Of a DNA stretch of 64,000 bases, positions 1 to 64,000 are shown piece by piece. Numbering within the stretch: position 1 is the stretch's first letter; each line of letters begins with the position of its first letter. The position numbers and the translations under genes are program-made. The notes under the pieces are model-generated. The model had not been told where the DNA came from. It searched no databases and worked only from the letters and a program-made list of their open reading frames with translations. This DNA comes from an uncultured Anaerolineales bacterium. GTDB lineage: Bacteria > Chloroflexota > Anaerolineae > CG2-30-64-16. The stretch spans positions 22,208 to 86,207 of the forward strand of contig CAZELR010000007.1 in assembly GCA_964513075.1 (NCBI GenBank). The letters run 5' to 3'.

Positions 1-1150
1 ACGTTGTAACGAGAACGATGAGGGTGACGATTGAGAACAGCTCGGTCTTGATCAGGCCGGCGTTTACCCCCACGCTGGCGACGATGAGGCCCACTTCCCC
101 GCGGCTGATCATCCCCACGCCCACGCGCAGTGCCGAGCGATTCGTGAAGCCGCCCAGCCGCGCGCCGAGGCCGCTGCCCAGCACTTTTGTGATCACGGCG
201 ACGATGATCAGCACCAGCGCCAGTAACAGGCCCGATCCGGTCAACAGCCGCGCATCCGTTTTGAGGCCGATGCTCACGAAGAAGATCGGCACCAGAAACG
301 CGTACGTGATGGTGTGCATCGAGCGGCCGATGGTCGAATGCAGGTGGCTGCGGCCGAATCCCAGCCCGGCGATGAACGCGCCGGTGATCGCAGCCAGCCC
401 ACCGCCCATTTCGGCGATCCAGGCATACGCCAGGGTCACCACCAGGACGAGCGCGGTGAGCCCTTCGCTGATCGGCTGTTCATTGATCCAGTCGGCCAGC
501 CGCGGCAGCACCAGGAAGGCGGCCGCAATCGCCAGGCCCAGGTAGAGCAGCATGCGCACGAGCACCAGCGCGATGGCGCCCGCGCCCGCGCCGCTCGAAG
601 CGACCGCGATGAAGATCGACAGCAGCAGGATCACCAGGACATCGTCGACTACGGCAGCGCCCAACAGCGCGACCCCCTCCTTGCTGCGCAGCACGCCCAG
701 CTCAAGCAGCGTCTGCGCGCTGATGCTGACGCTGGTCGCGGTCAAAATCATGCCCACGAACAGGGCCGCCTGGCCTTGGTACCCGAACGGCAGCACGATC
801 AGCGCGCCCAGCGTCAACGGGAGGACCACCCCGCTGACGCCCGCCAACATCGCCACGCGTCCGGTCCGGCGCATCTCGCGCACATCCACTTCCAGGCCGG
901 CCAGGAACATCAAACAGATGACCCCCAGCTCTGCCAGCTCGTAGATCGCCTCGGTCAGCAGGTGCGGCTCGGCCGCATTCGTCAGCAGCGGCCAGTGCAA
1001 CAGGTCGAGCAGGCTGGGACCCAGCAGGACGCCGACCAGCAGCTCGCCCAATACGGCAGGTTGGCGCAAGCGCACCGCCAGCCACCCGCCGGCCTTGGCG
1101 GCGGTGATGATCACCATCAGAGAAAAGACCAATTGAAGAAACGGTGTCAT
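1..1150 (-). CDS. Cation:proton antiporter (CPA2/Kef-NapA type), 5' part; truncated by window start
   Basis: Reverse-complement from the ATG at 1150 reads MTPFLQLVFSLMVIITAAKAGGWLAVRLRQPAVLGELLVGVLLGPSLL... and stays open to position 1 with multiple TM helices. Absent from the ORF track because no stop lies inside the window. Confidence 0.7.
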   Translation of the reverse strand, partial: MTPFLQLVFSLMVIITAAKAGGWLAVRLRQPAVLGELLVGVLLGPSLLDLLHWPLLTNAAEPHLLTEAIYELAELGVICLMFLAGLEVDVREMRRTGRVAMLAGVSGVVLPLTLGALIVLPFGYQGQAALFVGMILTATSVSISAQTLLELGVLRSKEGVALLGAAVVDDVLVILLLSIFIAVASSGAGAGAIALVLVRMLLYLGLAIAAAFLVLPRLADWINEQPISEGLTALVLVVTLAYAWIAEMGGGLAAITGAFIAGLGFGRSHLHSTIGRSMHTITYAFLVPIFFVSIGLKTDARLLTGSGLLLALVLIIVAVITKVLGSGLGARLGGFTNRSALRVGVGMISRGEVGLIVASVGVNAGLIKTELFSIVTLIVLVTT

Positions 1151-1385
1151 AAGTGTGCGCCTAACCGCGCTTGGCCTCCGGAGGCTGTCTGCGCTGCATA
1201 CAGGTGCCTCGGTTGTTGTGACTCTCAACAGGTATGATCCGGTCATCAGAGCGCCGGCTGGCACGTCGTATGCGGTTGAGGTCGTGCATCAGGCTGCCAA
1301 GTGCGTCTGGATTCGAGGCTTTAGCCGGTCTGGCATGCGGCCCCAATGGCGGACAACCCGGCTGAAGCCTCCATTCCAGTACGCC

Positions 1386-2510
1386 TCAGATTCGGTTTCG
1401 ATCGCGAAGCAGCTCGGCCACGCGGTCCAGCGGCAGCGCCTCGACTGTGTTTCCGCGATAGCCGGTCATTGTGGTCGCCATGCACAGCGCGTTGTAGATT
1501 GCCTCTTCGGTCGCCTCGATCACGGCCTCGAACAGGGGCGACAGACGAGCATTCGGCAGCTCGGTCACGGTGGCAGGGCCGTTCCGTCGCGCCGGCGTGC
1601 GCCGCACCGCCTCGGCCGTCGAGAACGCGATCGCGTAGTCGCCCGACCCATCGGCCATCGCTGCGCCGGTGCGCGCCAGCCCGGCCAACCCACGCCGCGC
1701 TAGCCGCGACAGGTTGCGGTCGGAGAGCGGCGCGTCGGTCGCGATGATGATCATGATCGAGCCGTCCGCGTCGCCGCGCTCGACGACATCCCGCAAATAG
1801 TAGCGTCCCAGCACCTGTCCGACCGGAATGCCGGCCATCTGCAGCACGCCCCCGAAGTTGGCCTGGACCAGTACGCCGGCCGTGTAACCGCCCTCCACAG
1901 CAGGCAGGCGCCGCGAGCTGGTTCCGATGCCACCCTTCCACCCGAACGCGACCGTGCCCGCACCCGCACCGACGCAGCCCTCGGCGACCGGCCCGTCCTG
2001 GGCGTTTTCAATCGCTTGCCGCACGTGTTCGGGTGTGATGCTGTGGCGTCGGATATCATTCAGCCGGCTGTCGTTTGTTTCGCCCACCACGGGGTTGACG
2101 GACACAACTTCCTCGTTGCCCCGCTGGGCCAGGGTCCAGGCGACGATCGCCTCCGCCGCCTGGGGTGCGGCCAGGGTGTTTGTCAGCACGATCGGGGTCT
2201 CGATCTCGCCCAACTCGACCAGTTGCGTGCCTCCCATCAGCTTGCCGAAGCCGTTTCCCACCGCCAGGCCGGCCGGGACGCGGTTCTGGTATAGGTTGCC
2301 GCCGTGGGGCAGGATCGCAGTAACCCCGGTGCGGACCGCGTCCCCTTCGATGAGGGTGACGTGGCCCGCGCGCACACCGGCTATGTCGGTGATGGCATTG
2401 AGAGGGCCGGGCGGCAGCACGCCGGGCGCGATCCCCAGCGACCGGGCCCGGCAGCGGGTGGCGGCGCGCTGCGGAGTGCCATCTGGGGTGGAGGAGAGAA
2501 TGTCTGTCAT
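1386..2510 (-). CDS. DmpA/S58 (P1) family L-aminopeptidase/D-esterase (Ntn hydrolase)
   Basis: 374 aa; GVRAGHVTLIEG... and GGTQ/GxG motifs typical of the DmpA-ArgJ-like fold; downstream of xdhC in the same orientation (9-nt gap). Confidence 0.7.
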   Translation of the reverse strand: MTDILSSTPDGTPQRAATRCRARSLGIAPGVLPPGPLNAITDIAGVRAGHVTLIEGDAVRTGVTAILPHGGNLYQNRVPAGLAVGNGFGKLMGGTQLVELGEIETPIVLTNTLAAPQAAEAIVAWTLAQRGNEEVVSVNPVVGETNDSRLNDIRRHSITPEHVRQAIENAQDGPVAEGCVGAGAGTVAFGWKGGIGTSSRRLPAVEGGYTAGVLVQANFGGVLQMAGIPVGQVLGRYYLRDVVERGDADGSIMIIIATDAPLSDRNLSRLARRGLAGLARTGAAMADGSGDYAIAFSTAEAVRRTPARRNGPATVTELPNARLSPLFEAVIEATEEAIYNALCMATTMTGYRGNTVEALPLDRVAELLRDRNRI

Positions 2511-2518
2511 GGCTGGAG

Positions 2519-3649
2519 CTACCTTAAACCCGTCCCTTGCTTCTCCGTTCCCCGGTTCCTTCGTCTTTGCTCCCGTTCCCGCCGCTTTTCTGAAATGGAT
2601 GGGGCAGGTCCGCCGCGCAACACGTTGATCAGCTCGGCCAGGATGCAGATGGCGATCTCGGCCGGGGTGCGCGCGCCGATGGCGATCCCGATCGGTGCAT
2701 AGATGCGGTCGAACTTAGCGGGGTCGATGCCTTGCTCTTCTGCTAGCAGCTTAAACACGGCATCCACCCGGCGCTGCGAGCCGATCATGCCGATATAGGC
2801 CACGGGCCGGTCGAGTACTTCCAGCAGGCATTCGACATCGTGGCTGTGTCCGCGCGTCACCAGCACGATGAAGGTGTCGGAGTCCATCGGCAGATCGCGC
2901 ACGGTTTCAGCCAGTGGCGCGGCAATGACTTTCTGGGCAGTGGGGAAGCGCTCACGACTGGCGAAGCTGGGCCGGTCGTCCAGCACGATGACCGCGAACT
3001 CGCATAACGAGGCCATCTGTGCCAGCGGCACCGCGATGTGCCCGCCGCCGACGATGATCAGCTCGGGCGCGCGGCGCTGCACCTCGATGAATACCGACAG
3101 GCCTGAAGTGGGGTAGCGCAGAAGTTTGTGCTGTCGGGTGCGGAGGACTGCTTTGGCATCGGCCATGATCTGTGCTTCTGCTTCGCCCAGGCCGAGATCG
3201 CCCAGCGGCGGCTTGTCAAGCCAGATCACGGCCTCGCGGCCGGCAGATGCACCACTGACGACCGTGGCCAGCGCGACCGGTTCGCGGGCCAGTGTGGATG
3301 TGCGGAGTGCGGCGATAGATTGTAGGGGCGAGGCATTCCGACTACTTCTTTCCACGAACACATCCATGATCCCGCCGCATACGCCCAGCGCCTGCATCGA
3401 GACGTCCTCGGTCAGATCCACGCGCACGGTGGTGGGCGCGCCGGTCTGGATCACGTCGAGCGCGGCACGGATCACGTCCGCTTCGCCGCAGCCGCCCCCC
3501 ACGGTGCCCACGTGTTGCCCCAACGGGTGGATGATCATCTTGGCGCCCACCTCGCGCGGCACCGAGCCCTTCACGTCGATGATGGTGGCGACTGCAACGG
3601 TTTCGCCGGCCTCCGTAAACTCTGTTAACTTTTCGTAGATCATCTCCAT
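2519..3649 (-). CDS. xdhC: XdhC/CoxI-family molybdenum-hydroxylase maturation (Moco insertion) factor
   Basis: 376 aa; N-terminal XdhC_CoxI-like region plus Rossmann-like XdhC_C region (IVGGGHIAVPLAQMA...); 3-nt gap to the proS stop. Confidence 0.8.
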   Translation of the reverse strand: MEMIYEKLTEFTEAGETVAVATIIDVKGSVPREVGAKMIIHPLGQHVGTVGGGCGEADVIRAALDVIQTGAPTTVRVDLTEDVSMQALGVCGGIMDVFVERSSRNASPLQSIAALRTSTLAREPVALATVVSGASAGREAVIWLDKPPLGDLGLGEAEAQIMADAKAVLRTRQHKLLRYPTSGLSVFIEVQRRAPELIIVGGGHIAVPLAQMASLCEFAVIVLDDRPSFASRERFPTAQKVIAAPLAETVRDLPMDSDTFIVLVTRGHSHDVECLLEVLDRPVAYIGMIGSQRRVDAVFKLLAEEQGIDPAKFDRIYAPIGIAIGARTPAEIAICILAELINVLRGGPAPSISEKRREREQRRRNRGTEKQGTGLR

Positions 3650-3652
3650 ACC

Positions 3653-5407
3653 CTATGCCATCCTGTCTTCAGCGATGATGATGCGCGCGTTGATCTCGGC
3701 CTCCAACGCTGCGAGCTCTTGCCGGATGTGCTCGACCGCCTCGTCCAGTGGGATAATGCTCTTCTCAGCCCGGTCGCGGCGCTTGAACTCGACGCCGCCC
3801 TCTTTGAGCGAGCGCTTCCCAAGGGTCAGCCGGATGGGCAGCCCGATCAGGTCGGCATCGTTGAACTTCACGCCCGCCGTATCCGCGCGATCATCGTAAA
3901 GCGTCTCGATCCCGGCTGCCCACAGCGCCGCGTAGAGGCTATCGGCCTCGGCTTCCGCACCCGGCATGCCCACCAGGTGTACATGATACGGCGCGATGGT
4001 GACCGGCCAGATCAGGCCGAACTCGTCGTGATGCTCCTCTGCGACGCATGCCAGCAGACGGCCGCTGCCGATGCCATACGATCCCATCACCACCGGCCTG
4101 GCCTTGCCCTCGCTGTCGAGATAGGAGGCGCCCAGCGCGTCGGTGTAACGTGTGCCGAGCTGGAAGATATTGCCCACCTCCACCCCGCGGGCGGTGCGCA
4201 GGGCCGCACCGCATTCCGGACAGGGATCGCCCTCCCGTGCGGCTGCGATGTCGGCCACAATGGTCGCGGTGTAGTCGCGGCCATAGTTGACGTTCAGCAG
4301 ATGATAGCCCTCTTCGTTAGCGCCGGCGACCAGGTTTGGCGCGACCGGCACCAGGTCATCCGCAATCACCAGGACATCTTTTAGCCCCACCGGCGAGGCG
4401 TAGCCGGGGGTGGCCCCCACCGCGCGGATTTCCGCCTCGACAGCCGGCCGCAGCGCGCGCGCCCTGATGACATTGGCCAACTTGGTTTCGTTGACCTCCA
4501 TATCGCCCCGGATCACCACAAAGATGAAGCGCTCGGCCTCGGTGTCGGCAACCTTAGCCATCATGAAGACCGCCTTCGCCGTGCGGCTCTCGGGCACGCC
4601 CAACAGCGCGGCAAGGTCCGCGATGGTGCTGGTGTGCGGCGTGGCGATCTTCTCGATGGGCCGCGGCGGTTCGGGCGCAGGCTGGGGTTTACGCAGGGTT
4701 GCTACCTGCCGGTTGGCCGTGTAGCCGCATCCGTCGCAGAGGATCAGCGTGTCTTCGCCGATGGGCGCCAGGTACATGAACTCATGGGCCAGCTTGCCGC
4801 CCATCATCCCGGTATCCGACTTGACCGCGAGGGTCGGCAGTCCGCAGTGGCCAAAGATGCGAAAGTAGGCGGCGTAGTGCGCCCGATATTGGGTTGCGAG
4901 CCCATCGGCGTCGGCATCCAGGCTGTAGCTGTCCAGCATGGTGAACTCGCGCACCCGGATCAACCCGGCGCGCGGGCGGGGATCATCGCGCCACTTGGTC
5001 TGGATGTGGTAAACCAGGGCCGGAAGCTGGCGGTAAGAGCGCACTTCGCTCCGTACCAGGTCCGCCACGACCTCTTCGTGCGTCATTGCGAGCACCATGT
5101 CGTGGTCGGACTTGTCCCGGAACCGTCCCATCTCCGAGCCGATCTGATACCAACGGCCAGTCTCCTGCCAGAGGTCGGCCGGGTGGACCACCGGCATAGT
5201 AACCTCCTGTCCGCCGATGGCATTGATCTCTTGTCGCATGATGGCTTCGAGCTTACTTAACGAGCGTCGTGCCAGCGGCAGGTAGCTGAAGATGCCGGCG
5301 CCAAGCTGGCGAATGAAGCCGGCGCGGACCAGGAGCTGATGGCTGATGACCTCAGCATCGGTTGGCGCTTCGCGCAACGTCCGACCGAACAGGCGAGTCA
5401 TACGCAT
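3653..5407 (-). CDS. proS: Prolyl-tRNA synthetase (bacterial type with INS editing domain)
   Basis: 584 aa; class II aaRS motifs, full-length similarity pattern of bacterial ProRS (MRMTRLFGRTLREAP...FRDEIRPRxGLxRxREF-like). Confidence 0.9.
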   Translation of the reverse strand: MRMTRLFGRTLREAPTDAEVISHQLLVRAGFIRQLGAGIFSYLPLARRSLSKLEAIMRQEINAIGGQEVTMPVVHPADLWQETGRWYQIGSEMGRFRDKSDHDMVLAMTHEEVVADLVRSEVRSYRQLPALVYHIQTKWRDDPRPRAGLIRVREFTMLDSYSLDADADGLATQYRAHYAAYFRIFGHCGLPTLAVKSDTGMMGGKLAHEFMYLAPIGEDTLILCDGCGYTANRQVATLRKPQPAPEPPRPIEKIATPHTSTIADLAALLGVPESRTAKAVFMMAKVADTEAERFIFVVIRGDMEVNETKLANVIRARALRPAVEAEIRAVGATPGYASPVGLKDVLVIADDLVPVAPNLVAGANEEGYHLLNVNYGRDYTATIVADIAAAREGDPCPECGAALRTARGVEVGNIFQLGTRYTDALGASYLDSEGKARPVVMGSYGIGSGRLLACVAEEHHDEFGLIWPVTIAPYHVHLVGMPGAEAEADSLYAALWAAGIETLYDDRADTAGVKFNDADLIGLPIRLTLGKRSLKEGGVEFKRRDRAEKSIIPLDEAVEHIRQELAALEAEINARIIIAEDRMA

Positions 5408-6024
5408 GGGGTGCTTTCCTCTCTCTCATAATCTTCCGGCGTGTCCAGGTCCGCCAATACTGAGGCCGTGTCAACGACCAGGTAACGGATCCGGTCACGA
5501 TGGACGGCCATCACGTCGCGCAGGGTGCCGCTGCATGCCAGGATCTCCGGCCAAAGCCAGGCCGGCAGCAGGATGGGATGGCCGGCGCGCATCCGATAGC
5601 TGGGGATCACGATCCGCGTCCAGCCATCCTCGGCGCCGGCAGCTAAAACGGCTTGCACTGTGGCGACCTCCATCTGTGGCTGATCGCCCAGGCAAAGCAG
5701 CGCGGCAGGTGGAGGTAGGGGTGAGGCACTCCGTCGGAAGTTTGTCTCGCCCCTACTCAATGTGCCCAGCCCAACCTGGATCGAGCTGAGCATTTCGCCT
5801 GCAGCGTACTGTGGATTGAAAACAATGTGATTGGTATTGGAGCATAAGACCGCCCGCACGTCATCCGCACGATGGCCGGTGACGGTCACGATTTCGGATA
5901 CGCCGGCGGCTTCTAGCGTCGCCACTACTTGTCCGATGACCGTCGCATCACCCCAGGGCAGGGTGAGCTTGAACCGGCCCATACGGCGCGAAAGTCCGGC
6001 GGCGAGGACGATGGCAGAGATCAT
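5398..6024 (-). CDS. mocA: MobA-like NTP transferase, probable molybdenum cofactor cytidylyltransferase (MocA-like)
   Basis: 208 aa; MISAIVLAAGLSRRMG...KLTLPWGD N-terminus typical of the MobA/MocA nucleotidyltransferase fold; stop overlaps the proS start by 10 nt. Confidence 0.7.
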   Translation of the reverse strand: MISAIVLAAGLSRRMGRFKLTLPWGDATVIGQVVATLEAAGVSEIVTVTGHRADDVRAVLCSNTNHIVFNPQYAAGEMLSSIQVGLGTLSRGETNFRRSASPLPPPAALLCLGDQPQMEVATVQAVLAAGAEDGWTRIVIPSYRMRAGHPILLPAWLWPEILACSGTLRDVMAVHRDRIRYLVVDTASVLADLDTPEDYEREESTPCV

Positions 6025-6032
6025 GGCAGGGA

Positions 6033-6104
6033 TTATAGCACAAATTCGGCCGACCTATTGAGTCGCAAGCAGGTTTTGGAAATTCAACCGTAGGCGCTTA
6101 TAAT
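6033..6104. promoter_or_regulatory. Divergent promoter region: TTGGAA-N17-TATAAT (+ strand, for the 6195 gene) and a TATAAT 7 nt upstream of the mocA ATG (- strand, possibly leaderless)
   Basis: + strand TTGGAA 6076-6081 / 17-nt spacer / TATAAT 6099-6104. - strand TATAAT is the reverse complement of 6033-6038, ending 7 nt before the mocA ATG at 6024. Confidence 0.4.
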
Positions 6105-6194
6105 CCGCTCACTTGGGCTTTTCTCTGCGAAATGATCCTGCGGTTGGCTGAGAGCCGTGTGTGACCACGCCAGGCGCTGTTAGGGAGAGGACTT

Positions 6195-6608
6195 ATGAGA
6201 AACGCACTTGATGACTATCTCTTAGAACTCATCTTAATGGATTCGTTAGTATTCGCCAGCAGCCGGCGCATCCCGGATGCCGATCTGATCATCCGGAGTT
6301 TTCTCCCCTCCGGCTCCTACGATCAGATCATGGAGCACTATGACAGACTGTGCGCAGAGTGGCAAGATGAAGAGACGGAGGTCTGCGCGTATTGGCAGAG
6401 GTGCGCAGCCAGAAAGAGTTCCGCGTGGAAACAGATGATCATCGAGCGCTTGTTGGGGATCGTCTGTCATGCCGGATGCGTTGATTGCGGCGGCCCAGCC
6501 GATGTTGCCGCACTGGCTCACGGAATGGGCGCGGAATTGGAGTGCCGCCAGGTATTCGCGCGCGCTCTCGGCAACTGTTGTGTCATGCAGAAGTCTTATT
6601 TCTTATAA
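6195..6608 (+). CDS. Hypothetical Cys-rich protein (CHAGCVDCGG motif)
   Basis: 137-aa ORF with a GGGAGAGG SD 6-8 nt upstream, an upstream sigma70-like promoter and a downstream hairpin terminator; no recognisable family. Confidence 0.5.
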   Translation: MRNALDDYLLELILMDSLVFASSRRIPDADLIIRSFLPSGSYDQIMEHYDRLCAEWQDEETEVCAYWQRCAARKSSAWKQMIIERLLGIVCHAGCVDCGGPADVAALAHGMGAELECRQVFARALGNCCVMQKSYFL

Positions 6609-6609
6609 C

Positions 6610-6645
6610 AAGAAACCAGGTTTCCCGGGGAAGCCTGGTTTCTGT
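6610..6645. terminator. Bidirectional intrinsic-terminator hairpin between convergent genes
   Basis: AGAAACCAGGTTTCCC-GGG-GAAGCCTGGTTTCT: ~16-bp stem with one G.U-type mismatch, located between the 6608 (+) stop and the 6667 (-) stop. Confidence 0.55.
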
Positions 6646-6666
6646 TGCTCCTAAGATGACGACAGC

Positions 6667-7770
6667 TTATTGTGGCTGAGGGCTTGGTGTGGTATTCACT
6701 GTGGGCGTCACACCTGACCCCGACACGATGATGGTCGGCATCGTCCCTGCGGGCGTGAAGATAAGCTTATCGGTGGCCTTGAGTGCGCTGGCGTTTGCCA
6801 GGGCCGTCTGTAACGCCAGATAGGCAGGGCTGTCGGTATAGAGCTGAGCTTTGGCGAGCTCAAGGGCCAGGTCGGCTTTGGCTTTTTCGGCCGCAGCCTT
6901 GGCCTGCGCCTGGCTGATCGCGAAATCGCGCTCGGCTGTCAGCAGTTCGTTGGCCTTGGTTGCCTCGATGACCTCTTTTTGCGCCAGCACCTTCTCCCGT
7001 TCAAGCTGCGCCAGGATCGTCTGCTGGCGCGCCTCTTCTTGCACGCGGCTTTGGGCCACGCGCACCTCACCTTCCTGGCGGGCCTGCTCGGCAGCAGCCT
7101 CGGCATCGGCCTTCAGCTTGTCCTGCGCGGCTTTCTCGGTGTTCAGACGGCTCTGGGTGATGGCGTCCAATAGCGCCTGAGCCTCGTTCGACAGGATTAC
7201 GTTGGGCACGGTCACATTGGCGATCTGCAGGCCGTAGTTCTGGGCAAGGTTGCTCAACTCCTCGTCGATGCACTCGCGCAGCACATCGCGCGCGGTGCCG
7301 ATGACGTTGTCGTTGAAGGTCCGTTCGCCGATGCACACCTTCGCAGCCTGCCGGGCCAGGTTCTCGACGCGGTCCTGCAGGATCTGTTCGCGCAGGTATA
7401 ACTCGCTGTACTGGGCCCAGTTGGCCTTCAGCATATCGGCTTGCGAGAGGTTGGGGCGGAAGATATCGCCCGACACCACGATCCCCAACCGCTGCTTGTC
7501 TTTGGTGATGATCTCGTCATCCTCGACCGTGAACGACACCGCGGAACTAGGCACCTTTTTCAGCTCCACGTACAGGCCGACGTCGGTGTAGAGGCCGGGC
7601 CCTACGACGTTGGCGATGCGACCACCGCGAAACTGAACGCCGACTTCCTGTTGCTCGACCCGGGCCATGATGTAGAACAGGTTGCTGCTGGTCAGCACGA
7701 TCACGACGATCAGCGCGAAAACGGCAAGCAGGATGCCGCGCAACAGATTTATGTTGAAGGCTCGTTTCAT
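6667..7770 (-). CDS. SPFH/band-7 (prohibitin/HflC-K-like) membrane protein with a long Ala/Gln-rich coiled-coil tail
   Basis: Start moved to the ATG at 7770 (MKRAFNINLLRGILLAVFALIVVIV TM anchor) with an AGGAG SD 11 nt upstream; SPFH core follows; the ORF-track start at 7863 adds 31 unlikely residues. Confidence 0.8.
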   Translation of the reverse strand: MKRAFNINLLRGILLAVFALIVVIVLTSSNLFYIMARVEQQEVGVQFRGGRIANVVGPGLYTDVGLYVELKKVPSSAVSFTVEDDEIITKDKQRLGIVVSGDIFRPNLSQADMLKANWAQYSELYLREQILQDRVENLARQAAKVCIGERTFNDNVIGTARDVLRECIDEELSNLAQNYGLQIANVTVPNVILSNEAQALLDAITQSRLNTEKAAQDKLKADAEAAAEQARQEGEVRVAQSRVQEEARQQTILAQLEREKVLAQKEVIEATKANELLTAERDFAISQAQAKAAAEKAKADLALELAKAQLYTDSPAYLALQTALANASALKATDKLIFTPAGTMPTIIVSGSGVTPTVNTTPSPQPQ

Positions 7771-7937
7771 GGGTTCAATGCTCCTGGCCTCTTGGGCCTC
7801 GAACTCGAAATCGAAGTTGATACGAATACATTCTACACGGCGTGCAACTTGGAATGCTGACACGAGGGTGACAAACGACGCCTAAATAAAGAACCGGGGT
7901 TCTGACTTCAGAAACCCGGTTCTTGTAGACGTCTGGT

Positions 7938-9107
7938 CTAGTACAGGAACATCGGCTTGCCGAGCATGTTAGCGACTTTGGGACGATACTTCTCCCGGTC
8001 GTACAACTCATCTACGTCGACCCGCTTGATGCCGGAGATGACCGTGCTGAGGGGCAAGTGCGTGTACTTGCCATCGCGCAGCGCAACCATGCGGCCCGAG
8101 CGACCCTGGGAGATCAGATCGGTGGCCAGGTTGGCATAGCTCAACGCGACCATGCGGTCCAGCGAGTCAGGCGCGCCCGCGCGCATCAAGTAACCGAGCT
8201 GCTGATAGATGATGTTCTCGCCGCTGATCTTCTTGACCAGATCCGCTGTTTGTTGTCCGACGCCGCCCAGCTTGCGATGGCCGTAGGCGTCCGCTTCGCC
8301 TGTTTCCACGATATCTCCGCCCAGCATCGTGGCGCCTTCCGAAATGGTCATGACGGCATAGTTGCTGGGGTTTGCGCGCTTGTCCTCTACCAGGAAGGCA
8401 GAGAGCTTCTCCACATCGAACGGCACTTCGGAAATGATTGCCCGATCGACGTTGCTCAGGTAGGCTGCAAACAGTGACGTTTCGCCGGAGTTGCGTCCGA
8501 AGAGCTCCACAATGGCAATGCGTTCGTGTGATCCGCTAGGGGTGCGCAGCGCAGTGATCAGATCGACGCTGCGGGTCACTGCAGTGCTGAAGCCGATACA
8601 ATAATCGGTGCCGTACACGTCGTTGTCCATCGTTTTGGGGATAGCAACGACCGGAAAACCTTCTTGGTGCAGCCGTGCAGCATAGCTCAACGTATCGTCG
8701 CCGCCGATGGCGATCAGACCATCGACGCCCAAATGGTGCATCACGCGCAACACATGTGGAGTCAGATCCAGCGTATCGGCCTGGGCTGGGGCGCTGAAAC
8801 TGCTGCGCAGGAACTCCGGGACTTCGTTGGGCTTGACGTGCGAGGGGCGGGTGCGCGAGGTGTGCAGGAAAGTGCCGCCAGAGCGGTCGATCTTGCGCAC
8901 CACGGCCTTGTTGAGCCGCATCACCCAGCGCCAATCCTCGGACGGATCGTCCGGATTGATGTTGACCGGCCCGGCCCAGCCGCGTCGAAAACCGATGATC
9001 TCCATGCCATCGTCGATAGCTCGGTCCACTACTGCCTTGATGCATGGGTTCAAGCCCGGCACATCCCCACCACCGGTCAGGATGCCCAGGGTTTTCATTG
9101 GTGCCAT
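7938..9107 (-). CDS. pfkA: 6-phosphofructokinase (ATP/PPi-dependent PFK family)
   Basis: [20 protein letters not shown]...GGDDT...MGR motifs; start at 9107 preceded by AGGAG with an 8-nt spacer (the ORF-track start at 9179 is an extension). Confidence 0.85.
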
Positions 9108-9333
9108 GAAATGTACTCCTAAACTATCAGGGATAAGACCACAACATATAAGTTTAGCGCGCGGCGTGCCTTTTGGCAAGTTTGGGCCCTGGTTTTAAAG
9201 ACGTAGAGGCAAGACGCCCCCCGCCAACTTCTGCCGCCACCCCAGTAATGGCGCCCGCTGAAGCCTCGATCCTAAGGGAGGCCACGCGTGCGCCGCGACA
9301 GATTCAGGCTGAAGTGCCTTGCCCCTACCGTGG

Positions 9334-9369
9334 CCTTTATCATGGACCCGATCGGGTCCATGATAAAGG
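9334..9369. promoter_or_regulatory. 36-bp perfect palindrome (possible operator and/or terminator)
   Basis: CCTTTATCATGGACCC-GATC-GGGTCCATGATAAAGG equals its own reverse complement; sits 14 nt downstream of the 9383 stop and ~220 nt upstream of the pfk start. Confidence 0.4.
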
Positions 9370-9382
9370 GTGTTCAGTTCAG

Positions 9383-9673
9383 CTATTCAGACCGGCCGGC
9401 CAGCGCGCGGGTATTCTCCTCGATGTCGATCAGCAGCGACAGGATGCTGCCGAACACAAAGAGTTGAACGAACCAGATGACACAGAGCAGCAACACACCG
9501 ACCGAGCCTGCGCCCGGCAGCCAGGCGGGTAAGTTCAGGCTTTCCAGAAGGCCCCCGAGAGATGTTCTGGACACGATGGCGCCGACGATGCCGCCCACAA
9601 GCGCCAGCCAGGCCAGGAGCTTCAGGATGAGTGCCACGACGCGCAAAAAGCCGTACTTGCGTGGTACGTTCAT
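9383..9673 (-). CDS. Small two-TM membrane protein, hypothetical
   Basis: ORF 9383..9724; probable start MNVPRKYGF (9673); two hydrophobic helices; no recognisable family. Confidence 0.45.
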   Translation of the reverse strand: MNVPRKYGFLRVVALILKLLAWLALVGGIVGAIVSRTSLGGLLESLNLPAWLPGAGSVGVLLLCVIWFVQLFVFGSILSLLIDIEENTRALAGRSE

Positions 9674-9752
9674 AAATGCTTCGTCCTTTCTGATGGTGGT
9701 ATCCGAGTATTCACCGGAGGTCACAGACCTCCGGTGAATACTTGTTTTGGTG

Positions 9753-10736
9753 CTATTGCATCTTGGCCGGGATTACTTCAGCCCCCGGCGCAACCGGGAA
9801 ATGCACCATGACCGACACGTCGGATTTCCCCAACATCGGCACGAACATTTTCACCAGGTTAATTACTTCTGCGGGTGCAGCGGCGTTCATCTTTGCGTAA
9901 ACGTCAATCGCGTTTTCCAGCGTCGTGCCATCCCAAGCCAATGTGGGCAGCGGTGTGCTGTTGACGAACAGGTGCAGCCCGTCGGACTGGGTGTGGATCT
10001 GGAAGTTCTGGACGTTGTTGGCCTGCAGCAACTGCAGATAGTTGGGCGCCATGGCCAAAGGCGCATTGCCGATCAGCCCTTGCAAGTCGCGAGCTGAGAT
10101 GCCGAGCACGGATGGGACTCCCTGCTCGTCGTACTTGATCTCGAACTGCACGACGGCCGTGGCCGGGTCACTTGACGGGGCCATCGCGGCCAGCTTGACA
10201 TTGATATCGCCATACGGGATCGGTTCGGCCCCTTCTCGCAGCGGGAACTTGGCCACCAGCGAGAGGCCCAGCCGCTGGACCATCGGCGCAAACTTCACGA
10301 CCAGGTCCTGGATCAGGGCCACGTTGGCGGTCGGGCCCAAGAGCGGGGCCAGGTCACCCACGCGCTCCAGCGAGCCATCTTTGAAGGATAGGCTGGGCAT
10401 CAGCGCGCCGTTCACCAGCACGGCGAGGCCGTCACCGGTGGAGCGCAGCTCGATGTGCTGGATGTTAGATGCGGCCATCCAGGTGGGGTAGTAGGGATCG
10501 ATGCGGTACTGCTCGAGGTTGAGCTCCATGCCCAGGGTTTTGGCAATATCCTCTACCGCGACCCCTTCGATCCCGGGTTTGCCTTGCTCATCGAATGAAA
10601 TGACGATTCGCGGCAACGCAACGACGAACGTCTCACCACTTTCGGTTTCCGGGGCAGCCGCAGGCACGATCGCCGGACCACATGCGGCGAGCAACAGCCC
10701 CACGATCAACAACAGAACTACGACAGAACTACGCAT
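9753..10736 (-). CDS. Lipoprotein, paralog A, internally duplicated domain (unknown function)
   Basis: Signal peptide plus lipobox LLAAC; two internal repeat halves (NIQHIELRSTGDGLAVLVNGALMPSL / NVQNFQIHTQSDGLHLFVNSTPLPTLAWD); paralogous to the next gene. Confidence 0.65.
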   Translation of the reverse strand: MRSSVVVLLLIVGLLLAACGPAIVPAAAPETESGETFVVALPRIVISFDEQGKPGIEGVAVEDIAKTLGMELNLEQYRIDPYYPTWMAASNIQHIELRSTGDGLAVLVNGALMPSLSFKDGSLERVGDLAPLLGPTANVALIQDLVVKFAPMVQRLGLSLVAKFPLREGAEPIPYGDINVKLAAMAPSSDPATAVVQFEIKYDEQGVPSVLGISARDLQGLIGNAPLAMAPNYLQLLQANNVQNFQIHTQSDGLHLFVNSTPLPTLAWDGTTLENAIDVYAKMNAAAPAEVINLVKMFVPMLGKSDVSVMVHFPVAPGAEVIPAKMQ

Positions 10737-10799
10737 TTTGACCCTCCATGTGAAGTTTGATGAAAAACTCAGATCGATAGGGCGGCCCAGGGCGCGCCC

Positions 10800-11759
10800 T
10801 TAATCGTGCATTTGGACTGGGATCGCCGCAGCGCCCGCGGCTGGCGGGAAGTGCAGCATGATCCCGACGTCGGCCCGATCCAGGGTCGGCAAGAACGCGT
10901 CCACTAGCGGCTTGAAAGCGCCCTCCGGTTGAAGCTGGCCGTAAACCTCGACCATGTTGGCCAGCAATTGGCTGTCCCAGGCCAGTGTGGGCAGCGGCTC
11001 ACCATTGGCATACAGATGCAGGCCGTCCGGCTTGTTCCGTATTTCCAGGTGTTGGATGTTGCCGGCCTGTAGCTGGGCTACTGTTGCGGGGGCCAGGCCG
11101 CCGATGCCGGCGCCGGTGAGGTTGGCCAGGTCCTGGGTGGTGACTCCCAGGATGCCGGGTTGACCGGCCTGATCAAACGTGACTTCGAATTTAGTGATCA
11201 GGGAAGCCGGGTCGGTGATGGGTGAGATCGTCAGTGCTTTGGCCGTGCCGGGTTTGCTGAGAGGAATCTCGGCCGCGTCGCCGCGTGGGAAGCGGAGCAC
11301 GACGTTCAGGCCCAGGCGCGTCACCCACGGCACTAGCTTGGCAATGGTGTCGGTGTTTTGGACGTTGAAAGCAGCCGCCAGGTCCAATGCACGCTGCATG
11401 CTGCCCTGGCTGAAGCCGAGCTGGGGCATCGGCTTGCCGTTCACCAGAATCACCAGGCGGTCACCCACTGCGGCGAGTTCGATGTGTTGGATGCCGGCCT
11501 TTGTCATGGTGTTGACCAGGTCCGGCGGCACTGCAAAGCTGGACACATCGACGCCCACTGCCTTCAGGAAGAGCGGGTTGATGCCTATGATACTGGGCAC
11601 GCCGCTCTCGTCCACGTCGACAACCAGGCGCGGCAGCGCAATTTGAAAAACCTCACCCGAGGGGGTTGCCGCGGCGCCGGAAGGTTGTGTCGGTTCGCCA
11701 CTGCACGCGGTCAGAAAAGCCAGCAGGACGACCAACGTGAGCCAAAAGGTTCGCTTCAT
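10800..11759 (-). CDS. Lipoprotein, paralog B, internally duplicated domain (unknown function)
   Basis: Start at ATG 11759 (MKRTFWLTLVVLLAFLTACSG; GGAGG SD with a 7-nt spacer); same two-repeat architecture (GIQHIELAAVGDRLVILVNGKPMPQLGF / NIQHLEIRNKPDGLHLYANGEPLPTLAWD). Confidence 0.65.
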   Translation of the reverse strand: MKRTFWLTLVVLLAFLTACSGEPTQPSGAAATPSGEVFQIALPRLVVDVDESGVPSIIGINPLFLKAVGVDVSSFAVPPDLVNTMTKAGIQHIELAAVGDRLVILVNGKPMPQLGFSQGSMQRALDLAAAFNVQNTDTIAKLVPWVTRLGLNVVLRFPRGDAAEIPLSKPGTAKALTISPITDPASLITKFEVTFDQAGQPGILGVTTQDLANLTGAGIGGLAPATVAQLQAGNIQHLEIRNKPDGLHLYANGEPLPTLAWDSQLLANMVEVYGQLQPEGAFKPLVDAFLPTLDRADVGIMLHFPPAAGAAAIPVQMHD

Positions 11760-11884
11760 TGAGCACCTCCGCACAGAGACGTATTGCCCGATGCTGACAG
11801 GGCCGTAGACTGCTTGTATCCCTTAGGAACAACTCATTGACAAGTCTACCACAGTTCAGCACGTTTTACAAGGGGGAAAATCCC

Positions 11885-14269
11885 CTACTTCTGTAATGCC
11901 CGCCACACCTTCTCACTGGTGATGGGCATGCTGTCGATGCGGACACCGACAGCGTTGAAGACCGCATTGGCGATAGCGGGCGCAGTGGGCACCATGGGGT
12001 GTTCGCCCACGCCGCGCGCCCCGAAGGGGCCATCATCCTGTGGCACTTCCACGATGATGCTCTCGGTTTCGAGCGGCGCGTCCACCGCGGTGGCAATCCG
12101 GTAGTCGGTGAAGTTCGGGTTGCGCGGCACGCCGTTTTGTAGGATGATGCCTTCTAGTAGTGCGGTGCTCATGCCCTGCACCGCGCCGCCCTCCATTTGC
12201 GTCCGCACCATCTCCGGGTTGATGGCCCGCCCTACATCGTAGGCCGACACGATCTTCAGCACTTGGACCTCACCGGTTTCATCGTCCACTTCGACCTCGA
12301 CCGCCTGGCAGCCGGTGGTGAAGTGCACCACGGCACGCGGCCCCTGGCCGGTCTCCGGATCCAGCGGCGTCACGTATTCCGGCATGAACTTGCCTTGGGC
12401 CACCACTGGTCCGCCGACCCAAGTGCCATCTGGCCGCTGCATGCCGTAGATGACGATGTCCTTGAGGGCCACGGACTCCTCGCTTCTGTAACTGACGACC
12501 TCGCCGTCGATGATGTCCAGGTCGTCGATCTCTTCGCCCCACGCCTGGGCCACGGTTTGCAGGATCTGGGCCCTGGCGTTCTCGGCGGCCTGCAGCACGG
12601 CGTTGCCCATGCTCCAGGTGAGGCGGCTCGCCACCGTTTGCCACTCGTAGGGACTGTAGTCGGTGTCTACAGTATTGACGCGCACGTCTGCCACCTTAAC
12701 GCCCAGCCCTTCAGCCGCGAGCTGGGCCATGGCGGTGAGCGCGCCCTGGCCGATATCGACGCCGCCAATGCTGACCGTGGCGGTGCCATCCTCGTTCAGT
12801 CGGACGACCGCACTGGAGCCGGGATTGGGCGGCATGGCCGGCGCCTTCCACATGGCTGCCAGCCCTTTGCCTCGACGTTTGTGGTCCCCTTCTCCGGGGC
12901 GGACAGAGGTTGGGGGTGAGGTCCACCCGATCGCTTCGGCGGCCTTGCGGATGCACTGGCTGAGCCCGGTGGGATGCATCTTCATGCCAGTCAGCGTCTC
13001 ATCGCCATCTTTCAGGCAGTTAATCAATCGCACTTGCACCGGGTCGAGCCCCAGCTTCTGGGCCATCTGGTCGATGTGCTGCTCGATGCCCCAATGGATC
13101 TCGGGCATGCCGAAGCCGCGCATCGCACCGCCGATCGGATGGTTGGTGTAGACGCACATGCTGTCTACGTGGATGTTGGGCACGTAGTACGGGCCGGTGC
13201 CGCTGTAACCGGCCGCGCGGGTGATGTTGGTGCCGTACTCGGTGCTGGCGCCGCCATCCCAGTAGAAGCGATTGTGCATCGCCGTGATGCGCCCATCCCT
13301 GGTCATGCCCATCTTGATGTGGGCTACCAGCCCTTGGCGTACGAAGGTGGTGTAGAATTCCTCCTCCCGCGTCATGCGCAGCTTGACTGGCCGGCCTTTG
13401 GCGTGCATCGCCAGCGCGACAGCCGCGCCTTCTATGCTGATGCCTGCCTTGCAGCCGAAGCCGCCGCCCACGTAGGGCGTGATCACGCGCAGCTTGCTGT
13501 GGCCGATGTGCAGCGCTTTAGCGATCAGGTTGCGCTGGGCAAACGGCGACTGGCTGGAGGACCACAGCGTGATCTTGCCGTTGACATCCTGCTGGGCGAC
13601 GCAGACGTGGGTTTCCAGCGGCACGTGCTGGATGTGAGGCACGCGGTATTTGTGTTCGTAGATCAGGTCCGCCTCACCCCAGCCCTTCTCCATGTCGCCC
13701 TTACGCACTTTCATCCAGTTGGAGATGTTGGTGCCGGGTTGGGGGAAGATGAACGGCACGGCCTCATAGCTGGCCAGTTCTGGATGCACTAACGGCGCTT
13801 CCGGGCTGGCTCCGTATTCGGGATCGAACACGCCGGGCAGCGGCTCGTATTCGACTTCGATCAGCTCCAGTGCCTGCTGCGCGATCTCCGGCGTGTCGGC
13901 CGCAACCGCGGCCACTGCGTCGCCCACGTAGCGGACACGATCCAGGGCAAAGATGCGTCGATCCTTCAGGTACAGCCCGGTGTAGCCGGGGAAATCTTGC
14001 CCGGTCACCACAACCCGAACGCCCGGCAGTGCTCTGGCCCGGCTCACATCGATCCGTTTGATCAGACCATGGGGGATCGGGCTGTGCTTCAGCATGCCGT
14101 GCAGCAGGTTTTGGCCGAACTGCATATCGTCCACGTACGTGGCCGCGCCCGTCACCTTCTCGCGGCCCTCGATGCGTTGAGGGCTTGTGCCAATGAGTGA
14201 GTGTTTGGCGTGCTGCGTGCCAGGTGTCGCGTGTTCTGGTTCCGCTGATTTGCTGATTCGCTGGCTCAT
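11885..14269 (-). CDS. Xanthine-dehydrogenase-family molybdopterin-binding large subunit (CoxL/XdhA-like Mo-hydroxylase)
   Basis: 794 aa; aldehyde oxidase/xanthine dehydrogenase a/b hammerhead plus Mo-binding domains; active-site loop GGAMRGFGMPE (XDH-like, not the CODH AYRCSFR/AYRGAGR); overlaps the small-subunit stop by 4 nt. Confidence 0.9.
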   Translation of the reverse strand: MSQRISKSAEPEHATPGTQHAKHSLIGTSPQRIEGREKVTGAATYVDDMQFGQNLLHGMLKHSPIPHGLIKRIDVSRARALPGVRVVVTGQDFPGYTGLYLKDRRIFALDRVRYVGDAVAAVAADTPEIAQQALELIEVEYEPLPGVFDPEYGASPEAPLVHPELASYEAVPFIFPQPGTNISNWMKVRKGDMEKGWGEADLIYEHKYRVPHIQHVPLETHVCVAQQDVNGKITLWSSSQSPFAQRNLIAKALHIGHSKLRVITPYVGGGFGCKAGISIEGAAVALAMHAKGRPVKLRMTREEEFYTTFVRQGLVAHIKMGMTRDGRITAMHNRFYWDGGASTEYGTNITRAAGYSGTGPYYVPNIHVDSMCVYTNHPIGGAMRGFGMPEIHWGIEQHIDQMAQKLGLDPVQVRLINCLKDGDETLTGMKMHPTGLSQCIRKAAEAIGWTSPPTSVRPGEGDHKRRGKGLAAMWKAPAMPPNPGSSAVVRLNEDGTATVSIGGVDIGQGALTAMAQLAAEGLGVKVADVRVNTVDTDYSPYEWQTVASRLTWSMGNAVLQAAENARAQILQTVAQAWGEEIDDLDIIDGEVVSYRSEESVALKDIVIYGMQRPDGTWVGGPVVAQGKFMPEYVTPLDPETGQGPRAVVHFTTGCQAVEVEVDDETGEVQVLKIVSAYDVGRAINPEMVRTQMEGGAVQGMSTALLEGIILQNGVPRNPNFTDYRIATAVDAPLETESIIVEVPQDDGPFGARGVGEHPMVPTAPAIANAVFNAVGVRIDSMPITSEKVWRALQK

Positions 14270-14763
14270 AGTGCCGCCTCCCGTCCCGCACGTGCTGCCA
14301 TCTTGATCGCGTCGATGATGCGGATGTAGCCGGTGCAGCGGCAGAGGTTGCCCACCAGCGCCTCGCGGATCTCCGTGTCGGTGGGGTTAGGGTTGCGGTC
14401 CAGCAGCGCACGGGCATTCACCAGGATCCCCGGAGTGCAGAAGCCGCACTGCGTGGCGCCGGTGGCGATGAAGGCCTCTTGCAGTGGGTCGAGCTGGCTA
14501 TCCTGTGCCAGGCCTTCGATGGTAACGATCGTTGCCCCGTCGGCTTCCGGGGCCAGCACCATGCACGAGTTAACCGGTTCGGCATGGTCCGCGCCCGGCC
14601 AACGGAGCAGGACGGCGCACGCGCCGCATTCGCCGGCTTCGCAGCCATTCTTCGTGCCGGTGAGCACCAATTGTTCGCGCAGCACCTGAAGCAAAGTGTG
14701 GTGCGACGCCACGTCGAGGGTGTACGGCTCGCCGTTGACGGTGAGGTGTATGGTGTGGTTCAT
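14266..14763 (-). CDS. (2Fe-2S)-binding small subunit of Mo-hydroxylase (CoxS-like)
   Basis: 165 aa; CxxGxCGxC ferredoxin-like plus second 2Fe-2S helical-bundle cysteine motifs (CEAGECGACAV...CGFCTPG). Confidence 0.9.
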   Translation of the reverse strand: MNHTIHLTVNGEPYTLDVASHHTLLQVLREQLVLTGTKNGCEAGECGACAVLLRWPGADHAEPVNSCMVLAPEADGATIVTIEGLAQDSQLDPLQEAFIATGATQCGFCTPGILVNARALLDRNPNPTDTEIREALVGNLCRCTGYIRIIDAIKMAARAGREAAL

Positions 14764-15725
14764 GCGGCGCCTCCGGCGGACGAAGGACGAAGCGATCCTG
14801 CGGATCGGACGGAGGACGGAGTAGCTGCCAGTACGGCCTCGATTCCACGGCGAGCCAGCACCGCCACCATTGCCCGCCGGTAATCGGCGCTGGCGCGGAT
14901 ATCGGTGATCGGTCGGGCAGCGGCGGCAGCAAGCGCCGCGGCGCGCTGCACGCCCGCCGGCGAAGCATCGGCTGCCAGAGCTGCCTCAGCCTCCGGCGCA
15001 CGCAGGGGGGTCGGGGCCACCGCACCCAGGGCGATACGGACACTTTTGATTTTTGATTTTTGATTTCTGATTGCTTGCGGCTCTTCAAATCCGAAATCGG
15101 CAATCGGCAATCCGAAATCGATCCACACCGCCACACTGACCATCGAAATATCGCCGATCTTGGTGCGGCCCAGCTTGTTGAACGCGCCGCGTGCGCCGGC
15201 CGGGGCGGGGGGCAGGTGGATGGTGGTCAGGAACTCACCAGGCTGGAGCGCAGTGCGGCCCGGCCCGGCGAAGAAGTCCGCGATGGCGATGCGGCGGACG
15301 CCGGCGGGGCCGAAGGTCTCCGCGACCGCGTCCAGGCAGTAGAGCGCCGGCGCGGTGTCGGCCGCCGGGCTGGCGTTGCAGCAGTTGCCGCCGATGGTGG
15401 CCCGGTTACGGAGCTGGTAGGAGGCGACCGAGTTGCACGCTTGCGCCAGCAGATCGTAATGCTGAGCCACCAGCGGGTCAGTGGCCACCTGGTTCATGGT
15501 GCACGCGGCGCCGATGATCAGCCAGCCGTCCGCGCTTTGGCTGATCTCACGCATGCCGGGCAGGGACTTGAGGTCAACGACCCGCTGCGGTTTCACGAAC
15601 CCGCCGCGAGCCCGGATCAGCAGATCGGTGCCGCCCGAAAGAGGCCTGGTCACGCCGTTGCCGGTTGCTAACAGCGCGCTGGCCTCGGCGTAATCCTTAG
15701 GAATGATGTAATCGAAGGGTTGCAA
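14760..15725 (-). CDS. FAD-binding medium subunit of Mo-hydroxylase (CoxM-like), carrying an unusual in-frame repeat insertion
   Basis: FAD_binding_5 pattern (LQPFDYIIPKDY...GGTDLL); likely TTG start at 15725 with a GGAGG SD 8 nt upstream (the ORF-track start at 15791 is an extension); 4-nt overlap with coxS. Confidence 0.8.
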   Translation of the reverse strand: MQPFDYIIPKDYAEASALLATGNGVTRPLSGGTDLLIRARGGFVKPQRVVDLKSLPGMREISQSADGWLIIGAACTMNQVATDPLVAQHYDLLAQACNSVASYQLRNRATIGGNCCNASPAADTAPALYCLDAVAETFGPAGVRRIAIADFFAGPGRTALQPGEFLTTIHLPPAPAGARGAFNKLGRTKIGDISMVSVAVWIDFGLPIADFGFEEPQAIRNQKSKIKSVRIALGAVAPTPLRAPEAEAALAADASPAGVQRAAALAAAAARPITDIRASADYRRAMVAVLARRGIEAVLAATPSSVRSAGSLRPSSAGGAA

Positions 15726-15812
15726 CGTTGCGACCTCCGGACAGATTGGGTTGTAGTCTCGGGCCTTGTGCCCGCTGCAGGTAGTGTCCACGCCTCCAGG
15801 TGCTAGGCTGCG

Positions 15813-16244
15813 TTACTCCAGATCAGGCTTGGGCACGACCACCGTCACGTTTGGGAGCCGTGCAAAGTGCGATCGGTCGAAAGTGTAAGCTGTCGTCAAC
15901 CCTTGCACCGCCAACCAGGCTCCATTATATGCATCGATAAAGTCCACGTTCTTTTCAACAAATCCATTGATGCCTTGCAGCACCAAGTCGCCATTCGCGA
16001 TCTCCAGGCCGGGTGTGTTGAGGATAGCGAGCACTTTTTCCTGGATAGAGGCTTTGGACAGCTTATAGAACGATTCCAGCGTCCAGACGATCTCGGCGAT
16101 GACCAGGCTGTTGGTCACCAGGGTCAGTTCCCGGTTTGCGGCGCGTTTCAGCAGCGCGTCCACGGCATCGGCTTGCACGGGCACATCGTTCGTCAGATAG
16201 CGCAAGAATAGGTTCGTATCGGCGAAAACGCGTTCAGGCCGCAC
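15813..16244 (-). CDS. vapC: PIN-domain toxin (VapC family)
   Basis: 143 aa; MRPERVFADTNLFLRYL... PIN acidic residues (D9, E, D); overlaps the upstream antitoxin gene by 11 nt. Confidence 0.8.
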   Translation of the reverse strand: MRPERVFADTNLFLRYLTNDVPVQADAVDALLKRAANRELTLVTNSLVIAEIVWTLESFYKLSKASIQEKVLAILNTPGLEIANGDLVLQGINGFVEKNVDFIDAYNGAWLAVQGLTTAYTFDRSHFARLPNVTVVVPKPDLE

Positions 16245-16485
16245 CGTTCGCCACCTTTCGGGCGTGCGCCTCGATTACCTGTCGCCGGATGACGTCGAAA
16301 TCCTGTTCTCCGCTCACCGGTACGCTGCCGCGCAAATCGGTCAGCGTCTGCTGGAGCGGCTGCAGGATGATCTCGTCGCCGCGCCGCGTGAAGATGACGC
16401 GATCGCCTTCTTGCAGCTTCAAGAATTGACGGACCGGGCGCGGCAGCGTGATTTGACCACGACGTCCTACGGTGCTAGCGATCAT
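16234..16485 (-). CDS. vapB: AbrB/MazE/SpoVT-type antitoxin (VapB family)
   Basis: 83 aa; N-terminal swapped-hairpin motif (RRGQITLPRPVRQFLKLQEGDRV); classic toxin-antitoxin gene overlap with vapC. Confidence 0.75.
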   Translation of the reverse strand: MIASTVGRRGQITLPRPVRQFLKLQEGDRVIFTRRGDEIILQPLQQTLTDLRGSVPVSGEQDFDVIRRQVIEAHARKVANGAA

Positions 16486-16498
16486 TGGATAATCCCCT

Positions 16499-16564
16499 TC
16501 TTGACTGACGTTTCATGATTTGCCAGTCAGGAAGCATTCTACACGGCAGTTACGCAAATGTCAA
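16499..16564 (-). promoter_or_regulatory. Consensus sigma70-type promoter TTGACA-N17-TAGAAT for vapBC, plus a CTGACTG-containing palindromic putative operator between the -10 and the start
   Basis: On the - strand: TTGACA (reverse complement of 16559-16564), 17-nt spacer, TAGAAT (reverse complement of 16536-16541); imperfect inverted repeat CTTGACTGACG...GCCAGTCAG at 16499-16530. Confidence 0.5.
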
Positions 16565-16576
16565 TAGCGTCTCAAA

Positions 16577-16625
16577 GGGTTGGATGCCGGACGCTGGATC
16601 CAACTTCCAGCATCCAACCCCCAAA
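16577..16625 (-). terminator. Hairpin downstream of the permease gene (candidate terminator)
   Basis: GGTTGGATGC...GCATCCAACC 10-11-bp stem immediately 3' of the 16629 stop, followed by TTTGAGA on the - strand (weak U-tract). Confidence 0.35.
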
Positions 16626-16628
16626 CGC

Positions 16629-18011
16629 CTAGAACTCGATATTGCTTCGTTCCTTCACGCCGAACTTCGACGGCGGCAGCAGCACGAATACAAGGTTCAA
16701 CAGAATGCCGACGATAGCCGAGAACACGATCGCCGGAATGCCATTCGGGAACAGTACGGGGATCTGGAATGGGTAGAGACCGTCTTTCAAACCCATCGCA
16801 CCCCCGATGCCCAGCACCAGGATTGTTGCGCCGATGGCCAGGTTCTTCGGATCGAACAGGTTCACGCGCTCGCTCTGAATGAGTGCGACGCCTTGCTTGC
16901 CGATGACGCCGAACAGGTAGATCGACAGGCCCCCGATCACCGCCAGCGGGATGGTGTTGATCAAAGCGGCGAGCTTGCCGATGAAGCCTAGCAGGATGGC
17001 CATTGCGCCTGCTGCAAAGAGCACCGGCACCGAATAGTTGCGGGTGATGGCCATGAGTGAGTTGTTTTCGCCGTAGTTGGTCCCCGGGCAGCCGCCCAAC
17101 AGACCGACCACAATGTCATCTGCACCATCGGCCACCAGGTTCAGGCCGATCAGGTTTTTGATGGACGTGGGCTTGCGGCCCAGGTCCTTAGCGAGCTGGT
17201 CGATGTAGAGGCTCATCTGGTACAGGTGGGCCGTAGATTCAGGGATCGTTGCGATGGCAATCAGTGCAACGCTGACCACCACCGACCAGGCCCGCGGATC
17301 GGTGAAGGCCGGGAACGTGATGTTGGGCACCCGGAACCAGTCAGCCTGCAGGACAGACGCGAATTTGACCAATCCGAACGGGATCGCGACCAGATAACCG
17401 ACGATGGCGCCGAGCAGAATGGGGATCATGCCGAGCAGACCTCTGCCCTGCAGATAGACCGAGAAGATGACGGTGGCGATCAGTGTAATAAAGGCCACCG
17501 GCCAGTTCGACGAGGCTTCGCCCAGGGCAGTGCCTGCAAGTGCGATACCGATGACGATAGCGACACTGCCTGTTACGATGGGCGGTAGGATACGATCGAG
17601 GGCCGCCTTGCCGACCCGCTGAATCAACAGGCCAAACAGGATTTCGACGACTGCGGTGCCGAGAATGCCGACCTGGGCTAATCTTACGCCATCAGGGCAG
17701 TATACGGTGGTGGGATCGCCGAAGCAGGCCGGTGCATACAGGGACATTACCGTAATGATGACGCTGATATAGCTGAAGCTGGATCCGTAGTACATCGGGA
17801 TGCGTCGGTTGGTCACCAGCAGGGCGATGATCGTGCCCAGGCCGCTGGCCAGCAGCGTCACGCCGACGTCGAACTTGGTGAGGACGGCAACCAGGACCGT
17901 TGCCGGGAACATAGTCAGCATCTGCTGAAAGCCGAGGCTCAACATAGCGCCGATGGGTGGGGTGTCGTCCGGCATGTAACCGAGGACAGCTTTCTTGGTT
18001 TCGACGGCCAT
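16629..18011 (-). CDS. Nucleobase:cation symporter-2 (NCS2) family permease (xanthine/uracil permease type)
   Basis: 460 aa, ~13 TM segments, NCS2 signature regions; GGAAGGAG SD upstream of the ATG at 18011. Confidence 0.85.
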   Translation of the reverse strand: MAVETKKAVLGYMPDDTPPIGAMLSLGFQQMLTMFPATVLVAVLTKFDVGVTLLASGLGTIIALLVTNRRIPMYYGSSFSYISVIITVMSLYAPACFGDPTTVYCPDGVRLAQVGILGTAVVEILFGLLIQRVGKAALDRILPPIVTGSVAIVIGIALAGTALGEASSNWPVAFITLIATVIFSVYLQGRGLLGMIPILLGAIVGYLVAIPFGLVKFASVLQADWFRVPNITFPAFTDPRAWSVVVSVALIAIATIPESTAHLYQMSLYIDQLAKDLGRKPTSIKNLIGLNLVADGADDIVVGLLGGCPGTNYGENNSLMAITRNYSVPVLFAAGAMAILLGFIGKLAALINTIPLAVIGGLSIYLFGVIGKQGVALIQSERVNLFDPKNLAIGATILVLGIGGAMGLKDGLYPFQIPVLFPNGIPAIVFSAIVGILLNLVFVLLPPSKFGVKERSNIEF

Positions 18012-18295
18012 CTTGGATCACTCCTTCCACTGAATGAATGGGTGGGATAAAGATGCAACGAACGTATGAATGATCGGGGAGTGCCGGGCTCCCAATCTAT
18101 CAGGCCCCGAGCTGTCGGGTCCCGGTGGGTCTCTGGCGGTTACCTCCCTTTGCGCGTCAAGACGGCCAAAACGATTTACTATCTTGACGAGCAATCATAG
18201 CATAGGTTACGGGCATTTGCTCTACGCTTGCATGGCGCTAAGCCAACGCTAGCGTTGTGACCCGACTCCGAGCCACATAGCGCAATCCCCATCTT

Positions 18296-18326
18296 GACCT
18301 TTGAGGTCTCGCAGACCTCAAAGGTC
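18296..18326. repeat. Palindromic hairpin element, copy 1 (GACCTTTGAGGTCT-CGC-AGACCTCAAAGGTC)
   Basis: 14-bp perfect stem with a 3-nt loop, 3' of the DUF1116 gene; a second copy at 19614-19644 differs by one compensatory base pair. Confidence 0.5.
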
Positions 18327-18336
18327 TTCGCCCAGT

Positions 18337-19602
18337 TCAGTATCCGTACGCTTCTGCAAATGCCACCAACGCATCCTCAAACACACTCATGGGGGCCGTC
18401 ACGATGCCCGCCCCCACCTGGCCGATGCCCGGGTCCTTGTGGGCGACGCCGGTGTTGACGCGGGGCGAGATGCCCTTTTCCACCACCTTGCGGATGTCGA
18501 TCCCCGTCGGGGTGCCGCGAAAGTCCAGGGGCGGCATGGTGAAGAACTTGTGCTCGGCGTACGTGATCTCGTACATATCCAGCGTGGTGTTGATCGCGTC
18601 GCGCGCTGAGCCGCCGACGAACGATACGATGGCCGGCGCGGATGCCATCGCGAACCCGCCGATGCCCGCCGTCTCGGTGATGGTGCTGTCGCCGATATCG
18701 GGGTTGGCGTCAGCCTCGGTGAATCCTGAGAAGTACAACGCCTTCACCTTGCCGGCCGGGGCCGTGAACCAGCGGTCGCCCAGGCCGCTGACGCGGATGC
18801 CGAAGTCCGTGCCGTTGCGGGCCATGGTGGTGACGATGGTGCTGCCCGGAATCCCGTGACCAGCCAGCGTCATGAGCTTGCACGCGGCCATGCCCGGGTT
18901 CAACACGGCCAATGGGTTGTCGCCGAGCAGCCGCAGGATATCGGAGGCGATGTCGGCGGAGGGGGCCACCTTGACCACGGACGCGTCTAAGCTCTTGAGG
19001 AAGAGCAGCGTGCCGGCCTGCATCCGGTTGTGGCCGTCATCGCCCATGTGGAGCGACTGCGCCAACAGCGAGCGCAGGTCGATGCCGCCGCTGGTGCCGC
19101 CGGCCAGGCGGACCGCTGCATCCAGCACGGGCGCCATCACCTCGTTCAGCCAGCGCAGGCGGTCCAGCACGTCCTCGCTATATGCGCCCATGCGCAGCAC
19201 CTTGCCGCGGCCTTCGTTGATGCTCGAGAAGGCACGCGGACCGCCCGGTCCGCCGGCCTGGTCCTCGACGATGTAGACCATCATCGAGGGCGAGATCAGG
19301 CCTGCCATCGGGCCGGCAGCCGAGTAATGGTGGCAGGGCGCGAAGTCGATTGCCCCCGCTGTGATCAGCGCCTCCGCGTCGTCCCAGCCCCTGGCCTTGC
19401 CTTCGAAGATCAGTGCGCCCACGGCCGCGCCTTTCATCGGGCCGGCCATGCGCTCCCAGGTGATCGGTGGGCCCGCGTGCAGCAGCAGATTGTCGCGCAT
19501 CCCAGGAATCACATCCCGCGCTCGTCCCAGCCCGATCAGCACCGGCCTGGATGCCATCATACGTTCAACGGTTGTGCGATTGGCTTGCTCGATGTCTATC
19601 AT
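18337..19602 (-). CDS. DUF1116-family protein (YlbE/AllG-like; partner of FdrA)
   Basis: Start at ATG 19602 (MIDIEQANR; AAGGAG SD); the ORF-track extension to 19653 reads through the hairpin element; conserved DUF1116 length (~420 aa) and FdrA adjacency. Confidence 0.75.
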   Translation of the reverse strand: MIDIEQANRTTVERMMASRPVLIGLGRARDVIPGMRDNLLLHAGPPITWERMAGPMKGAAVGALIFEGKARGWDDAEALITAGAIDFAPCHHYSAAGPMAGLISPSMMVYIVEDQAGGPGGPRAFSSINEGRGKVLRMGAYSEDVLDRLRWLNEVMAPVLDAAVRLAGGTSGGIDLRSLLAQSLHMGDDGHNRMQAGTLLFLKSLDASVVKVAPSADIASDILRLLGDNPLAVLNPGMAACKLMTLAGHGIPGSTIVTTMARNGTDFGIRVSGLGDRWFTAPAGKVKALYFSGFTEADANPDIGDSTITETAGIGGFAMASAPAIVSFVGGSARDAINTTLDMYEITYAEHKFFTMPPLDFRGTPTGIDIRKVVEKGISPRVNTGVAHKDPGIGQVGAGIVTAPMSVFEDALVAFAEAYGY

Positions 19603-19613
19603 GGCCTCTCCTT

Positions 19614-19644
19614 CAGACCTTCGAGGTCTCGCAGACCTCGAAGG
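19614..19644. repeat. Palindromic hairpin element, copy 2 (GACCTTCGAGGTCT-CGC-AGACCTCGAAGGTC), intercistronic between fdrA and the DUF1116 gene
   Basis: Same 31-nt element as 18296-18326 with a T/A to C/G compensatory change that preserves the stem. Confidence 0.5.
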
Positions 19645-19652
19645 TCTCCACA

Positions 19653-21446
19653 TCAGGATGACAGGCGACTGGCCCCTTTCATTCGTGCGAGGATCGCGGC
19701 CAGCTTCTCGTTTCCCCCGGCGGGCGGCCGCCAGTCCACCTGGATGGCCTGGCTGCCCTGGGCGATCAGGTTCTCGGCGAACGACTCCAGGCCGACGTTG
19801 ATGGCGGAGAGCGGCTTTTGCAGGGTCGCGAGGTCCACCGGTGCGGCAGATCGGGACAAAGCAGATTGGGATTCTGGATTGAGGCTGCGCACCAACTGGC
19901 CGGCGTAGCGGATCGTTGCCTCATTATTCGTATCAACCCACGCGCCCGCGTTTCTGAGCTGCTCGATCTGGCTGGCCAAGCCTTGCGGATCTTCGTCTGT
20001 GCCCGTGACGACAGCGACGATTTCCAGGTAACGACCGCTCGCCTGGGCTGCGGCTCTGGCCCTGGCGATGGCAGGGGCCAGCTCGCTGGCGGGGTCGGGG
20101 TGCGATCCGTAGCCGAGAACCACGTCCAGCATGATTACGGCCGTCTCCGGATCCGCGGCTTCTTGATCCAGCCGGCGGATGCGCAGCTCATTGTTCATCA
20201 TCGGATGCAGTCGTCCAACGGTGAACTCGTCCTCGCCCAGGTCGATGATGGTATGCTCCTGGCTCGTCAACGCGTTGGGAATCCGGTTTGCCTTATTGAG
20301 AGGCGCGTTGGCCCACACGCGGGGCAGGTAGTCCTGGAGCAGGTATTGCGCTTCGTAGGCCAGCGTGCCGCCTGAAAACAGACCGCGCAGATAACGTTGT
20401 CCAGGCGCAAACCTCCCCCCCTCCTCGATTCCCCCCCCTCTCCGGACGGCAGAACTGTCGCCGTCGGGAGAGGGGGGCAGGGGGGTGAGGTCAACCGCCA
20501 AGCGCGCCGCATCGTCCAGCCCCGTTGCGAAGTAGAGATTGTCGATTTGCCGGGCCGACGCGGCACGACCGATGAAATTCACGACCACCGGCTTCTGCGC
20601 CTGGCGGGCCAGCGCCAACATCTCCTCGGCGACCCTGGGCGCGGGCGGCTTGGACACCAGGACGATGACCCGTGTCTCGGGGTCGCGTGCCAGCACATCG
20701 ATGGCCTGCCGGAAAGTGACCGCGCCGACCTGCTCCGTGAGATCGCGACCGCCCGTGCCGATGCCGTGGGTGAGGCCTCCGCCCAACTGGTGGATGCGCG
20801 CAGTAACGTGCTGCAAGCCTGTGCCGGCCGCGGCCACGACGCCGATCGGTCCGCGGCGCACCCCGTTGGCGAAGCCGAGGCCGATCCCATTGATGATGGC
20901 GGTCCCGCAGTCCGGACCCATCACCAGCAGACCGCGCGCCGACGACATCTCCTTGAGCGCTATCTCGTCTTCGATCGACACGTTGTCGCTGAACAGGAAG
21001 ACGTGCTTGCCCAGCTCCAGCGCCGCGCGCGCGACCCCGGCAGCATAGCGGCCTGCAACCGAGACCAGCACCCAAGAGGCGTCAGGAAGCAGCGCGGCCG
21101 CGGTCTCCAGGCTTTGCGGCCGGTAGTCTTGCTGAAGGGTCGAAGCGCGCCGGGTGAGCAGCCCATCGACCTGCGCCAGCGCGGCGCGGGCTGACGCCTT
21201 GTCGAGTGCCTTGACGGTGATGATCAGGTCGTCGGACCTGATATCGCGCACTTCCGGCGGCAGCAGGCCGCTCTGGGCCAGCAGCTCAAGATTGGCAGGC
21301 GTGCCCATCATCACCCCGGCGTCGACGACATTGGGGAGTGCAGCGAGGGAAGCGCGCAATTGCATCAGGACGATAGAGTCGTAGTAGGCGCTGCGCCTTA
21401 GCTCGGCTTGAGTAACTGTCATGGGCATTTCATGCTTGGGCATCAT
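19653..21446 (-). CDS. fdrA: FdrA-family protein (succinyl-CoA-synthetase-alpha-like CoA-binding/ligase fold; AllF-like)
   Basis: 597 aa; CoA-binding Rossmann plus ligase-CoA domains (GIGTGGRDL...; VSKPPAP...); GGAG SD 9 nt upstream of the ATG pair. Confidence 0.8.
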   Translation of the reverse strand: MMPKHEMPMTVTQAELRRSAYYDSIVLMQLRASLAALPNVVDAGVMMGTPANLELLAQSGLLPPEVRDIRSDDLIITVKALDKASARAALAQVDGLLTRRASTLQQDYRPQSLETAAALLPDASWVLVSVAGRYAAGVARAALELGKHVFLFSDNVSIEDEIALKEMSSARGLLVMGPDCGTAIINGIGLGFANGVRRGPIGVVAAAGTGLQHVTARIHQLGGGLTHGIGTGGRDLTEQVGAVTFRQAIDVLARDPETRVIVLVSKPPAPRVAEEMLALARQAQKPVVVNFIGRAASARQIDNLYFATGLDDAARLAVDLTPLPPSPDGDSSAVRRGGGIEEGGRFAPGQRYLRGLFSGGTLAYEAQYLLQDYLPRVWANAPLNKANRIPNALTSQEHTIIDLGEDEFTVGRLHPMMNNELRIRRLDQEAADPETAVIMLDVVLGYGSHPDPASELAPAIARARAAAQASGRYLEIVAVVTGTDEDPQGLASQIEQLRNAGAWVDTNNEATIRYAGQLVRSLNPESQSALSRSAAPVDLATLQKPLSAINVGLESFAENLIAQGSQAIQVDWRPPAGGNEKLAAILARMKGASRLSS

Positions 21447-21470
21447 GATGCGTGGCTCCGATTCGGGTGC

Positions 21471-22661
21471 TCAGATCACTCCCTGGGCCTTGAGCTGTTG
21501 GACTTGTTCCTGGGTATAGCCCAGGTCTGCCAGGATCTCTCCGGTGTGCTGCCCCAATGTTGGCGACGGCAGGCGGTAGCTGACGGGCGTGGCGCTCAGA
21601 TGCACCGGGTTGCCCACCGAGCGCACCAGGCCGGCGGTGGGGTGCAACTGCTCCACAATCATCTCGCGGGCGATGATCTGGGGATCATTGAGTGCTTCGT
21701 CCACTTCGTTGATCGGCCCGCAGGGGATATCGGCCGCGCGCAATCTCTCCAGCCAGAACGCCGCATCCTGGGTCGCAAAGACCTGCTCCAGCAGTGGAAT
21801 CAGCGCGCTGCGATTGCGGATGCGGTCCGGGTTGGTGGCGAAGCGCGGATCAGCACCCACAGTCTCGACGATATTGAGCGCCTGGCAGAACCGCGTCCAG
21901 AGCCGCTCCGTGCCTACCGCGACGGTCAGGTGCTTATCGCGCGCGCGAAACGGTTGGTAAGGCACAATGGTTGCGTGGGCGTTTCCGATCTTCTGCGGAC
22001 GTTCGCCGGTGGCGAAGTACGCGCCGGCCATGTGCGTCATCCAGGCGAGCTGGCTATCGAGCAGCGCCATGTCCAATACCTGGCCCTGTCCCGTCCGGTC
22101 GCGGGCCACGAGCGCCGACAGGATGCCGATCATGCAATACAGGCTGCAGGTGGCATCGGCGAGTGGGATCGGAAAGCGGATCGGCCCCATGCCCGGCTCG
22201 CCGGTCTGCGCCATGAGCCCGGCGCGTGCCTGCGCCACTACATCATAGCCGCCCTGGCCCGCCTCCGGCCCGGTCATGCCGAAGCCGCTGATGAGGCAAC
22301 AGATCAAGCGCGGGTTGATCCCACGCAGGGTGTCCGGGTCCGCGCGCAGCCTGCGCAACGACTCCAGGCTGGGCTGGTTGACCATGAAGACGTCGGCCTC
22401 GGCGATCAGCCGATGCAGGATGGCTTGCCCCTCCGGCTCTTTCAGATTGAGCGTGATCCCGCGCTTGTTGCGGTTGACGCTCATGAAGTAGGCGCTTTCC
22501 TTTTTGACATAAGGAGGCGCCCAGCCGCGGGTCATGTCGCCCGCGCCGGGACGCTCGATCTTGATGACATCGGCCCCTAAATCGCCCAGCATCATGGCGC
22601 AAAACGGCCCAGCCAGCGCCTCAGTCATTTCGATGACACGAATTCCGTCGAGTGGCTCCAT
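21471..22661 (-). CDS. Family III CoA-transferase (CaiB/BaiF/formyl-CoA transferase type)
   Basis: 396 aa; MEPLDGIRVIEMTEALAGPFCAMMLGDLGADVIKIERPGAGDMTRGW is the canonical family-III N-terminus. Confidence 0.85.
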   Translation of the reverse strand: MEPLDGIRVIEMTEALAGPFCAMMLGDLGADVIKIERPGAGDMTRGWAPPYVKKESAYFMSVNRNKRGITLNLKEPEGQAILHRLIAEADVFMVNQPSLESLRRLRADPDTLRGINPRLICCLISGFGMTGPEAGQGGYDVVAQARAGLMAQTGEPGMGPIRFPIPLADATCSLYCMIGILSALVARDRTGQGQVLDMALLDSQLAWMTHMAGAYFATGERPQKIGNAHATIVPYQPFRARDKHLTVAVGTERLWTRFCQALNIVETVGADPRFATNPDRIRNRSALIPLLEQVFATQDAAFWLERLRAADIPCGPINEVDEALNDPQIIAREMIVEQLHPTAGLVRSVGNPVHLSATPVSYRLPSPTLGQHTGEILADLGYTQEQVQQLKAQGVI

Positions 22662-22706
22662 GGAGTACCTCTTAGTCTTCAGAACTCGAGATTGCGTCCG
22701 GGACTT

Positions 22707-23924
22707 TTAACCCCGTGATCCTTGATCCCCAATCCCTGGTCTGGGCATATCGCGGCCGAATAGGGCGAAGAACACCGTTCCGGCTGCGCCGAAGGCAGCC
22801 GCCACCAGGAAGTTGGTCTGCGGCGAGATTTCCCACAGGAACGCGCCGCCGAACGCGGCGAGCGAGACGATGACATCGCGTATGAGATAGTATAGCCCGA
22901 ACATCGCCGCCTTTTTGTCCTCGGGCGCCAGGTCCATGATCAGCGCCTTGCGAGTCGGTTCACCGAACTCCTTGAGCCCGCGCACGATGAACGCAACGAC
23001 GAGCATCCAGAAAGAGTGCGAAAACAGCAAGACCACAGGAAAGAGGGTGAAGTTCAGAAACGTGATCGCCACATAAGGCTTCTTGCCGTTCCGGTCGGCC
23101 AGGTAGGCGACTGGAATGTAGACCAGCATTGCCACGATCATCTCGATGGTGGTCAGCAAGCCGAATTGCGGCGCTGAGACGCCGACCACCTTCATGGCCC
23201 AGATGACGGCGAACGCGTAGGGAATCTGCTCGCAGAAGCGCACCAAGATGTCGGAGATCAACAGGTTGCGCAGGTCGGGCGTTATGAAGCGGACCAGCCG
23301 CAAGGGGTTACTCTCTGCTTGTTTCTTCTGCTGGCCTTCTTCGATCAGTAACTGTTGGAGCACCAGAGCGATCAGCGCCAGGGCCAGTGCAACGCCGAAC
23401 GCTGCGCGCACGCCATCTCGTTCGCCGTAGGCGGCGATCAGCAGCCCACCGATCACCGGACCGAGCGCCATGGGAATCCGCCGCACCAGGGAGTGGAGCG
23501 ACACGCCCATAGTGCGCTTGTCCTTGGGCAGCGCCGCAGCAACCAGGCTCATGGTCGCGGGCAGCGAGAGAGCATCCCATGAGATGAAGAAGACAGCCCC
23601 GACAATCACCGCCTGCCAGGTGGGAAACAGGATGACGATGATGTAGCCAACCATCGCGACCACATTGAAGATGGCCAGCGCGCGTTTGTAGCCCACGCGA
23701 TCGCTCAGGTAGCCGCCAGGGAACGAGTACAGCGCGCTGAGCAGGTTATCCATCCCGTTCAACAGGCCGATGGCGTAGGAGCTGCCGCCCAGCGCGATCA
23801 AGTAGATGGGTAGGAAGCGCTCACCCAACTTCTCGCCCATCCCCACCAGGACGACCATGACCAGCAGGGTGGCGATGTTGCGGCGGAGGCCCAGGAAGTC
23901 GCTGATGCGACGTTTAAAAGTCAT
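22707..23924 (-). CDS. MFS transporter
   Basis: Probable start MTFKRR at 23924, forming an ATGA stop/start overlap with the upstream CN-hydrolase gene; 12 TM helices; the ORF-track 5' extension (Arg-rich) is rejected. Confidence 0.75.
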   Translation of the reverse strand: MTFKRRISDFLGLRRNIATLLVMVVLVGMGEKLGERFLPIYLIALGGSSYAIGLLNGMDNLLSALYSFPGGYLSDRVGYKRALAIFNVVAMVGYIIVILFPTWQAVIVGAVFFISWDALSLPATMSLVAAALPKDKRTMGVSLHSLVRRIPMALGPVIGGLLIAAYGERDGVRAAFGVALALALIALVLQQLLIEEGQQKKQAESNPLRLVRFITPDLRNLLISDILVRFCEQIPYAFAVIWAMKVVGVSAPQFGLLTTIEMIVAMLVYIPVAYLADRNGKKPYVAITFLNFTLFPVVLLFSHSFWMLVVAFIVRGLKEFGEPTRKALIMDLAPEDKKAAMFGLYYLIRDVIVSLAAFGGAFLWEISPQTNFLVAAAFGAAGTVFFALFGRDMPRPGIGDQGSRG

Positions 23925-24871
23925 AGGGTATCCGGAGGTTTCGCCGGCTCGAACCTGCCTTTTGCTGGCGTCAAGATGTTGCGATAGGCGGCCAGGTTGC
24001 GCTCCCGCAGATGCTCGAAGATCATGGGACTGGCCGCGCCGTAGGTGATGCGCTTGAGCGGATCGGGGTCGAGCTCGGCGAAGCAGACCTCCTCGGTGCC
24101 GCGCGCCTGTGCCAGTTTGTGCGCGATGGGATCGACGATCATGCTGTGGCCGAAGTAGTAGTTGCCGCCTGCGTCGGGACCCACGTAGTTGCAACCAATC
24201 AGGTAAACATGGTTGTCATACGCGCGCGCCCGGTTGGTCAGCTCCCAGATTTCGAACGAGCGGAGCAGGGCGCTGGTGCGGATGATCACTTCTGCGCCCA
24301 TGATGGCCTCCGCGCGATACAGCTCCGGGAAGTCGCCATCGAAGCAAATGGTCAGACCGATATTCGCCAGCGGCGTCTCGATCACCACGGGGTCCATCCC
24401 GGGGGTCGACCATCCGCTGACTTCTACCTCCCCTTGCCTGTGCATGGGAGAGGTGGGCGAGCTTCGCTCGCGCGGGGTGAGTGCCCTCATGCGTTCGGTG
24501 GGGAACAGGTGCGTCTTGCGGTACACCCCCAGCACATCGCCGCTTGGCCCGATCAACGCGGCCGAGTTGAATACGACGCCGCGCGTCTCCCCGCGTTCGT
24601 AGGCGCCGAAGGCCAGATGAATGCCCAGCTCCTGCGCCACTGCCTGCAGCGGCTCGGTTTGGCGCCCTGGCAGGGTGTCCACCGTATCCCAGAGATCGCC
24701 TGGTCCAACGCCGGGTGCGAAGCCGGTGGTGATCGTCTCCGGCAGCACGATGAGCTGGGCGCCCGATTCGTCAAACGCGCGGCGGGTCCAGGCGACCGAT
24801 TTGGCGACATTGGCCGCGATATCCATCGGCGTGATCGCGTACTGGGCGCAAGCGGCGGTGAAGCGTTGCAT
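23921..24871 (-). CDS. Carbon-nitrogen hydrolase (nitrilase-superfamily amidase)
   Basis: 316 aa; E-K-C catalytic-triad context (...LIVLPE..., ...RKTHLF..., ...ICFDGDFPE...). Confidence 0.8.
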   Translation of the reverse strand: MQRFTAACAQYAITPMDIAANVAKSVAWTRRAFDESGAQLIVLPETITTGFAPGVGPGDLWDTVDTLPGRQTEPLQAVAQELGIHLAFGAYERGETRGVVFNSAALIGPSGDVLGVYRKTHLFPTERMRALTPRERSSPTSPMHRQGEVEVSGWSTPGMDPVVIETPLANIGLTICFDGDFPELYRAEAIMGAEVIIRTSALLRSFEIWELTNRARAYDNHVYLIGCNYVGPDAGGNYYFGHSMIVDPIAHKLAQARGTEEVCFAELDPDPLKRITYGAASPMIFEHLRERNLAAYRNILTPAKGRFEPAKPPDTL

Positions 24872-24949
24872 CGTTGCTCCTGGGGGCCGGTTCCAGGTTG
24901 GCGGGTTGCAGGTTGCAGATCACAACCTTTGACCTGCAACCTGTAACCT

Positions 24950-25822
24950 TCAACCGCGCGACAGTGCGTTGATCCGATCGACGTGCGCCGGGTTGAACGC
25001 ATCACCGAACTTCGTCATGCCCATCGTCTCTTTGAGCTCCATCAGCTCGTCGTATTCAGCATCTTCCACGAACGCGACGCAGCGGCCGATCGAGCTTTCG
25101 CCGTCCACAAAGCGCCAGGGGAAGAATCCCACCGTGGCGCGACGGTTAAGCAGTAAGTCGATCTCGCCGCCGATGCACTCCGCGTGGATGATGTGATGCG
25201 GGAACATCTCGATGTGCATGAGCTGATACTTGGAATCGTCGAAGCACTCTTCCAGGCTTTGGCCGTACTTCTTGCGGAAGTGCGCGTCCGCCTCTTTGGC
25301 CTGGCGCGGCATCCACTGCCGGATGATGGTGTTCATAGGATGATCCGCGCTGCCGCAATCCACGCCGATCCATTTGATCTGCTTCCGTTTGGCCCATTCC
25401 GCAAACTCCCGATCGGGCCCGGGGTGCTGCACCATATAGCGGATCTCATCCGCCGTGGGCATGTCCCAGCCGAAGTGGTGATAACCGGTGTGAATGATCA
25501 GGATGTCGCCCTGGCGCACCTCGACGCGCTCCTCGATCATTTTGGCAGTGTAGACGTCGTAGTTGCCGCAGACATCCGAGAGGTCCACGATGGCTCCGGG
25601 CCCGACCAGGAAATCCATCTCCAGGCTGGCAATATCTTTGCCTGGCGTGAAGAAGTGGATCTCGCCGTCGAGATGCGTGCCCAGGTGGTTGGAGTGGGTG
25701 AGCAGCTGGCCGTTAGCCCCATTGGGAGCCAGTCGTTTGAAGTACTTTACCTGCAGCGGCTCATAGGTGGGCCACGCCGGCGTGCCGATGCCCAGAGGGA
25801 TGGTGAGGTCGATGATCTTCAT
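24950..25822 (-). CDS. Putative cyclase family protein (kynurenine-formamidase/isatin-hydrolase-like metal-dependent amidohydrolase)
   Basis: 290 aa; HxGTHxDxxxH-type motif (SNHLGTHLDGEIHF) characteristic of the cyclase/arylformamidase family. Confidence 0.75.
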   Translation of the reverse strand: MKIIDLTIPLGIGTPAWPTYEPLQVKYFKRLAPNGANGQLLTHSNHLGTHLDGEIHFFTPGKDIASLEMDFLVGPGAIVDLSDVCGNYDVYTAKMIEERVEVRQGDILIIHTGYHHFGWDMPTADEIRYMVQHPGPDREFAEWAKRKQIKWIGVDCGSADHPMNTIIRQWMPRQAKEADAHFRKKYGQSLEECFDDSKYQLMHIEMFPHHIIHAECIGGEIDLLLNRRATVGFFPWRFVDGESSIGRCVAFVEDAEYDELMELKETMGMTKFGDAFNPAHVDRINALSRG

Positions 25823-25839
25823 GGTGGTAATATGCCTCC

Positions 25840-26808
25840 TTATTGATCTCCAAAGTCCGCTATGAAGTAGATGCCCCAGGCGCCTCGCGCCACGCCGATG
25901 CCGATCTCGGTGGCGCGATCTGCCATGATGTTCCGCACATGGGGGTCCGCCCCGGGCGGTTCATTCCACCACATTGCCAGTGCGTGTTCTACGCTCTGCG
26001 CGTTGGCCCAATTCTCACCGGACCAGGTCGGGACATAGCCTGCTCGCTGCAGCCGCGCGGCTAACCGTGCGCCGTCGGAGCCGACATGACTGCCGCGGTT
26101 GCGCCGAGCGCAGTCGTCGGCATGCGCTTGGGCCGCGGCCGCCAGCGTGTCGTTCCAGGTGAGGGCCGCGCGGCCGCCGGCCAGGCGTTTTTCATTGATC
26201 CGGTTCAGCAGATCAAGGGCCATGGGGTCGATTTCCGAAGCGGACGCCGCAGCTTGCTCTGGTGCAGGCGCTGATTCGGCCTGCAGCGCCGGTTCCGGCG
26301 CGGCAGATTGCTGCGCTGGGGCACTCACTTGCACTGCTGCCAGGGCATTCTGCGTCATTCCCGGGATGCGCAGTTGTTGGCCCACCGCGAGACGTCGGGG
26401 ATCCACCCCGGAATTGGCGGCAAGCAGGTCATCGACAGAAAGACCGTAGTTGGCGGCAATATCCCACAGGGTGTCATCCACCCGCACGGTATACGTCGCG
26501 CTGACCGCTGCAGGTGACACAGTGGTTGTTACAGGGCTGCTGGGCACGCGGATAATTTGTCCGGGCCGCAGCAGCTTGGGATCGCCCAGGCTGTTGTTGA
26601 GCGCGAGCAGTTCCTGCAGAGTGATGCCGTGAGCTGCGGCGATCTTCCAAAGCGTATCGCCGGGTTGGATCGTGTAGAGATAGCTGGTTTCCGCTTCCGT
26701 TGCGGTGTCGGTGAGTCCGGTTGCGGTTGCGTTGAAGGGCAAGTATAGCGTTAGCGAGAGGAACAGTACACAGAGCAACCGGTATCGTTGAATACGTTGG
26801 TTGTGCAT
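25840..26808 (-). CDS. Secreted protein with two LysM domains and a C-terminal CAP/SCP/PR-1-like domain
   Basis: Start at ATG 26808 (MHNQRIQRYRLLCVLFLSL signal peptide); two LysM repeats (YTIQPGDTLWKIAAAHG..., YTVRVDDTLWDIAANYG...); CAP-like end (GHYTQVVW-like ...MWWNEPPG...). Confidence 0.75.
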   Translation of the reverse strand: MHNQRIQRYRLLCVLFLSLTLYLPFNATATGLTDTATEAETSYLYTIQPGDTLWKIAAAHGITLQELLALNNSLGDPKLLRPGQIIRVPSSPVTTTVSPAAVSATYTVRVDDTLWDIAANYGLSVDDLLAANSGVDPRRLAVGQQLRIPGMTQNALAAVQVSAPAQQSAAPEPALQAESAPAPEQAAASASEIDPMALDLLNRINEKRLAGGRAALTWNDTLAAAAQAHADDCARRNRGSHVGSDGARLAARLQRAGYVPTWSGENWANAQSVEHALAMWWNEPPGADPHVRNIMADRATEIGIGVARGAWGIYFIADFGDQ

Positions 26809-26814
26809 GGGGCC

Positions 26815-26891
26815 AGTATAGCATCGTCTCTGCGTTTTCGGCAAGTAGCGCGCGGAAGGAATTGTCAAGCCGGTTTATATTTGCTATACTC
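26815..26891. promoter_or_regulatory. Divergent overlapping promoters: + strand TTGTCA-N17-TATACT for the giant gene; - strand TTGCCG-N18-TATACT ending 6 nt before the LysM-CAP ATG (leaderless?)
   Basis: + strand: TTGTCA 26863-26868, 17-nt spacer, TATACT 26886-26891. - strand: TATACT is the reverse complement of 26815-26820. The TTGTCAAGCCGGT...TATACTCAT module recurs at 33200-33231. Confidence 0.45.
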
Positions 26892-26992
26892 ATTCGCGCC
26901 TTATGGTGACGCGTGCAGCACCGGCGTCTAACCACTGACCCTCCTCGTGCCGTTCGCGCCGCGTTGTCTGTTCCTGGACAAAGGAGGCGCAT

Positions 26993-29900
26993 ATGATCTC
27001 TGATCCGCAGGATCGCATTCGCTCCGTCATGCTTCATGCCATTGTCTCTGTAGCAGCCATGTGCTTGATCGGTTTGTTGCCGGCTTTACTCGTGAGCGCC
27101 GGCTTTCCGGCCACGACCCCCGCACCGCTTTCGCTCCTCACGTTGCCTGATCCGATCACGATTATCGGCAGCCCGCTGCGTGTTGCCGTTGGATCGGACA
27201 GCAGTATCCAGGCCTACTACAATGGCCTTGGCCAGGTGTACGGCTGGCAGGATGGCAGCGCGGATAGTGGAGTCTGGCTGCACATCGGCAGCGATGTCTA
27301 TGGGCCGGACGCCTGTTTCAGCGGACGCTTAGCCACCAACATGGTCACCGTGCGGCCGTGGACTGCGTTAAGCCATAGCGGACCCACCGGCTCCGGCGCC
27401 GCCGCCGATCCGTGGGTCATCACGACGGTCCTGGGCGCGGGATCGAGCGGCGTACAGGTGACCCAGCGCGTCTCCTACGTCAACGGCCAGGACTACTTCC
27501 GCCTGAAATGGGATGTTGCCAACGCTTCCGGGGCGCCCATTACAGCCAACCTGTTTCATGCCGCGGACAGTTACTTTGGTAACGATGACTATGGTCGCGG
27601 CTACTATGACCCGGTCAGCGGCGCCGTGGGCGGCTATATTCCCAGCGGCCCGTGGTACATGCTGTTCGTGCCCGCGACGCCCGCCACTGCTTACAAAGAG
27701 GACTGGTACTTCAACATCTGGGCGGGTATCGGGTATTGCGGCGACACCGTCTCGTGTCCGGTCTCGGGAGCTTGCTCCCCTGGGTCGGGGTTTGACAACA
27801 CCATCGACACCAGCCCGGCTGGCGTTGACAACGGTTTCGGGCTGCAATGGCAGCGGACGATCGCGTCGGGCGCTGGCGCAACAGTCGGAGACTGGTGGAC
27901 GTTCGGCAGCATTCCCACCCTGCCCGGCGAGGAGCCGACGCCCACCCCTACAGCCACGCGCACGCCGACGGCGACCAACACCAGCACATATACCCCTACG
28001 CGGACGCCCACCGCGACGGTAACGCCTACCGCAACCGTCACCCCTGGCGGCTGCGGTGCACCGACCGAGACGGGAACGATCGTCAGAACGTTGGCCTATC
28101 ACCAGCTTACAGCCTTCGCCAGCCGGCCGGGCGTGCATACCCGGGGCAATAGCCCTTCGATCCTGAGCGTAGATGGCAGCCGGGCCGCGTTTTTGGTGGG
28201 CGGGTCACCGGCGCATGTCTGGGTAATCGATGCGGACGGCACAGGATTGCGCGAGATTAATACCCAGCCCGGTGGGGATTATACGAACGTCGATATCAGC
28301 GCTGACGGCTCGAAGGTGCTCTCCTGGGATGAAAGTGACGGCGGAGAGGTTCGCATGGTCAACGCCGACGGCAGCGACGCGCATGTCGTCTTATCGTACT
28401 CGAGTGGACGCGGTTACTTTCGCCTCTCGCCCGACGGTACGAAGGTTTATTTTGCGTTCACCTGGTATCTCAGCTACGGCGGGCAGAGCTACAACCCCGG
28501 TCTGTTTGTCATCAACGCCGACGGCACCGGCCTGCGCCAGATCTTAGATCGCGCCAGCGTCCATGCGCTCTTCGGCAAGCCGGTGCCTGAGCTGCAGTTT
28601 TACTGGCATGGCCCGCCCTTCGATGTGTCGGACGACGGCAGCCATATCGTGCTTCAGGTGCTCGTGCCGGATGTCGGTTGGCCCATCATGCGCGTGAACG
28701 GTGACGGAAGCGATTTGCAGGCGTACGCTTTGTTCCCGAATAACGCACATCCCGATGTGGGGAACCTGGGCATCAGCGGCGACGGTCGGGTGGCCTTCTA
28801 TGAAGTGATGACCGACCCGTGGGAGCTGGGCGTGTTCAACTGGGATGGCTCGGGCAAGCGCGCACTGGCCAGTGGCCTGGGCGGGCTCAACACCCAGGGC
28901 GAGGTCGTTCAGTTGACATATGATGGCACGAAGCTGTCCTATGGCTCGTTGAATCGCCTCTACAACACCGATGGCTCCGCTGTGCTGCAGTTGGCGGCCA
29001 CCGGCCCCACCTTGAGTGGCGACCCTCCCCTGATGGTCGGCAACTGGGGGATGTACCGCAGCAGCATGAACCGCGACGCCACGCGCTTCCTGTTCACCTT
29101 CGACAACAACACCTGGGTGGACGGCGCGCTCGTGCCTGAGCAGTTGGGTATTCTGGCGCTGAACCCGGCCAGCCTGGGGCAAGCGCCCACCCTTGCAGAT
29201 CCCAAGATCGCGCCGTTCTACTTGGTGCGCGGAGATGGCTCGACGACCACCTTCAGCGCCCGATCGAGTTCGGCTAACATGCATCTGCGCACCAACGCCG
29301 TCGTGTTTCGAAGCGGGCTGGAGGTGAACAGCAATATCGTCAACGATGCCGTGTTGTACGATGATGGCAGCAACGGTGACATCACCGCAGGGGATGGCCG
29401 CTTCACCAACAGCTTTGTCCGAGCCAACTCCGACGCTGTGATCGGTCCGCACACGGTGCGCATGAAGACCGAGGTGCGCGCTTCCGACGGCCGGCGCCAC
29501 GCCACCGCGCTCGATGTGGCGCAGCTCGACGTCGTCCTTGCCGTGCCGCCGGGGGTGGGTCCCTGCACGCCCACGCCGACGCCTACCGTAACCGTCACCC
29601 CTGCCGCGTGCGGCCTACCGACCGAGGCGGGAACGGTCGTGCGCACGCTGGCCTATCACCAGCTCACATCCTTTACCGCCCAGCCGGGTGTGCACCCCGG
29701 CAAGAGGGCCTCCATCCTCTCTGCAGATGGCAGCCGCGCCGCCTTTGTTGTGAAGAGTGCTCCTTCCCACGTTTACGTCGTCAATGCGGATGGCACGGGG
29801 CTGCGCGAGGTAGACACGCTCTCCGGAGACTGGGACCCAAAAGTGGACATCAGCGCCGACGGGTCAAGGGTGCTCTACTGGGACGGCGTTGTGGCGTACA

Positions 29901-32900
29901 CGATCAACGCCGACGGCAGCAACCGGCGCCAGGTCATTGAGCTTGGCGCCTATCCGTACTTCCGCCTTTCTGCCGACGGTGCGCAGGTTTTCTTTGCGAT
30001 TGACAGGGATGTGCGACCGAACGTGACGTACAATGCCGGACTGTACGTGATAAATGCCGATGGCAGCGGCCTCCGCCGGATCGTGGACCCGGCTCAGGTG
30101 CACGCGCTTTTCGGCAAGCCGATCCCTGGACTGCCGTTCTCTTGGTGGGGTGCGGCGTTTGACGTCTCCAGTGATGGGAGTCGCATCGTCTTCAACGTGA
30201 TCGACTACGATGGGCATGACCGGATCCTGCGCGTGAACAGCGACGGCAGCGGTTTGCAGGAATACTCGCTGTCAACGACCTCCTCCGTGAACAACCTGGG
30301 GATCAGCGGTGATGGCAGGATCGTGTTTTACCAGGTGTGGAGGATCGACCACGACGAACTGGGTGTGTTCAACTGGGACGGCTCAGGCCAGCGGGTGCTC
30401 GACACCGTGGGGGGCTGGAACGGCACCGAGGGTGAGGTTGTGCAGCTATCATACGACGGTTTGAAGCTCAACCATGGCTCCCGGAACCGCCTCTACAACA
30501 CCGACGGCAGCGGCGTGCTGCAACTGGCGGCCTACGGAGCCACCTCGACCGGCGATCCGCCGCTGATGGTGGGCTCGGGTGACGGGGGCTTCCAAAGAAG
30601 CAGCATGAGCCGCGACGCCACACGGTTCCTCTTTTTCTTCAACCTGGGCTACGTAGATGGCGCGCCGACGCCAGCGCAACTGGGCTTGCTGGAGCTGAAC
30701 CCGGCCAGCCTGGGCCAGGCGCCCGCCCTGGCCGATCCTAAGATCGCACCCTCTTACGTGGTGATCGGGGACTCGAAGACCAGCATCAGCGTCCGTATGA
30801 ACACGACCAACCCCCACGTCCGCACCAACAGCGTGGCATTACGCAACGGGGTGGAGGTGAACAGCAACGTTGTCTATCAGGCCGTGCTCTACGATGACGG
30901 CAGCTACGGCGACGTAACGGCGGGCGACGGCCGCTTCACCAACAATACGGTTGGGGCCAGCGCCAGCGCGCTGCTCGGCCCACACATTGTGCGCGTGAAG
31001 ACTGAGGTGCGTGCGGCCGATGGCCGCCGCTACGCCACTGCGCTTGACGTAGCCCAGCTCGACGTCGTCACTGAGATCCCCCCGGGCATGGGCCCCTGCA
31101 CGCCCACGCCGACGCCCACAAGCACGCGTACGCCAACGCACACCCCCACTCCGACGCGTACGCCGACGCGCACGCCGATGCCTACGGCCACATCCACCCC
31201 GACCCGAACGTCTACACCCACCGTGGGTCTGCCCGACCTGACCGTAAGTCGGCTGGAGGTGAATCAGGCCATCCAGAACGACGCCAACAGCATCCCGCTG
31301 ATTGCGTCCAAGCGGACGGTCGTACGCGCCTACTTGGGGTTGAGCGCTTCCATGCCCATTGGCACGGTTACCGGCCGGTTGCGGGGCTATCGCGGGAGCA
31401 CGTCCTTGGGCACGGTCGCGCCGTTCAACCCAAGCGGCCGTATCACGGTAGTCCAGCCGGCCGACTGGCGGCAGATCAACCACACCCTGAACTTTGAAGT
31501 GCCGTTCGGATGGCTGACCGGGGCTGTGCGGCTGGAAGTTGAAGTCAATAACGACCGCGCGGTGCCGGAGAACAACTACGGCAACAACACGACGTCGGTG
31601 GACGTCACCTTCGTGGACGGCGGCGACCTGCGCATTGCCTGGCTGCCCATCCGCTACGTCACCCCTGGCTACACTGGGCCGGCCGAACCTTCCGCCCGCA
31701 TCGCCAAGGGCCAGGCCTGGCTGGTCGCGACCTACCCGGTCAGCCACACGCGCGTTAAATACTACCCCTGGCCGGGCATCACCTGGGGCGGCGACGTGAA
31801 TTTCGGCACCGGCGGCATCAAGCTGCTTAACTATCTAAACCGGTTGCTTCAGCTCAGCCAGACCAGCCCTCGACCCGACCATGTCTACGGCTGGCTGCCC
31901 CCCGGTGTCTTTGGAGGCAACGGCCTGGCGTGGCTGCCCGGTCAGACCGCCTTCGGCAACGACACCGATGGCCGTTGGCGGCGCACCTTGACACACGAGA
32001 TCGGGCACAACCGCAACATCGGCCACTGGGATGCGACGATCCGGCTTCATGGCTTTGATGTCGCCGCGCGTGAGGTGCGCGAGGACACCCGGCTCGACTT
32101 CATGGTGCCCGGTCGATTGGAGAGTGAAGCATGGGTCGCGCCGGAGATATACACCTACCTGCATGAGCACATGAGCATGGCCGCTGACCAGGACGCGAGC
32201 CCAACGCGGGCCGTGGCTAACGAATACCTCCTGACTTCCGGCTTGATCAATCAGGATGGTACGGCCAGCTTCGATGTATTCTACCGCCAGGCGCAGACTG
32301 ACCCGTTGGACAACCCGCTGGCCGGGACGGCCTACTGTCTGGAGCTGTACGACGCTGGAAGCCTGCAGGCGACGGCACATCGTCTGCTGTCAAGCACCTG
32401 CTTCGATATCTCGTACGACTTTGGTGACAGTGCAACCCCCATGACGACCGCGCCCTTCGCATTGACCGTGCCCTTCCCTCCCACAACCCGGCAGATCGTG
32501 CTGAAACATGGACCTGCGGTTGTCGCCACGCGCACGGTCAGCAACAGCGGTCCGGTGATCTGGGTCTCTCTATCTGGCGGAGGCATGGTCAGGACGGTCA
32601 ACTGGACGGCAAACGACTTCGACGGCGATCCCCTGAGCTACTCGGTGCTCTATAGCAATGACAACAAGCAATCGTGGTTCGCCGTGGCGACCGATCTCGC
32701 CGCCACCACATACGGCCTGGACACGAGCACGCTGCCCGGCGGGACGAATGCCTTTGTGCGCATTCTGGCCAGTGATGGCGTCAACACGGGCCAGGCGGAC
32801 GCAGGGCCGTTTGCTGTCAACGACAAAGAGCCCACCCCTTTGATCAGTGCGCCGGCCGATGGGAGTACCTTCGCCCCCGGTGAGAACGTGCTGCTGGTGG

Positions 32901-33130
32901 GTGATGGCTTCGACCTGGAGGATGGTTCGCTGCCGGATAGCCGTCTTATCTGGTCTTCCGATCGGGATGGCGTGCTGGGCATTGGCCGCACGGTGGAACG
33001 AAACGATCTCAGCGCAGGAACACATCATGTCACCCTGACGGTGGGAGATAGCGCCGGCAACCAGGCGACTGCCACCATCATGCTAACAATCCGTCGGCCG
33101 GCGACGTATCTTCCACTGATCCTGCGATGA
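26993..33130 (+). CDS. Giant (2045-aa) modular surface/secreted protein: N-terminal anchor, unknown domain, PT linker, two tandem ~500-aa PD40/TolB-like beta-propeller plus beta-sandwich modules, PT linker, CARDB-like domain, Zn-metalloprotease-like domain (HEIGHNRNIGH), C-terminal beta domains
   Basis: Single uninterrupted ORF with an AAGGAGG SD; Pro/Thr linkers at ~27931-28044, ~29563-29602 and 31093-31224; repeated xDGS propeller blades; HExxHxxxxxH at 31995-32027; PDLTV...ENNYGNN CARDB-like signature. Confidence 0.85.
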   Translation: MISDPQDRIRSVMLHAIVSVAAMCLIGLLPALLVSAGFPATTPAPLSLLTLPDPITIIGSPLRVAVGSDSSIQAYYNGLGQVYGWQDGSADSGVWLHIGSDVYGPDACFSGRLATNMVTVRPWTALSHSGPTGSGAAADPWVITTVLGAGSSGVQVTQRVSYVNGQDYFRLKWDVANASGAPITANLFHAADSYFGNDDYGRGYYDPVSGAVGGYIPSGPWYMLFVPATPATAYKEDWYFNIWAGIGYCGDTVSCPVSGACSPGSGFDNTIDTSPAGVDNGFGLQWQRTIASGAGATVGDWWTFGSIPTLPGEEPTPTPTATRTPTATNTSTYTPTRTPTATVTPTATVTPGGCGAPTETGTIVRTLAYHQLTAFASRPGVHTRGNSPSILSVDGSRAAFLVGGSPAHVWVIDADGTGLREINTQPGGDYTNVDISADGSKVLSWDESDGGEVRMVNADGSDAHVVLSYSSGRGYFRLSPDGTKVYFAFTWYLSYGGQSYNPGLFVINADGTGLRQILDRASVHALFGKPVPELQFYWHGPPFDVSDDGSHIVLQVLVPDVGWPIMRVNGDGSDLQAYALFPNNAHPDVGNLGISGDGRVAFYEVMTDPWELGVFNWDGSGKRALASGLGGLNTQGEVVQLTYDGTKLSYGSLNRLYNTDGSAVLQLAATGPTLSGDPPLMVGNWGMYRSSMNRDATRFLFTFDNNTWVDGALVPEQLGILALNPASLGQAPTLADPKIAPFYLVRGDGSTTTFSARSSSANMHLRTNAVVFRSGLEVNSNIVNDAVLYDDGSNGDITAGDGRFTNSFVRANSDAVIGPHTVRMKTEVRASDGRRHATALDVAQLDVVLAVPPGVGPCTPTPTPTVTVTPAACGLPTEAGTVVRTLAYHQLTSFTAQPGVHPGKRASILSADGSRAAFVVKSAPSHVYVVNADGTGLREVDTLSGDWDPKVDISADGSRVLYWDGVVAYTINADGSNRRQVIELGAYPYFRLSADGAQVFFAIDRDVRPNVTYNAGLYVINADGSGLRRIVDPAQVHALFGKPIPGLPFSWWGAAFDVSSDGSRIVFNVIDYDGHDRILRVNSDGSGLQEYSLSTTSSVNNLGISGDGRIVFYQVWRIDHDELGVFNWDGSGQRVLDTVGGWNGTEGEVVQLSYDGLKLNHGSRNRLYNTDGSGVLQLAAYGATSTGDPPLMVGSGDGGFQRSSMSRDATRFLFFFNLGYVDGAPTPAQLGLLELNPASLGQAPALADPKIAPSYVVIGDSKTSISVRMNTTNPHVRTNSVALRNGVEVNSNVVYQAVLYDDGSYGDVTAGDGRFTNNTVGASASALLGPHIVRVKTEVRAADGRRYATALDVAQLDVVTEIPPGMGPCTPTPTPTSTRTPTHTPTPTRTPTRTPMPTATSTPTRTSTPTVGLPDLTVSRLEVNQAIQNDANSIPLIASKRTVVRAYLGLSASMPIGTVTGRLRGYRGSTSLGTVAPFNPSGRITVVQPADWRQINHTLNFEVPFGWLTGAVRLEVEVNNDRAVPENNYGNNTTSVDVTFVDGGDLRIAWLPIRYVTPGYTGPAEPSARIAKGQAWLVATYPVSHTRVKYYPWPGITWGGDVNFGTGGIKLLNYLNRLLQLSQTSPRPDHVYGWLPPGVFGGNGLAWLPGQTAFGNDTDGRWRRTLTHEIGHNRNIGHWDATIRLHGFDVAAREVREDTRLDFMVPGRLESEAWVAPEIYTYLHEHMSMAADQDASPTRAVANEYLLTSGLINQDGTASFDVFYRQAQTDPLDNPLAGTAYCLELYDAGSLQATAHRLLSSTCFDISYDFGDSATPMTTAPFALTVPFPPTTRQIVLKHGPAVVATRTVSNSGPVIWVSLSGGGMVRTVNWTANDFDGDPLSYSVLYSNDNKQSWFAVATDLAATTYGLDTSTLPGGTNAFVRILASDGVNTGQADAGPFAVNDKEPTPLISAPADGSTFAPGENVLLVGDGFDLEDGSLPDSRLIWSSDRDGVLGIGRTVERNDLSAGTHHVTLTVGDSAGNQATATIMLTIRRPATYLPLILR
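28046..31100 (+). repeat. Intragenic tandem duplication: two ~1.5-kb modules (28046-29602 and 29603-31100) at roughly two-thirds aa identity by eye
   Basis: Both copies start GCGAPTETGTIVRTLAYHQLT / ACGLPTEAGTVVRTLAYHQLT and end TALDVAQLDVV..PPG.GPCTPTPTPT; collinear throughout. Confidence 0.75.
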
Positions 33131-33199
33131 GACGGGAGCTTTGGGCTCAGATCTTGCCAGCGTATCGCCAGCGTATCGCCAGGGCATCGGTCGAAGGTG

Positions 33200-33228
33200 T
33201 TGTCAAGCCGGTCGAAGCTTGATATACT
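33200..33228 (+). promoter_or_regulatory. Promoter TTGTCA-N17-TATACT, 7 nt upstream of the ATG (leaderless mRNA likely)
   Basis: TTGTCA 33200-33205, 17-nt spacer, TATACT 33223-33228, ATG 33236; shares the 13-nt TTGTCAAGCCGGT and the TATACTCAT with the 26863 promoter. Confidence 0.5.
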
Positions 33229-33235
33229 CATAATC

Positions 33236-34531
33236 ATGCATTCACCTTTGTTTCATTCCCGCATCCGCACCCAGTCACAGATCTGGGTGGTGCCGGCTGG
33301 TTATGTGCTGGCTGCTCTCGCGTGTGGCTGGTTCTTGCCCCAAGTCGCTGCCCGGCTCTTCGGCAGCGGCGCCTGGACGGCGCTCTTTTCGGCAAACGCC
33401 GCAACTGTCATCCTGTCGTCGGTTGTCTCGGGCATGCTGGCTTTTACGGGATTCGTTTTCACGATGGCCTTCGTAATGGTGCAGTTTGGCAGCAGCCAAT
33501 ACACGCCTCGCCTTTCCAACTATTTACTGCGTGATCGCATCTTTCGTCATGCGCTGGGCATGTTCACTGCTACTTTTGTCTACGCATTAGTGGCGCTGCC
33601 TGTTGTGGATCGTAGAGGTTCAGGCGCGGCCAGTGACCTGATGGTGATCTCTGTCTTGGCAGCCGTCCTGGGCAGCGTGACCCTTTTCCTGGCGCTTATC
33701 CAGCGCGTCACTGCCCTTCAGGTGACCAACGTGCTTCACCAGGTCGGCTCGTTGGGCCGTACTGTGATCGAGCATTTATACCCGTTGACGGATGCGGCCG
33801 CGGCCAGTGCGGTCTCCGGCCCAGCACCCGAGGCCGCACTGCCGCCCGTGATGCAGACGACGCACTATCATGGCGGTCCGATGGCCATCATCGAATTGGA
33901 CGTGCCGGGATTAGTCCGGTTAGCGCAGCATCACAACGCAATCATCGAGCTGGAATACGCAGTGGGTGATACCCTGACCGATGGCGCAGCGTTGTTGCGC
34001 GTAAGAGGTGCAGCAACGCCCATCGCCAAGCGACGGCTGTGGCGCCAAGTCGTTATCGGTCCGCAGCGCACGATCGAGCAGGACCCCAAATATGCTATCC
34101 GCCTGATTGTTGATATCGCAATTCGGGCGCTTTCGCCCGCGATCAATGACCCAACTACGGCCGTCCAGGCGCTGGATGAGTTGGAGGATTTGCTGCATCG
34201 TATCGGAACACGGCGGCTGGATGTGGGGTACGCCTACGACAATACCCACCAATTACGGATTGTTTACCCAACGCCGGACTGGGACGACTTTGTGGCGCTG
34301 GCGGTCAGCGAGATCAGGCAGTATGGCGCCTCGTCGTTGCAAGTGATGCGTCGCCTGCACGCGTTGTTGAACGATCTGATTGAAGCCGTGCCGCCCACGC
34401 GCCGCGGCGCGGTTGAATTTCAGTTGCTCCAACTGATCGAGGCTGTCCCGCGTCAGTTCGTCGACCCGGACGACCAGGCCCAGGCATTGCAAGTGGATCG
34501 CCAGGGCATGGGTCTCGCTCGTCCCTCTTGA
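33236..34531 (+). CDS. DUF2254-family membrane protein
   Basis: Start taken at MHSPLFHSRI (33236) directly after the promoter; N-terminal TM helices and a conserved DUF2254-like cytoplasmic region. Confidence 0.65.
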   Translation: MHSPLFHSRIRTQSQIWVVPAGYVLAALACGWFLPQVAARLFGSGAWTALFSANAATVILSSVVSGMLAFTGFVFTMAFVMVQFGSSQYTPRLSNYLLRDRIFRHALGMFTATFVYALVALPVVDRRGSGAASDLMVISVLAAVLGSVTLFLALIQRVTALQVTNVLHQVGSLGRTVIEHLYPLTDAAAASAVSGPAPEAALPPVMQTTHYHGGPMAIIELDVPGLVRLAQHHNAIIELEYAVGDTLTDGAALLRVRGAATPIAKRRLWRQVVIGPQRTIEQDPKYAIRLIVDIAIRALSPAINDPTTAVQALDELEDLLHRIGTRRLDVGYAYDNTHQLRIVYPTPDWDDFVALAVSEIRQYGASSLQVMRRLHALLNDLIEAVPPTRRGAVEFQLLQLIEAVPRQFVDPDDQAQALQVDRQGMGLARPS

Positions 34532-34562
34532 CTTTTGTCTATATACCCGCGCGGAGTAGCTC

Positions 34563-36704
34563 ATGTTTCAGACCTACCTCGCCTTCTTCACTCGGCCCCT
34601 ACGGGTCTTACAAGATTTCCGCAAGGAAAACCTGCGGCCTGACCTGATCGCCGGGCTGACCGTGGCGGTCATCCTGCTGCCGCAGGCGATCGCCTATGCC
34701 TCCATTGCCCAGCTGCCGCCCCAGATGGGTCTTTACACCGCCGTCATCGCCGCCATCGTTGGTGCACTGTGGGGGTCGTCGAAACAACTACACACCGGAC
34801 CAACCAGCACCGCCTCGCTGCTGATGTTCGCTACGCTGTTGACTATCGCTGACCCAGGATCACCGCGCTATCTGGCCGCTGCCGGCGTGTTGGCCGTCCT
34901 GGTCGGAATCTTCCGCCTGCTGCTGGGGCTGGCTCGCCTTGGCATGCTGGTCAACTTTGTCTCCGATTCCGTCATCATCGGGTTCACCTCCGGGGCCGCG
35001 GTGCTCATTTGGGGCAGCCAGCTCAGCGCGCTGCTCCGGCTGAGCGTCCCCACTTCGTCCAGCCTGACCACCACCCTGGCCAACGTCATCCACCATGTCC
35101 ATGAAACGCACGTGCCGAGCTTGATCATGGGCGTGGCCGTTGTTGTGCTGATCGCGGTGCTGCGCCGGATCAACCGCAAATTGCCAGGACCGCTGATCGC
35201 CATGGTCCTGGCTGCAGCGGCTATCAGTGTCTTTGGGTTGAGCCAGCAGGGCTTCAAGGTCATCGGCCAGGTGCCGGCCGGCCTGCCCCCGTTCACCGGC
35301 CTGCCGCTCTTCGACCTCGACCTCATCGGCCAGCTTGCCGGAGCCGCACTGGCTATCGGGTCTATCGGGCTGGTGGAGGCCATGTCGGCCGCCCGCTCGA
35401 TGGCCAGCCAGACCGGCCAGCGACTCGACAGCAACCAGGAATTCGTCGGGCAGGGCCTGGCCAACATTGTTTCAGGCTTCTTTTCGGGCTATGCTGGCAA
35501 CGGATCGTTCTCGCGTTCGGCGCTGAATTTTGCATCCGGCGCACAAACGCCCATGGCCAGCGTCTTCTCCGGCGTTTTCGTCTTGATCGGCGCCTTTCTC
35601 CTGTCCCCGGCAGCCGCCAATGTGCCCAAAGCCGCCCTGGCCGGAGTACTGCTGATGATCGCCTACGGGATGATTGACCGCAAGGAAATCATCCGCATCT
35701 GGCGCGGCGCTCCCGGTGATGTCTTGATCATGCTCATCACGTTCGTCGGGACGCTGCTTCTGCCGCTGCAGTTTGCAGTCCTGGCGGGCATGCTGGTCTC
35801 GTTTGCGGTGTATATCGTGCGCACCAGTGTGCCGCGAGTAGTGCCGGTGCTGCCCGATGAGAACTACAGGCATCTCGTTCGCCGGCCGAGCCAGGCGCCT
35901 TGCCCGCAGTTGGCGCTCTTCGATGTTCTGGGCGACCTGTACTTCGGGGCGGTCAGCAACGTCGAAAAGACCATCGACGAGCACCTGGCCAGGCATCCCG
36001 GCCAGCGTTTTGTCCTGCTGCGCATGCAAAGCGTCAACCAGTGCGACATCAGCGGCATCCACGTGTTGGAGAGCATCATGCACCGGCTGCGAGACCGTGG
36101 CGGTGATCTGTTTCTCTTCCGGGTGCAGGAACCCGTCCGGCAGATCATGGACGCGACGGGCTTCCATCGCCAACTGGGCGCCGGTCCCGGGGTCGCCGAT
36201 CCCGTGGATCGCGAGCACTTCCTTCCGGATGATGGCGCGATTTCGTATCTGTACCATCGCATCCTCGACCCGGGAGTGTGCATCTACGAGTGCGAAGTGC
36301 GTGTTTTCCTGGAATGCCAGAACTTGCCGAAGCAGCTTGCCGCCGAGTCGGAGCGCATTCCCCTGCGCACGCAGATTCCTACCGGGCAGGTGGCTGAGAT
36401 TTCGCCTCGGGAGTTGTGGCGTCAGCTTGGTGGCGCCTCGCCTCCGTTGGTCATCGACGTGCGCGAGCCGCGCGAATTTGAGCGTGGCCACATCCCCCAG
36501 GCACAGTTGATTCCGCTGCGGCAACTGCTGTCCGAAACGACGGACTTGCCCCGCGATCGTGAGATCGTCTTTGTCTGCCAGGGCGGGCAGCGCGGTACGC
36601 GCGCAGCGTACGCCCTCAGCCGCGCGGGCTACGCCAAGGCGATGGCGCTGCAAGGCGGCATGCTGGCCTGGGAAGCGGCGGGACTGTTGGAGGCCGTCAG
36701 TTGA
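34563..36704 (+). CDS. SulP-family anion transporter with STAS domain fused to a C-terminal rhodanese domain
   Basis: 713 aa; SulP TM core, STAS (...FVLLRMQSVNQCDISGIHVL...), then a rhodanese-like end (VIDVREPREFERGHIPQAQLIP...VFVCQGGQRG). Confidence 0.85.
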   Translation: MFQTYLAFFTRPLRVLQDFRKENLRPDLIAGLTVAVILLPQAIAYASIAQLPPQMGLYTAVIAAIVGALWGSSKQLHTGPTSTASLLMFATLLTIADPGSPRYLAAAGVLAVLVGIFRLLLGLARLGMLVNFVSDSVIIGFTSGAAVLIWGSQLSALLRLSVPTSSSLTTTLANVIHHVHETHVPSLIMGVAVVVLIAVLRRINRKLPGPLIAMVLAAAAISVFGLSQQGFKVIGQVPAGLPPFTGLPLFDLDLIGQLAGAALAIGSIGLVEAMSAARSMASQTGQRLDSNQEFVGQGLANIVSGFFSGYAGNGSFSRSALNFASGAQTPMASVFSGVFVLIGAFLLSPAAANVPKAALAGVLLMIAYGMIDRKEIIRIWRGAPGDVLIMLITFVGTLLLPLQFAVLAGMLVSFAVYIVRTSVPRVVPVLPDENYRHLVRRPSQAPCPQLALFDVLGDLYFGAVSNVEKTIDEHLARHPGQRFVLLRMQSVNQCDISGIHVLESIMHRLRDRGGDLFLFRVQEPVRQIMDATGFHRQLGAGPGVADPVDREHFLPDDGAISYLYHRILDPGVCIYECEVRVFLECQNLPKQLAAESERIPLRTQIPTGQVAEISPRELWRQLGGASPPLVIDVREPREFERGHIPQAQLIPLRQLLSETTDLPRDREIVFVCQGGQRGTRAAYALSRAGYAKAMALQGGMLAWEAAGLLEAVS

Positions 36705-36733
36705 AACCGTTCTGCGGATGAGGAGACAAGACG

Positions 36734-37702
36734 ATGCAGGAAACGCTCTCTCGTAATCTGGGCCTCGACCTGGTCAGGGTCACCGAAGCCGCAGCCCTGG
36801 CGGCTGGGCGCTGGATGGGGTTCGGCGATCCCGATGCAGCCGATCACGCCGCGACCGAGGCGATGGTCGCGGCGTTCGCTGGGGTCGATATCGATGGTCA
36901 TATCGTGATCGGCGAGGAAACCAAGCTGGGCGTCCACTCGCCGCTCGACACCGGCAACCGGGTGGGCAGCCGCAACGGCCCGGAGCTGGATGTGGTGGTC
37001 GATGCCATAGACGGGGCGCGCATCCTGGCCAAGTCGCACCCCGGCGCGATGAGCGTGATCGGCGCCGCGGCGCGCGGCTCGATGTTGTCGCTCTATCCGG
37101 CGGCCTATATGGATAAGATCATCGTTGGCCGTGATGCTGCCGCCGCGTTGGTGCCGGAGTGCATGGACGCTCCGGCCGCCTGGATTTTGGCGCTGGTTGC
37201 CCGCGTGAAAAAGAAGAGTGTGCGCGACCTGGTGGTGTTCGTGCTCGATCGCCCGCGGCATCAACACCTGATCGAGGAAATTCGCACCGCGGGCGCGCGC
37301 ATCTTGCTGCGCTCCGAAGGCGACGTCTCCGGCGCGTTGGCCGCTGCGGCTTCTCCTATGGTGGATATTCTGATGGGCAGCGGCGGCGTGCCCGAGGGCC
37401 TCATCGCGGCGTGCGCCGCCAAAGCGGTGGGCGGGGCGATGTTGGCTCGCCTGGCGCCGCAGAGCGCCGAGGAACGCGCAGCAGTGGCCGCAGCCGGACT
37501 GGATACCAAGAGAGTCTACACCTGCGAGGATCTGGTTGCCGGCAGCCAGGTCCTTTTTGTCGCCACCGGGATCACCGACGGCGTGCTGCTCTCGGGTGTC
37601 ACCTACCAGGGCAACGAAGGCCACACTGAGTCCCTCGTGCTGCGCTGCGCGACGGGGAGCCGGAGAGTGATCCAGGCGGTGCATACCATCGATGGAGCAT
37701 AA
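36734..37702 (+). CDS. glpX: Fructose-1,6-bisphosphatase class II
   Basis: 322 aa; GlpX motifs (VVVDAIDGARILAKSHPGAMSVIG...; GGVPEG). Confidence 0.85.
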   Translation: MQETLSRNLGLDLVRVTEAAALAAGRWMGFGDPDAADHAATEAMVAAFAGVDIDGHIVIGEETKLGVHSPLDTGNRVGSRNGPELDVVVDAIDGARILAKSHPGAMSVIGAAARGSMLSLYPAAYMDKIIVGRDAAAALVPECMDAPAAWILALVARVKKKSVRDLVVFVLDRPRHQHLIEEIRTAGARILLRSEGDVSGALAAAASPMVDILMGSGGVPEGLIAACAAKAVGGAMLARLAPQSAEERAAVAAAGLDTKRVYTCEDLVAGSQVLFVATGITDGVLLSGVTYQGNEGHTESLVLRCATGSRRVIQAVHTIDGA

Positions 37703-37795
37703 AAGGCGTATTCCAGCTTCCTCAGTCTTGACCTCTACTCTCTGTTGTGATAGAATTAGTTGCGTATACATCGAATCAATTGCACGGAGGGAAGC

Positions 37796-38416
37796 ATGGA
37801 GACCGAGACACAAACCGAGGAGCTGTTGGAGTTCTTTAAGGCGTTGGCTGATCCCAACCGCCTGAAGATCATCGGGGTGCTGGCGCAGCAGCCGAGCACG
37901 GTCGAGCAGTTGGCCGCGATGCTGGGGCTGCAGCCCTCGACGACCTCGCGCCATCTGTCATACCTGGTGCACGTCGGCCTGGCCAGTGCGCGCCCCGAGG
38001 GGTACTACAACATCTATCGCTTCGAAGCCGCCGCGTTGGAGGGATTGGCGAAGCGCCTGTTGGCGCGCGAGACGCTGCCCGCGATCGCCGCGAACGTCGA
38101 CTTGGACGCATTCGATCGCAAGGTGCTGCGCGATTTCACGGGTCCGGATGGCCGCTTGAAGCAGTTGCCGGCGCAGCAGAAGAAGTTCATCGCCGTGCTG
38201 CGCCACGCGGTCACGCTGTTCGAGTTCGACACGGAATACAATGAGAAGCAGGTCAACGAGATCCTGGTGCGTCTGCACGACGACACCGCCATGCTGCGCC
38301 GCGGGCTGATCGACGTCAAGTTGATGGCGCGCGACCACGGCATCTACTGGCGGTTGCCTGACGTATCCAACTCACCGGCATTGGATCTTCACGCTGAGAG
38401 GAGGCCAGCTTCTTAG
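37796..38416 (+). CDS. ArsR-family HTH transcriptional regulator with C-terminal DUF2087-like domain
   Basis: Start METETQ (37796); ADPNRLKIIGVLAQQPSTVEQLAAMLGLQPSTTSRHL is a canonical ArsR wHTH. Confidence 0.65.
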   Translation: METETQTEELLEFFKALADPNRLKIIGVLAQQPSTVEQLAAMLGLQPSTTSRHLSYLVHVGLASARPEGYYNIYRFEAAALEGLAKRLLARETLPAIAANVDLDAFDRKVLRDFTGPDGRLKQLPAQQKKFIAVLRHAVTLFEFDTEYNEKQVNEILVRLHDDTAMLRRGLIDVKLMARDHGIYWRLPDVSNSPALDLHAERRPAS

Positions 38417-38488
38417 TTGCCACCGTTGTACAAGTGTGGTACGATCTTGGGTGTGCTTTATCTGCGCTAAACATTCATAGGAGGGCGC

Positions 38489-40411
38489 ATGAATGACAGA
38501 GAAAAGCAGACGCCCCCGGCCCTGCTCTTTAGGATCCTGGATGCAGCAGCCGACGCGATCATTGCCATCGACGAGGATCAGGCGATTCTCATCTTTAGCC
38601 CTGCTGCCGAGCGCATGTTTGGCTACGGTGCCGATGAGGTGCTTGGCCGGTCGCTCGCGCTTCTTCTGCCCTTCGGCACAGCCGCCGCACACCTGCGCAG
38701 CATCCGCCACTTTGCAGCGGCCGAGGATGCCGGACGCCCGATGTCCAGCCGCGTGCCGGCCCGGGGCCGCCGCAAGGACGGCACTGAGTTCCCCATCGAG
38801 ACCAGCATCGCCTCTCTCGTCCATGAAGGCCGGACCCTCTTTGTGGCGATCGCACGCGATATTACCCAGCGGCGCCACGCCGAAGCAGCGCTCGCTGAGA
38901 GCGAGGAGCGTTACCGTTCGCTTTTCGAGAACAGCATCGACGGCATTCTGCTGACCGCGCCCAACGGCGATATTCTGGCCGCAAACCCCGAGGCCTGCCG
39001 CTTGTTGGGGCGGACTGAGGAAGAGATCTGCCAGGCCGGCAGGGCAGGCATCGTGGACCTGGAAGATTCCCGGCTGCCGGCGCTGCTGGACGCGCGGGAG
39101 CAGGCAGGCAGACACCGTGGCGAGCTCACGCTGGTGCGGGGTGATGGCGCCCGGTTTCCGGCAGAGATGGCCTCGGGACTGTTCAAAGACCGCGATGGCA
39201 ACCTCAGGACCAGCATGGTCTTTCGCGATATCACCGAGCGTGTTCGAACCCGCCAGCTGTTGGAGCAGCGGGTCGCGGAGCGCACCCGCGAGCTTGCCGC
39301 GCTGCTGGAAGTGGGCCGGGAAGTTGCGTCAACCCTGACGCTTGAGCCCTTGCTTGACACGGTCCTGACCAGCCTTGAGACTGTGATAGGCTACACAGGC
39401 GCCGGCGTCGCGATCCTCAGAGACGGTGAACTGGAAGTGGCCGACTATCGGGGCCCGGTCCCCTGCCACAAAATCGTTGGCGTCCGCATCGCCCTGGAGC
39501 GCGATACCGGCTATCAACGCGTCGCGCGTACACGAGCGCCCGTGATGATCGATGATTTGGGAGACGAGATCCCGTGGCTGCAGACCGCGTGGGAGGGCTG
39601 GGACAAGGAATGGGTCGAGTCCGTACGTAGCTGGCTTGGCGTGCCGTTGATCGCGAAGGGGGAGTTGGCCGGCATGCTCTGGCTCGATCACGTCGAGCCG
39701 GGCCACTTCACCGAACACCACGCGCAGCAGGCACTAGCCTTTGCCAACCAGGCTGCGGTCGCCATCGAGAATGCCCGGCTCTACGAGCAGGCGCAGCGGG
39801 CCGCGACGATGGAGGAGCGGCAGCGGCTGTCGCGTGAGTTGCACGACTCGATCTCACAAGCGCTCTACGGCATCGTGCTGGGCGCGCGCACCGCGACCAG
39901 GCTGCTCGAACACGATCTGCCAGCAGCGGCCGAGCCACTGCAGTACGTGCTGAACCTTGCCGAGACCGCCCTGGCCGAGATGCGCGCCATGATCTTCGAG
40001 CTGCGGCCTGACTCCCTGAAGACAGACGGACTGATCCCGGCGCTTTCGAGGCAGATGGACCTGATCAGCGCCCGGCATGGATTGGTGATGAGTGCCGAAC
40101 TGGGCGAGGAGCCCGCGCTGCCCCTGCCGGCCAAAGAGGCGCTCTATCGCATAGCGCAGCAGGCGCTGCACAACACTGCCAGCCACGCGCAGGCCCGCTG
40201 CGTTTCCGTACGCCTGGCCGCGGAGCCGGAGGGCGTAACGCTTGAGATCAGCGATGACGGCTGCGGATTCGATCCCACTGCGTTGCATCCGGGCCACATG
40301 GGGCTGCAATCGATGCAGGAACGCGCGGAAAGCGTGCAAGGCGCCTGCCTGATCGAGAGCAGTCCTGGTCAAGGCACCACCGTCAGGGTACATATCCCGA
40401 CGAAAGGCTGA
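38489..40411 (+). CDS. Sensor histidine kinase (2xPAS-GAF-HisKA_3-HATPase; NarL-type partner)
   Basis: 640 aa; PAS motifs, GAF, H-box ERQRLSRELHDSISQAL, C-terminal GxGxG ATPase. Confidence 0.85.
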   Translation: MNDREKQTPPALLFRILDAAADAIIAIDEDQAILIFSPAAERMFGYGADEVLGRSLALLLPFGTAAAHLRSIRHFAAAEDAGRPMSSRVPARGRRKDGTEFPIETSIASLVHEGRTLFVAIARDITQRRHAEAALAESEERYRSLFENSIDGILLTAPNGDILAANPEACRLLGRTEEEICQAGRAGIVDLEDSRLPALLDAREQAGRHRGELTLVRGDGARFPAEMASGLFKDRDGNLRTSMVFRDITERVRTRQLLEQRVAERTRELAALLEVGREVASTLTLEPLLDTVLTSLETVIGYTGAGVAILRDGELEVADYRGPVPCHKIVGVRIALERDTGYQRVARTRAPVMIDDLGDEIPWLQTAWEGWDKEWVESVRSWLGVPLIAKGELAGMLWLDHVEPGHFTEHHAQQALAFANQAAVAIENARLYEQAQRAATMEERQRLSRELHDSISQALYGIVLGARTATRLLEHDLPAAAEPLQYVLNLAETALAEMRAMIFELRPDSLKTDGLIPALSRQMDLISARHGLVMSAELGEEPALPLPAKEALYRIAQQALHNTASHAQARCVSVRLAAEPEGVTLEISDDGCGFDPTALHPGHMGLQSMQERAESVQGACLIESSPGQGTTVRVHIPTKG

Positions 40412-40417
40412 TAAAGC

Positions 40418-41050
40418 ATGGTCACACGCATCCTCCTTGTCGATGATCACAGTATCGTGCGCCGGGGTCTTCGCATGTTCCTCAGCCTGGAGCCTGATTT
40501 TGAAATCGTGGGCGAGGCCGCTGACGGCGCGCAGGCGGTGGAGTTGGCCCGACAATTGAAGCCCGATGTCATTTTGATGGACCTGTTGATGCCGGTGATG
40601 GACGGCATCGAAGCGACGGCCGCCATCCGGCGCGAGCTTCCTGACATCGAGATCATCGCGCTCACGAGCGTGCTGGAGGATGCATCCGTCATCGGCGCTG
40701 TGCGCGCCGGCGCTATCGGGTATCTCCTGAAGGATGCAGAGGCTGAGGATCTGTGTCGCGCCATCCGGGCCGCGGCAGCGGGGCAAGTTCAGTTGGCGCC
40801 CGAGGCGGTCGAACGTCTGATGCGTGAAGTGCGGGCGCCGGAGAACCCCGAGGCGCTGACGGAGCGGGAAACCGACGTGCTGCGGCTTGTGGCGCAGGGG
40901 CTGGCGAACAAAGAAATCGCCCGCGCACTGGATATCGGTGAAAAGACCGTCAAGAGCCACGTCAGCAATATCCTGGCCAAGCTCGGTGTACCCAGCCGGA
41001 CGCAAGCTGCGCTGTACGCTGCTCGCATCGGGTTGATCAGCCTGAAGTGA
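40418..41050 (+). CDS. Response regulator, NarL/FixJ (LuxR-HTH) family
   Basis: 210 aa; REC domain (LLVDDH...D...K) plus a GerE HTH ([23 protein letters not shown]...). Confidence 0.9.
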
Positions 41051-41286
41051 TCCGACGGCCGCGTGATCCAGGGTCATCCGATCTGGAATCGTCTCCGGAC
41101 CGCTCCCAACCTGCGACCCCGATAGACAATCTCCTCCCTTTGGCGGATATCGTCTCCGTCCAAGGTCCCCCTCCAGGTTCCTCCCAGCGCACGTAGCACG
41201 GCGTCGCTTTTGAGCGCATACTGGCTTCAGTTTGATCGACATGCGGACGGCATGAAACCAGGTTGCGTTGAAAGGGAGATGAGGGA

Positions 41287-41892
41287 ATGGAGACCAAACG
41301 AGGTTCGAACAGCGGAGCGCGCTGGATCCAGCGCGGCGTGATCGCCATCGCAGTCGTGGCCCTGTTGGCGGGGGCGGCTTATATGTGGGGCAACCGCTTG
41401 AGCGCTGACACACTACCAGCGAGCAGCCAGAGAGCGGCGGAAGCTTCGGCTTCGAGTTACGGCAGTTTGCGCGGGATGTCGGCCGTGCGGGCGCTCGATG
41501 CCGCAGCCGCATTGTCAGCCAATGCCTCGGCCTCCCGGTGGGCTGGGCTGGGCGCGCAGTATCAGAAACTGAACGCAGCGAACCTGCAACGCGGGCTCGC
41601 GGCCTCGGCGGCGCGCTGGACGGCGCTGGGCGCGCAGCATGAGAAACTGGAAGCAGCGAATCTGCAACGCGGGCTCGCGGCCTCGGCGGCGCGCTGGACG
41701 GCGCTGGGTGAGCATTATCAGAAACTGGAAGCTGCGCAGCCCGCCATGGGTGTGCCACTCGAATTAGGGCAGCAATACCTCCACGAGGGAGCATCAGTCA
41801 ACATGGCGGCCCTCAAGGCCGTTGCGCCGGGCCTCTCGACCGTTGCGCCGGCCAGCGGAGAGGCCGCACGAATGGTAATCGGGTTGCCGTGA
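41287..41892 (+). CDS. Membrane-anchored hypothetical protein with 3x26-aa tandem repeats
   Basis: N-terminal TM; repeats RWxxLGxQ(Y/H)(Q/E)KLxAANLQRGLAASAA encoded by ~2.9 copies of a 78-bp DNA repeat (41527-41753). Confidence 0.5.
   Translation: METKRGSNSGARWIQRGVIAIAVVALLAGAAYMWGNRLSADTLPASSQRAAEASASSYGSLRGMSAVRALDAAAALSANASASRWAGLGAQYQKLNAANLQRGLAASAARWTALGAQHEKLEAANLQRGLAASAARWTALGEHYQKLEAAQPAMGVPLELGQQYLHEGASVNMAALKAVAPGLSTVAPASGEAARMVIGLP
41527..41753 (+). repeat. 78-bp tandem repeat (~2.9 copies) inside the CDS
   Basis: Direct visual alignment of three consecutive 78-nt units with few substitutions. Confidence 0.7.
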
Positions 41893-41994
41893 CCGGCATA
41901 GCCGCTACGCTGCGTCTTCAAATGCACACTCTGCCCGGGTCCCCAAGAACGGGCAGAGTGTGCTCATTTTCATTTTCGGATCAGGCGTCCACCA

Positions 41995-44499
41995 TCACCG
42001 CAACACCGCATCCACCTGCACCTCAGCCTGGCCGGCAGGCGGTAACGGCACGATGTCGCCCGCCACCGGACGGCCGTCCACGGTCAGACTGACAGCGTTG
42101 CCGGGGCCGCGGCGCTCCACCGTAATGCGATACGTGACCCCGCGGAAGACGCGTGTGGCGCTGAAGCCGGGCCACTCCGCCGGGATGACCGGCGCGACGC
42201 GCAGGCCCTGGTGTTCCGGCCGGATGCCCAGGATCCACTGGGTGATAGCGACGTAGTTCCACGCGGCCGTGCCGCTCAGCCACGAGTTCTTGGCCTCGCC
42301 GTGGGTCGGCGCATCCCGCCCTGCGATCATCTGGGCATAGACATAAGGTTCGCAGCGGTGCACCTCACTGATCGCCTCGCGCTTGGATGGATTGATCCGC
42401 AGATAGTAGTCCAGCGCTCGGTCGCCGCGACCCAGCTTCGCCTCCGCGGCCATGATCCACGGATTGGTGTGGCAGAAGACCCCGGCGTTTTCTTTGTAGC
42501 CGGGGGGATAACTGGAGATCTCGCCCAGGTTCAGGTAGTAATGCGAGTATGCCGGCTGCTGCAGCACGATGCCGTGAGGCGTTGCCAGCCGCTCGGCCAC
42601 TGCATCCAACGCCTGCCGCGCCCGTCCATCGGCGACCCCGATCCCCGCCAGCACGCACATCCCCTGCGGCTCGATGAAAATCTGTCCCTCGGTGCACTGC
42701 GCAGACCCTACCGGCTCTCCGAACGCATCGTACGCGCGGCGGAACCACGCGCCATCCCAACCATGCGCATCCACTACCGCTGTCATCTGCGCCGCGAGCG
42801 ACCGGTAAAAGGTTGAAGGTTCAAGATTGAAAGATAGTGGTCCTGCACCTTCAACTTTAGGCCTTGAACCCTCAATCGTCTCACCAATTCCTGCCATCTC
42901 CTGCGCAGCGAGCACGAACAAGCCCGCGATAAACACCGATTCGGCCACCGTGCCTTCCCGGTTGGTCGTGGTTTGAAACGACTCGCCGGGGGTCTCAGAG
43001 AAGCAATTGAGATTCAGGCAATCGTTCCAGTCGGCGCGGCCGATGAGGGGTAAGCCGTGCGGCCCCAGGCGATCCAGCGTATATTGGATGCATCGTTCGA
43101 GGTGTTCATAGAGCGGCGTCTCGGTGCCGGGCTGATTGTCATAAGGCACAGGCTCGGCCAGGATGCCCAGGTCTCCCGTCTCCTTCAGATAGGCTGCCAC
43201 GGCCAGGATGAGCCAGAGCGGGTCGTCGTTGAAGTTGGAGCCCACCGCATCGTTTCCGCGCTTGGTGAGCGGCTGGTATTGGTGATACGCGCCGCCGGTG
43301 GGCAGTTGGGTCGCGGCCAGGTCCAGGATGCGTTCGCGCGCTCGGGCAGGAATCATGTGCACGAAGCCCAACAGGTCCTGGTTGGAGTCGCGGAAGCCCA
43401 TGCCGCGGCCGATGCCCGATTCGAAGTACGATGCTGACCGCGACATGTTGAACGTGATCATGCACTGGTACGCGTTCCAGATATTTACCATGCGGTTGGT
43501 GTGGGGGTCGGGCGTATCTGCCTGGTACTTATTGAGCAGCGCCTCCCAATAGCCGCGCAACTCGTCTAGGGCCGCGGCCACAGCATCGGGGTCCAGGAAC
43601 CTGCGCAAGATCGGCAGCACACCCTGCTTGTTGAGGGTCTGCGAACCCGGCGGGTCGAACTTGGCGTCGCGCTGGTTCTCGTGATAGCCCAACACGAACA
43701 CGATGGTGCGGCTGGCGCCCGGCGCCAGGGTCAGCCGGACATGGTGCGAGCCGATGGGCGCCCAGCCATGCGCGATGGAATTAGCGGATGTCCCGCGTTC
43801 CACTGCCAGCGGCTCGTGCCAGCCCCGGTAGGGACCCAGGAACGCCTCGCGCTGCGTGTCGAACCCGGCCAGTGGCTCGGAACAGGCGAAGTAAGCGAAA
43901 TGGTCCCGCCGCTCTCGGTATTCAGTCTTGTGATAGATGACCCCGTCGACGACCTCGACCTGGCCGGTGGAGAAGTTGCGCTGGAAATTGGTCGCGTCGT
44001 CCCACGCCTCCCACAGGCAAAACTCCACCGCCGAAAAGATGCTGAGTTCGGCAGCGGTCTCTCGCGTGTTGGTCACGGTCAGCCGCCACACCTCCAGGTT
44101 ACAGCCCAGCGGCACGAAATAGGTCGTTTCCGCGCGGATGCCGGCATGAGATGAGCCGATGACGGTGTAGCCCAGGCCATGGCGGCATTTATACTCGTCC
44201 AATGGCGTGCGGGTGGGTTGCCACGAAGGCGACCAGTAGGGGCGGGCCTCGCACCCGCCCGCGTCATCATCCTCCCGGATGTAAATGTAACGTCCGCCGG
44301 AGTCGAGAGGGACGTTGTTGTAGCGATAGCGGGTGATGCGGCGCAGCCGCGCGTCGCGATAGAACGAATAGCCGCCGGCCGTGTTGGAGATCAGGCCGAA
44401 GTAGGCCTGGTCGCCCAGGTAGTTGATCCAGGGCAGTGGGGTATCGGGGCGGGTGATCACATACTCGCGACGACCGTCATCGAAGTGTCCGTAACGCAT
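41995..44499 (-). CDS. GH94 glycoside phosphorylase (cellobiose/cellodextrin/chitobiose phosphorylase)
   Basis: 834 aa; full-length GH94 (GT36) architecture, N-terminal MRYGHFDDGRREYVIT..PDTPLPWINYL. Confidence 0.9.
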   Translation of the reverse strand: MRYGHFDDGRREYVITRPDTPLPWINYLGDQAYFGLISNTAGGYSFYRDARLRRITRYRYNNVPLDSGGRYIYIREDDDAGGCEARPYWSPSWQPTRTPLDEYKCRHGLGYTVIGSSHAGIRAETTYFVPLGCNLEVWRLTVTNTRETAAELSIFSAVEFCLWEAWDDATNFQRNFSTGQVEVVDGVIYHKTEYRERRDHFAYFACSEPLAGFDTQREAFLGPYRGWHEPLAVERGTSANSIAHGWAPIGSHHVRLTLAPGASRTIVFVLGYHENQRDAKFDPPGSQTLNKQGVLPILRRFLDPDAVAAALDELRGYWEALLNKYQADTPDPHTNRMVNIWNAYQCMITFNMSRSASYFESGIGRGMGFRDSNQDLLGFVHMIPARARERILDLAATQLPTGGAYHQYQPLTKRGNDAVGSNFNDDPLWLILAVAAYLKETGDLGILAEPVPYDNQPGTETPLYEHLERCIQYTLDRLGPHGLPLIGRADWNDCLNLNCFSETPGESFQTTTNREGTVAESVFIAGLFVLAAQEMAGIGETIEGSRPKVEGAGPLSFNLEPSTFYRSLAAQMTAVVDAHGWDGAWFRRAYDAFGEPVGSAQCTEGQIFIEPQGMCVLAGIGVADGRARQALDAVAERLATPHGIVLQQPAYSHYYLNLGEISSYPPGYKENAGVFCHTNPWIMAAEAKLGRGDRALDYYLRINPSKREAISEVHRCEPYVYAQMIAGRDAPTHGEAKNSWLSGTAAWNYVAITQWILGIRPEHQGLRVAPVIPAEWPGFSATRVFRGVTYRITVERRGPGNAVSLTVDGRPVAGDIVPLPPAGQAEVQVDAVLR

Positions 44500-44510
44500 G
44501 GTTGCCTTCC

Positions 44511-45497
44511 TTAGTGATTTTCTGCAAGGAGTCTCTGGATGGAGGTCACGAGCGCCGGGCGCAATGCTGCCGTCGCCAGGCCCTTCTGCTGCATCCCCAG
44601 CAGCACGGCGCCCGCCACCGGCGGCGCTGTCAGGCGCACCAGGCAGGCGCCCGGCGCCTCAGCCTGGATCGTTTCGCGCATGGGCGCGATCAGCCGCTCG
44701 CCGCCGTTGTAGACGCTGCCCACCAACACCACTTCGAACGTCTCTCCGGCCAGGTCGAGCTGGCGGATGACGCCCAGGGCCATCTCTCCCAGTTCGCAGC
44801 CGATCCAGCGGATGATCCCCGCCGCCACGACATCGCCCGCCTCTGCAGCCTGAAAGACGAGCGGCGCCGCGTCAGCGCCCACGTACAGGGCGCCCTGGCT
44901 GAGCCCTTCCAACAGCGCCCCGGCCGTTGTGGCGCCCGTGCGCCTCAGCAGCGTCTCGGTCAGCGCAGTTTCAGGGCCGCGGCGCGACCAGGCCTTCGCG
45001 ACCGCACGCACCGCGGCGGCCACGATGTCTCCCGCGCCGCCGTATTCGGCAAAAGCCTCACCACAACCGGTCAGTTGGGCAATGCGCCTTTGCCGGTCGA
45101 GCCCCAGGCAGTTGCTGCCGGTGCCCGCCACGACCGCCACGCCCCAGCCTGCCTCAGCGCCCACCAGCAGTCCGATGAGCGTGTCGTTCGCTGCCTCCAC
45201 TGCCGCGTCCAGGCCCAACGTGGCGATGGCCGCCAGGGTGTCGGCGCGCTCGGAGGGCCAGTCGTACCCGGCCACACCGAAGCCGGCGCCGGCGATTTGT
45301 TGCCGCCGGATGCCGGCTGACGCCAGCGCCGCGGTCGTAATTTGCTCGAGCACGGCAATCAGGCCCGGATAGCCGACGACCTCGTGGTTGCCGGGCCCGG
45401 CCTGGCCGAATCCAACGGCGCGGCCCGCGGCATCCGCGATCAGTGCGTGGCTCTTTGTAGCGCCGATGTCCACACCGAGGAAGTATTGCCCGGTCAC
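44511..45497 (-). CDS. BadF/BadG/BcrA/BcrD-type ATPase, probable N-acetylglucosamine kinase
   Basis: LGVDIGATKSH...ASKHD fold; likely GTG start at 45497 (GGGGGA SD); the ORF-track start at 45590 overlaps the GH4 stop and is probably an over-extension. Confidence 0.65.
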   Translation of the reverse strand: MTGQYFLGVDIGATKSHALIADAAGRAVGFGQAGPGNHEVVGYPGLIAVLEQITTAALASAGIRRQQIAGAGFGVAGYDWPSERADTLAAIATLGLDAAVEAANDTLIGLLVGAEAGWGVAVVAGTGSNCLGLDRQRRIAQLTGCGEAFAEYGGAGDIVAAAVRAVAKAWSRRGPETALTETLLRRTGATTAGALLEGLSQGALYVGADAAPLVFQAAEAGDVVAAGIIRWIGCELGEMALGVIRQLDLAGETFEVVLVGSVYNGGERLIAPMRETIQAEAPGACLVRLTAPPVAGAVLLGMQQKGLATAALRPALVTSIQRLLAENH

Positions 45498-45507
45498 GGC
45501 GTCCCCC

Positions 45508-46797
45508 TTATCCGAATTGCGGCAGATACCGCCGGTTCGTTTCCAACATGTCATCCAGGACGGTTTGTACCTGCCCGGCTGGCGGCCCAAGCGGGTGCAC
45601 CAGCAGCGCCTGGTACGCGGCGTCGCGATCGCCGAGCACCGCCGCTTCGACCGTCAGCAGTTCGTACGCCTTGACGGCGGCCAGCAGCCCAAAGCAGGCA
45701 GGCGGTAGCGGCGCCGTAGGCAACGGCTCGAACCCGGCGCGCGACACTCGTGCGGGCATCTCCAGCACCCAATCGGCGGGCCAGCCGGGCGCCGCGCCGC
45801 GGTGGGGGATGTTGACGACATGTTTTTCATGCAAATCGTTGTAGTGCGCGTTGAGCAGTTGCGTCGCTAACGTGGAATAGTACGCACCCCCGCGCTTCAT
45901 CAAGTCAGCAGGCGGCTCTGCGCGGTCCGGCTCGGCGTACTGCCGGAGTAGATCTGCCTCGATCGCCATAACCTGCTCGGCGCGGGAGGGCGGCCACTGC
46001 TCCTGCTCCGCCAGCTTGCGGGCGGTGGTGTAGAAATAGGCCAGATAGTAGTTCGGGATCATCCCCAGCACTTCGACCAGCCGGGGGTCGAACGGCGGGT
46101 GCGGGTCGGCGCGGAGCTCAGCCAGGGTGGCGGCGAAGATCTCCGGCCAGAAGTCCTCCCCTTCGTAGGTGAACCCGCGGTGCCACGAGAGGTGGTTGAG
46201 GCCCAGGGTGTCCAGGTCCGCCCGGTTCGGGTCGAGTTTGTGTCCGGTGCGGCGCTCCAACACCTCGACCATGCCCATCTTTGTGGTGATCGGCGCGTTG
46301 CACACGCCCACTGCGGACACCTGCGGCATGGTGCGGCTCAGGGCCTCTGTAACCAGCCCGGATGGGTTGGTGAAGTTGATCAGGGGCGCGGCAGGCGCCA
46401 GCTCAAACATGTCGTGCGCGATGTCCAGGATCACCGGGATGGTGCGCAGCGCCTTGGCCATCCCGCCGACACCGGTGGTCTCCTGGCCGATCAGGCCGTG
46501 TCGTTTGCCCAGGTATTCGTCGTTGCGCCGCGCTTCCATGCCCCCCACGCGCAACTGCGTGGTGACATAACTGGCGCCGTGCACCGCCTCCCGCTGGTTC
46601 GTGGTCAGCACGATCCGGAATGGGTTGCCGCGCGCGGCGACGATGCGCTGTGCAAAGCCGCCCACCACGTCCAGCCGCGCCTGGTCGATGTCAGCCAGCC
46701 AGAGCTCCGTCAGGGGGAAGCTCTCGATCCGCTCCAGGAAGCCCATGATCAATTCCGGGGTATAGCTGGAGCCGCCGCCGAAGACTGTGACTTTCAT
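45508..46797 (-). CDS. GH4 family NAD+/Mn2+-dependent glycosidase (6-phospho-beta-glucosidase type)
   Basis: MKVTVFGGGSSYTPELI... Rossmann N-terminus typical of GH4; ATG at 46797 with an AGAGGT SD. Confidence 0.8.
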   Translation of the reverse strand: MKVTVFGGGSSYTPELIMGFLERIESFPLTELWLADIDQARLDVVGGFAQRIVAARGNPFRIVLTTNQREAVHGASYVTTQLRVGGMEARRNDEYLGKRHGLIGQETTGVGGMAKALRTIPVILDIAHDMFELAPAAPLINFTNPSGLVTEALSRTMPQVSAVGVCNAPITTKMGMVEVLERRTGHKLDPNRADLDTLGLNHLSWHRGFTYEGEDFWPEIFAATLAELRADPHPPFDPRLVEVLGMIPNYYLAYFYTTARKLAEQEQWPPSRAEQVMAIEADLLRQYAEPDRAEPPADLMKRGGAYYSTLATQLLNAHYNDLHEKHVVNIPHRGAAPGWPADWVLEMPARVSRAGFEPLPTAPLPPACFGLLAAVKAYELLTVEAAVLGDRDAAYQALLVHPLGPPAGQVQTVLDDMLETNRRYLPQFG

Positions 46798-46844
46798 GCC
46801 CAAATACCTCTTTTCGAAATCCGCCCTATCTGCGCATCACAGAA

Positions 46845-48608
46845 TCAGTGAAAGCGCGCCATGAAATACGGATAAAGTTGGTTTGCATTGGTGACCTTGG
46901 TGACATCCAGGGGTGCGTCGGGAGGAGTCAGAAAGAAAGGGTAATCCTCCGGACCGCCTGCGCCACCGTGGGTCGCCGCCTGATCCTCGAAGGTAACGAC
47001 CCGGCCCAGGGAGTTCCACGCCCCCAGAAGCACCAGGTCACCGGAGTGCGGAAAGCTGAGCAGCCGCGCCAGATCGGCCGCGGTTTGCTCCGGCTCCGGC
47101 AGCCCGGGCGGCAGGCGTTCGGGTGTCAGGGCAACGGTGCCGCGCGGGGTTACGATTACCGGGCATTCAGCCTCCAATCCTAGTACCATGCCGATCCCAG
47201 GATGGCTGTTGAGCCCATCCAGCAGCTCGGAGTAGAGCAGAGCCATCTCGCTGACATCCATGCGCTCGGACGTCACGTTGAAATAGAGATGCGCCAGGCT
47301 GCCCGAGACACGCACCACCACGTCGCTCTCGCGGCCCAGGTCGTAGCCTGAGTCAGGATCGGGGGATCCTTTTGTAGGATCGCCCGATCCCGCGGCGGAT
47401 CGCGGCAGCCGTTTGAGCAGTCGACGGCGCAGTGCGGCGGCCAGCCGTTGACCGCGGCGAGTCAGATGCGCCTCGATGCCGTCGAGTTCATCTAACAGCC
47501 AGCGCACGCTCTCTTCTGCCCGTTCACCCTCCGAGAGGGCGCCCGATCCTGCAGGATCGCCCGATCCCGCAGGATCGCCCGACCCCCAGACCACCGACGC
47601 TTGAACGCGCTCCGCAACGAGTTGGCCCAACGACTGCTTCGGATCGATCCGTTGCAGTGGTGTGGCCGGGGTCAGGCCGTGATCGGAGCAAATGTACAGC
47701 TCGGTGGCGGGATAGTAGATGCGGCGCAGGCGCTCGATCTGGCCGATGTAGCCGTCGATGCGGCGGAGGGCGCGCAGCGCCTCCTTGCCCAGTGGACCAT
47801 CGTGATGGGCGATCTCGTCGTAGCCGTAGAAGTTGGTGTAAATTGCCGGTATGCCGCGATAGATGTCCAACAGCACGCCGAAGGTCTGGATCTCACCGAA
47901 GATCACGTTGGTCAGCACCTGTAACACGGGGTTGACCAGCGTCAGACGGCTGCGAAATCGGCTCTGAACCCATAGTCCGAACGTACGCGCCACATCGCGC
48001 GTGAGCTCCCACGCGCTGAGCGCCACGATGCGAACGATACGCCAGGGGATCAGGGCGAAGAGAAACGCCCAGCCCAGCCCGCGGAGGTGCTCCGAGAAGC
48101 GGCTGCGGCCCATTGCGGACAGCGTAAAGAGGGCCAGGTGGGCATCACCATCCAGTAAGTTCGTATAGCTTGATCCGCCGGTCAGGATGCCGGGCCGGCC
48201 GCCTGCGACCTGGGTCTTCAAGCGCGCGGCATGGAGGGGCGATTTGCAGTGGGGAGCATATCCGGTGTCCTTTTCATACCAGCGAAACGCAGGAATGTCC
48301 CAGTTGTTGCCGTACATAAGGCCTGCCTGAACAGCGGGCGTGCTGCTGGGAAGGCCGCATCGCCAACGCTGCAGGCGGTGGCCGTTGGCGATCAGCCGTC
48401 GCAGGTCCGGTGCGTGGCCCCTGGCCATGGCCTGCATCAAGTATTCGTGGGCCAGCCCATCGATCTGGATCACGATGAACCGGGGTAAGTCGTGGCCAGT
48501 TGTGTCGCTCGTGCTCTGGCGCTGGGCAAGCGACCGGTACCGGCGGCCGGTCATCCAGGCGGTCAGCAAGAGGAACAGATCGACGACATCGCGCATCCAG
48601 TGGGGCAC
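46845..48608 (-). CDS. Membrane-associated type I phosphodiesterase/nucleotide pyrophosphatase (alkaline-phosphatase superfamily) with low-complexity GSGDPAGSG inserts
   Basis: 587 aa; metal-ligand regions (IQIDGL..., DHG) of the NPP family; N-terminal hydrophobic segment. Confidence 0.65.
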   Translation of the reverse strand: MPHWMRDVVDLFLLLTAWMTGRRYRSLAQRQSTSDTTGHDLPRFIVIQIDGLAHEYLMQAMARGHAPDLRRLIANGHRLQRWRCGLPSSTPAVQAGLMYGNNWDIPAFRWYEKDTGYAPHCKSPLHAARLKTQVAGGRPGILTGGSSYTNLLDGDAHLALFTLSAMGRSRFSEHLRGLGWAFLFALIPWRIVRIVALSAWELTRDVARTFGLWVQSRFRSRLTLVNPVLQVLTNVIFGEIQTFGVLLDIYRGIPAIYTNFYGYDEIAHHDGPLGKEALRALRRIDGYIGQIERLRRIYYPATELYICSDHGLTPATPLQRIDPKQSLGQLVAERVQASVVWGSGDPAGSGDPAGSGALSEGERAEESVRWLLDELDGIEAHLTRRGQRLAAALRRRLLKRLPRSAAGSGDPTKGSPDPDSGYDLGRESDVVVRVSGSLAHLYFNVTSERMDVSEMALLYSELLDGLNSHPGIGMVLGLEAECPVIVTPRGTVALTPERLPPGLPEPEQTAADLARLLSFPHSGDLVLLGAWNSLGRVVTFEDQAATHGGAGGPEDYPFFLTPPDAPLDVTKVTNANQLYPYFMARFH

Positions 48609-48615
48609 GGCGTTG

Positions 48616-49758
48616 TCATTGGCCTCCGGTTTTTTTGGACAGGGACTGCCTGGAGACCTCCATGAGTTCGGCCACGCGTGTCAGATCTGCCGTGCTCAGG
48701 AGGCCTACTGCCTGGCCGTTTTCGACTACCACAAGCGCCTGTCGGAATTGTAGCTGCTCCTGAGCTTCGGTCAACAATACATCAGGAGCGATGACGATGG
48801 TTTTCGTCGGCACATGCGCGCCCAACCGGGCAGCCGAGCCGGCTCGCCGCGCCGCGGCCAGCAGTTCGCCCCGCGTGATAACACCCACCAGCCGGCCGCC
48901 GTCCACCACGGGATAGGTCGACTGCGGCGATGACACCATTTGATTCAGCACTTCGCCCAGGGTTTGCAGCGGATGCAGGCGGTCCCCAAGCGGCTGCATG
49001 GCTTGACGCGCGCGCAGATCGCGCAGTGCAGCGGCCGTCGCAGCTCCCTGCCGCTCTTGCCAGGCTGCCACAAACACAAAGACGGCTACCAGCCCCAAGA
49101 AGAAGCTGCCTGTCAATAAAGCTGCCAGACCCATCCCAACGGCCAGGATCTGACCCGCGACCGACGCAATGCGCGTGGCCGTACCGAACGGCAGCACTGC
49201 TGCCAACAGCGCGCGCAGCAGACGACCGCCGTCCATGGGGAAGGCTGGCAGTAGATTGAACAGCGCCAGCAGCGCATTGTTGGCCGTCAGTAGCAGCACG
49301 AGCGCCTGGCCGCTCATGGATGAGGCCAGGTTCTCCAGCTCCCAGGGCGAGGTAAACAACCGGATCAGCGCGGATGGACCGATCCAGATTAACGCCACTG
49401 CGGCCAGGCCGATGGCGAGCAGGATGTTGACAGCCGGCCCGGCCGCGGTGATCAGGAACTCCTGATAGGGCCGTTCAGGCAGTTTGGCAAGCCGCGCCAC
49501 CCCGCCGATGGGCCACAACGTGATATCATGCACCTTCACGCCGAAGAGTTGCGCCACCAGGCTGTGGCCCAACTCGTGCAGCACCACACAGAGGAACAGC
49601 AACAGCGTAAAGATGACCATGAACGCAGCCCCGCGCAGCCATTCACTGCTGCCGCCGGACAGCCCGATATACGCTGCCCACAGCACGATCAGCAGAAAGC
49701 TCAGATGCACCCGGATCGGAATGCCGTGAACCGTGATAATTTTCAGTGACCAGGACAT
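48616..49758 (-). CDS. Site-2 protease family (M50) zinc metalloprotease with CBS pair
   Basis: HELGH plus downstream NxxPxxxxDGG motif; C-terminal CBS domains. Confidence 0.85.
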   Translation of the reverse strand: MSWSLKIITVHGIPIRVHLSFLLIVLWAAYIGLSGGSSEWLRGAAFMVIFTLLLFLCVVLHELGHSLVAQLFGVKVHDITLWPIGGVARLAKLPERPYQEFLITAAGPAVNILLAIGLAAVALIWIGPSALIRLFTSPWELENLASSMSGQALVLLLTANNALLALFNLLPAFPMDGGRLLRALLAAVLPFGTATRIASVAGQILAVGMGLAALLTGSFFLGLVAVFVFVAAWQERQGAATAAALRDLRARQAMQPLGDRLHPLQTLGEVLNQMVSSPQSTYPVVDGGRLVGVITRGELLAAARRAGSAARLGAHVPTKTIVIAPDVLLTEAQEQLQFRQALVVVENGQAVGLLSTADLTRVAELMEVSRQSLSKKTGGQ

Positions 49759-49860
49759 AGGACCTCGTGAATAGGACCTCGTGATGCGTGGTGCGTAGTG
49801 CGTAGTGCGTAGTGCGCCGTCATTCTGAGCGGGTTAAAGGCGCAACGCTCGTCACGGCGC

Positions 49861-49975
49861 AACTCCAGCGAAGAATCTCGTCATTCGTCATTCGTCATTC
49901 GTCATTCGTCATTCGTCATTCGCCATTCGCCATCCGCCATCCGCCATTCGCCATTCGCTATCCGCTATCCACCGC
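49861..49975. repeat. Heptanucleotide microsatellite: (TCATTCG)5 followed by CCATTCG/CCATCCG/CTATCCG variants, ~14 units
   Basis: Read directly from the sequence; located in the 200-nt gap upstream of the M50 protease start (49758) and downstream of the ABC exporter stop (49958). Confidence 0.8.
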
Positions 49976-51805
49976 TTCTTCCCACCTGAACTGCAATGCG
50001 ACCATCTTGCGATAGAGGCCGTCGGGCCGGGTCAACAGCTCGGCGTGGGTGCCTTGTTCGGCGACGCGGCCAGCGTCGAGCACCACAATCCAGTCGGCAT
50101 TCACAATGGTGCTCAGCCGGTGCGCGATCACGAACGTGGTGCGGTCGCGCATCAGCCGGTCTAGCGCTTCCTGCACTGCCTGCTCCGACTCGCTGTCCAG
50201 AGACGAGGTGGCCTCATCAAGGATCAGGATGCGTGGGTTTTTCAGGAGGGCGCGGGCGATGGCGACGCGCTGGCGCTGGCCGCCGCTGAGCTTCACGCCT
50301 CGCTCGCCTACCAGCGTCTCGTAGCCATCCGCCAGCGTGCTGATGAAATCGTGCGCGTTGGCCGCACGCGCAGCCGCTTCGATCTCAGCCTGCGTCGCGT
50401 CCAGCTTGCCGTACGCGATGTTGTTGCGTACGCTGCCGCTGAATAACGCTGTCTCCTGCGGCACGATGCCGATCTGTTCCCGTAGGCCGCGGAGTTTGAC
50501 CTCGCGGATATCGTGGCCATCGATCAGGATCCGGCCGCAATTCGGATCGTAGAAACGTGGGATCAGGTTCACCAGGGTTGTTTTGCCTGCACCGCTGGCC
50601 CCCACCAGGGCGACGACCTGACCGGGCCGAGCCGCCAGATCGATGTCACTCAACACGATGCGCGTCTCGGCTGTATCGCCGTAATCGAAGCAGACCCCTT
50701 CGAAGCGGACCTCGCCGCGGATGGGCGGCAGGTCGTTCGCGTCCGGCGCATCTTGCATCTCCGGCGCGGTGTCCAAAAGCTGGAATACCCGCTCGCTGGC
50801 GCCCAGTGCGCGCTGAAGCTGGGCATAGAGACTGGTGAAGCTCGCAATGGGCGAGGCGATCATCATCGTGTACAGCAGGAACGAGACCAGTTGCCCCGGC
50901 GTCAGTCGGCCGGCGATCACCTCGCGGCTGCCCACCCACAGCACCAGAGCGATGCTGCTGAACGCCAGCAGCCCGATGACCGGGCCCAGGATGGCGCTCA
51001 GGCGCACGCGCTTGATAGCGATCCCGAACAGGCGCTCGACGCCATCGCCGTAGCGCCCGATCTCATACGGCTCGCGCGCAAACGACTTCACGATGCGCAC
51101 TCCGCTGAGCGCTTCTTCGGCGGTCGCGCTGATGTCCGCCAGCGCATCCTGCACTTGCCGGCTGTAGCGGCGCACCCAGCGGCCCAGCACGATCATGCCG
51201 ATCACAGCCAGCGGCACCACGGCCAGCATCACCAGCGCCAACCGCCACGCCATGACGAAGATGATGATCACCCCGCCCACCAGCATGATCGCGTTGGAAA
51301 GCAGGCTCAACAGCGTATCGGTCACTGCGTTTTGGATCGTGCTGACGTCGTTGCCCAGTCGCGACAATAGCTCGCCGGTGCGTGTGCCGGCAAAGAAGCG
51401 CAGCGGCATGTTCTGGAGATGTGCATAAAGCATCTCGCGCAGGTTGGCGACCACCCGTTCACCCACCCAACCCAGCAGATAGCTCTGGCCGAAGCCCAGG
51501 ACCGCCTGCAGCACGAAGAGCGCCAGCAGCAGGCCGATCACGCGATTGAGTATTTCGAGGCTGGCCTCCAGCAGCGCACCATCCACCACTTTGCTGATGA
51601 TCAGCGGCAGCGCCAGGCCGGCCAGGCTGTTGAGGGTCAGGATGATCCCAGCCGCAGCCAGCAGCCGCCAGTATGGCTGTACGAAGCGCAGCAGCCGCCG
51701 GTAATGGGTGAACATCCCGCGGAAGAACGTGCGATCGGGCAGCGGTATGTCGGCCAGCGATCGGCGCGTATCAGAACTTGAGCCTGTGGAAGTAGTCATC
51801 GTCAT
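49958..51805 (-). CDS. ABC exporter, fused permease/ATPase (MsbA/type-I exporter family)
   Basis: 615 aa; 6 TM plus Walker A (GASGAGKTT), LSGGQRQR signature, Walker B ILILDEATS. Confidence 0.9.
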   Translation of the reverse strand: MTMTTSTGSSSDTRRSLADIPLPDRTFFRGMFTHYRRLLRFVQPYWRLLAAAGIILTLNSLAGLALPLIISKVVDGALLEASLEILNRVIGLLLALFVLQAVLGFGQSYLLGWVGERVVANLREMLYAHLQNMPLRFFAGTRTGELLSRLGNDVSTIQNAVTDTLLSLLSNAIMLVGGVIIIFVMAWRLALVMLAVVPLAVIGMIVLGRWVRRYSRQVQDALADISATAEEALSGVRIVKSFAREPYEIGRYGDGVERLFGIAIKRVRLSAILGPVIGLLAFSSIALVLWVGSREVIAGRLTPGQLVSFLLYTMMIASPIASFTSLYAQLQRALGASERVFQLLDTAPEMQDAPDANDLPPIRGEVRFEGVCFDYGDTAETRIVLSDIDLAARPGQVVALVGASGAGKTTLVNLIPRFYDPNCGRILIDGHDIREVKLRGLREQIGIVPQETALFSGSVRNNIAYGKLDATQAEIEAAARAANAHDFISTLADGYETLVGERGVKLSGGQRQRVAIARALLKNPRILILDEATSSLDSESEQAVQEALDRLMRDRTTFVIAHRLSTIVNADWIVVLDAGRVAEQGTHAELLTRPDGLYRKMVALQFRWEEAVDSG

Positions 51806-51945
51806 AAACCTCAGGGCAGTATAACCTCAGAAGGGGCGGGAGGTCAAAGGGAGAACTTTCCAAACACAGCGCATGCCGGTTATAATAGCAGCACCTGCCA
51901 TGTCCCCAAGACCTGACAGGTCTACACACAGACAGGAGCCCATCC

Positions 51946-52308
51946 ATGACCGAACCCGTAGCTAAGGCCATCCACTACACCGATGTTCCGGCCCAAGTCT
52001 TCGGCGACCAGGCGCCCGGCGTCACCATTCGTTGGGTGATCGACGAGCAGCACGATGGCGCGCCCCACTACGCGCTGCGTGTCATCGAGGTCGCGGCCGG
52101 CGGCAACACCCCCAGGCACGCGCACCCCTACGAGCACGAGAATTTCGTCATCGAGGGCCAGGGCCGGGTGCTGATCGCTGACACCTGGCATGCTGTCGGC
52201 CCCGGGAGCGTGATCTTCGTGCCGGCTAACATCCTTCACACCTACGAAAATACCGGCGAGACGTCGTTCAAGTTCCTGTGTGGCATCCCCACCTCGCGCC
52301 ATATGTAA
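51946..52308 (+). CDS. Cupin-domain protein
   Basis: 120 aa; HAHPYEHENFVIEGQG two-His cupin motif. Confidence 0.7.
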   Translation: MTEPVAKAIHYTDVPAQVFGDQAPGVTIRWVIDEQHDGAPHYALRVIEVAAGGNTPRHAHPYEHENFVIEGQGRVLIADTWHAVGPGSVIFVPANILHTYENTGETSFKFLCGIPTSRHM

Positions 52309-52331
52309 CGCAATCCGCCGGATTGCGACTT

Positions 52332-52400
52332 TCATTGCTGTGGCCGGTTTTAGTCATTGCCGTCGCCGGTCTTAGTCATTGCTGTGGCCGGTCTGAGACC
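52332..52400 (+). repeat. 3 x 22-bp direct repeats (KTCATTGCYGTSGCCGGTYTKA) upstream of the GH13 gene, the last unit forming a hairpin with the following GAGACCGAGCCACAG
   Basis: Visual alignment of three consecutive units between the cupin stop (52308) and the GH13 start (52433). Confidence 0.6.
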
Positions 52401-52432
52401 GAGCCACAGTAGAGTTTATTGGAGTCAAGAGT

Positions 52433-53878
52433 ATGTCATCTATTCAAACCCCTGATTGGGTCAGGGATGCGGTCTTTTATCAGATCTTCCCGGATCGTTT
52501 TGCCCGCTCGGCGCGCGTGCCCAAGGCATCGAACCTGCAGCCGTGGGGCGCAGCCCCCACCGGGCATGCTTACCAGGGTGGTGATCTGTTGGGCGTGGTC
52601 GAGCATCTCGACTATCTGGTCGACCTCGGCATCAACGCAATCTACTTCAACCCGGTCTTTCAATCGGGCTCCAACCATCGCTACCACACCCATGACTACT
52701 TTCAGGTCGACCCGATGTTGGGCGGCAACGCGGCGCTGCGCGAGCTGTTAGACGCGGCCCATGCACGCGGTATTCGTGTGATGTTGGATGGTGTGTTCAA
52801 CCATGCCAGCCGCGGCTTCTTCCAGTTTCATGATGTCTTGGAAAACGGCCCCGAGTCGGCCTACATCGACTGGTTCACCGTCACCGACTGGCCCCTGCGG
52901 CCCTATGGCAGCAAACAGCACAATTACAGTGCGTGGTGGGGCAACCCCGCGCTGCCCAAGCTCAACACCCAAACGCCCGCAGTGCGCCAATTCATCTTCG
53001 ACGTAGCACGCTACTGGATCGAATTCGGCATCGATGGGTGGCGGCTGGATGTGCCGGCCGAGATCGATGACGACAGCTTCTGGCAGGAGTTCCGCCGGGT
53101 CGTGCGAGCCGCTAACCCCGAGGCTTACATTGTCGGTGAGATCTGGCACGATGCGGAGCGTTGGTTGCAGGGCGACCAGTTTGACGCAGTGATGAACTAC
53201 GGCATCTCACGGGCTGCGTTGGGGCTGTTTGGCCGCGAGACGTTCGATCGTAACTACCGGCCGGGTGGATTCCGACTGGCGCCGTTGGGCGCGCGCGCAT
53301 TTGCCAACGAGATCGAGCGGCTGATGGGCCTCTATCCCTGGCCGATCACGCAGGTGCAGTTCAACCTCCTGGACAGCCACGACACCGCGCGTTTCATCCA
53401 TCAGGCAGGCGGCGACGGGGACGCGCTGAAGCTCTCGCTGCTCTTCCTGCTGACGATCCCGGGCGCGCCGTGCATCTACTATGGCACCGAGATCGGCATG
53501 GCCGGCGGGCACGATCCCGACTGTCGCCGCGCCTTCCCCTGGCATGATCCGGGCGCGTGGGACCGAGAGTTATTGACGTTTACTAAGCGGGCCGTCGACT
53601 TGCGCCGCAACCATGCGGCGCTCCGTCGCGGCAACTATACCACCCTCTACATGCACGATGAGGTGGTTGCCTTCGGCCGCCAGGCCGATGATCAGGCGGC
53701 TGTAGTGTTGTTCAATGCAGGAGCCGAGACGCGCACGGTGAGCCTGGATGTCGAGGGCCTGTTGCCCGATGGCATGCTGACCGATGTCTGGGGCGGGTTG
53801 CCAGGCCGCGTCTCGCGGGGCACGCTTCGTCAGATGGAACTGCCTGCGCGCTGCGCGGCGGTGTTCATCAGCGGATGA
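52433..53878 (+). CDS. GH13 alpha-amylase-family glycosidase (cyclomaltodextrinase/neopullulanase/alpha-glucosidase type)
   Basis: 481 aa; GH13 regions I-IV (DGVFNH, GWRLDV, EIW, FLDSHD). Confidence 0.85.
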   Translation: MSSIQTPDWVRDAVFYQIFPDRFARSARVPKASNLQPWGAAPTGHAYQGGDLLGVVEHLDYLVDLGINAIYFNPVFQSGSNHRYHTHDYFQVDPMLGGNAALRELLDAAHARGIRVMLDGVFNHASRGFFQFHDVLENGPESAYIDWFTVTDWPLRPYGSKQHNYSAWWGNPALPKLNTQTPAVRQFIFDVARYWIEFGIDGWRLDVPAEIDDDSFWQEFRRVVRAANPEAYIVGEIWHDAERWLQGDQFDAVMNYGISRAALGLFGRETFDRNYRPGGFRLAPLGARAFANEIERLMGLYPWPITQVQFNLLDSHDTARFIHQAGGDGDALKLSLLFLLTIPGAPCIYYGTEIGMAGGHDPDCRRAFPWHDPGAWDRELLTFTKRAVDLRRNHAALRRGNYTTLYMHDEVVAFGRQADDQAAVVLFNAGAETRTVSLDVEGLLPDGMLTDVWGGLPGRVSRGTLRQMELPARCAAVFISG

Positions 53879-53896
53879 TGTTGGGGGAGGCTGTGT

Positions 53897-54091
53897 ATGT
53901 ATCGTTACCGCCGTATGCGGCCGAAGGTCAGCTTCGCTCTGGCCACGGCGATGATCGTCACCCTGGGCCTGGCGCTCACCGGCATCCTGAAGATCGAGTT
54001 TGACCTGACGCCGCTGGACACCAACCCGCAGGCCGTGATCGTCGCGATCGTCTTTTCTTTGTTGGCGGGACTGCTGCTCTACGAGTGGTGA
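53897..54091 (+). CDS. Small 2-TM membrane protein, hypothetical
   Basis: 64-aa ORF directly after the GH13 gene, followed by a strong hairpin; weak evidence. Confidence 0.35.
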   Translation: MYRYRRMRPKVSFALATAMIVTLGLALTGILKIEFDLTPLDTNPQAVIVAIVFSLLAGLLLYEW

Positions 54092-54100
54092 TGAGCTTGC

Positions 54101-54157
54101 TTCACAAACCAGGTTTCGCGTCCTTCGGTGTTGCAGAAACCTGGTTTGTGAAGTGAT
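54101..54157. terminator. Long perfect hairpin (18-bp stem) between convergent genes, bidirectional terminator
   Basis: CTTCACAAACCAGGTTTC...GAAACCTGGTTTGTGAAG; shares the AAACCAGGTTTC core with the 6610 hairpin. Confidence 0.55.
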
Positions 54158-54171
54158 GCCTTCAAAAGGTC

Positions 54172-55494
54172 CTAGACCGTCTCCCACGTCTCCACAAACT
54201 TGATCCCCAACGCCTCCAACTCCGCCAGCACCGGCTCATAGATCTCCGGCACCACGGGCACCTGCACGCCGGTCAGGGCGATCTTGCCTTCCAGGATCAG
54301 CCGGACGCCGATGGCCGCAGGCAGGCCCACGGTGCGCGCCATCGAGGAGTCGCCGTGCGGAATGCCGAAGTCCACCAGGGTGGAGGTGATTTTCTCTTTC
54401 CGATCCGGGTACTCGGCCAGGAACTGGTGCTGCATGATCAGCAGGTCGCGCTCGCCGGGTGCATACTGCATCTTCGCCAACATGCGCGCACACAGGATAT
54501 CGATGGGGCTGTTGACGCCGGCCGGCAGCGGGTCGTCGCTCAACAGGCCCAGCCACGTCAAATCCGAGATGACCTTCGAGTCGGTCGCGACGTTCAGGAA
54601 CGCGGCCAGGTCGGCCCGCAGGTCGCCGTGGGAGCCGGTCAGCTTCCGCGTGAGGCCGGCCCAGGTGGCGTCGGCCAGATCGGACCGCGGGGCTTCGTCC
54701 AGTAGGCCCAGGTCTGCGATTTTGCGCAGGGTGTCGCACCAGCCGGTGTTGCGCAGCGTGCCGCGGAACATCGTGCGCGTGTCCTCGATGCCGTAGGGCT
54801 TCATGTAGGACAGGCTGTCGCGGTTCGGGTAGCCTTCGAAGTCGGTGAGCTTACCCTCGACCACCACCGGCACGGTGACGTGGTGATCGAACAGCTCGCC
54901 GTTCGGAATGACCACCATCTCGCCGTCCCACAGATATTGGGCCGAGTTCTTGCCGGCCAGCAGCACCCCGCGCGGGCTCCACGAAAACTTGTAGCCGAAC
55001 GGATTGTCGTTGGCCTCGGGCGCGGGCAGGCCCCCGCACCAGGAGACGAACTTGGCGATCTTGCCGCCCTGTCCCTGCACCGTGTGGATCACCCGCATCG
55101 CGGTCATGTGATCGATGCCCGGATCGACGCCGATCTCGTTGAGCAGGATCACGCCCGCGGCCTTGGCCTCAGCGTCCATGTCGGCCATCACCTGCTTGAC
55201 GTAAGACGTGGTGACCATGTGCACGCCGTGCTTGATGCAGAGCCGGGCCACGACGGGATGGTAGGCGTAGGGCAACAGGCTCACGGCCAGGTCGTGTTGC
55301 CTGATCAGGGCCTCCAACGCGGCGGTGTCATCGGAGTTCACGGCCACGGCGCGGCCGTTCGGATGCCCCTTGACCAGTTCTTCAGCCTTGCTGACGGTCC
55401 GGCTGGCGACAGTGACCTGGAGGCCGTGATCGAGCAGGTAGCGCACATGCGCGCCGGCCACCATGCCGGCGCCAAAGACGACGACTTTCTTCAT
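54172..55494 (-). CDS. Saccharopine dehydrogenase, NADP+/L-glutamate-forming type (Lys9-like)
   Basis: 440 aa; MKKVVVFGAGMVAG Rossmann, GVDPGIDHMTAM motif typical of the Lys9/saccharopine-reductase family. Confidence 0.8.
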   Translation of the reverse strand: MKKVVVFGAGMVAGAHVRYLLDHGLQVTVASRTVSKAEELVKGHPNGRAVAVNSDDTAALEALIRQHDLAVSLLPYAYHPVVARLCIKHGVHMVTTSYVKQVMADMDAEAKAAGVILLNEIGVDPGIDHMTAMRVIHTVQGQGGKIAKFVSWCGGLPAPEANDNPFGYKFSWSPRGVLLAGKNSAQYLWDGEMVVIPNGELFDHHVTVPVVVEGKLTDFEGYPNRDSLSYMKPYGIEDTRTMFRGTLRNTGWCDTLRKIADLGLLDEAPRSDLADATWAGLTRKLTGSHGDLRADLAAFLNVATDSKVISDLTWLGLLSDDPLPAGVNSPIDILCARMLAKMQYAPGERDLLIMQHQFLAEYPDRKEKITSTLVDFGIPHGDSSMARTVGLPAAIGVRLILEGKIALTGVQVPVVPEIYEPVLAELEALGIKFVETWETV

Positions 55495-55508
55495 AGGTGA
55501 GAGTCTCC

Positions 55509-56822
55509 TTAAGCTAAATCAAGATACTGCTGTAAATGTCGATAGGCCGGCGTTAGTTCCCCGCGGTGAACGATGACCGCACGCTTGATCGCGGGCGGCA
55601 GCGCCAGCTCCTCGAACGGCGCAGTAAAATCGGCTGCAGCAATGCTGGGAATAAATTCGGCCAGCACCGCGCTGAACGTCTCCGATGCGTCCCGCGGCAG
55701 CGCACTGGGCAGGATGTCCACGGCCATGACGGTTACGCCCTCCCCCGCATCGCCATCGGACACGCTGCCGGTCAGTGGGTCGTAGACGAAGGTGGGCGCA
55801 TCCAGCTCGGTGGCCTTGACGGTGCACTCGATCCCGCCTTCGATATCGCAACTGATGTCGCCGATGACCTGCAGCTTGCGTTGACCATTCTCGAAGTGCC
55901 GGCGCAGCCCGGCCACGCTCACCAGTCGCGGGTAGCGCGCGTCCCAGTAGGCGCCGTTGATCAGCACGGTCAGGTGGGGCAGATGGTTCTCAAAGATGGG
56001 AAGGAAGTTGTCTGGGCAGTCGTAGTAGCGCTGGCAGTCGAACGGCTCCAGGTCGTTTCTGGGCGTCACGATGTGCTGCTCGCGAAACGTGGTGGCATAG
56101 ATGACATGCCGTGAGGCGTCAGACCCGCCCGTGACGGCGGCCAATTCCTGCGGTTCGATGACCTGCACCGGCAGCAGGTTCAGGATTTCCCAGGCGCCTG
56201 TAGAGACGTTGCCATAGCCAACCACACCGATCGTCAACGGGGCAATTGCCAGGGGCAGCCCTTCGGCTCGGATCTTGACGCCGGCCTGTGCCACCGCGTC
56301 CTTGGCTTCCGCCAGGTCGTGATACTCATAGGCGTGGCGTATCTCAGCGAACGGGGTCGTGATTCCCTGGGCCGCCAGCCGCTGCCCCAGCGCCCGCAGC
56401 GTTTCGATGGCGCCGGCCAGCCCCGCGTGTCGGCCAAAGAAGATCAGTCGGCGGCCGTTTTCGTCGGTGACCCTCTCGTAGTCGATCAGCGTGCAGCCTA
56501 GCTCCAGCATCCGCCTGAGCATGGGCATGTTATAGGCCTGGCCCTTGATCACATGGGCAAAGAACATGTAGGCGCCGCCAGCGCGGAGCAATGCGGGTGG
56601 GACCTCCTTGACGGCGAAGACTACCGGGCAGTTGCTCAGATCTTCCTCCATCAGCGCGCCCGCCGCCGTAAATTCGTCTTCAGGGAAGGCGCGGATCGGC
56701 GAGGGTTGAACGTGGATGTGGATGCCTTGCTCGACCAGGGCGCGCGCGATGTGCGGGGTCACGGGCACGCGGCGTTCCCAGCGGCTTTTATCTTCTCGGC
56801 GAACTCCAATGCGTCGTTGCAT
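55509..56822 (-). CDS. Alanine-dehydrogenase/PNT-fold lysine-ketoglutarate-reductase-like enzyme (Lys1/LKR-like)
   Basis: 437 aa; N-terminus IGVRREDK...ERRVPVTP is the AlaDh_PNT_N / LKR hallmark; adjacent to the Lys9-like gene. Confidence 0.7.
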   Translation of the reverse strand: MQRRIGVRREDKSRWERRVPVTPHIARALVEQGIHIHVQPSPIRAFPEDEFTAAGALMEEDLSNCPVVFAVKEVPPALLRAGGAYMFFAHVIKGQAYNMPMLRRMLELGCTLIDYERVTDENGRRLIFFGRHAGLAGAIETLRALGQRLAAQGITTPFAEIRHAYEYHDLAEAKDAVAQAGVKIRAEGLPLAIAPLTIGVVGYGNVSTGAWEILNLLPVQVIEPQELAAVTGGSDASRHVIYATTFREQHIVTPRNDLEPFDCQRYYDCPDNFLPIFENHLPHLTVLINGAYWDARYPRLVSVAGLRRHFENGQRKLQVIGDISCDIEGGIECTVKATELDAPTFVYDPLTGSVSDGDAGEGVTVMAVDILPSALPRDASETFSAVLAEFIPSIAAADFTAPFEELALPPAIKRAVIVHRGELTPAYRHLQQYLDLA

Positions 56823-56848
56823 TACGATTCTCCTTTACCATCTTTACA

Positions 56849-57193
56849 TTACACATCCGCGCGGCGCAAGCTGTCCTCGGATGTATACCCGTTCGGATAA
56901 CGCACTCTTAATTTCTCGATGTTGGCTTGCATGATGGCCGACAAGTCCAAGCCCAGTGTGGTGCAGAGCGCAGCCACGTACCAGAGCGTATCGCCTAACT
57001 CTTTTTCCAGCTTTGGCAGGTCAATGCCGTGCCGGTGAAATACGCCCTTCTTGATGTGGTCGGCAACTTCACCGGCTTCTCCCGCCAGGCCGATGGCGTC
57101 CCAAACCGCCATGATTTCAGTGTCGGAGATGGCGAAATTCGGCCGATCGATCAATGTACGCGCGGCCAGTTTTTGATATTCATCTGCATCCAT
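56849..57193 (-). CDS. MazG-like nucleotide pyrophosphohydrolase (small all-alpha NTP-PPase)
   Basis: 114 aa; EAGEVAD...ELGDTLWY motif pair. Confidence 0.7.
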   Translation of the reverse strand: MDADEYQKLAARTLIDRPNFAISDTEIMAVWDAIGLAGEAGEVADHIKKGVFHRHGIDLPKLEKELGDTLWYVAALCTTLGLDLSAIMQANIEKLRVRYPNGYTSEDSLRRADV

Positions 57194-57265
57194 GGGCTCT
57201 CCGAAGGCGTACGCTGAGCAGTAAATGACTCCCTGCCCGTCGGCTTGGCTTCAACTGGTGGCGGG

Positions 57266-58081
57266 TCAAGCCTTGTCTTTGTCGCCTCGTTTGGCTTTGC
57301 CTGCCGGCTTGGCTGCTGCGATCGCTGCCAGGCCGCGTTCGGCCTCCTGCAGCAGGTCCGCCATGCAAGCCAGCCGGGCCTGCCGCTTGTCCTCGGCCTC
57401 GATGACGCGCCAGGGATAGGGTTCCCCCGTGCGTGCCAGGATTGTCTGCCGCACCTCTGCCACCGGCATCGGCGCAGCCGCATCCTTGCCCGCCGCGTGG
57501 ATTGCACCGGCCTTGCGGAGGTCCTCGAGGTGGGCGCGGAAGCGGGCATCCTGGGTCTCATCGCCTGCCGTAAACCAGTACTTGATCAGCGTGACCCCCG
57601 AAGCGGCCAGCCCACGTTCGAACTCGACGCACTTGTCAAGGAACGCTGCGAATTCCTCGGGCTTCATCATGCCGCGCGCGGTGTCCATCGCCGCCAGGTG
57701 ATACCAGCTCCCGTCCAGGATCAGCAGCTTGCGGCCTTGGGCTATCTGGTCGGCGAAGTGCCGGAAGTGCTGCTTCGCGCTGTCCCGCTTGCTGTCATGC
57801 TCCAGCGTGAGCACTTCGCAAGCCGACCGCTGCAGGCTCTCGTCGATGCGTTTCGCTGTGGCGCCCTTCCCGGCCGGCCCCAGCCCTTCCAGCAGCACTG
57901 CCACGTGCATGTGCTTATGAGTGGCCCACTCCTGCAGCTTGACCAGCCGCATTTGCAGGGTTGCCAGCTCCTCGCGGTAGCTCTCTTTATCCAGGGCGGC
58001 CGAGGGGTGCGCACCGGCTTCCGGCTGCCCCGGCGCGCCTTCGGCGGACGGCGCGGCAGTCGCTTTGTTCTTCTTGCTCAT
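57266..58081 (-). CDS. Polyphosphate kinase 2 (PPK2) family phosphotransferase
   Basis: 271 aa; Walker A-like EGLGPAGKG and PPK2 lid region; AAGGAG SD. Confidence 0.7.
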   Translation of the reverse strand: MSKKNKATAAPSAEGAPGQPEAGAHPSAALDKESYREELATLQMRLVKLQEWATHKHMHVAVLLEGLGPAGKGATAKRIDESLQRSACEVLTLEHDSKRDSAKQHFRHFADQIAQGRKLLILDGSWYHLAAMDTARGMMKPEEFAAFLDKCVEFERGLAASGVTLIKYWFTAGDETQDARFRAHLEDLRKAGAIHAAGKDAAAPMPVAEVRQTILARTGEPYPWRVIEAEDKRQARLACMADLLQEAERGLAAIAAAKPAGKAKRGDKDKA

Positions 58082-58146
58082 CGGGACTCCTTTTAATTCT
58101 CTTGCTTCCCCAGGCTTTTGTTTGCCCAGCTATTATATTATACCAG

Positions 58147-58632
58147 TCAATACTTCTCCCAATGAAGCACCTGCTCTAGTGGCTTTTTCGCCGGCGCCGG
58201 CTCTTCTGCCGGTGCGCCCACAGGGATCAGCGCCATCAGGCGCTTCTCTGGCGGCACGCCCAAGAGCATCTTGAACTGCTTCTCGCGCGGTAAGGCATCG
58301 CCTTCCACCCAGCACGCCCCATAGCCCAATGCAGTGCTTGCCAGCAGCATATTCTCGATTGCAGCCGCGCCGTCTTCCACCCACCAGCGGGATGCCGGAT
58401 CCATGACGACCGCGATCACTGCGCCGGCTTGCTCCATCCAGGGGCCGGCCACCTTGAACTGCTCGATCATCGTCCGGTCGGTCACCACGATGAAATCCCA
58501 GGGTTGCCGATTGCTCCCCGTCGCCGCCAATCGGCCGGCATCGACGATGGCCTCCAGATCCGCCACAGGAACGGCATCCCCCGTGTACCTGCGGATGCTT
58601 CTTCGCTTGCGAATTGCTTCCAGTGTGTCCAT
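58147..58632 (-). CDS. Nitroreductase-family (FMN) protein
   Basis: Start MDTLEAIRKRRSIRRY (58632); RRSxRxY FMN-binding motif. Confidence 0.8.
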   Translation of the reverse strand: MDTLEAIRKRRSIRRYTGDAVPVADLEAIVDAGRLAATGSNRQPWDFIVVTDRTMIEQFKVAGPWMEQAGAVIAVVMDPASRWWVEDGAAAIENMLLASTALGYGACWVEGDALPREKQFKMLLGVPPEKRLMALIPVGAPAEEPAPAKKPLEQVLHWEKY

Positions 58633-58655
58633 TTTACTCACTCCATATCCCATCA

Positions 58656-58925
58656 TCACGTTGCACGCGTTCGAATAGACTCTCGACTAGCGCGGCCTGC
58701 GTCGAGCCTCCTTGGCAATGTCATTCTAAAATAGGTCTGCAACACAAACGCCATGTTGATGTCGCTTGTGCGCAGCCGGGGATCATCGAGTGACCAGGGA
58801 TTCACGCGCCAAACATCGTCCCCGTCAAGCCAGGCGGAGTTGTCCAGGCGCTTGAAGAGTATCTCAGCGCAGGTGCTCTTGCCGGTCCAGGCTTCGCCTC
58901 CTATCAGGATCAGCTTGGGTTTCAT
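58656..58925 (-). pseudogene. Short P-loop NTPase/kinase-like ORF, possibly truncated or frameshifted
   Basis: MKPKLILIGGEAWTGKST Walker A, but only ~90 aa with an atypical C-terminus; normal family members are ~170-190 aa. Confidence 0.3.
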
Positions 58926-58990
58926 GCCGTTATCATCACATTTCAATCCCTGGCGACGCCAGCCGGCCGGCTTCACCCTTCGGGCTGAGC

Positions 58991-59287
58991 CTAATGCCGC
59001 CGTGACGACGCCCGGCCGCCTCCGCCCCAGATCGCCGTGATTCCCAACAGAAAGCCGGCGACATACCAATTCCCGTTGTTGTGCACCTCCCACACGTGCA
59101 CCTTGTCCGAGAAGAGCGAAATGACGAACGTCACCGGCGCAATGATCCCGTGCCAGAGGCCCTGCCAGAAGCCCGCGACCTTGCCCTCTTCGTTCGGCGT
59201 GTTGACCTGCGGGTTTGGACCGGCCACGCAGCCCGCTAACACGACGAGCGCCAGCACCAACAGCGTCACCCTGAGCATGGTCTTCAT
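58991..59287 (-). CDS. Small lipoprotein/membrane protein, hypothetical
   Basis: 98 aa; signal peptide plus lipobox LAGC, then a hydrophobic helix. Confidence 0.5.
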   Translation of the reverse strand: MKTMLRVTLLVLALVVLAGCVAGPNPQVNTPNEEGKVAGFWQGLWHGIIAPVTFVISLFSDKVHVWEVHNNGNWYVAGFLLGITAIWGGGGRASSRRH

Positions 59288-59799
59288 TGGATAATCTCCT
59301 GCGACCTAAGTATCCTGATCATCGTCCACGAGGCAGCGACTGCCGCGTGCCGGACGAAGCCGAAACGCTCGTACAACCGCAGCGCCGGGTTGTCGCCCTC
59401 GACGCTGAGACTCAAGCGGCCGATGCCAAGGTTGGTCGCCTGATCGATCAGCGCCGCCAGAAGCGCGGTCCCGACGCCGCGGCCGCGCCAGCGCGGGTCC
59501 ACCCCGATGCCCAGCTCCGGGCAGTCTGCGTCGACGTAGCCGTAGGAGTGCTGGGTGTCGCTCCAGTATCGGCGCCACGCCGCACCGACAGGGCCCTGGG
59601 CCGTCTCAGCCACGACGGCAGCGTCCCCGGCCCGGCCCCATCCTTCCAGCAGATACGCGTGCCTCGTCTTTTGGATCACGTCTTCGGGATCGGATGCCGG
59701 CTCTGGCGAGCGCCAATCGATTGCCCAGGCCAGCGCCGAGCGCAGTGCGCCAAGGTCGTCCGCGGTCCCAAGCCGAACGCGGAAGTCGGGAGCTGACAT
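59284..59799 (-). CDS. GNAT-family N-acetyltransferase
   Basis: 171 aa; motif A RGRGVGTALL...; 4-nt overlap with the downstream gene. Confidence 0.8.
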   Translation of the reverse strand: MSAPDFRVRLGTADDLGALRSALAWAIDWRSPEPASDPEDVIQKTRHAYLLEGWGRAGDAAVVAETAQGPVGAAWRRYWSDTQHSYGYVDADCPELGIGVDPRWRGRGVGTALLAALIDQATNLGIGRLSLSVEGDNPALRLYERFGFVRHAAVAASWTMIRILRSQEIIQ

Positions 59800-59820
59800 T
59801 TGGGTATCTTCCTCCCCTGT

Positions 59821-60426
59821 TCAAGACACCCATACCATCACAATTGCCAAGAATCCAAGGATGGCTGTTGCTGCTGGAAAGGTGGTAGACGTCAAGCGCT
59901 TAGCCAATGTGAGAGTGTCCGTGGGGTAGTGGTCGGTCCACCAATGTTCAGGGAGAATAGCAGTTTCTTCTGCCGAATCAAAGAAACCCTTATCGTAGTA
60001 GTGGAGCAATCGGTCGATTCTCTGAATTACGGCGCCATTCTCCCTTTGCCACCTGCGATTTCGATTTTGCCATCGTATCGAGAACCAGACCAAGACTAAT
60101 ACTGTCATTGACGCGATAGTCTTCCCCCATACGCCATACGCCAGCCAAACGGCGCCTTCAGAGGGTTTGACGATAAGGAGAGCCCCAATTAGCACTAATA
60201 GGATATTGCTTGACCAACTGAAAACGTTTTGCTCGCGCTCGTGCCGACTTCTTACTTCGGCACGCTGTATGAGTTCCATGTGCTTGAGTAGATCAATCTT
60301 GTCTCCTATGCTAAGGCTTTCGGATTCATTCATTCTGTTGCCCCCATTTCGCACATATTGTTCGGTGGACATGACTCTTGAGTGCTTGCCCATAATTCGA
60401 CAACCGTCCGGACGATTAGGGTTCAC
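59821..60426 (-). CDS. Hypothetical 3-TM membrane protein (low-GC islet, gene 2)
   Basis: ORF in a ~49% GC segment; start uncertain (MSTEQYV or MNESESL); TM helices at LLVLIGALLIV, MTVLVLVWF, AILGFLAIVMVWV. Confidence 0.45.
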   Translation of the reverse strand: MNPNRPDGCRIMGKHSRVMSTEQYVRNGGNRMNESESLSIGDKIDLLKHMELIQRAEVRSRHEREQNVFSWSSNILLVLIGALLIVKPSEGAVWLAYGVWGKTIASMTVLVLVWFSIRWQNRNRRWQRENGAVIQRIDRLLHYYDKGFFDSAEETAILPEHWWTDHYPTDTLTLAKRLTSTTFPAATAILGFLAIVMVWVS

Positions 60427-60569
60427 TTGCGGCTGCGTCAGCGAGCTTGCCGCGGCTCACAGTGCGATCGGGGCGACTGCCAGGAGGATGGCGAGGTTAG
60501 GCCCCCGCTCCTAACCACACCCAACTCATGCCGCCGCGATGTGCGGCATGATGGCTGAGCAGAAACGCA

Positions 60570-61016
60570 TCAAGTTAGGGCTTCGGCTAACTCGAAGACA
60601 GTGTCGTAGAATTTCAGCAGAGTTGTGAAAGAAGGCTTATCGTACAAGAGTAGCGTTCCGGGAAAGCCAGATACGCGACCGTGCTCAAGCTCTCGTTGCA
60701 TCTGTGCGATTCTTTGCTTTAGCATGGGGATTGACAGTTCAGCCATCTTGTCCAAAGACTCAGCCCACGTGGCAAGGGGAACCGCTCCCTGATTGAGTAC
60801 CAAGTCTCTCACATTTCGGTTGCCTTTGATCAAATCGCGAATGCCGTCGGTTATTTGACGCGTTATCTCGATTGCCTCCAATCGCAAGAGATGGTCACGC
60901 TCGGTGTCTGATTTACAGTCCGTCAACGCATCCATCAGCGCTTCACGGTAGGCGGCAACAGCCACATCTGTAGTCTGTCTCGCTTTGTAGAACTTCTCGT
61001 GGAATACTGGAGTCAT
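60570..61016 (-). CDS. Hypothetical all-helical cytoplasmic protein (low-GC islet, gene 1)
   Basis: 148-aa ORF in the low-GC segment, downstream of the consensus promoter at 61190-61218 via a ~167-nt leader containing a 5-codon uORF (MGIRT) whose TGA overlaps the ATG. Confidence 0.45.
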   Translation of the reverse strand: MTPVFHEKFYKARQTTDVAVAAYREALMDALTDCKSDTERDHLLRLEAIEITRQITDGIRDLIKGNRNVRDLVLNQGAVPLATWAESLDKMAELSIPMLKQRIAQMQRELEHGRVSGFPGTLLLYDKPSFTTLLKFYDTVFELAEALT

Positions 61017-61189
61017 GTCCTAATGCCCATGATTTTGTGCCCCTCCAAACGCGGTCTTGGCCTAACGAATTAAGGATTTCACGCGGCGCACCGTGGGTCC
61101 TGCGTCGTGCTGCCCAGGGGCGGACCGCCCATAACACATCACAGCCAGACATGCGGTCGAAAGCCGCAAGCTTGTTTGCCACGGTTGCC

Positions 61190-61218
61190 ATTGTAAGCCA
61201 GCGTCCCGAGGCTGTCAA
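61190..61218 (-). promoter_or_regulatory. Consensus promoter TTGACA-N17-TACAAT (- strand), near-identical copy of the flotillin promoter
   Basis: TTGACA is the reverse complement of 61213-61218, 17-nt spacer, TACAAT is the reverse complement of 61190-61195; ~30/33 nt identical to 63654-63686 (CTTGACAGCCTYGGGACG..GGCTTACAATG). Confidence 0.55.
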
Positions 61219-61329
61219 GAGATTTCCCGCGGCAAGCAAATTGACGCCTTTCCGAAGCACCAAGACTATCACAATAATCAAAACTATCCGGACGCAATAA
61301 CAGGCAGCATCATCAGGAAGCAAGATGGG

Positions 61330-61425
61330 GATGACGCTTAAGCATAAGTAACCTTATCTTGCCTATCTTGCCCATCTTGCTATGCAGGTCGTTAGGGGCA
61401 AGATAGGCAAGATGGGCAAGGTGAG
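61330..61425. repeat. Imperfect inverted repeat built from ATCTTGCC/GGCAAGAT heptamer-like units (3 direct units facing 4 inverted units)
   Basis: CTTATCTTGCCTATCTTGCCCATCTTGC ... GGCAAGATAGGCAAGATGGGCAAGGTGAGGATGAGCAAGATGGGCAAC; lies just 3' of the flotillin stop (61570) and 5' of the islet promoter. Confidence 0.6.
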
Positions 61426-61569
61426 GATGAGCAAGATGGGCAACCATCCTATGGCATGGAGTCGGAGGCTTGTATTGTCGTTTGGGTTGCGGTGCACCGA
61501 CAAGAGGCCCTGGAAATCAAAGATGAAATCCAAGGCCTCTCTGTTTCTGCTTTCGTTCCGGGAGTCGAG

Positions 61570-63573
61570 CTAAGCCGGCTTCCCCTCCGACGACGTTGGC
61601 CCGGCCCCCTGCCGGCTCTCCTTGAGGCCCTCGAGGATCTGAGCCCGCAACTGGTCCGCCTGCGGGTTCGGTTCTCGCTGCCCAGCGGCGCTCACTTCCA
61701 GGCCCAGCTTATCGGATAGCAGGAGCGTCAACAACCCTTCCATCACGCCGCTGCTGGTCGCAGTGCCCCCCGCGCCGCCGATCACCACGCGCGGCACCAC
61801 GTCCACTCTCGACTGTTGCACTGCTTCGGCAAAGCGGTTCATCACCTGCTGCGTGACCTGGAACTGCGGGCCGCCGTAGGCCGCCACCTGCTCCTCGATG
61901 GCGATGGCCTGGCCGATGCCGACGCGGGCGGTCTTTTCGGCCTCTGCCTCGGCCAGGGCGCGTATTTGGGCCGCCTGCTGCAGCGCCCGGGCATATTCGG
62001 CCTTGCCCTGGTTGCTCTGTACCGTGATGCTCAGCTCAGATTCGGTGATGTTGCGCTGCTGGTCTGCGCGCGCCTGTGCCTCGCGCAGATCTCGTTCCTT
62101 CGCTGCCGCTGATTGCTGCCGGGCATAGGTCTCGATCTGCTCGACAGCGATCTGCCGGGAGCGCAGTTGGTTCAGGATAAGCTCGAACTGTTTGTCCTCG
62201 GCCATCGCGACCGGCGTGCCGATCAACACCTCTTCCAGTTCCAGGTTATAGTGTGCGAACCTTTCCTTCATCTCCTGGCTCGAAATCTGCTGGATGTTGC
62301 CGCGCTCCTGGATGAGCTGGATCAGCGTGCGCGTCTGGCCGATGTTCTTGAAGTAGGCCGACACCATGGGGTCGAGGGTCTGCTCGACCAGCCGTTTCAC
62401 GTCGCCGAAGCGCTGGACCACCAGGGGCGCCTTGCGGTAGTCGATGTGCATGACCACCGACAGCGGCAGCGACGGCTCGAAGGCGTCCTTGGTGATCAAT
62501 GAGATCTCCGCCAGGTTTTCGTCGAAGTGGTGCGAGCCGACCTGGCCGCGGATCCACTTCAGGATGACGTTGGTGGTGGGCACCGGCACGACCTTGCCGG
62601 CGTAGGTGTTGAACGCGTACTTGCCCGGCATGAGCGGCGCATCCCACACGCCGCGATGGCCTCTCTCCACCAACTCGCCATGCCGATAGTCATCGCCCGA
62701 CAGGTCACGGCCGGCCTCGCCGGTGTAGAAGACCACCACGCCGACGGTCCCGATTTCGATGATGGTCTTGGGGATCATCTCCACCGTGGCAAACAGCCGG
62801 TTGAGATAGTAGGTGCCTTCGACCAGGACCTGCAACTGGCGCCCTCGCAGGCCGCCGGCCTTCAGGAACCGGTCGGGCGCCTGGAAGTTATTGTGATACG
62901 TCTCCACCTCGGTTGGGTCACCGCCCACGATGGGCGCGATGATCTCGCCCGGCGACAACGAGGGTCCGTCGTGAACCGTCACAATGCCGGTCTTGTCGTC
63001 CTGATCCTTGAGCACCACCGGCCGAAAGCCGTCACGCTCGCCGATCACCTTGGCCATATTCTGGATGACCCCTTCTTCGGCGCGGTTGAGCGGCAGGTAG
63101 TAGACTTTTTCCTCGGTGATCACGATGAACTGCGCCAGGTTGATGGCGTAGGTGCCCTCGCGCAGGATTTGACGCTGTGGTCCGCGCTGGCCGCCGTCTT
63201 GCAGGAACGCAGCGACATCCTGAAAGTCATTGGCGGTAACGTTCGAAGCCAGCACCTGCATCGGCTCCAGTGGATGTCCATCGCGCGCAAAGACGTAGCC
63301 GATCTTGCCCTGGGTGATGGTCACCAGGGGCGAGCGGTGGACGACATACTGGATCGGCATCAGGTAGTGCAGGCCCCCGCGCAGCAGCTTAGGCTGGAAG
63401 CCGGCCTCTCCCTTGAGCGCGATAAAGCCGGTTTTGATGGATTTGGCGCCGAAACGCTTTTCGACGATGCCAACGCGGTTGTTGGGGATGAAGCGAATGC
63501 CCGACAAGGCGAGCAACACCAGCGCAGCTAACACCGCCAACGCGAGGATGAGAAGAATTGTTCCGATATCCAT
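61570..63573 (-). CDS. Flotillin-family SPFH-domain protein (YqiK/FloT-like)
   Basis: Start at ATG 63573 (MDIGTILLILALAVLAA; AAGGAGG SD with a 7-nt spacer); SPFH core plus long EA-rich coiled-coil region; the ORF-track start at 63606 adds 11 aa. Confidence 0.85.
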   Translation of the reverse strand: MDIGTILLILALAVLAALVLLALSGIRFIPNNRVGIVEKRFGAKSIKTGFIALKGEAGFQPKLLRGGLHYLMPIQYVVHRSPLVTITQGKIGYVFARDGHPLEPMQVLASNVTANDFQDVAAFLQDGGQRGPQRQILREGTYAINLAQFIVITEEKVYYLPLNRAEEGVIQNMAKVIGERDGFRPVVLKDQDDKTGIVTVHDGPSLSPGEIIAPIVGGDPTEVETYHNNFQAPDRFLKAGGLRGRQLQVLVEGTYYLNRLFATVEMIPKTIIEIGTVGVVVFYTGEAGRDLSGDDYRHGELVERGHRGVWDAPLMPGKYAFNTYAGKVVPVPTTNVILKWIRGQVGSHHFDENLAEISLITKDAFEPSLPLSVVMHIDYRKAPLVVQRFGDVKRLVEQTLDPMVSAYFKNIGQTRTLIQLIQERGNIQQISSQEMKERFAHYNLELEEVLIGTPVAMAEDKQFELILNQLRSRQIAVEQIETYARQQSAAAKERDLREAQARADQQRNITESELSITVQSNQGKAEYARALQQAAQIRALAEAEAEKTARVGIGQAIAIEEQVAAYGGPQFQVTQQVMNRFAEAVQQSRVDVVPRVVIGGAGGTATSSGVMEGLLTLLLSDKLGLEVSAAGQREPNPQADQLRAQILEGLKESRQGAGPTSSEGKPA

Positions 63574-63653
63574 GATCCTACCTCCTTGGGACACATGATC
63601 CGTCATAGTTGGATATGTGATTGAAAGTTGCGATCTTTTTTGCCACCACTGAC

Positions 63654-63682
63654 ATTGTAAGCCGCCGTCCCAAGGCTGTCAA
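63654..63682 (-). promoter_or_regulatory. Consensus promoter TTGACA-N17-TACAAT for the flotillin gene
   Basis: TTGACA is the reverse complement of 63677-63682, 17-nt spacer, TACAAT is the reverse complement of 63654-63659; ~70-nt leader to the SD. Confidence 0.55.
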
Positions 63683-63708
63683 GCGGTTTTGCTGACACCC
63701 GGCCCCCG

Positions 63709-64000
63709 CTACCGCCCTAATCCCCCCAACGCCGCAACTCCGAACCCGACGATGATCCCCCCCGAGACCCGGTTGACCCACAGCAGATGCCGGCCATCCA
63801 GCCTGCCGCGCAGCAGGCTGACCCCCGCGCTGAGCATGAACCACCACGATGCCGAGCCCAGGAATACGCCGAGCACCACCGCAGCCGCGGCCGCGTAGCC
63901 GTTGACCGTGCGGCCCACGCCCAGGCCGGCAAAGACCGCCATGAATGCCAAGATCGTCATGGGGTTGGTGAGGGTCAGCAGCAGGGTGGAGAGGTACGCG
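63709..64000 (-). CDS. LysE/RhtB-type translocator, 3' (C-terminal) part; continues beyond the window
   Basis: Hydrophobic multi-TM sequence with a Gly-rich LysE-like C-terminus; the frame stays open to position 64000 on the minus strand. Confidence 0.5.
   Translation of the reverse strand, partial: AYLSTLLLTLTNPMTILAFMAVFAGLGVGRTVNGYAAAAAVVLGVFLGSASWWFMLSAGVSLLRGRLDGRHLLWVNRVSGGIIVGFGVAALGGLGR

Follow-up and report, generated by a model that had tools for sequence, protein, structure and literature searches.

An AT-rich heptamer repeat hairpin in a loop of a CoxM-family gene is probably a resident, partly decayed element in Anaerolineae

Why does a GC-rich flavoprotein gene carry, in frame, a short GC-poor repeat? 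The gene lies on the minus strand at 14760-15725 of the window (the whole 64-kb stretch of Anaerolineales DNA that was analysed) and encodes an FAD-binding medium subunit of the CoxM/XdhB family, as identified by Pfam, a match to CoxM in the PDB and the predicted fold. The open reading frame starts with TTG at 15725, has GGAGG ahead of it and encodes 321 aa, and its TGA stop codon shares bases with the ATG that opens the following gene (ATGA) at the coxM stop/coxS start junction. Pfam searches revealed FAD_binding_5 (4.5e-47) and CO_deh_flav_C (6e-19), the PDB match to CoxM (solved structure 1zxi_C) had an E value of 1e-35, and the AlphaFold2 model agreed with the CoxM fold at a TM score of 0.82. 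The assignment rests on the two domains, the fold and the accompanying 2Fe-2S and molybdopterin subunits of the operon, all of which were found. The large subunit of the operon lacks the AYXCSFR motif of true CO dehydrogenases, and the enzyme is therefore taken to be a generic xanthine-dehydrogenase-family hydroxylase.

The initial annotation had pointed to an AT-rich, repetitive in-frame segment in this gene, and the sequence, the drop in GC content and Tandem Repeats Finder all agree with it. The segment (15044-15120), which lies 600 nt within the minus-strand frame, consists of (TTTTGAT)x4 followed by an inverted (AATCSGM)x4.5, reported by Tandem Repeats Finder as TTTTGAT at 15044-15072 (period 7, 4.1 copies, 95% match) and AATCGGC at 15095-15120 (period 7, 3.7 copies). 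Its GC content is 40-44% versus ~70% in the flanks, with further values of 0.44-0.52 inside versus 0.70-0.77 outside, and its 18-mers occur three times each versus 0.00 and 0.12 expected from shuffles. The two arrays are mutually inverted, with 25-nt arms that are 72% complementary and a 13-nt core at 92%, in keeping with the degenerate inverted repeat described earlier. On the coding strand, the 5' arm reads GATTTCG GATTGCC GATTGCC GATTTCG GATT (15088-15119, minus) and is well kept in orthologues, the spacer or hairpin loop (TGAAGAGCCGCAAGC; 15073-15087, minus) varies among them, and the 3' arm, AATCAGA AATCAAA AATCAAA AATCAAA A (15044-15072, minus), is A-rich and made of decayed CGCAATC units, which the other lineages retain.

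Several conventional candidates were set aside. An AT-rich intragenic promoter is unsupported, as a promoter and terminator scan of 14500-16000 found no consensus inside the element. An intein or intron was rejected for want of catalytic motifs and programmed frameshifting for want of an X XXY YYZ slippery site, and the frame is unbroken in all 108 close homologues.

The frame is kept through the repeat and the peptide originally quoted, FGLPIADFGFEEPQAIRNQKSKIKS, is correct. Comparison with homologues and AlphaFold2 place the expanded loop at codons W201-V229 (WIDFGLPIADFGFEEPQAIRNQKSKIKSV; 15039-15125, minus), from which tryptic peptides across the loop (...VAVWIDFGLPIADFGFEEPQAIR) are predicted using the ORF sequence. 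The original estimate of about 25 extra residues was too high: the net insertion is 17 aa against 1zxi_C and 15-18 aa against homologues without the repeat, in which the loop measures 11-14 aa. AlphaFold2 confidence falls below a pLDDT of 50 at residues 206-222, between strands at 192-203 and 228-234. In this model, the added residues lengthen a beta-hairpin turn in the C-terminal domain and are disordered, which is consistent with the permissive loop that had been proposed. The most likely product is an intact flavoprotein with a longer, floppy loop.

Contrary to what had been suggested, the element is neither recent nor lineage-specific: of 12 related Anaerolineae genes sampled (family A; protein identity, 73-87%), 11 have a homologous 90-nt hairpin at these codons, and its spacer has diverged like neutral sites. 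In family A, the 90 nt, junction codons included, are made up of four GATTKCS units and four SGMAATC units separated by a spacer of ~20 nt. Orthologues thus carry a segment of the same length, but one that is also GC-poor (0.46-0.57 versus ~0.70 in the flanks), and arrays of the same units exist at many loci. Pairwise differences in the spacer (0.50-0.63 per site) equal or exceed those at third positions of the gene (0.43), so the element is probably as old as the genes in this family. The 5' arm differs by only 0.14, equally across codon positions, and third positions of the arms differ by 0.095 (9 genomes) or 0.175 (all 12) versus 0.43 gene-wide, a level as low as which was reached in none of 5,000 resamplings. 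GC3 in the arms is 0.49-0.51 versus 0.83 in the gene, and the paired GATT/AATC cores are the least variable positions in each unit. Judged from these alignments, the arms are conserved as nucleotides in most lineages and the spacer is free to diverge. This conservation has been lost in the clade of the window, where the 3' arm has changed from CGC to AAA and the closest relatives (L201 and L202) are at intermediate decay; the conspicuous AT-richness is explained by this drift from CGCAATC to AAAAATC.

We consider it reasonably probable that the segment, as a whole, is a resident, partly decayed heptamer-periodic inverted repeat, translated in frame in the CoxM loop, as opposed to a damaged stretch, an artefact of assembly or a new transposon insertion. 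The element would have occupied the tip of a beta-hairpin of the FAD subunit, in frame, from a time before one Anaerolineae group diverged, and would be translated straight through into a disordered loop, 15-18 residues beyond the repeat-free length and free of selection on the peptide. Its parent class would comprise AAT/AATC-rich, GC-poor tandem-heptamer arrays, typically of 4-5 units and often arranged as head-to-head hairpins, which may persist only at sites that tolerate them, namely ahead of genes, where two genes meet, in terminal tails and in a small number of permissive loops. We infer that arrays arise and turn over by replication slippage and intrastrand template switching, and that coding DNA keeps only length-neutral or three-unit changes because a step of +/-7 nt would frameshift the gene. 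Two observations run counter to parts of this scheme: the same few units at unrelated sites fit insertion of a pre-formed element better than a purely local origin, and neutral concerted evolution alone does not lower divergence between lineages, so that the conserved arms imply a constraint that our preferred explanation leaves unnamed. The arms would have stayed constant at the nucleotide level in most lineages, with the constraint lapsing in the clade of the window.

Arrays of this kind are not confined to the CoxM loop. The window contains four period-7 arrays versus 0.1 in shuffles, and each of its five hairpins is built from its own unit, with no other copy of the CoxM unit in the 64 kb. 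The C-terminal tail of the host protein itself (ATPSSVRSAGSLRPSSAGGAA; 14763-14825, minus) is heptamer-encoded, with GGACGAA x2 at 14778-14792 and GGACGGA x2 at 14807-14821 (plus strand) around the palindrome CGATCCTGCGGATCG; it is disordered in the model (pLDDT <50 for residues 305-321), has a pN/pS of 0.85 and is variable in length or missing in homologues. The large subunit has an N-terminal extension (MSQRISKSAEPE...; 14243-14263, minus) with degenerate repeats CAGCGAAT CAGCAAAT CAGCGGAA, at a position where other genomes carry AGTCAGG and AATCCGM heptamer arrays. A GH94 cellobiose phosphorylase gene (41995-44499) contains an in-frame array (42809-42870, minus; unit AAGGTTG/CAACCTT, peptide ETIEGSRPKVEGAGPLSFNLEPSTF) that is an insertion relative to 3qde_A (-32 kcal/mol, z -3.0), in a loop expanded in ~40 of 95 homologues. 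Intergenic examples include inverted GGTTGCA arrays directly 3' of a cyclase-gene stop (24885-24955, minus; -35.9 kcal/mol, z -3.6), inverted 9-mer arrays (TATCTTGCC / GGGCAAGAT; 61355-61443, minus; -45.5 kcal/mol, z -6.2) and an unstranded cluster of TGCGTAG x4.6, TCGTCAT x11 and CATCCGC x7.7 (49757-49970), which extends into the final codons of an ABC-transporter gene.

Across 551 kb of related DNA, period 7 dominated (76 arrays), followed by periods 6, 8, 5 and 9 (26, 21, 4 and 3). In a count of 99 arrays, 44 had an inverted partner within 120 nt versus 4 in the control. Units were GC-poor (0.49 versus 0.63 in the DNA) and rich in AAT (24 of 50 versus 5 expected), and AATC was present in 24% of arrays versus 3.7% of random heptamers. 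Array size had its mode at 4-5 units, with a detection threshold that disfavours three-unit arrays. A G-tract (GGG/CCC) occurred in only 15 of 117 arrays, and the CoxM element has none. GGA/TCC was about twofold enriched in units (22 versus 11.7); the idea of CsrA binding or internal Shine-Dalgarno-like motifs in each unit, to which it had led, was dropped as post hoc and weakly enriched.

The CoxM loop itself varies in what it carries. Among the 108 close homologues, 45 carry the family-A type of loop, 8 have no repeat at all, at least five different 7/8-mer unit families are represented, and no length variant is out of frame. When the loop was masked, neighbour joining of the flavoprotein gave a tree, the resolution of which we distrust, with different loop types as sisters; this points to replacement, recombination or a poorly resolved tree. 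Matches to the units of the element were found at more than 120 metagenome loci, none of them a CoxM gene. Hairpins built of the same unit all differ in their spacers. Counting only cases with a Pfam-confirmed product, since lying inside a long open frame is too permissive a criterion in GC-rich metagenome contigs, in-frame arrays of the element's units occur at the CoxL N terminus and in the GH94 loop, a DnaE2-like polymerase, PKS linkers, a TPR protein and an FG-GAP protein. A few units (AATCCGC/AATACGC, GGACGAN, GGAAGCT and AGGAGTC) recur at unrelated sites.

The repeat may instead be a functional nucleic-acid element of the operon, either a structure in mRNA or DNA or a set of protein-binding sites at heptad spacing, with the protein loop as a by-product; such an element would tune decay, ribosome transit or relative subunit expression. 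We regard this as unlikely, although it would account for arm synonymous sites that are conserved beside a free spacer and against the GC3 bias of the genome (0.5 versus 0.83), and for the low variability of the paired cores. Arrays are concentrated ahead of coxM, inside the loop, around the coxM 3' end and where coxS meets coxL; the sister arrays thereby gather at the 5' and 3' ends of the operon and between its cistrons. In Xanthomonas, the GGGNATC arrays are transcribed and lie within 50 bp of starts or stops (PMC4692102). Folding energies of most family-A copies range from -32 to -45 kcal/mol (7 of the nine copies other than those of the window, L201 and L202 are below -32, within a range of -24 to -45), but these three reach only -18 to -21 kcal/mol, and the window copy as mRNA (-18.2 kcal/mol, z = -0.13) is no better than shuffles; only its antisense strand beats them (-23.8 kcal/mol, z = -2.5), and across family A neither strand is consistently favoured. 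RNAalifold on 12 family-A sequences revealed 19 pairs, just 2 with a compensatory change (covariation term, +0.53), so pairing is inseparable from plain sequence conservation; the test is powerless because the arms barely vary. The repeat-free homologues and those with unrelated units also argue against this reading, as do the empty promoter and terminator scan and the lack of an Rfam 15 match, at gathering thresholds across the window or at E <= 1 for 14700-15400.

Insertion of a small non-autonomous mobile element (MITE-, REPIN- or RPE-like) at random, with persistence in permissive sites and repeated hits on the CoxM loop, seems to us quite improbable. The initial description is supported insofar as the segment is repeat-derived, hairpin-capable, in frame and a member of a dispersed class, but MITE hallmarks are missing: a target-site duplication is absent, and the unit has no second copy in the window. 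The several unrelated unit families in one loop, and the presence of the same units in unrelated genes and phyla (GH94, DnaE2-like and PKS among them), are what repeated insertion would produce, and a missing duplication is compatible with hairpin-recognising Y1 transposases, as in REPINs (PMC3116915). In-frame palindromic elements in unrelated genes are likewise known from Rickettsia (PMC10969869). Nevertheless, the element lacks defined termini, hairpins with the same unit never share a spacer, the five window hairpins represent five units, none repeating that of the CoxM element, and the family-A copy has a spacer diverged enough to be as old as the genes. The Xanthomonas counterparts are also not associated with mobile elements (PMC4692102).

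It is very improbable that selection has favoured the extra residues as part of the protein, for example as a loop for assembly or for binding a partner, with the DNA repeats incidental. The loop is constant in length (30 codons in 11 of 12 genes) and the motif DFGLPI[AS]DFG...IRNPQSxIRN recurs, but constant length is expected where a 7-nt step would frameshift the gene, and the same peptide motifs appear in unrelated proteins because the unit is shared. The three codon positions of the loop substitute equally (0.26/0.25/0.27; pN/pS 0.69), whereas the rest of the gene shows 0.15/0.11/0.43 and a pN/pS of 0.24; on substitution patterns, the loop peptide is without sign of selection. Synonymous sites are instead the most conserved, the region is disordered in the AlphaFold2 model, and equally close homologues lack the loop or replace it with unrelated sequence. 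Least credible of all is a phase-variation locus in which one-unit slippage toggles the flavoprotein and its translationally coupled downstream subunits, for despite three perfect AAATCAA units in the coding sequence, the overlap of the coxM stop with the coxS start and heptanucleotide-driven switching as described for Haemophilus (PMC8262952), the copy number is low, the 108 homologues include no out-of-frame length variant, the host is a housekeeping-type catabolic enzyme and Rehm et al. judged such a role unlikely for the related Xanthomonas repeats (PMC4692102).

A broader proposal, which we advance only tentatively and think doubtful, is that heptamer-periodic hairpins are a distinct, phylum-spanning class of nucleic-acid element, with arms actively maintained even in coding DNA, that seeds protein loops, linkers and tails, and whose four-unit preference is unrelated to G-quadruplexes. 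A member would consist of two convergent arrays of about four NNNAATC-like units each; upkeep of the arms would come from selection for structure or a heptad-reading factor, or from a dedicated propagation mechanism, and the proteins seeded would include CoxM, CoxL, GH94, DnaE2 and PKS linkers. Anaerolineae genomes contain many tandem-heptamer hairpins that shape protein termini and permissive loops. In at least one of them, synonymous sites are four to five times better conserved than in the gene around it, which provides a concrete, testable sign of constraint on DNA or RNA beyond slippage debris.

A literature search for heptamer repeats in Chloroflexi or Anaerolinea gave nothing relevant. 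The CoxM element is best seen as a variant of known heptamer repeats. Nearest to it among described systems are the Rickettsia palindromic elements (RPEs) and, from Xanthomonas and Nostoc, the GGGNATC-type heptameric simple sequence repeats (Rehm et al. 2015; PMC4692102), which fall within the 'long SSR' heptamer class (Mrazek et al. 2007, as summarised in PMC4679880). With the GGGNATC repeats it shares a 7-nt unit with an AATC core (SGMAATC / GATTKCS fits NNNAATC), a preference for about four units (four per arm here; class mode, 4-5), genome-wide spread of the class, mainly between genes and near their starts and stops, convergent stem-loop pairs (70-75 per Xanthomonas genome, PMC4692102; 44 of 99 arrays here), no known link to IS elements and overlap with ORFs in a minority of cases (7-11%). 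In contrast to those repeats, the unit sequence here changes between loci, the host belongs to the phylum Chloroflexota (Anaerolineae), and the CoxM copy is deep in a coding region, in frame, orthologously conserved and nucleotide-constrained in both arms. Most arrays here (102 of 117) also have units free of G-tracts, so a preference for four units cannot be put down to G-quadruplexes, which weakens that explanation for the Xanthomonas and Nostoc repeats, with the caveat that the threshold disfavours three-unit arrays.

RPEs (Ogata et al. 2000), as described in the review PMC10969869, resemble the CoxM element as palindromic repeat DNA in frame in unrelated (in their case housekeeping) genes that adds peptide at fold-compatible sites, but they are ~100-150 bp long and follow a family consensus, and each genome contains dozens of copies that can be recognised. 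The CoxM element adds a net 45-54 nt of tandem heptamers with no conserved spacer or termini, and an RPE-type consensus of the whole element is missing, the heptamer unit alone being shared while spacers and lengths differ. REPs and REPINs (PMC3116915; PMC3733652) are similar in their inverted short repeats, less conserved spacer, hairpin and lack of target-site duplication. However, REPs are single imperfect palindromes of 20-40 nt with a GTAG/CGTC tag, found outside genes in hundreds of near-identical copies and linked to a RAYT transposase, whereas the CoxM arms contain no such tag and the element has one copy in the 64-kb window. MITEs differ in that the CoxM junctions (TGG-NTN/GATTTCG ... 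CGCAAT/GTN-CGY, slashes marking the junctions) show no direct repeat or target-site duplication, and the arms, although inverted like terminal inverted repeats, are made of tandem heptamers. Cyanobacterial STRR heptamers and Beggiatoaceae TAACTGA repeats (PMC4679880) are likewise tandem heptanucleotides near start codons, in which inverted sets are rare, but they comprise one or few fixed units per genome in direct, almost wholly intergenic arrays, and TAACTGA contains stop codons, which the units here lack on the coding strand. Finally, hairpins can arise and be preserved through template switching (Monttinen and Loytynoja 2022; PMC8794818); it was demonstrated there for eukaryotic RNA genes, unlike the heptamer arrays, for which we infer it, and its long perfect stems and one-step compensatory changes are consistent with the variant units mirrored in order in both arms in L026 and L159.

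The heptamer-repeat hairpin at about 15040-15130 (...ACTTTTGATTTTTGATTTTTGATTTCTGATTGCTTGCGGCTCTTCAAATCCGAAATCGGCAATCGGCAATCCGAAATCGATCC...) consists of two mutually inverted arrays, detected by Tandem Repeats Finder as (TTTTGAT)x4.1 at 15044-15072 and (AATCGGC)x3.7 at 15095-15120, with 25-nt arms that are 72% complementary and a 13-nt core that reaches 92%. Its GC content is 0.44-0.52 compared with 0.70-0.77 for the surrounding region. Within the window, 18-mers (2.5 units each) are confined to the element (0.00 and 0.12 expected from shuffles), and there are four period-7 arrays versus 0.1 in shuffles. The arrays, the complementarity and the drop in GC bear out the initial annotation of a repeat-rich, AT-rich inverted-repeat segment, and its peptide was also correct. 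The reading frame is intact in the minus-strand ORF and continuous in 108 of 108 homologues, and the element is predicted to be read through by ribosomes within a gene that is itself intact.

That ORF (14760-15725, minus strand, 321 aa, with FAD_binding_5 and CO_deh_flav_C domains) was assigned a TTG start at 15725, with GGAGG 7 nt ahead of it. The 2Fe-2S subunit gene comes next, its ATG overlapping the flavoprotein stop (ATGA), and the molybdopterin subunit gene also follows. Since the AYXCSFR signature of true CO dehydrogenases is missing from the large subunit and a gene for a xanthine/uracil permease lies upstream of the operon, 'CoxM-like' is, judging from sequence, a family label only and the enzyme a xanthine-dehydrogenase-family hydroxylase. 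The flavoprotein C-terminal tail (14763-14825) and a large-subunit N-terminal extension (14243-14263) are likewise encoded by short tandem repeats, and both are variable or absent in homologues. The operon is immediately preceded by a gene for a PIN-domain toxin (15813-16244, minus), overlapped by an 83-aa ORF (16234-16485, minus), a putative antitoxin that matches a MazE-type antitoxin at the syntenic place in two related loci (L201 and L204); both of these loci, as well as L210, keep the toxin-antitoxin pair in this layout. In L201 the permease upstream of the operon (704-2087) was called as two genes of 257 and 216 aa, which may be a frameshift or a pseudogene.

The best 120 homologues were all from Chloroflexota/Anaerolineae assemblies, and alignment of 47 of these revealed only one internal hypervariable region, the loop between GDISxVSVAV and RIALGAVGPTP. 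This loop is shorter in the solved CoxM 1zxi_C, in more distant homologues (13-14 residues, LGWPDxxAPSGxxW or FGFPDGTAPSGYRF) and in the eight of 108 close homologues where it is repeat-free (11-17 residues), and we therefore estimate a true net gain of 15-18 residues against repeat-free homologues and 17 against 1zxi_C, fewer than the ~25 extra residues first proposed. The window-type loop, W[IV]DFGLPI[AS]DFG..E....IRNPQSxIRNV, is present in 45 of the 108 close homologues and hence is not private to one lineage, as had been supposed. DNA was obtained for 12 genes with this loop (family A), and in 11 of them the element measures exactly 90 nt when its junction codons are counted, with four GATTKCS units, a spacer of ~20 nt and four SGMAATC units. 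Since the spacer has diverged like neutral sites, the element is as old as the divergence of the family-A genes, which contradicts a recent insertion.

We next consider selection, using a codon alignment of the 12 family-A genes. Differences at codon positions 1, 2 and 3 are 0.26, 0.25 and 0.27 in the loop (pN/pS 0.69) versus 0.15, 0.11 and 0.43 in the gene outside it (pN/pS 0.24), and pN/pS is 0.85 in the repeat-encoded C-terminal tail. Given the equal codon-position differences and the high pN/pS in loop and tail, this alignment gives no sign of peptide-level selection on the loop. An AlphaFold2 model built from the 47-sequence alignment has pLDDT <50 for the segment 206-222, which is flanked by strands 192-203 and 228-234, and for tail residues 305-321, while the remainder adopts the CoxM fold (TM 0.82 to 1n60_C). 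The model supports the earlier idea of an insertion tolerated in a loop, one that is predicted to be disordered and appears unselected as a peptide.

At the nucleotide level, per-site differences among the nine undecayed copies are 0.12-0.16 in the arms versus 0.50 in the spacer. Third codon positions of the arms differ by 0.095 in these nine copies and by 0.175 in all twelve, compared with 0.43 elsewhere in the gene, and none of 5,000 random draws of equally many third positions gave so low a value; spacer third positions differ by 0.60-0.63. GC3 is 0.49-0.51 for the arms versus 0.83 for the gene. Because arm third positions vary little while the spacer diverges, the arms are constrained as nucleotides, irrespective of coding, in most lineages but not in that of the window. 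RNAalifold predicted 19 pairs, in essence 4-bp GATT/AATC helices split by three variable positions per unit, and with compensatory change in only two of the 19, selection for pairing is not separable from selection for the sequence itself.

Folding energies are -32 to -45 kcal/mol for most copies but only -18 to -21 kcal/mol for those of the window and of the two loci most closely related to it, L201 (87% protein identity) and L202 (83%). The CGCAATC of the 3' arm has drifted to CAAAATT/CAGAATC in L201 and CAAGATC/CAAGAAC in L202, and is replaced by AAAAATC three times in the window. As this drift lowers segment GC from 0.53-0.57 to 0.41, the AT-richness noted initially reflects late decay of one arm.

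Four further sites of the element's design occur in the window, with a different unit at each. A cyclase-family gene is followed, from its stop codon on, by a GGTTGCA heptamer hairpin (24885-24955, -35.9 kcal/mol), which is placed like a terminator but has no T-run. Between M50 peptidase and ABC-transporter genes, a dense cluster of direct arrays (49757-49970) comprises ATAGGACCTCGTGA x2, TGCGTAG x4.6, TCGTCAT x11 and CATCCGC x7.7, the last extending into the final codons of the ABC-transporter gene. Inverted 9-mer arrays (TATCTTGCC x2.9 and GGGCAAGAT x5.7) at 61355-61443, in the region 61345-61450 between two minus-strand genes, form a hairpin more stable (-45.5 kcal/mol, z -6.2) than any other in the window. 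The fourth, an AAGGTTG/CAACCTT hairpin at 42809-42870, in the region 42795-42885 (-32 kcal/mol, z -3.0), is in frame in the minus-strand GH94 cellobiose phosphorylase gene (41995-44499), as a ~12-residue insertion relative to solved 3qde_A in an otherwise poorly aligning stretch; this helix-turn loop is expanded with repeat-derived peptides of the same motifs in ~40 of 95 homologues. Separately, a 201-aa plus-strand ORF (41287-41892) carries a 78-nt (26-aa) tandem repeat x2.4 (RWAGLGAQYQKLNAANLQRGLAASAA) and has no family assignment. A hexamer-based repeat scored at 31098-31203, in the 2045-aa ORF 26993-33130, is an ordinary low-complexity Pro/Thr-rich linker (TPTPTPTSTRTPTHTPTPTRTPT...).

The CoxM loop itself appears to be a hot spot for differing repeats. 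By peptide pattern, 39 of 108 close homologues have a GGACGAN/NTCGTCC hairpin there, confirmed as DNA at L011 (-40 kcal/mol), L026 (-46 kcal/mol) and L025; others contain GGAAGCT arrays (6/108), the 8-mers GGAGACNC or CACGGAAC (8/108) or AGGAGTC (2/108). Arrays of AGTCAGG and AATCCGM build the large-subunit N-terminal extension at L013 and L020, AAGGACG-type units encode the flavoprotein tail in the window, L003 and L026, and AATACGC is common to the CoxM loop of L001 and the GH94 loop of L211. In metagenomes, GATTKCSGATTKCSGATT was found at at least 120 loci; among the matches listed, the contigs span 0.32 to 0.73 in GC, none encodes a CoxM relative, and an exact inverted partner accompanies 9 of 134 clusters, with a different spacer each time. 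Pfam-confirmed genes with in-frame arrays encode a DnaE2-like polymerase (between NTPase and finger domains, SEIRNPKSE...DFGFRISDF), polyketide synthase linkers (DFGLPMLDFGL...SAICNLQSK), a TPR protein and an FG-GAP/T9SS protein. The polyketide synthase, encoded at 1025-6082 of L157 (a metagenome contig of 45% GC), has several interdomain linkers built from GATT/AATC heptamers, ENPQSKIENLQSKI among them, which suggests that these repeats play a part in how megasynthase linkers evolve.

A census of 551 kb around orthologous operons from 80 Anaerolineae genomes and the window revealed 76 period-7 arrays versus 4, 26, 21 and 3 for periods 5, 6, 8 and 9. Two reverse-complement units fell within 120 nt in 44 of 99 arrays, compared with 4 in the positional control. 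Arrays are concentrated immediately 5' of coxM, within the loop, at the 3' end of coxM and where coxS meets coxL, and are almost missing from the remaining coding sequence. Their units are lower in GC (0.49 versus 0.63), contain AAT in 24 of 50 cases (5 expected) and are enriched in AATC (24% versus 3.7%).

We infer that heptamer arrays arise and change through replication slippage, with intrastrand template switching creating and keeping the complementary arms. Template switching can build stems and change both sides in one event (PMC8794818), and would explain the variant units mirrored in order across the two arms at L026 and L159. Gain or loss of a single unit within a coding sequence shifts the frame, so survivors would be length-neutral turnover or three-unit steps; the fixed 90 nt and the spread of AAAAATC along the window's 3' arm may be expected if only such frame-keeping turnover survives. 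In view of the arm constancy and the recurrence of the same few units at unrelated sites, we still give some weight to a functional nucleic-acid element, which we consider unlikely, and rather less to a mobile element, which we regard as improbable. Neutral concerted evolution by itself would not account for arm constancy, as it would not reduce divergence between lineages. The element is an ordinary, tolerated feature of the flavoprotein gene, and the original observation is confirmed and its interpretation supported in part; what merits further study is the signal at the level of the class, in arm conservation and in shared units.

Among long simple repeats, heptamers are the most frequent type in many bacteria, according to a summary of Mrazek 2007 (PMC4679880), and Rickettsia palindromic elements (PMC10969869) resemble the element in their in-frame placement. 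The literature searched yielded no paper on such repeats in Chloroflexi/Anaerolineae, although one may exist elsewhere. The closest precedent is found in Xanthomonas and Nostoc, in the GGGNATC heptamer repeats, which occur genome-wide, mostly near gene ends and preferably with about four units, form 70-75 convergent pairs per Xanthomonas genome, overlap ORFs in 7-11% of cases and have no link to mobile elements (PMC4692102). Among the period-7 arrays in ~600 kb of Anaerolineae sequence, lengths of 4-5 units are the most frequent, where the detection threshold may under-count three-unit arrays, although 102 of 117 arrays (87%) are without a G-run, which calls into question the G-quadruplex explanation of the four-unit preference in Xanthomonas and Nostoc. 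The Anaerolineae arrays share with GGGNATC repeats their dispersal, roughly four units, convergent pairs, gene-end bias, some ORF overlap and a probable lack of mobile-element links, but differ in their absence of G-tracts, locus-specific units, Chloroflexota hosts, permissive-loop hot spots and synonymous-site conservation of the in-frame copy.

Follow-up and report, generated by a model that had tools for sequence, protein, structure and literature searches.

The closest described systems are the REP sequences of E. coli, Pseudomonas and Stenotrophomonas and their RAYT (TnpA-REP) transposases, together known as REPtrons (PMC6006769, PMC3733652, PMC8266576, PMC5581495). In these systems a palindrome of 20-40 bp can fold when its DNA is single-stranded, and most of its copies are scattered at positions closely following genes. 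One Y1/HUH transposase gene is flanked on both sides by this repeat, whose sequence co-varies with the transposase lineage, and occasional copies lie in frame inside genes. Here we report that two hairpins flanking allG in the window (the whole 64-kb stretch of DNA analysed) are very probably copies of a REP family that has these properties and a cognate RAYT-like Y1/HUH tyrosine transposase. The present family differs from described REPtrons in having no 5' GT[AG]G guide, in its perfect, two-fold symmetric 15-bp stem that contains one hexamer four times, in occurring mostly as single copies and not as REPIN doublets, and in sharing one 33-mer across several phyla, most described REPs being confined to a species or genus.

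The two copies are perfect hairpins located at the two ends of allG. Copy A (GACCTTTGAGGTCT-CGC-AGACCTCAAAGGTC, 14-bp stem, unstranded) lies at 18296-18326, exactly where the first-pass annotation had put it. Copy B had been recognised as a genuine hairpin and placed two nucleotides too low, at 19614-19644; its core, GACCTTCGAGGTCT-CGC-AGACCTCGAAGGTC, occupies 19616-19646, and a closing A/T pair extends this to a 33-nt perfect palindrome with a 15-bp stem and a 3-nt loop at 19615-19647 (AGACCTTCGAGGTCT-CGC-AGACCTCGAAGGTCT, unstranded). Copy B matches the family consensus, while the outermost pair of copy A is T/T where the consensus has A/T. The annotated compensatory difference was confirmed, a T-to-C change in the 5' arm and an A-to-G change in the 3' arm being all that separates the two copies, with both stems perfect. 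The annotated gene context also holds, with one copy between fdrA and the DUF1116 gene (allG) and the other 3' of allG. Read on the minus (coding) strand, copy B starts 5 nt past the fdrA stop codon (19655-19653) and stops 12 nt short of the allG ATG at 19602, and copy A starts 10 nt past the allG stop codon (18339-18337). At 33 bp, with perfect stems of 14-15 bp, these hairpin-forming palindromes fall within the REP range of ~20-40 bp. The hairpin pattern did not occur in 100 dinucleotide-preserving shuffles of the window, and folding of the hairpins as single-stranded DNA gave -17 and -15 kcal/mol (z = -6.5 and -8.3).

Scanning 185,579 species genomes with the pattern GACCTN3AGGTCN5GACCTN3AGGTC returned at least 120 matching loci, where ~1 would be expected by chance. 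Among the matches listed, most were from Chloroflexota, followed by Bacteroidota, and several genomes held at least three to seven copies (at least 7 in UASB14, at least 6 in a Saprospiraceae MAG and at least 4 in PPR_0270). The same 33-mer is common to Chloroflexota, Bacteroidota, Moduliflexota, Acidobacteriota and some Gammaproteobacteria; none of 2.9 million viral contigs contained a match. The element is a near-perfect palindrome of 33 bp in which two 15-nt arms of the form AGACCT-NNN-AGGTCT, with mutually complementary central triplets, surround a 3-nt loop. Each arm is a 15-bp inverted repeat in its own right, the arm centres lie 18 bp apart, and the hexamer is present four times. The AGACCT/AGGTCT hexamers were set by the search pattern and their constancy among the matches is therefore no evidence of conservation. 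At the closing A/T and T/A positions, on which the pattern set no condition, conservation is ~90% across phyla. We considered the single arm as the basic unit and rejected it, as single arms are rare (~4 true cases in 0.83 Mb) and mostly decayed doubles.

Most copies at these loci lie outside ORFs or at ORF edges, many of them just past stop codons in junctions between same-strand genes. Some 15 copies are located deep inside long ORFs, in frame and in three different frames (encoding DLTGLxDLSGL, RPxRSxRPxRS or QTFEVSETSKV). In a RACo homologue (L089) the copy forms a 13-residue insert, whereas 39 close homologues have no insert. The palindrome is the same on both strands, so only the loop carries orientation, and inspection by eye revealed no clear preference of the loop for one gene direction. 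Use of the central triplet as a strand marker was discarded for the same reason.

The first-pass annotation had called for a covariation analysis. Among 131 copies of the family, the central triplets were complementary in 123 and took 24 different forms, and the three central pairs showed all four Watson-Crick combinations. The 393 variable cells comprised 380 Watson-Crick pairs, 3 G·T pairs and 10 mismatches (97% paired), and the covariation score of 0.249 compared with 0.051 in shuffles (none of 500 reached the observed value) and with at most 0.065 when the partners were slid. Selection had been proposed to act on structure rather than on primary sequence. The constraint on the hairpin is borne out by these data, but the exclusion of primary sequence is not: the closing positions are conserved as described above and, among RAYT-flanking repeats recovered with no DNA pattern, the hexamer differs from one RAYT lineage to another but does not otherwise vary.

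Clustering of all ORFs from the 120 listed loci identified one palindrome-linked protein family, an IS200-like Y1/HUH protein of ~190 aa encoded 9-30 nt from the palindrome (at L003, L013, L052 and L076, and in partial form at L051). At these loci the gene usually has a second copy or variant of the palindrome just past its stop codon, and bracketing of a cognate RAYT gene by the same repeat, as in REPtrons, was found at all five. The protein matched Pfam Y1_Tnp (PF01797; E = 7e-7), and its sole match in the PDB was 4ER8 (TnpA-REP). Against NCBIfam NF047646, "REP-associated tyrosine transposase", it scored 64 bits, below the cutoff of 80, a further difference from described REPtrons. Its motifs, (T/N)H(Y/F)H, FQ/FK and Y(I/V)H(L/A/T)NP, supply the HuH and catalytic Tyr of a single-gene transposase, and between the HuH and Tyr motifs the gene contains in-frame REP-derived codons (QTSEVFKTSEVS or KTSETS). 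The window itself contains no RAYT gene, and the cognate enzyme is thus documented in other genomes only.

The same association was recovered in reverse. The flanks of 80 metagenomic homologues of the transposase were examined for hairpins with a minimum of 12 bp, with no DNA pattern imposed. A hairpin was present within ~160 nt upstream in 48 of 74 cases and at or after the 3' end in 58 of 76, with both in 39. The two hairpins around a homologue normally have the same arm, and the arm shifts with RAYT divergence (AGACCTCCGAGGTCT, AGACTTCCGAAGTCT, AGAAACCGGGTTTCT and others). A REP-like element had been among the possibilities first listed for the hairpins, and it is supported by the association of the family with a RAYT-type transposase, with which the reverse test agrees.

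The transposase could not be assigned to a published RAYT subclass, as its motifs fit none of 2.1, 2.4 and 2.6 cleanly. It resembles subclass 2.4 (group 4; Cyanobacteria, Bacteroidetes, Caldilineae) in its size of ~190 aa and in a patchy taxonomic spread that crosses phyla. In-frame REP codons between the HuH and Tyr motifs have been reported as unique to that subclass (PMC6006769), and the present genes carry them as well. Subclass 2.4, however, has NH[IFV]H, WQ and YIxNNP motifs and REPs with GTAG or a "double foot"; of these defining features and the REP codons inside the gene, only the codons are common to both. Subclass 2.6 (group 5; Bacteroidetes) is similar in its Bacteroidetes hosts, in a protein of ~179 aa, and in its "atypical secondary structures", flanking structures without GT[AG]G, of which the Belliella example (CAGTCTTCAGACTG...CAGTCTGAAGACTG) has similarly nested palindromes. 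It differs in its motifs (NH[LIV]H, YIH[QN]NP) and in structures described as weaker and identified by hand, and the AGACCT-type 33-mer does not appear in the tables of the paper covering this subclass.

A GT[AG]G (or CGTC) foot was sought in 244 flanks of the present family and not found: only position -1 (A, 95%) was conserved and no tetranucleotide was enriched. Copy B happens to carry GTGG 5' of its stem, and copy A does not. Full-text literature searches for the explicit arm sequences retrieved no relevant paper, and what we describe is a RAYT-associated REP family without the canonical GTAG motif, for which those searches found no description.

Two further classes of repeat invite comparison. 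The in-frame copies in conserved proteins, seemingly tolerated in loops and linkers, recall Rickettsia palindromic elements (RPEs) and other intragenic repeats; RPEs are 100-150 bp long and, to our knowledge, have no known transposase, and both copies in the window are extragenic. MITEs measure 70-300 bp, and their terminal inverted repeats enclose an internal sequence and are accompanied by target-site duplications; the present element, with 33 bp, a 3-nt centre and no consistent duplication, is not one of them.

Both copies are missing from close relatives. In five of these (L121, L122, L123, L204 and L205; AllG identity 87-94%) neither orthologous site has a hairpin. Copy B corresponds to a clean insertion, a 39-nt segment (TGTGG, REP and G on the coding strand; 19614-19652, minus strand) that is missing in the 94%-identical L121 and L122, where CCTGA runs directly into AAGGAAAGGCTATG; in the window the segment separates CCTGA from AAGGAGAGGCCATG. 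The segment is also missing in L123, L204 and L205. Compared with L121, copy A belongs to ~40 extra nucleotides (ACTGGGCGA and REP; 18296-18336, minus strand; boundaries approximate, as the flanks have diverged) directly past the allG stop codon. The close relative has CTGA/AAGGA at each of the two empty sites, and the element may favour the point where a stop codon meets the following ribosome-binding site. No consistent target-site duplication was found at the two copies, CTGA being repeated at both edges of copy B only. The extra bases beside copy A are unlike those beside copy B, and neither a target-site rule nor an exact element boundary emerged from the comparison. By the same comparison, both copies arrived after the split from these relatives.

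The insertion of copy B also accounts for a discrepancy in the annotation of allG. The gene (DUF1116, PF06545; 18337-19602, minus strand) starts at ATG 19602, preceded by a Shine-Dalgarno sequence AAGGAG at 19613-19608, and lies downstream of an fdrA/allF-like gene with a CoA-ligase fold (19653-21446, minus strand; stop TGA 19655-19653). An upstream ATG at 19651-19653 (minus strand) takes its A from the fdrA stop codon and its TG from the inserted segment. The 39-nt insertion thereby created a false ATG at 19653, and the 438-aa ORF that it yields is an artefact. AllG homologues are 413-425 aa long, a 421-aa protein with 100% identity is on record, and allG in the relatives starts at the same ATGATAGACATCGA with a spacer of 9-17 nt, in agreement with the shorter start favoured in the first-pass annotation.

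Both hairpins might instead act in cis as RNA elements dedicated to the fdrA-allG transcript, namely a processing site, 3'-end stabiliser or attenuator kept by selection on RNA structure, as the first-pass annotation had also suggested; we consider this unlikely. The copies do share one orientation on the transcribed strand (loop GCG), one at each end of allG, and as RNA they are very stable, folding in 61-nt context to -30 and -24 kcal/mol (z = -4.5 and -4.2). Copies of the family are often found just past stop codons in same-strand gene junctions, and E. coli REPs stabilise upstream mRNA. Yet an operon-specific regulatory RNA would be conserved at the orthologous position in related operons, and here both positions are empty in the five relatives, pointing to recent insertion beside allG and not to a regulatory signal built for the operon. 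The identical element is also present in several phyla beside unrelated genes, and within coding sequence as well, it is a palindrome and so has no strand bias of its own, and G·U pairs are almost unused (3 of 393 variable cells), which points to pairing at the level of DNA. Neither hairpin has a U-tract, and an Rfam search of 17500-20500 (E up to 10) returned nothing at either. The same search gave only chance miRNA-like matches on a GC-rich palindrome inside fdrA.

It is very improbable that the arms are tandem operators for a dimeric regulator that binds AGACCT-N3-AGGTCT in double-stranded DNA. Such a reading would suit two 15-bp inverted repeats spaced 18 bp centre to centre. It could also draw on a lone arm of this repeat at 51909-51923 (AGACCTGACAGGTCT, unstranded), which lies in the 5' part of a cupin gene and follows a TATAAT-like box by ~20 nt. 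This arm and the two full copies are the family's whole content in the window; by our estimate ~0.06 such single-arm sites are expected by chance per 64 kb. A dimer bound to duplex DNA, however, links no central triplets to each other, yet these are exact complements in all but eight of the 131 copies. The copies lie in ORFs and past stop codons, not at promoters, and the sole protein linked to the sites is a transposase. Least credible of all is that the hairpins are rho-independent terminators, or generic stabilising stem-loops whose resemblance is due to convergence or chance. The GC-containing perfect stems do lie 3' of genes, but neither is followed by a T-run on either strand (the bases past the stems are GAAGGAG and AAGAUGG), and a scan of 17900-19800 found no terminator-like site; a promoter scan was likewise negative. 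Copy B precedes by 12 nt the start codon of a gene belonging to the same operon, and the conservation of the free closing positions, together with the excess of copies over chance, rules out convergence.

For the preferred reading, that of REP copies mobilised by a cognate RAYT, a mechanism can be modelled on E. coli TnpA-REP and IS200/IS605 (PMC8266576, PMC6006769). When exposed as single-stranded DNA, for example on the lagging-strand template, the element would fold into its 15-bp hairpin, and the transposase would recognise the fold and the conserved hexamers, cut the strand and rejoin it. New copies would thus be seeded, mostly just past stop codons and in short intergenic gaps, and copy B would be one of them, a 39-nt insertion between the fdrA stop codon and the allG ribosome-binding site. 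If only well-paired hairpins served as substrates, this would explain strict Watson-Crick pairing despite a drifting central triplet; such pairing could also come from intra-hairpin correction by template switching, instead of selection at transposition. By analogy with these systems, the RAYT probably spreads the palindrome through Chloroflexota and Bacteroidota genomes. The presence of four hexamers in a two-fold symmetric perfect stem suggests a different mode of recognition, for example by a dimeric RAYT reading the symmetric stem. That the family represents an undescribed, horizontally spreading REP/RAYT lineage working without a GTAG guide is a more tentative proposal, which we regard as possible. 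As a by-product, the hairpins, once transcribed (-24 to -30 kcal/mol), may stop 3'-exonucleases or lessen translational coupling of fdrA and allG; we infer that any such effect on mRNA would be secondary.

At this locus the hairpins can now be understood as inserted repeats, which fixes the allG start at 19602 and removes one candidate regulatory element from the window. Within the window, to which the evidence on this point is confined, repeats of this kind cause mis-called starts and spurious ORFs. More broadly, these observations document a REP/RAYT family outside the well-studied Proteobacteria, with the same 33-mer across phyla, and the GTAG guide missing here is the one on which present methods of detection and the structural account of recognition depend. 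The family at times adds 11-13 residues to conserved enzymes, and in Chloroflexota its repeats could influence the stability of operon mRNA.

Two hairpins flank allG, the gene for an AllG/DUF1116 protein (18337-19602), which stands third in a minus-strand series after genes for a family III CoA-transferase (21474-22661) and an FdrA/AllF-like protein (19653-21446) and before a xanthine/uracil-type permease gene (16629-18011). Copy A, 3' of allG, reads GACCTTTGAGGTCT-CGC-AGACCTCAAAGGTC on the plus strand at 18296-18326, exactly where the first-pass annotation had placed it, and begins 10 nt past the allG stop. Copy B reads GACCTTCGAGGTCT-CGC-AGACCTCGAAGGTC on the same strand; the hairpin was correctly recognized, its coordinate being 2 nt too low (actual position 19616-19646). 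Including its closing A/T, copy B is a 15-bp stem (19615-19647) running from 5 nt past the fdrA stop to 12 nt short of the ATG at 19602, with an AAGGAG ribosome-binding site immediately downstream. The compensatory change claimed for the two copies is borne out, a single T-to-C change being matched by a single A-to-G change. Shuffling the window 100 times never produced the pattern, and both hairpins are much more stable than shuffled controls, folded as RNA and as single-stranded DNA.

Sequence comparison with five orthologous loci in close relatives indicates that both copies are recent insertions (AllG identity 94% in L121 and L122, 90% in L204, which is syntenic with the window across 21 kb, and 87% in L123 and L205). 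None of the five carries a hairpin at either site, and their fdrA-allG spacers measure 9-17 nt. At copy B, the window reads CCTGA/TGTGG-REP-G/AAGGAGAGGCCATG and L121 reads CCTGA/AAGGAAAGGCTATG, a clean 39-nt insertion; directly after the allG stop, the window holds about 40 extra nt, copy A included, with diverged flanks and hence approximate boundaries. The ATG at 19653, which opens a 438-aa ORF, is composed of the A of the fdrA stop codon and TG from the insertion; that ORF is therefore an artefact, and the shorter start at 19602 argued for earlier is right. The nearest AllG proteins on record have 413-425 aa, one of 421 aa being 100% identical to that of the window. Both empty sites in L121 read CTGA/AAGGA, which, at two sites, may reflect a target preference or simply the chance meeting of a stop codon and a Shine-Dalgarno-like sequence. 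The allG-permease spacer (18012-18290) is well conserved in L121 and L204, as is the inverted repeat within it, CGTCAAGA...TCTTGACG; the spacer has no Rfam match and may serve the permease gene as leader or operator. L121 lacks a palindromic segment of about 30 nt (GGCCCCGAGCTGTCGGGTCC, approximately 18098-18130) that the window has in addition.

A species-level scan (185,579 species, one genome each, 596 Gb) with the pattern GACCTNNNAGGTCNNNNNGACCTNNNAGGTC, whose 20 fixed bases predict about one chance match, found at least 120 loci. Among the matches listed, Chloroflexota form the majority (Anaerolineae, Chloroflexia, Caldilineales, Thermoflexia), Bacteroidota come second (Flavobacteriaceae, Saprospiraceae, Cyclobacteriaceae, Rhodothermales), and others fall in Moduliflexota (UASB14), Acidobacteriota, Gemmatimonadota, Latescibacterota, Calditrichota, Methylococcales and Thiotrichaceae; 2.9 million viral contigs yielded no copies. 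The consensus is A-GACCT-NNN-AGGTC-T, a 3-nt loop and A-GACCT-N'N'N'-AGGTC-T. Its closing A/T and T/A, unconstrained by the scan pattern, reach about 90% conservation, the loop varies freely, flanks are unrelated between copies, and the palindrome extends 1-9 nt past the closing A/T in 32 of 123 copies. Across 131 aligned copies, the central triplets are exact complements in 123 and take 24 different values, the variable stem cells comprising 380 Watson-Crick pairs, 3 G·T pairs and 10 mismatches. The covariation score was 0.249 vs 0.051 after shuffling (0 of 500 reached 0.249) and at most 0.065 with partners slid 1-3 columns. The near-total lack of wobble pairs suggests that the copies pair as DNA, rather than that an RNA structure is under selection. 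The 5'-arm triplets in this alignment are strongly skewed (CAC 32 vs GTG 4; GAC 24 vs GTC 1; CCG 23 vs CGG 6); since the palindrome is identical on both strands, 'CAC...GTG' and 'GTG...CAC' are distinct elements, and a founder effect or a preference in recognition could underlie the skew.

Most copies among the loci listed occupy short same-strand gene junctions, often 3-30 nt past a stop codon, and about 15 lie in frame deep within long ORFs, in three frames (DLTGLxDLSGL in nine, RPxRSxRPxRS in four or five, QTFEVSETSKV in one). One copy falls within 13 residues that a RACo-type ASKHA protein (L089) has in excess of structure 3ZYY, an insert found in none of 39 close homologues. Within the window, fdrA itself carries a G/C-rich palindrome (20412-20491, CCCCCCTCTCC...GGAGAGGGGGG), translated in frame as PLPPSPDGDSSAVRRGGG in a variable FdrA linker, with varied forms in L121 and L204 and none in L123; the RACo homologues P0122-P0131 have a similar 'PPSxPPSGGDERGG' insert in the same loop as the L089 repeat.

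When all ORFs of the 120 listed loci were clustered with no prior expectation, a single protein family recurred besides ABC-transporter ATPases. This protein of about 190 aa (MPRR..YYHxYNRGNNR..AYCLMPTHYHLL..LFQG.F..YIHLNP) matches Pfam Y1_Tnp, the IS200-like transposase family; its best NCBIfam match, with a score under the cutoff, is NF047646 'REP-associated tyrosine transposase' (RAYT), and its sole solved-structure match is E. coli TnpA-REP (4ER8). In L003, L013, L052 and L076, 9-30 nt separate its start codon from the palindrome; L051 has a partial gene. A second copy or variant of the palindrome usually follows directly on the stop. In the reverse direction, scanning metagenomes with these proteins aligned as the query gave at least 541 relatives. 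In the 80 loci retained, 48 of 74 homologues have a hairpin (12 bp or longer) within about 160 nt upstream, 58 of 76 have one at or past the 3' end, and 39 have hairpins on both sides. Paired hairpins at one gene normally share an identical arm sequence, which shifts with RAYT protein divergence (e.g., AGACCTCCGAGGTCT, AGACTTCCGAAGTCT, AGAAACCGGGTTTCT, ACAAACCCGTTTTCT, AGAAGCTAACCTTCT), while the design stays constant over all arm types, with 15-nt arms that are themselves inverted repeats, 1-4 nt at the centre and a perfectly paired stem. Such an arrangement defines a REPtron, in which a REP family co-evolves with a RAYT gene bracketed by its members (PMC6006769, PMC3733652). REP-derived codons (QTSEVFKTSEVS, KTSEAS, KTSETS) also stand in frame between the HuH and Tyr motifs of the RAYT genes in L003 (3881-4486), L013 (72-698), L076 (1223-1789) and L051 (7628-7999). 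The L013 gene is likely a pseudogene or a sequencing error, as TAG replaces its catalytic Tyr codon.

A second palindromic family of the same nested design, with AGAAACCnGGTTTCT arms, occurs at 6611-6643, 7889-7924 and 54100-54153; two of them stand on either side of an SPFH/Band-7 gene (6667-7863), which the syntenic L204 lacks, and this arm type also flanks the RAYT homologues L133, L137, L140, L152, L162, L175, L182 and L183. Short intergenic gaps hold a perfect 36-bp palindrome, CCTTTATCATGGACCCGATCGGGTCCATGATAAAGG, and a hairpin with a 17-bp stem, the tip of which, GGAGGTC-ACA-GACCTCC, looks like the inner half of the AGACCT repeat (the pair at 9334-9369 and 9706-9742). A VapC(PIN)/MazE-like toxin-antitoxin pair (15813-16244, 16234-16485) and a palindrome with 22-nt arms (16577-16620) together make about 890 bp (15813-16620 region) vs about 75 bp in L204. 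A lone arm of the AGACCT repeat, AGACCTGACAGGTCT (51909-51923), follows a TATAAT (51882-51887) by about 20 nt and precedes a cupin gene (51946-52308) by 22 nt; it could be the remnant of a decayed copy or a site where a protein binds.

Judged by sequence, palindrome and transposase appear to work like a REP/RAYT pair. Size and fold agree with REPs, the family as a whole has dispersed extragenic copies (the source genome being represented by 64 kb), and RAYT genes are bracketed in genomes other than the source; the flanks of family copies lack the canonical GT[AG]G (or CGTC) foot, and by its motifs the RAYT is no clean match to any published subclass. In-gene REP codons between the HuH and Tyr motifs are reported for subclass 2.4 only (PMC6006769), which the present RAYT also resembles in its Caldilineae/Bacteroidetes distribution; absence of GTAG recalls subclass 2.6, and the FQ and YIHLNP motifs recall subclass 2.1, though that subclass is reported without REPs. 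The data show a strict Watson-Crick constraint on the hairpin, a Y1/HUH transposase with which the palindrome is associated and co-varies, presence/absence polymorphism among close relatives and coding-region insertions in all three frames. By analogy with E. coli TnpA-REP and IS200/IS605 (PMC8266576, PMC6006769), the palindrome would fold in single-stranded DNA, and the transposase would recognize the folded structure and hexamers, then cleave and rejoin the strand, seeding new copies. Paired stems alone would serve as substrates, so that new copies would be perfect palindromes.

Between the first-pass readings, the REP-like one prevails, with a transposase bracketed by matching palindromes and matches far beyond chance. 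An mRNA processing element or attenuator is not supported, given empty sites in all five relatives, near-absence of wobble pairs, and no U-tract or terminator-like signature at either copy in a terminator scan. REPs in E. coli operons shield the mRNA upstream of them or weaken translational coupling, and by analogy copy B, as a stable hairpin past the fdrA stop and ahead of the allG ribosome-binding site, could have either effect. The hairpins are repeat DNA, selfish or domesticated, and do not serve the allantoin-related operon as a regulatory device: a finding real, and ordinary in kind. We found no paper with these arm sequences and so file the AGACCT family as a further REP family, untagged, perfectly palindromic, unusually wide across phyla and of the known REP/RAYT kind. 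Its value lies in an annotation correction and in drawing attention to a REP/RAYT lineage of Chloroflexota and Bacteroidota that is still poorly charted.

Follow-up and report, generated by a model that had tools for sequence, protein, structure and literature searches.

The window, by which we mean the whole 64-kb stretch of DNA that was analysed, carries on its minus strand a block of genes that we take, with about even confidence, to be the Chloroflexota (Anaerolineae-type) version of an anaerobic operon for nucleobase catabolism, widespread and conserved among anaerobic bacteria and centred on AllF/AllG(/AllH). Judged from sequence, its core would be an AllFGH-type carbamoyltransferase that functions within a nucleobase pathway and not an acyl-CoA synthetase. 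The route that we propose, every step of which is read from gene content and which in our view may equally well prove right or wrong, leads from uracil through barbiturate and ureidomalonate to carbamoyl phosphate and malonamate, and from malonamate through malonate to malonyl-CoA. If this is true, the carbamoyl phosphate formed would be a source of ATP. No description of this route was found in the literature searched; the 2023 paper of Tong et al., which reportedly defined a 'xanthinase' purine cluster, lay outside that scope.

Genes of the window

The six genes that an earlier note on this DNA had named were all confirmed on the minus strand. These are a cyclase-family (PF04199) metal hydrolase (24950-25822; Pfam, 109 bits), a CN-hydrolase, that is, a nitrilase-superfamily amidase (23921-24871; PF00795, 172 bits), an MFS transporter (22707-23924; Pfam MFS_1, 135 bits), a family-III (CaiB/BaiF) CoA-transferase (21471-22661; PF02515, 424 bits), FdrA/AllF (19653-21446; NF004760, 548 bits against a cut-off of 433) and the DUF1116 protein, a family that Pfam now calls 'AllG' (PF06545, 287 bits). 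The open reading frame of the last spans 18337-19653 and the gene itself is likely 18337-19602, as a start at 19602 gives a protein of 421 amino acids in agreement with a 100%-identical database protein (P0001). The translational coupling of the MFS gene to the amidase gene is borne out by direct reading, the MFS ATG overlapping the hydrolase stop codon as ATGA. No relatives other than the close Chloroflexota ones L005 and L010 were found to have the MFS gene, which is a lineage-specific addition.

Also on the minus strand are an NCS2 nucleobase:cation symporter (16629-18011; PF00860, 199 bits) and the three subunits of a Mo-hydroxylase, namely, the CoxM-type FAD subunit (14760-15791; PF00941 and PF03450), the true start of which probably lies some 20 codons into the open reading frame, the CoxS-type 2x[2Fe-2S] subunit (14266-14763; PF01799 and PF00111) and the CoxL-type molybdopterin subunit (11885-14269; PF02738, PF20256 and PF01315). 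An XdhC-type Mo-cofactor insertion chaperone (2519-3649, minus strand; PF13478 and PF02625) and a MobA/MocA-like nucleotidyltransferase for Mo-cofactor cytidylylation (5398-6024, minus strand; PF12804) are present, but they are not the adjoining genes of the hydroxylase that they had been taken for: they lie 6–9 kb away, with genes for prolyl-tRNA synthetase, an SPFH protein, phosphofructokinase and two lipoproteins in between. The distant xdhC probably serves coxL.

A pattern search found a 31-nt palindromic hairpin on the minus strand in two copies, where none is expected in the window, one between fdrA and allG (19616-19646) and the other just 3' of the allG stop codon (18296-18326). The second copy has a 14-bp stem (-24.2 kcal/mol, z = -4.5) and is possibly the end of the operon or an mRNA-stability element. 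The gap of 325 nt between allG and the permease gene holds this strong hairpin, and between the permease gene and coxM there is an insertion, a VapB/VapC (PIN) toxin-antitoxin pair (15813-16485). Because the unit is split by the hairpin, the 325-nt gap and the toxin-antitoxin insertion, it is doubtful that the permease and the hydroxylase are co-transcribed with the rest of the block. These interruptions and the remoteness of xdhC and mocA would suit the view that these genes adjoin one another but share no pathway. We consider this extremely improbable, as it is contradicted by synteny: the same families recur in the same order across phyla when the search is anchored on either of two independent genes.

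Recurrence across genomes

The two anchors were AllG, for GTDB loci flanked on either side by 5 kb or more (n=48), and the cyclase, for metagenome loci (n=25). Around AllG we found FdrA in 47 of the 48 loci, the cyclase, beside AllG, in 44, CoxM in 43, CoxL in 38 and NCS2 in 26. Around the cyclase, AllG was present in 23 of the 25 loci, FdrA in 22, AllH in 20 (14 full-length and 6 short), CoxL in 18, CaiB in 15, NCS2 in 14, PucR in 13, the CN-hydrolase in 10 and carbamate kinase in 4. Two cultured organisms have the cluster as one operon: in Alkaliphilus metalliredigens a single operon reads CoxMSL-NCS2-PucR-AllH-AllF-AllG-cyclase-CN_hydrolase-CaiB, and in Moorella thermoacetica a single operon reads pyrK-pyrD-pyrE-AllH-AllF-AllG-cyclase-CoxMSL-NCS2-PucR; the window proteins are 34-66% identical to those of these operons, or 42-66% when the permease and CoxM are left out. 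The same families in the same order occur in Chloroflexota, Bacillota, Caldisericota, Thermotogota, Acidobacteriota and others, an arrangement that is far beyond chance. Thus the neighbourhood check proposed in the earlier note is positive across phyla: FdrA, DUF1116, CaiB, amidase and cyclase form a recurring unit, and its tie to the NCS2 permease and the Mo-hydroxylase recurs in both sets of loci. The earlier suggestion of an uncharacterised catabolic system for N-heterocycles or ureides is supported by this recurring neighbourhood.

Proposed uptake, hydroxylation and ring opening

In the first step of the proposed route the UraA-like NCS2 permease would bring in uracil or thymine. Its best NCBIfam match is uracil permease, under the cut-off; it is 35% identical to UraA as against 22-24% to XanQ and UacT, and it keeps F73, E241, H245, G289, E290 and N291 of UraA exactly. 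This exact binding signature is found in 31 of the 55 cluster permeases, the one in the window among them, and in 53 of the 55 a Glu stands at the position of the Gln of xanthine and urate carriers, the other two having the Gln. Genes of pyrimidine metabolism also accompany the relatives: uridine phosphorylase, passing TIGR01718, adjoins the cyclase in 4 loci, the cytosine permease CodB, passing NF008241, is in 2 loci and is matched more weakly in a third, and a cytosine-deaminase-like amidohydrolase is in the cluster or at most 10 kb off in 10 loci. From the permease residues and these accessory genes, a pyrimidine is a more likely substrate than a purine-derived ureide. The hints of purines are PucR-family regulators, an adenine deaminase beside one cyclase-CoxMSL locus without FdrA/AllG (L089), and the two cluster permeases with the Gln of xanthine carriers.

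In the second step CoxLMS, which we propose to be a uracil/thymine dehydrogenase, would oxidise C6 to give barbiturate or 5-methylbarbiturate. CoxL has 47-49% identity with the CoxL proteins encoded in the Moorella and Alkaliphilus operons. The description of its active-site loop as XDH-like holds in part, in that the catalytic Glu (GVGEHP) and the equivalent of Arg880 are present, but the position of Glu802 is Ala and CoxL stays under every NCBIfam equivalog cut-off, those for XDH included, although XdhA is its top NCBIfam match. That match, the XDH family of the enzyme, the PucR regulators and the adenine deaminase in L089 would also suit a purine route resembling that of xanthinase, in which hypoxanthine, xanthine and urate are converted into one another by the molybdenum enzyme, xanthine is opened at its pyrimidine ring by the cyclase to give 4-ureido-5-imidazolecarboxylate, and AllF/AllG take the ureido group as carbamoyl phosphate. 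Some loci moreover hold genes for YqeB-type selenium-dependent Mo-cofactor maturation, which is associated with clostridial purine hydroxylases. Phosphorolytic cleavage of a ureide by YgeW/YqeA is known in purine fermentation (PMC12507026). Nevertheless, we think this purine route quite unlikely. It leaves the amidase, the dicarboxylate CoA-transferase and the malonate decarboxylase without a role and its own later steps without candidates among the recurrent neighbours, its substrate would be an aryl-urea and not an acyl-urea like oxalurate, and neither the lack of the Gln in 53 of the 55 permeases nor a CoxL that lacks Glu802 and fails the XDH cut-offs is in its favour.

In the third step of the uracil route the cyclase, a proposed ring-opening hydrolase, would convert barbiturate to ureidomalonate, the CH2-homologue of oxalurate. 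Its HxGTHxDxxxH metal motif aligns with that of kynurenine formamidase and is invariant in 27 homologues, and the matches of its AF2 model (pLDDT 75) are kynurenine formamidases and isatin (lactam) hydrolases of the Mn-dependent type. KynB and isatin hydrolase have the same PF04199 fold and site, and the latter is a precedent for opening a lactam ring. The window cyclase is only about 16-23% identical to them and about 50-80 residues longer, and its type, unlike theirs, is linked to AllG and a Mo-hydroxylase. Nothing points to the deformylation that had been suggested, and ring opening is the more plausible role.

The carbamoyltransferase

Oxamate carbamoyltransferase has FdrA and DUF1116 among its subunits (Kim & Kim 2024, PMC11326118), and AllFGH was shown experimentally to be a carbamoyltransferase acting on an N-acylurea (PMC11326118). 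The window FdrA matches the E. coli FdrA structure 3dmy with 310 bits and is 38-39% identical to E. coli AllF, while the window AllG is 45% identical to E. coli AllG and has as its sole structural match 3clq, a DUF1116 protein of E. faecalis. In the fourth step AllF/AllG with phosphate would split ureidomalonate to carbamoyl phosphate and malonamate, by analogy with the conversion of oxalurate and Pi to carbamoyl phosphate and oxamate in E. coli. The carbamoyl phosphate would then give ATP, NH3 and CO2 through carbamate kinase, the gene for which lies elsewhere in the genome.

As had been noted before, AllH/DUF2877 and carbamate kinase are missing here, none being found anywhere in the 64-kb window. 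AllH is required in E. coli, and the absence of both counts against our best model. The other genes have not taken the place of these two, contrary to the earlier reading: relatives have both in one operon with the cyclase, CN-hydrolase and CaiB. In E. coli, allFGH-allK encodes oxamate carbamoyltransferase (OXTCase) and a catabolic carbamate kinase (PMC11326118), and the carbamate kinase of the operons related to the window passes the TIGR00746 cut-off. The chemistry that we propose is that of E. coli OXTCase, phosphorolysis of an N-acylurea to carbamoyl phosphate and an amide. The context differs, with a Mo-hydroxylase, cyclase, uracil-type permease, amidase and CoA-transferase in place of the allantoin genes of E. 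coli; the substrate is likely ureidomalonate rather than oxalurate, and the amide would be processed further and not excreted.

The earlier note had instead pictured an imported N-heterocycle that is hydroxylated, deformylated or deamidated and then processed with CoA. In the form weighed here, the heterocycle is of the pyridine, nicotinate or quinoline type and its products are handled as CoA thioesters by FdrA/DUF1116, as acyl-CoA synthetase, and by CaiB. FdrA does have domains like those of succinyl-CoA synthetase alpha and its NCBIfam name is still 'acyl-CoA synthetase FdrA', the nearest solved structure to CoxL is 4-hydroxybenzoyl-CoA reductase, and the cyclase is related to kynurenine formamidase. 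We judge this model very unlikely, since FdrA-YlbE-YlbF was shown to be a carbamoyltransferase (PMC11326118), the cluster is accompanied by AllH and carbamate kinase, and the accessory genes are related to nucleobases and not to pyridine. Furthermore, CoxL reaches 554 with the 4-hydroxybenzoyl-CoA reductase model, the cut-off of which is 995, CoxM lacks the Cys-rich [4Fe-4S] insertion of that enzyme, and the cyclase scores 46 against an arylformamidase cut-off of 223. Because FdrA is a carbamoyltransferase subunit and no ATP-grasp partner for it was found, it is unlikely to carry out CoA-dependent processing; we assign that step to CaiB, with a dicarboxylate as substrate.

Proposed steps from malonamate to malonyl-CoA

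In the fifth step the amidase would convert malonamate to malonate and NH3, and in the sixth the family-III CoA-transferase would form malonyl-CoA for decarboxylation to acetyl-CoA. The CN-hydrolase has a visible Glu45/Lys119/Cys176 triad and is 52% identical to the in-operon homologue of A. metalliredigens. Its best solved relative is Nit2, an omega-amidase. We propose that it is a malonamate amidase; alternatively, it could be a decarbamoylase. The best NCBIfam and PDB relatives of the CoA-transferase (SUGCT, YfdE and Frc) all act on dicarboxylates, and we propose that it is a dicarboxylate (malonate) CoA-transferase. The nearest relatives of both enzymes would thus fit the proposed substrates. 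Both downstream steps show non-homologous replacement: amide hydrolysis is assigned to the CN-hydrolase or, in other cluster variants, an amidase-signature enzyme, and acid activation to CaiB, for which an AMP-forming ligase or MdcA stands in at certain other loci. In the window, which has neither malonate decarboxylase nor MdcA, the CoA-transferase is the only candidate for acid activation. In L070 and L090 the cyclase is followed immediately downstream by a complete Malonomonas-type, Na+-pumping malonate decarboxylase, and in L105, an independent locus, FdrA-AllG is followed in the same way by a stand-alone MdcA (822 bits). This link would agree with malonate being the end product; that it is confined to 3 of the 167 sources, of which two are independent, speaks against the model.

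Oxalurate is the substrate of the one AllFGH that has been characterised (PMC11326118), and the AllG proteins of the cluster share 44-52% identity with that of E. coli, a level at which substrate specificity is unreadable from sequence. A purine-derived or other heterocycle might then be converted to oxalurate, with AllF/AllG as a genuine oxamate carbamoyltransferase, the CN-hydrolase converting oxamate to oxalate, and CaiB forming oxalyl-CoA like YfdE and Frc. The CaiB homologues are 40-45% identical to the acetyl-CoA:oxalate transferase YfdE, and this route is also favoured by the PucR-family regulators in relatives and by the adenine deaminase noted above. We regard it as unlikely, because no two-enzyme path of hydroxylase and hydrolase from a nucleobase to oxalurate is known, the cluster permeases are of the uracil type, and the neighbour of the cluster is malonate decarboxylase and not oxalate genes. 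Nor were allantoinase, allantoate amidohydrolase, ureidoglycine aminohydrolase or ureidoglycolate dehydrogenase found in the 167 sources, save for one weak allantoinase/hydantoinase-like match (L113), or oxalyl-CoA decarboxylase in the locus flanks; the 2.4 Mb of flanks held no homologues of AllC/AllD/AllE, GuaD, YgeW, SsnA or Oxc.

Comparison with known pathways

Rhodococcus, Mycobacterium and Corynebacterium break pyrimidines down by an oxidative pathway that consists of uracil/thymine dehydrogenase (EC 1.17.99.4), barbiturase (EC 3.5.2.1) and ureidomalonase (EC 3.5.1.95), and the hydroxylase of its first step in Rhodococcus is a molybdo-iron-sulfur flavoprotein, as we propose for the cluster. 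It shares with our proposal a hydroxylase as the first step and the intermediates uracil, barbiturate, ureidomalonate and malonate. No AtzD/barbiturase-family protein was found for the cluster, and the cyclase-family hydrolase is in that place. Cleavage of the ureide, which is hydrolytic and gives urea in the oxidative pathway, would be phosphate-dependent and ATP-yielding in the cluster, which adds the amidase and CoA-transferase steps and, unlike that pathway, is carried by strict or facultative anaerobes. The oxidative pathway is listed as known (PMC12507026). E. coli and C. difficile degrade uric acid reductively, using the carbamoyltransferase YgeW and the carbamate kinase YqeA (Li et al. 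2025, PMC12507026), and this pathway differs from our model in its purine substrate and reductive chemistry. Its families are unrelated to those of the cluster, YgeW having the OTCase fold and being joined by YgfK, SsnA and HyuA, and no homologue of them was found in the locus flanks. The two would nevertheless have in common an anaerobic setting, a first enzyme of the XDH family and phosphorolytic cleavage of a ureide to carbamoyl phosphate.

Gene content of the cluster

The cluster occupies 11.9-25.8 kb of the window on the minus strand and, in the order of transcription, begins with a gene for a cyclase-family protein (24950-25822; a member of PF04199), which is followed by genes for a CN-hydrolase of the nitrilase superfamily with its Glu-Lys-Cys triad present (23921-24871), an MFS transporter (22707-23924), the family-III CoA-transferase CaiB (21471-22661), FdrA/AllF (19653-21446), the DUF1116 protein AllG (18337-19602/19653; PF06545, 287 bits), an NCS2 permease (16629-18011), a VapB/VapC(PIN) toxin-antitoxin pair (15813-16485) and, next to this pair, CoxM, CoxS and CoxL (11885-15791). 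FdrA, with 548 bits against the NF004760 cut-off of 433, is the only cluster protein above an NCBIfam family cut-off and all others missed the cut-offs of the specific equivalog models. The start of the MFS gene overlaps the stop of the CN-hydrolase gene as ATGA, which is the translational coupling that the earlier note had described. The xdhC (2519-3649) and mocA (5398-6024) genes, which were described there as belonging to the Mo-hydroxylase, do exist but they are not adjacent to coxL, being separated from it by genes for prolyl-tRNA synthetase, an SPFH protein, phosphofructokinase and two lipoproteins. The remaining genes in the window are for sugar metabolism and housekeeping, and the nearest database homologues are from Chloroflexota/Anaerolineae MAGs.

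The two lipoprotein genes are in tandem directly downstream of coxL on the minus strand (9753-10736 and 10800-11774). By eye they look like paralogues, each apparently duplicated internally, and neither product had a match in Pfam or NCBIfam. A perfect 18+18-nt palindrome (9334-9369) lies in the spacer between these genes and the phosphofructokinase gene. The plus strand has an ORF of 2045 aa (26993-33130) whose product is rich in Gly, Thr, Ala and Val, carries a hydrophobic anchor at its N terminus and matched nothing in Pfam or, by sequence, in the PDB; this is probably a surface protein of large size.

In the window the cluster is probably divided into several transcription units because hairpins flank allG and because a 325-nt gap and the toxin-antitoxin pair with its near-consensus promoter set the permease and the hydroxylase apart from the other cluster genes. 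The hairpin is a perfect one of 31 nt with a 14-bp stem and a GCG loop, and its two copies on the minus strand are in the fdrA-allG spacer (19616-19646) and just past the allG stop (18296-18326). The copies differ by a single compensatory change, C-G to T-A; the pattern, for which chance predicts 0 occurrences, is not repeated elsewhere in the window, and none of the 169 retrieved loci contains its 17-nt core. The promoter is a sigma-70-like match (11/12) at 16536-16564 ahead of the VapB/VapC pair, which consists of an AbrB/SpoVT-type antitoxin of 83 aa and a PIN toxin and whose insertion between the permease and coxM was not found in relatives. A promoter and terminator scan of the window was unable to define transcription units because there was no enrichment over shuffles, and an Rfam search of the window gave no riboswitch and no other RNA.

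Conservation of the neighbourhood

Very probably, the cluster is a conserved operon for nucleobase catabolism with an AllFG(H) carbamoyltransferase at its centre. A scan anchored on AllG, with one genome per GTDB species, gave at least 595 confirmed relatives, and the best 80 of these loci were from Chloroflexota, Acidobacteriota, Caldisericota, Bacillota, Thermotogota, Gemmatimonadota, Armatimonadota and others. The neighbours were assigned to families with tblastn and de novo clustering, and the counts were made in the 48 loci of the best 80 with 5 kb or more on each side. FdrA was near AllG in 47 of these 48 loci, the cyclase in 44, CoxM in 43, CoxL in 38 and the NCS2 permease in 26, while an amidase-signature enzyme was found in 10, CaiB in 8 and the CN-hydrolase in 7. 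The cyclase homologues form about 2,900 clusters at 90% identity, and an independent scan of metagenome contigs anchored on the cyclase gave 25 loci with full flanks. Here AllG (23/25), FdrA (22/25), CoxL (18/25), CaiB (15/25), the NCS2 permease (14/25), a PucR-type regulator (13/25), the CN-hydrolase (10/25) and carbamate kinase (4/25) were near the cyclase, as was AllH, full-length in 14 loci and in a short form in 6. Thus, FdrA-DUF1116-CaiB-amidase-cyclase, which the earlier note had put forward for a neighbourhood analysis, is a recurring unit from either anchor. Two cultured carriers have the genes in one operon, the order being CoxMSL-NCS2-PucR-AllH-AllF-AllG-cyclase-CN_hydrolase-CaiB in Alkaliphilus metalliredigens QYMF and pyrK-pyrD-pyrE-AllH-AllF-AllG-cyclase-CoxMSL-NCS2-PucR in Moorella thermoacetica. 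The window proteins are 34-66% identical to those of these two organisms, or 42-66% without the permease and CoxM.

The probable AllFG carbamoyltransferase and its missing partners

The E. coli FdrA-YlbE-YlbF (AllFGH) proteins are an oxamate carbamoyltransferase (Kim & Kim 2024, PMC11326118) that catalyzes the reaction oxalurate + Pi <-> carbamoyl phosphate + oxamate and has the carbamate kinase AllK as its partner enzyme. Because of this, FdrA and DUF1116 are to be read as a carbamoyltransferase core and not as an acyl-CoA synthetase, and the current Pfam names of DUF1116 and DUF2877 are "AllG" and "AllH". As in E. coli, both AllF and AllG are present in the window: AllF is 38-39% identical to the E. 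coli subunit and matches structure 3dmy with 310 bits, and AllG is 45% identical to its E. coli counterpart. When the window AllG was looked up by exact sequence, as the 438-aa ORF and as the 421-aa database protein P0001, no contig matched. Its AF2 model was of poor quality (pLDDT 59) and matched 3clq alone, which is another DUF1116 protein, and therefore gave no mechanistic insight.

Unlike the E. coli enzyme, which requires AllH, the system in the window has no AllH. Neither an AllH HMM (E<=1), run on the six-frame translation of the window, nor a tblastn search with the E. coli protein found it, and there was no tblastn match to carbamate kinase (allK) in the 64 kb, so the two partners are indeed missing locally as first noticed. 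The view that other genes stand in their place did not hold because relatives carry both in the same operons: their homologous operons include AllH, and 5 related loci have a carbamate kinase above the TIGR00746 cut-off. AllH and carbamate kinase are thus parts of one system whose genes are simply not all local in this Chloroflexota genome, where the two could be encoded elsewhere. Two candidates, one for a hidden AllH and one for a substitute, were rejected. The surplus residues of the longer Chloroflexota FdrA are linker-like insertions relative to 3dmy and not a hidden AllH domain, and a conserved 241-aa protein co-occurs with AllH in Caldisericota, neither being in the window.

The context also differs from that of E. 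coli, where AllFGH belongs to allantoin degradation (allB/C/D/E); neither the window nor 166 related loci gave a homologue of AllC, AllD or AllE. Identity among the cluster AllGs is 50-88%, and with the E. coli protein it is 44-52%. In a simple NJ tree E. coli AllG did not separate cleanly from them and therefore no claim of specificity is based on the tree. The sole characterised AllFGH acts on oxalurate (PMC11326118).

Identity of the other enzymes

The CoxLMS enzyme was looked at from its sequence as a candidate uracil/thymine dehydrogenase (EC 1.17.99.4), an activity for which we know of no reference gene. With the positions Glu802, Arg880 and Glu1261 of bovine XDH as the reference, CoxL has Ala at the Glu802 position in the motif GGGFGCKA and retains the Arg880 equivalent and the catalytic Glu. 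The XDH-like active-site loop reported earlier therefore stands for the Arg and the catalytic Glu but not for the Glu802 position or for an XDH equivalog score. A bona fide XDH was rejected because of this Ala and because CoxL missed the cut-offs of the XdhA models (560 bits against 780 and 526 against 916). The nearest solved relative of CoxL, 4-hydroxybenzoyl-CoA reductase, is its best PDB match, but this identity too was rejected, since CoxL reached only 554 of the 995 bits that TIGR03194 requires and since CoxM does not have the Cys-rich [4Fe-4S] insertion.

The cyclase keeps the HxGTHxDxxxH metal site. It scored 46 bits with the kynurenine formamidase model TIGR03035, whose cut-off is 223, and so belongs only to the wider PF04199; its model matches kynurenine formamidases as well as lactam-opening, Mn-dependent isatin hydrolases. 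Of the classical oxidative pyrimidine pathway, no barbiturase of the AtzD/cyanuric-acid-hydrolase family was found among 35 window ORFs scanned against Pfam, and this family is also missing among the recurrent neighbour families. The hydrolytic ureidomalonase of that pathway is of the amidase-signature type, and no amidase-signature protein was found in the window. The best solved relative of the CN-hydrolase is Nit2, an omega-amidase; a caveat is that decarbamoylases are also members of this family. The nearest relatives of CaiB, namely, SUGCT, YfdE and Frc, all act on dicarboxylates, with the caveat that YfdE, an oxalate transferase, shares 40-45% identity with homologues of CaiB.

Substrate and proposed pathway

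We favour a pyrimidine substrate that ends as malonate because of the permease, the accessory genes that feed uracil, the malonate genes and the absence of genes for other routes. The NCS2 permease is 35% identical to UraA and only 22-24% identical to XanQ and UacT, and in the alignment the substrate-binding F73, E241, H245, G289 and E290 of UraA are all identical, although its score with the uracil permease equivalog, 238 bits, did not reach the cut-off of 477. This exact signature is in 31 of 55 cluster-associated permeases, and 53 of the 55 have Glu in place of the Gln of xanthine/urate carriers; the roles of these residues are those from the UraA structure and XanQ mutagenesis. Accessory genes in relatives appear, from their sequences, to supply uracil: uridine phosphorylase, above the TIGR01718 cut-off, adjoins the cyclase in 4 loci, the cytosine permease CodB is present above its cut-off, and a cytosine-deaminase-like amidohydrolase is present in 10 loci. 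One related locus, L129, has the order CoxL-NCS2-AllH-CodB-deaminase-PucR-cyclase-FdrA-AllG. In two others (L070 and L090) the cyclase is followed by a complete Malonomonas-type malonate decarboxylase with MadB/OAD_beta, MdcA, acyl carrier protein, two carboxyltransferase subunits and MdcG. The locus L105, which is independent of these two, has an MdcA on its own (822 bits) after FdrA-AllG in the same orientation. In 2.4 Mb around 167 copies there was no homologue of AllC, AllD, AllE, GuaD, SsnA, YgeW, YgeY or YgfK and none of oxalyl-CoA decarboxylase, and this speaks against oxalurate from allantoin, against the reductive urate route and against oxalate as the end product.

Hints of purines come from the PucR-family regulators, from an adenine deaminase beside one cyclase-CoxMSL pair without FdrA/AllG, and from YqeB-type genes for selenium-dependent Mo-cofactor maturation in some loci. 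The YqeB-type gene was seen at 3179-4018 of the related locus L091 and also in L103, L139 and L142, above the TIGR03309 cut-off; therefore the hydroxylase may be selenium-dependent in these lineages.

For the favoured pyrimidine substrate we propose the route uracil -> barbiturate -> ureidomalonate -> malonate, to which we give an even chance of being correct. Ureidomalonate, H2N-CO-NH-CO-CH2-COO-, is ring-opened barbiturate and equals oxalurate plus one CH2. The Mo-hydroxylase would convert uracil to barbiturate, the cyclase would open barbiturate to ureidomalonate, and the AllFG(H) carbamoyltransferase would split ureidomalonate into carbamoyl phosphate and malonamate; we infer that these three near-universal catalytic components map onto the three steps. 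Two further steps would be optional: amide hydrolysis by the CN-hydrolase or an amidase-signature enzyme and acid activation by the family-III CoA-transferase, an AMP-forming ligase or MdcA, each depending on lineage. Non-homologous enzymes at both downstream steps would be expected if it is the chemistry and not the protein that is conserved. Carbamate kinase in some operons would fit ATP gain from the ureido group, and the proposed carbamoyl phosphate/ATP step has a parallel in YgeW/YqeA of the reductive urate pathway (PMC12507026). More tentatively, the cluster may represent a previously unrecognised, energy-conserving "phosphorolytic oxidative" fermentation of pyrimidines that is widespread in anaerobes (Chloroflexota, Bacillota including Moorella and Alkaliphilus, Caldisericota, Thermotogota and Acidobacteriota).

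Four routes of pyrimidine catabolism have been described, namely, the reductive, oxidative, Rut and URC routes (2025 overview, PMC12507026). Full-text literature searches found no description of the cluster or of the pathway. The oxidative route has, as far as we know, been described only in aerobic actinobacteria, and no gene has been assigned to the enzyme of its first step. Its intermediates are already known, as is the AllFGH class of enzymes; new would be the enzyme set, the energy-conserving phosphorolytic step and how widely anaerobes carry the cluster. If the proposal is correct, the orphan uracil/thymine dehydrogenase gets a gene, a barbiturate hydrolase of the cyclase family exists that is unrelated to barbiturase, and the new AllFGH carbamoyltransferase class, whose Chloroflexota enzyme may function without AllH, has ureidomalonate as a second substrate and reaches beyond allantoin metabolism. 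Anaerobes would then have an oxidative route of their own that consists of unrelated enzymes, with ATP from the ureido group via carbamoyl phosphate and more energy from malonate decarboxylation. The common metagenome annotations "cyclase family", "xanthine dehydrogenase family", "FdrA" and "DUF1116" would acquire a function, and nucleobase fermentation would join the ecology of Anaerolineae and acetogens. The model is directly testable in the cultured carriers M. thermoacetica and A. metalliredigens.

Variants of the cluster

The cluster occurs in several architectures. One resembles that of the window and has a single cyclase, another, the Anaerolineae type, combines a fused double cyclase with CoxG and a second divergent CoxMSL, and an Acidobacteriota type has an amidase-signature enzyme. 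The Anaerolineae type is the commonest in that group and has the fused protein (557 aa) after AllG (11260-12933 in L001 and 5518-7191 in L002); its second Mo-hydroxylase is 28-30% identical to the window CoxL and has CoxG and an NmrA-like protein alongside.

A conserved protein of about 215-245 aa is encoded in the clusters of many lineages (L061 6583-7308, L087 18100-18747 and about 30 others), had no Pfam or NCBIfam match and was not found in the window. Its gene is often directly upstream of AllH/FdrA or, in loci without CaiB and CN-hydrolase, forms a trio with genes for a thiolase and a DUF35/OB-fold protein.

The closest long relative among the matches listed is L004, which is syntenic and has an AllG 87% identical to that of the window. 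It carries window-type and Anaerolineae-type modules in tandem around a single FdrA-AllG pair, which suggests two related substrates or two hydroxylations. At 2-3486 this locus also encodes another FdrA/AllG pair, which has diverged (identities of 47% and 43% with the window proteins), in which AllG is apparently split and which adjoins an OAD_beta-type Na+-decarboxylase subunit.
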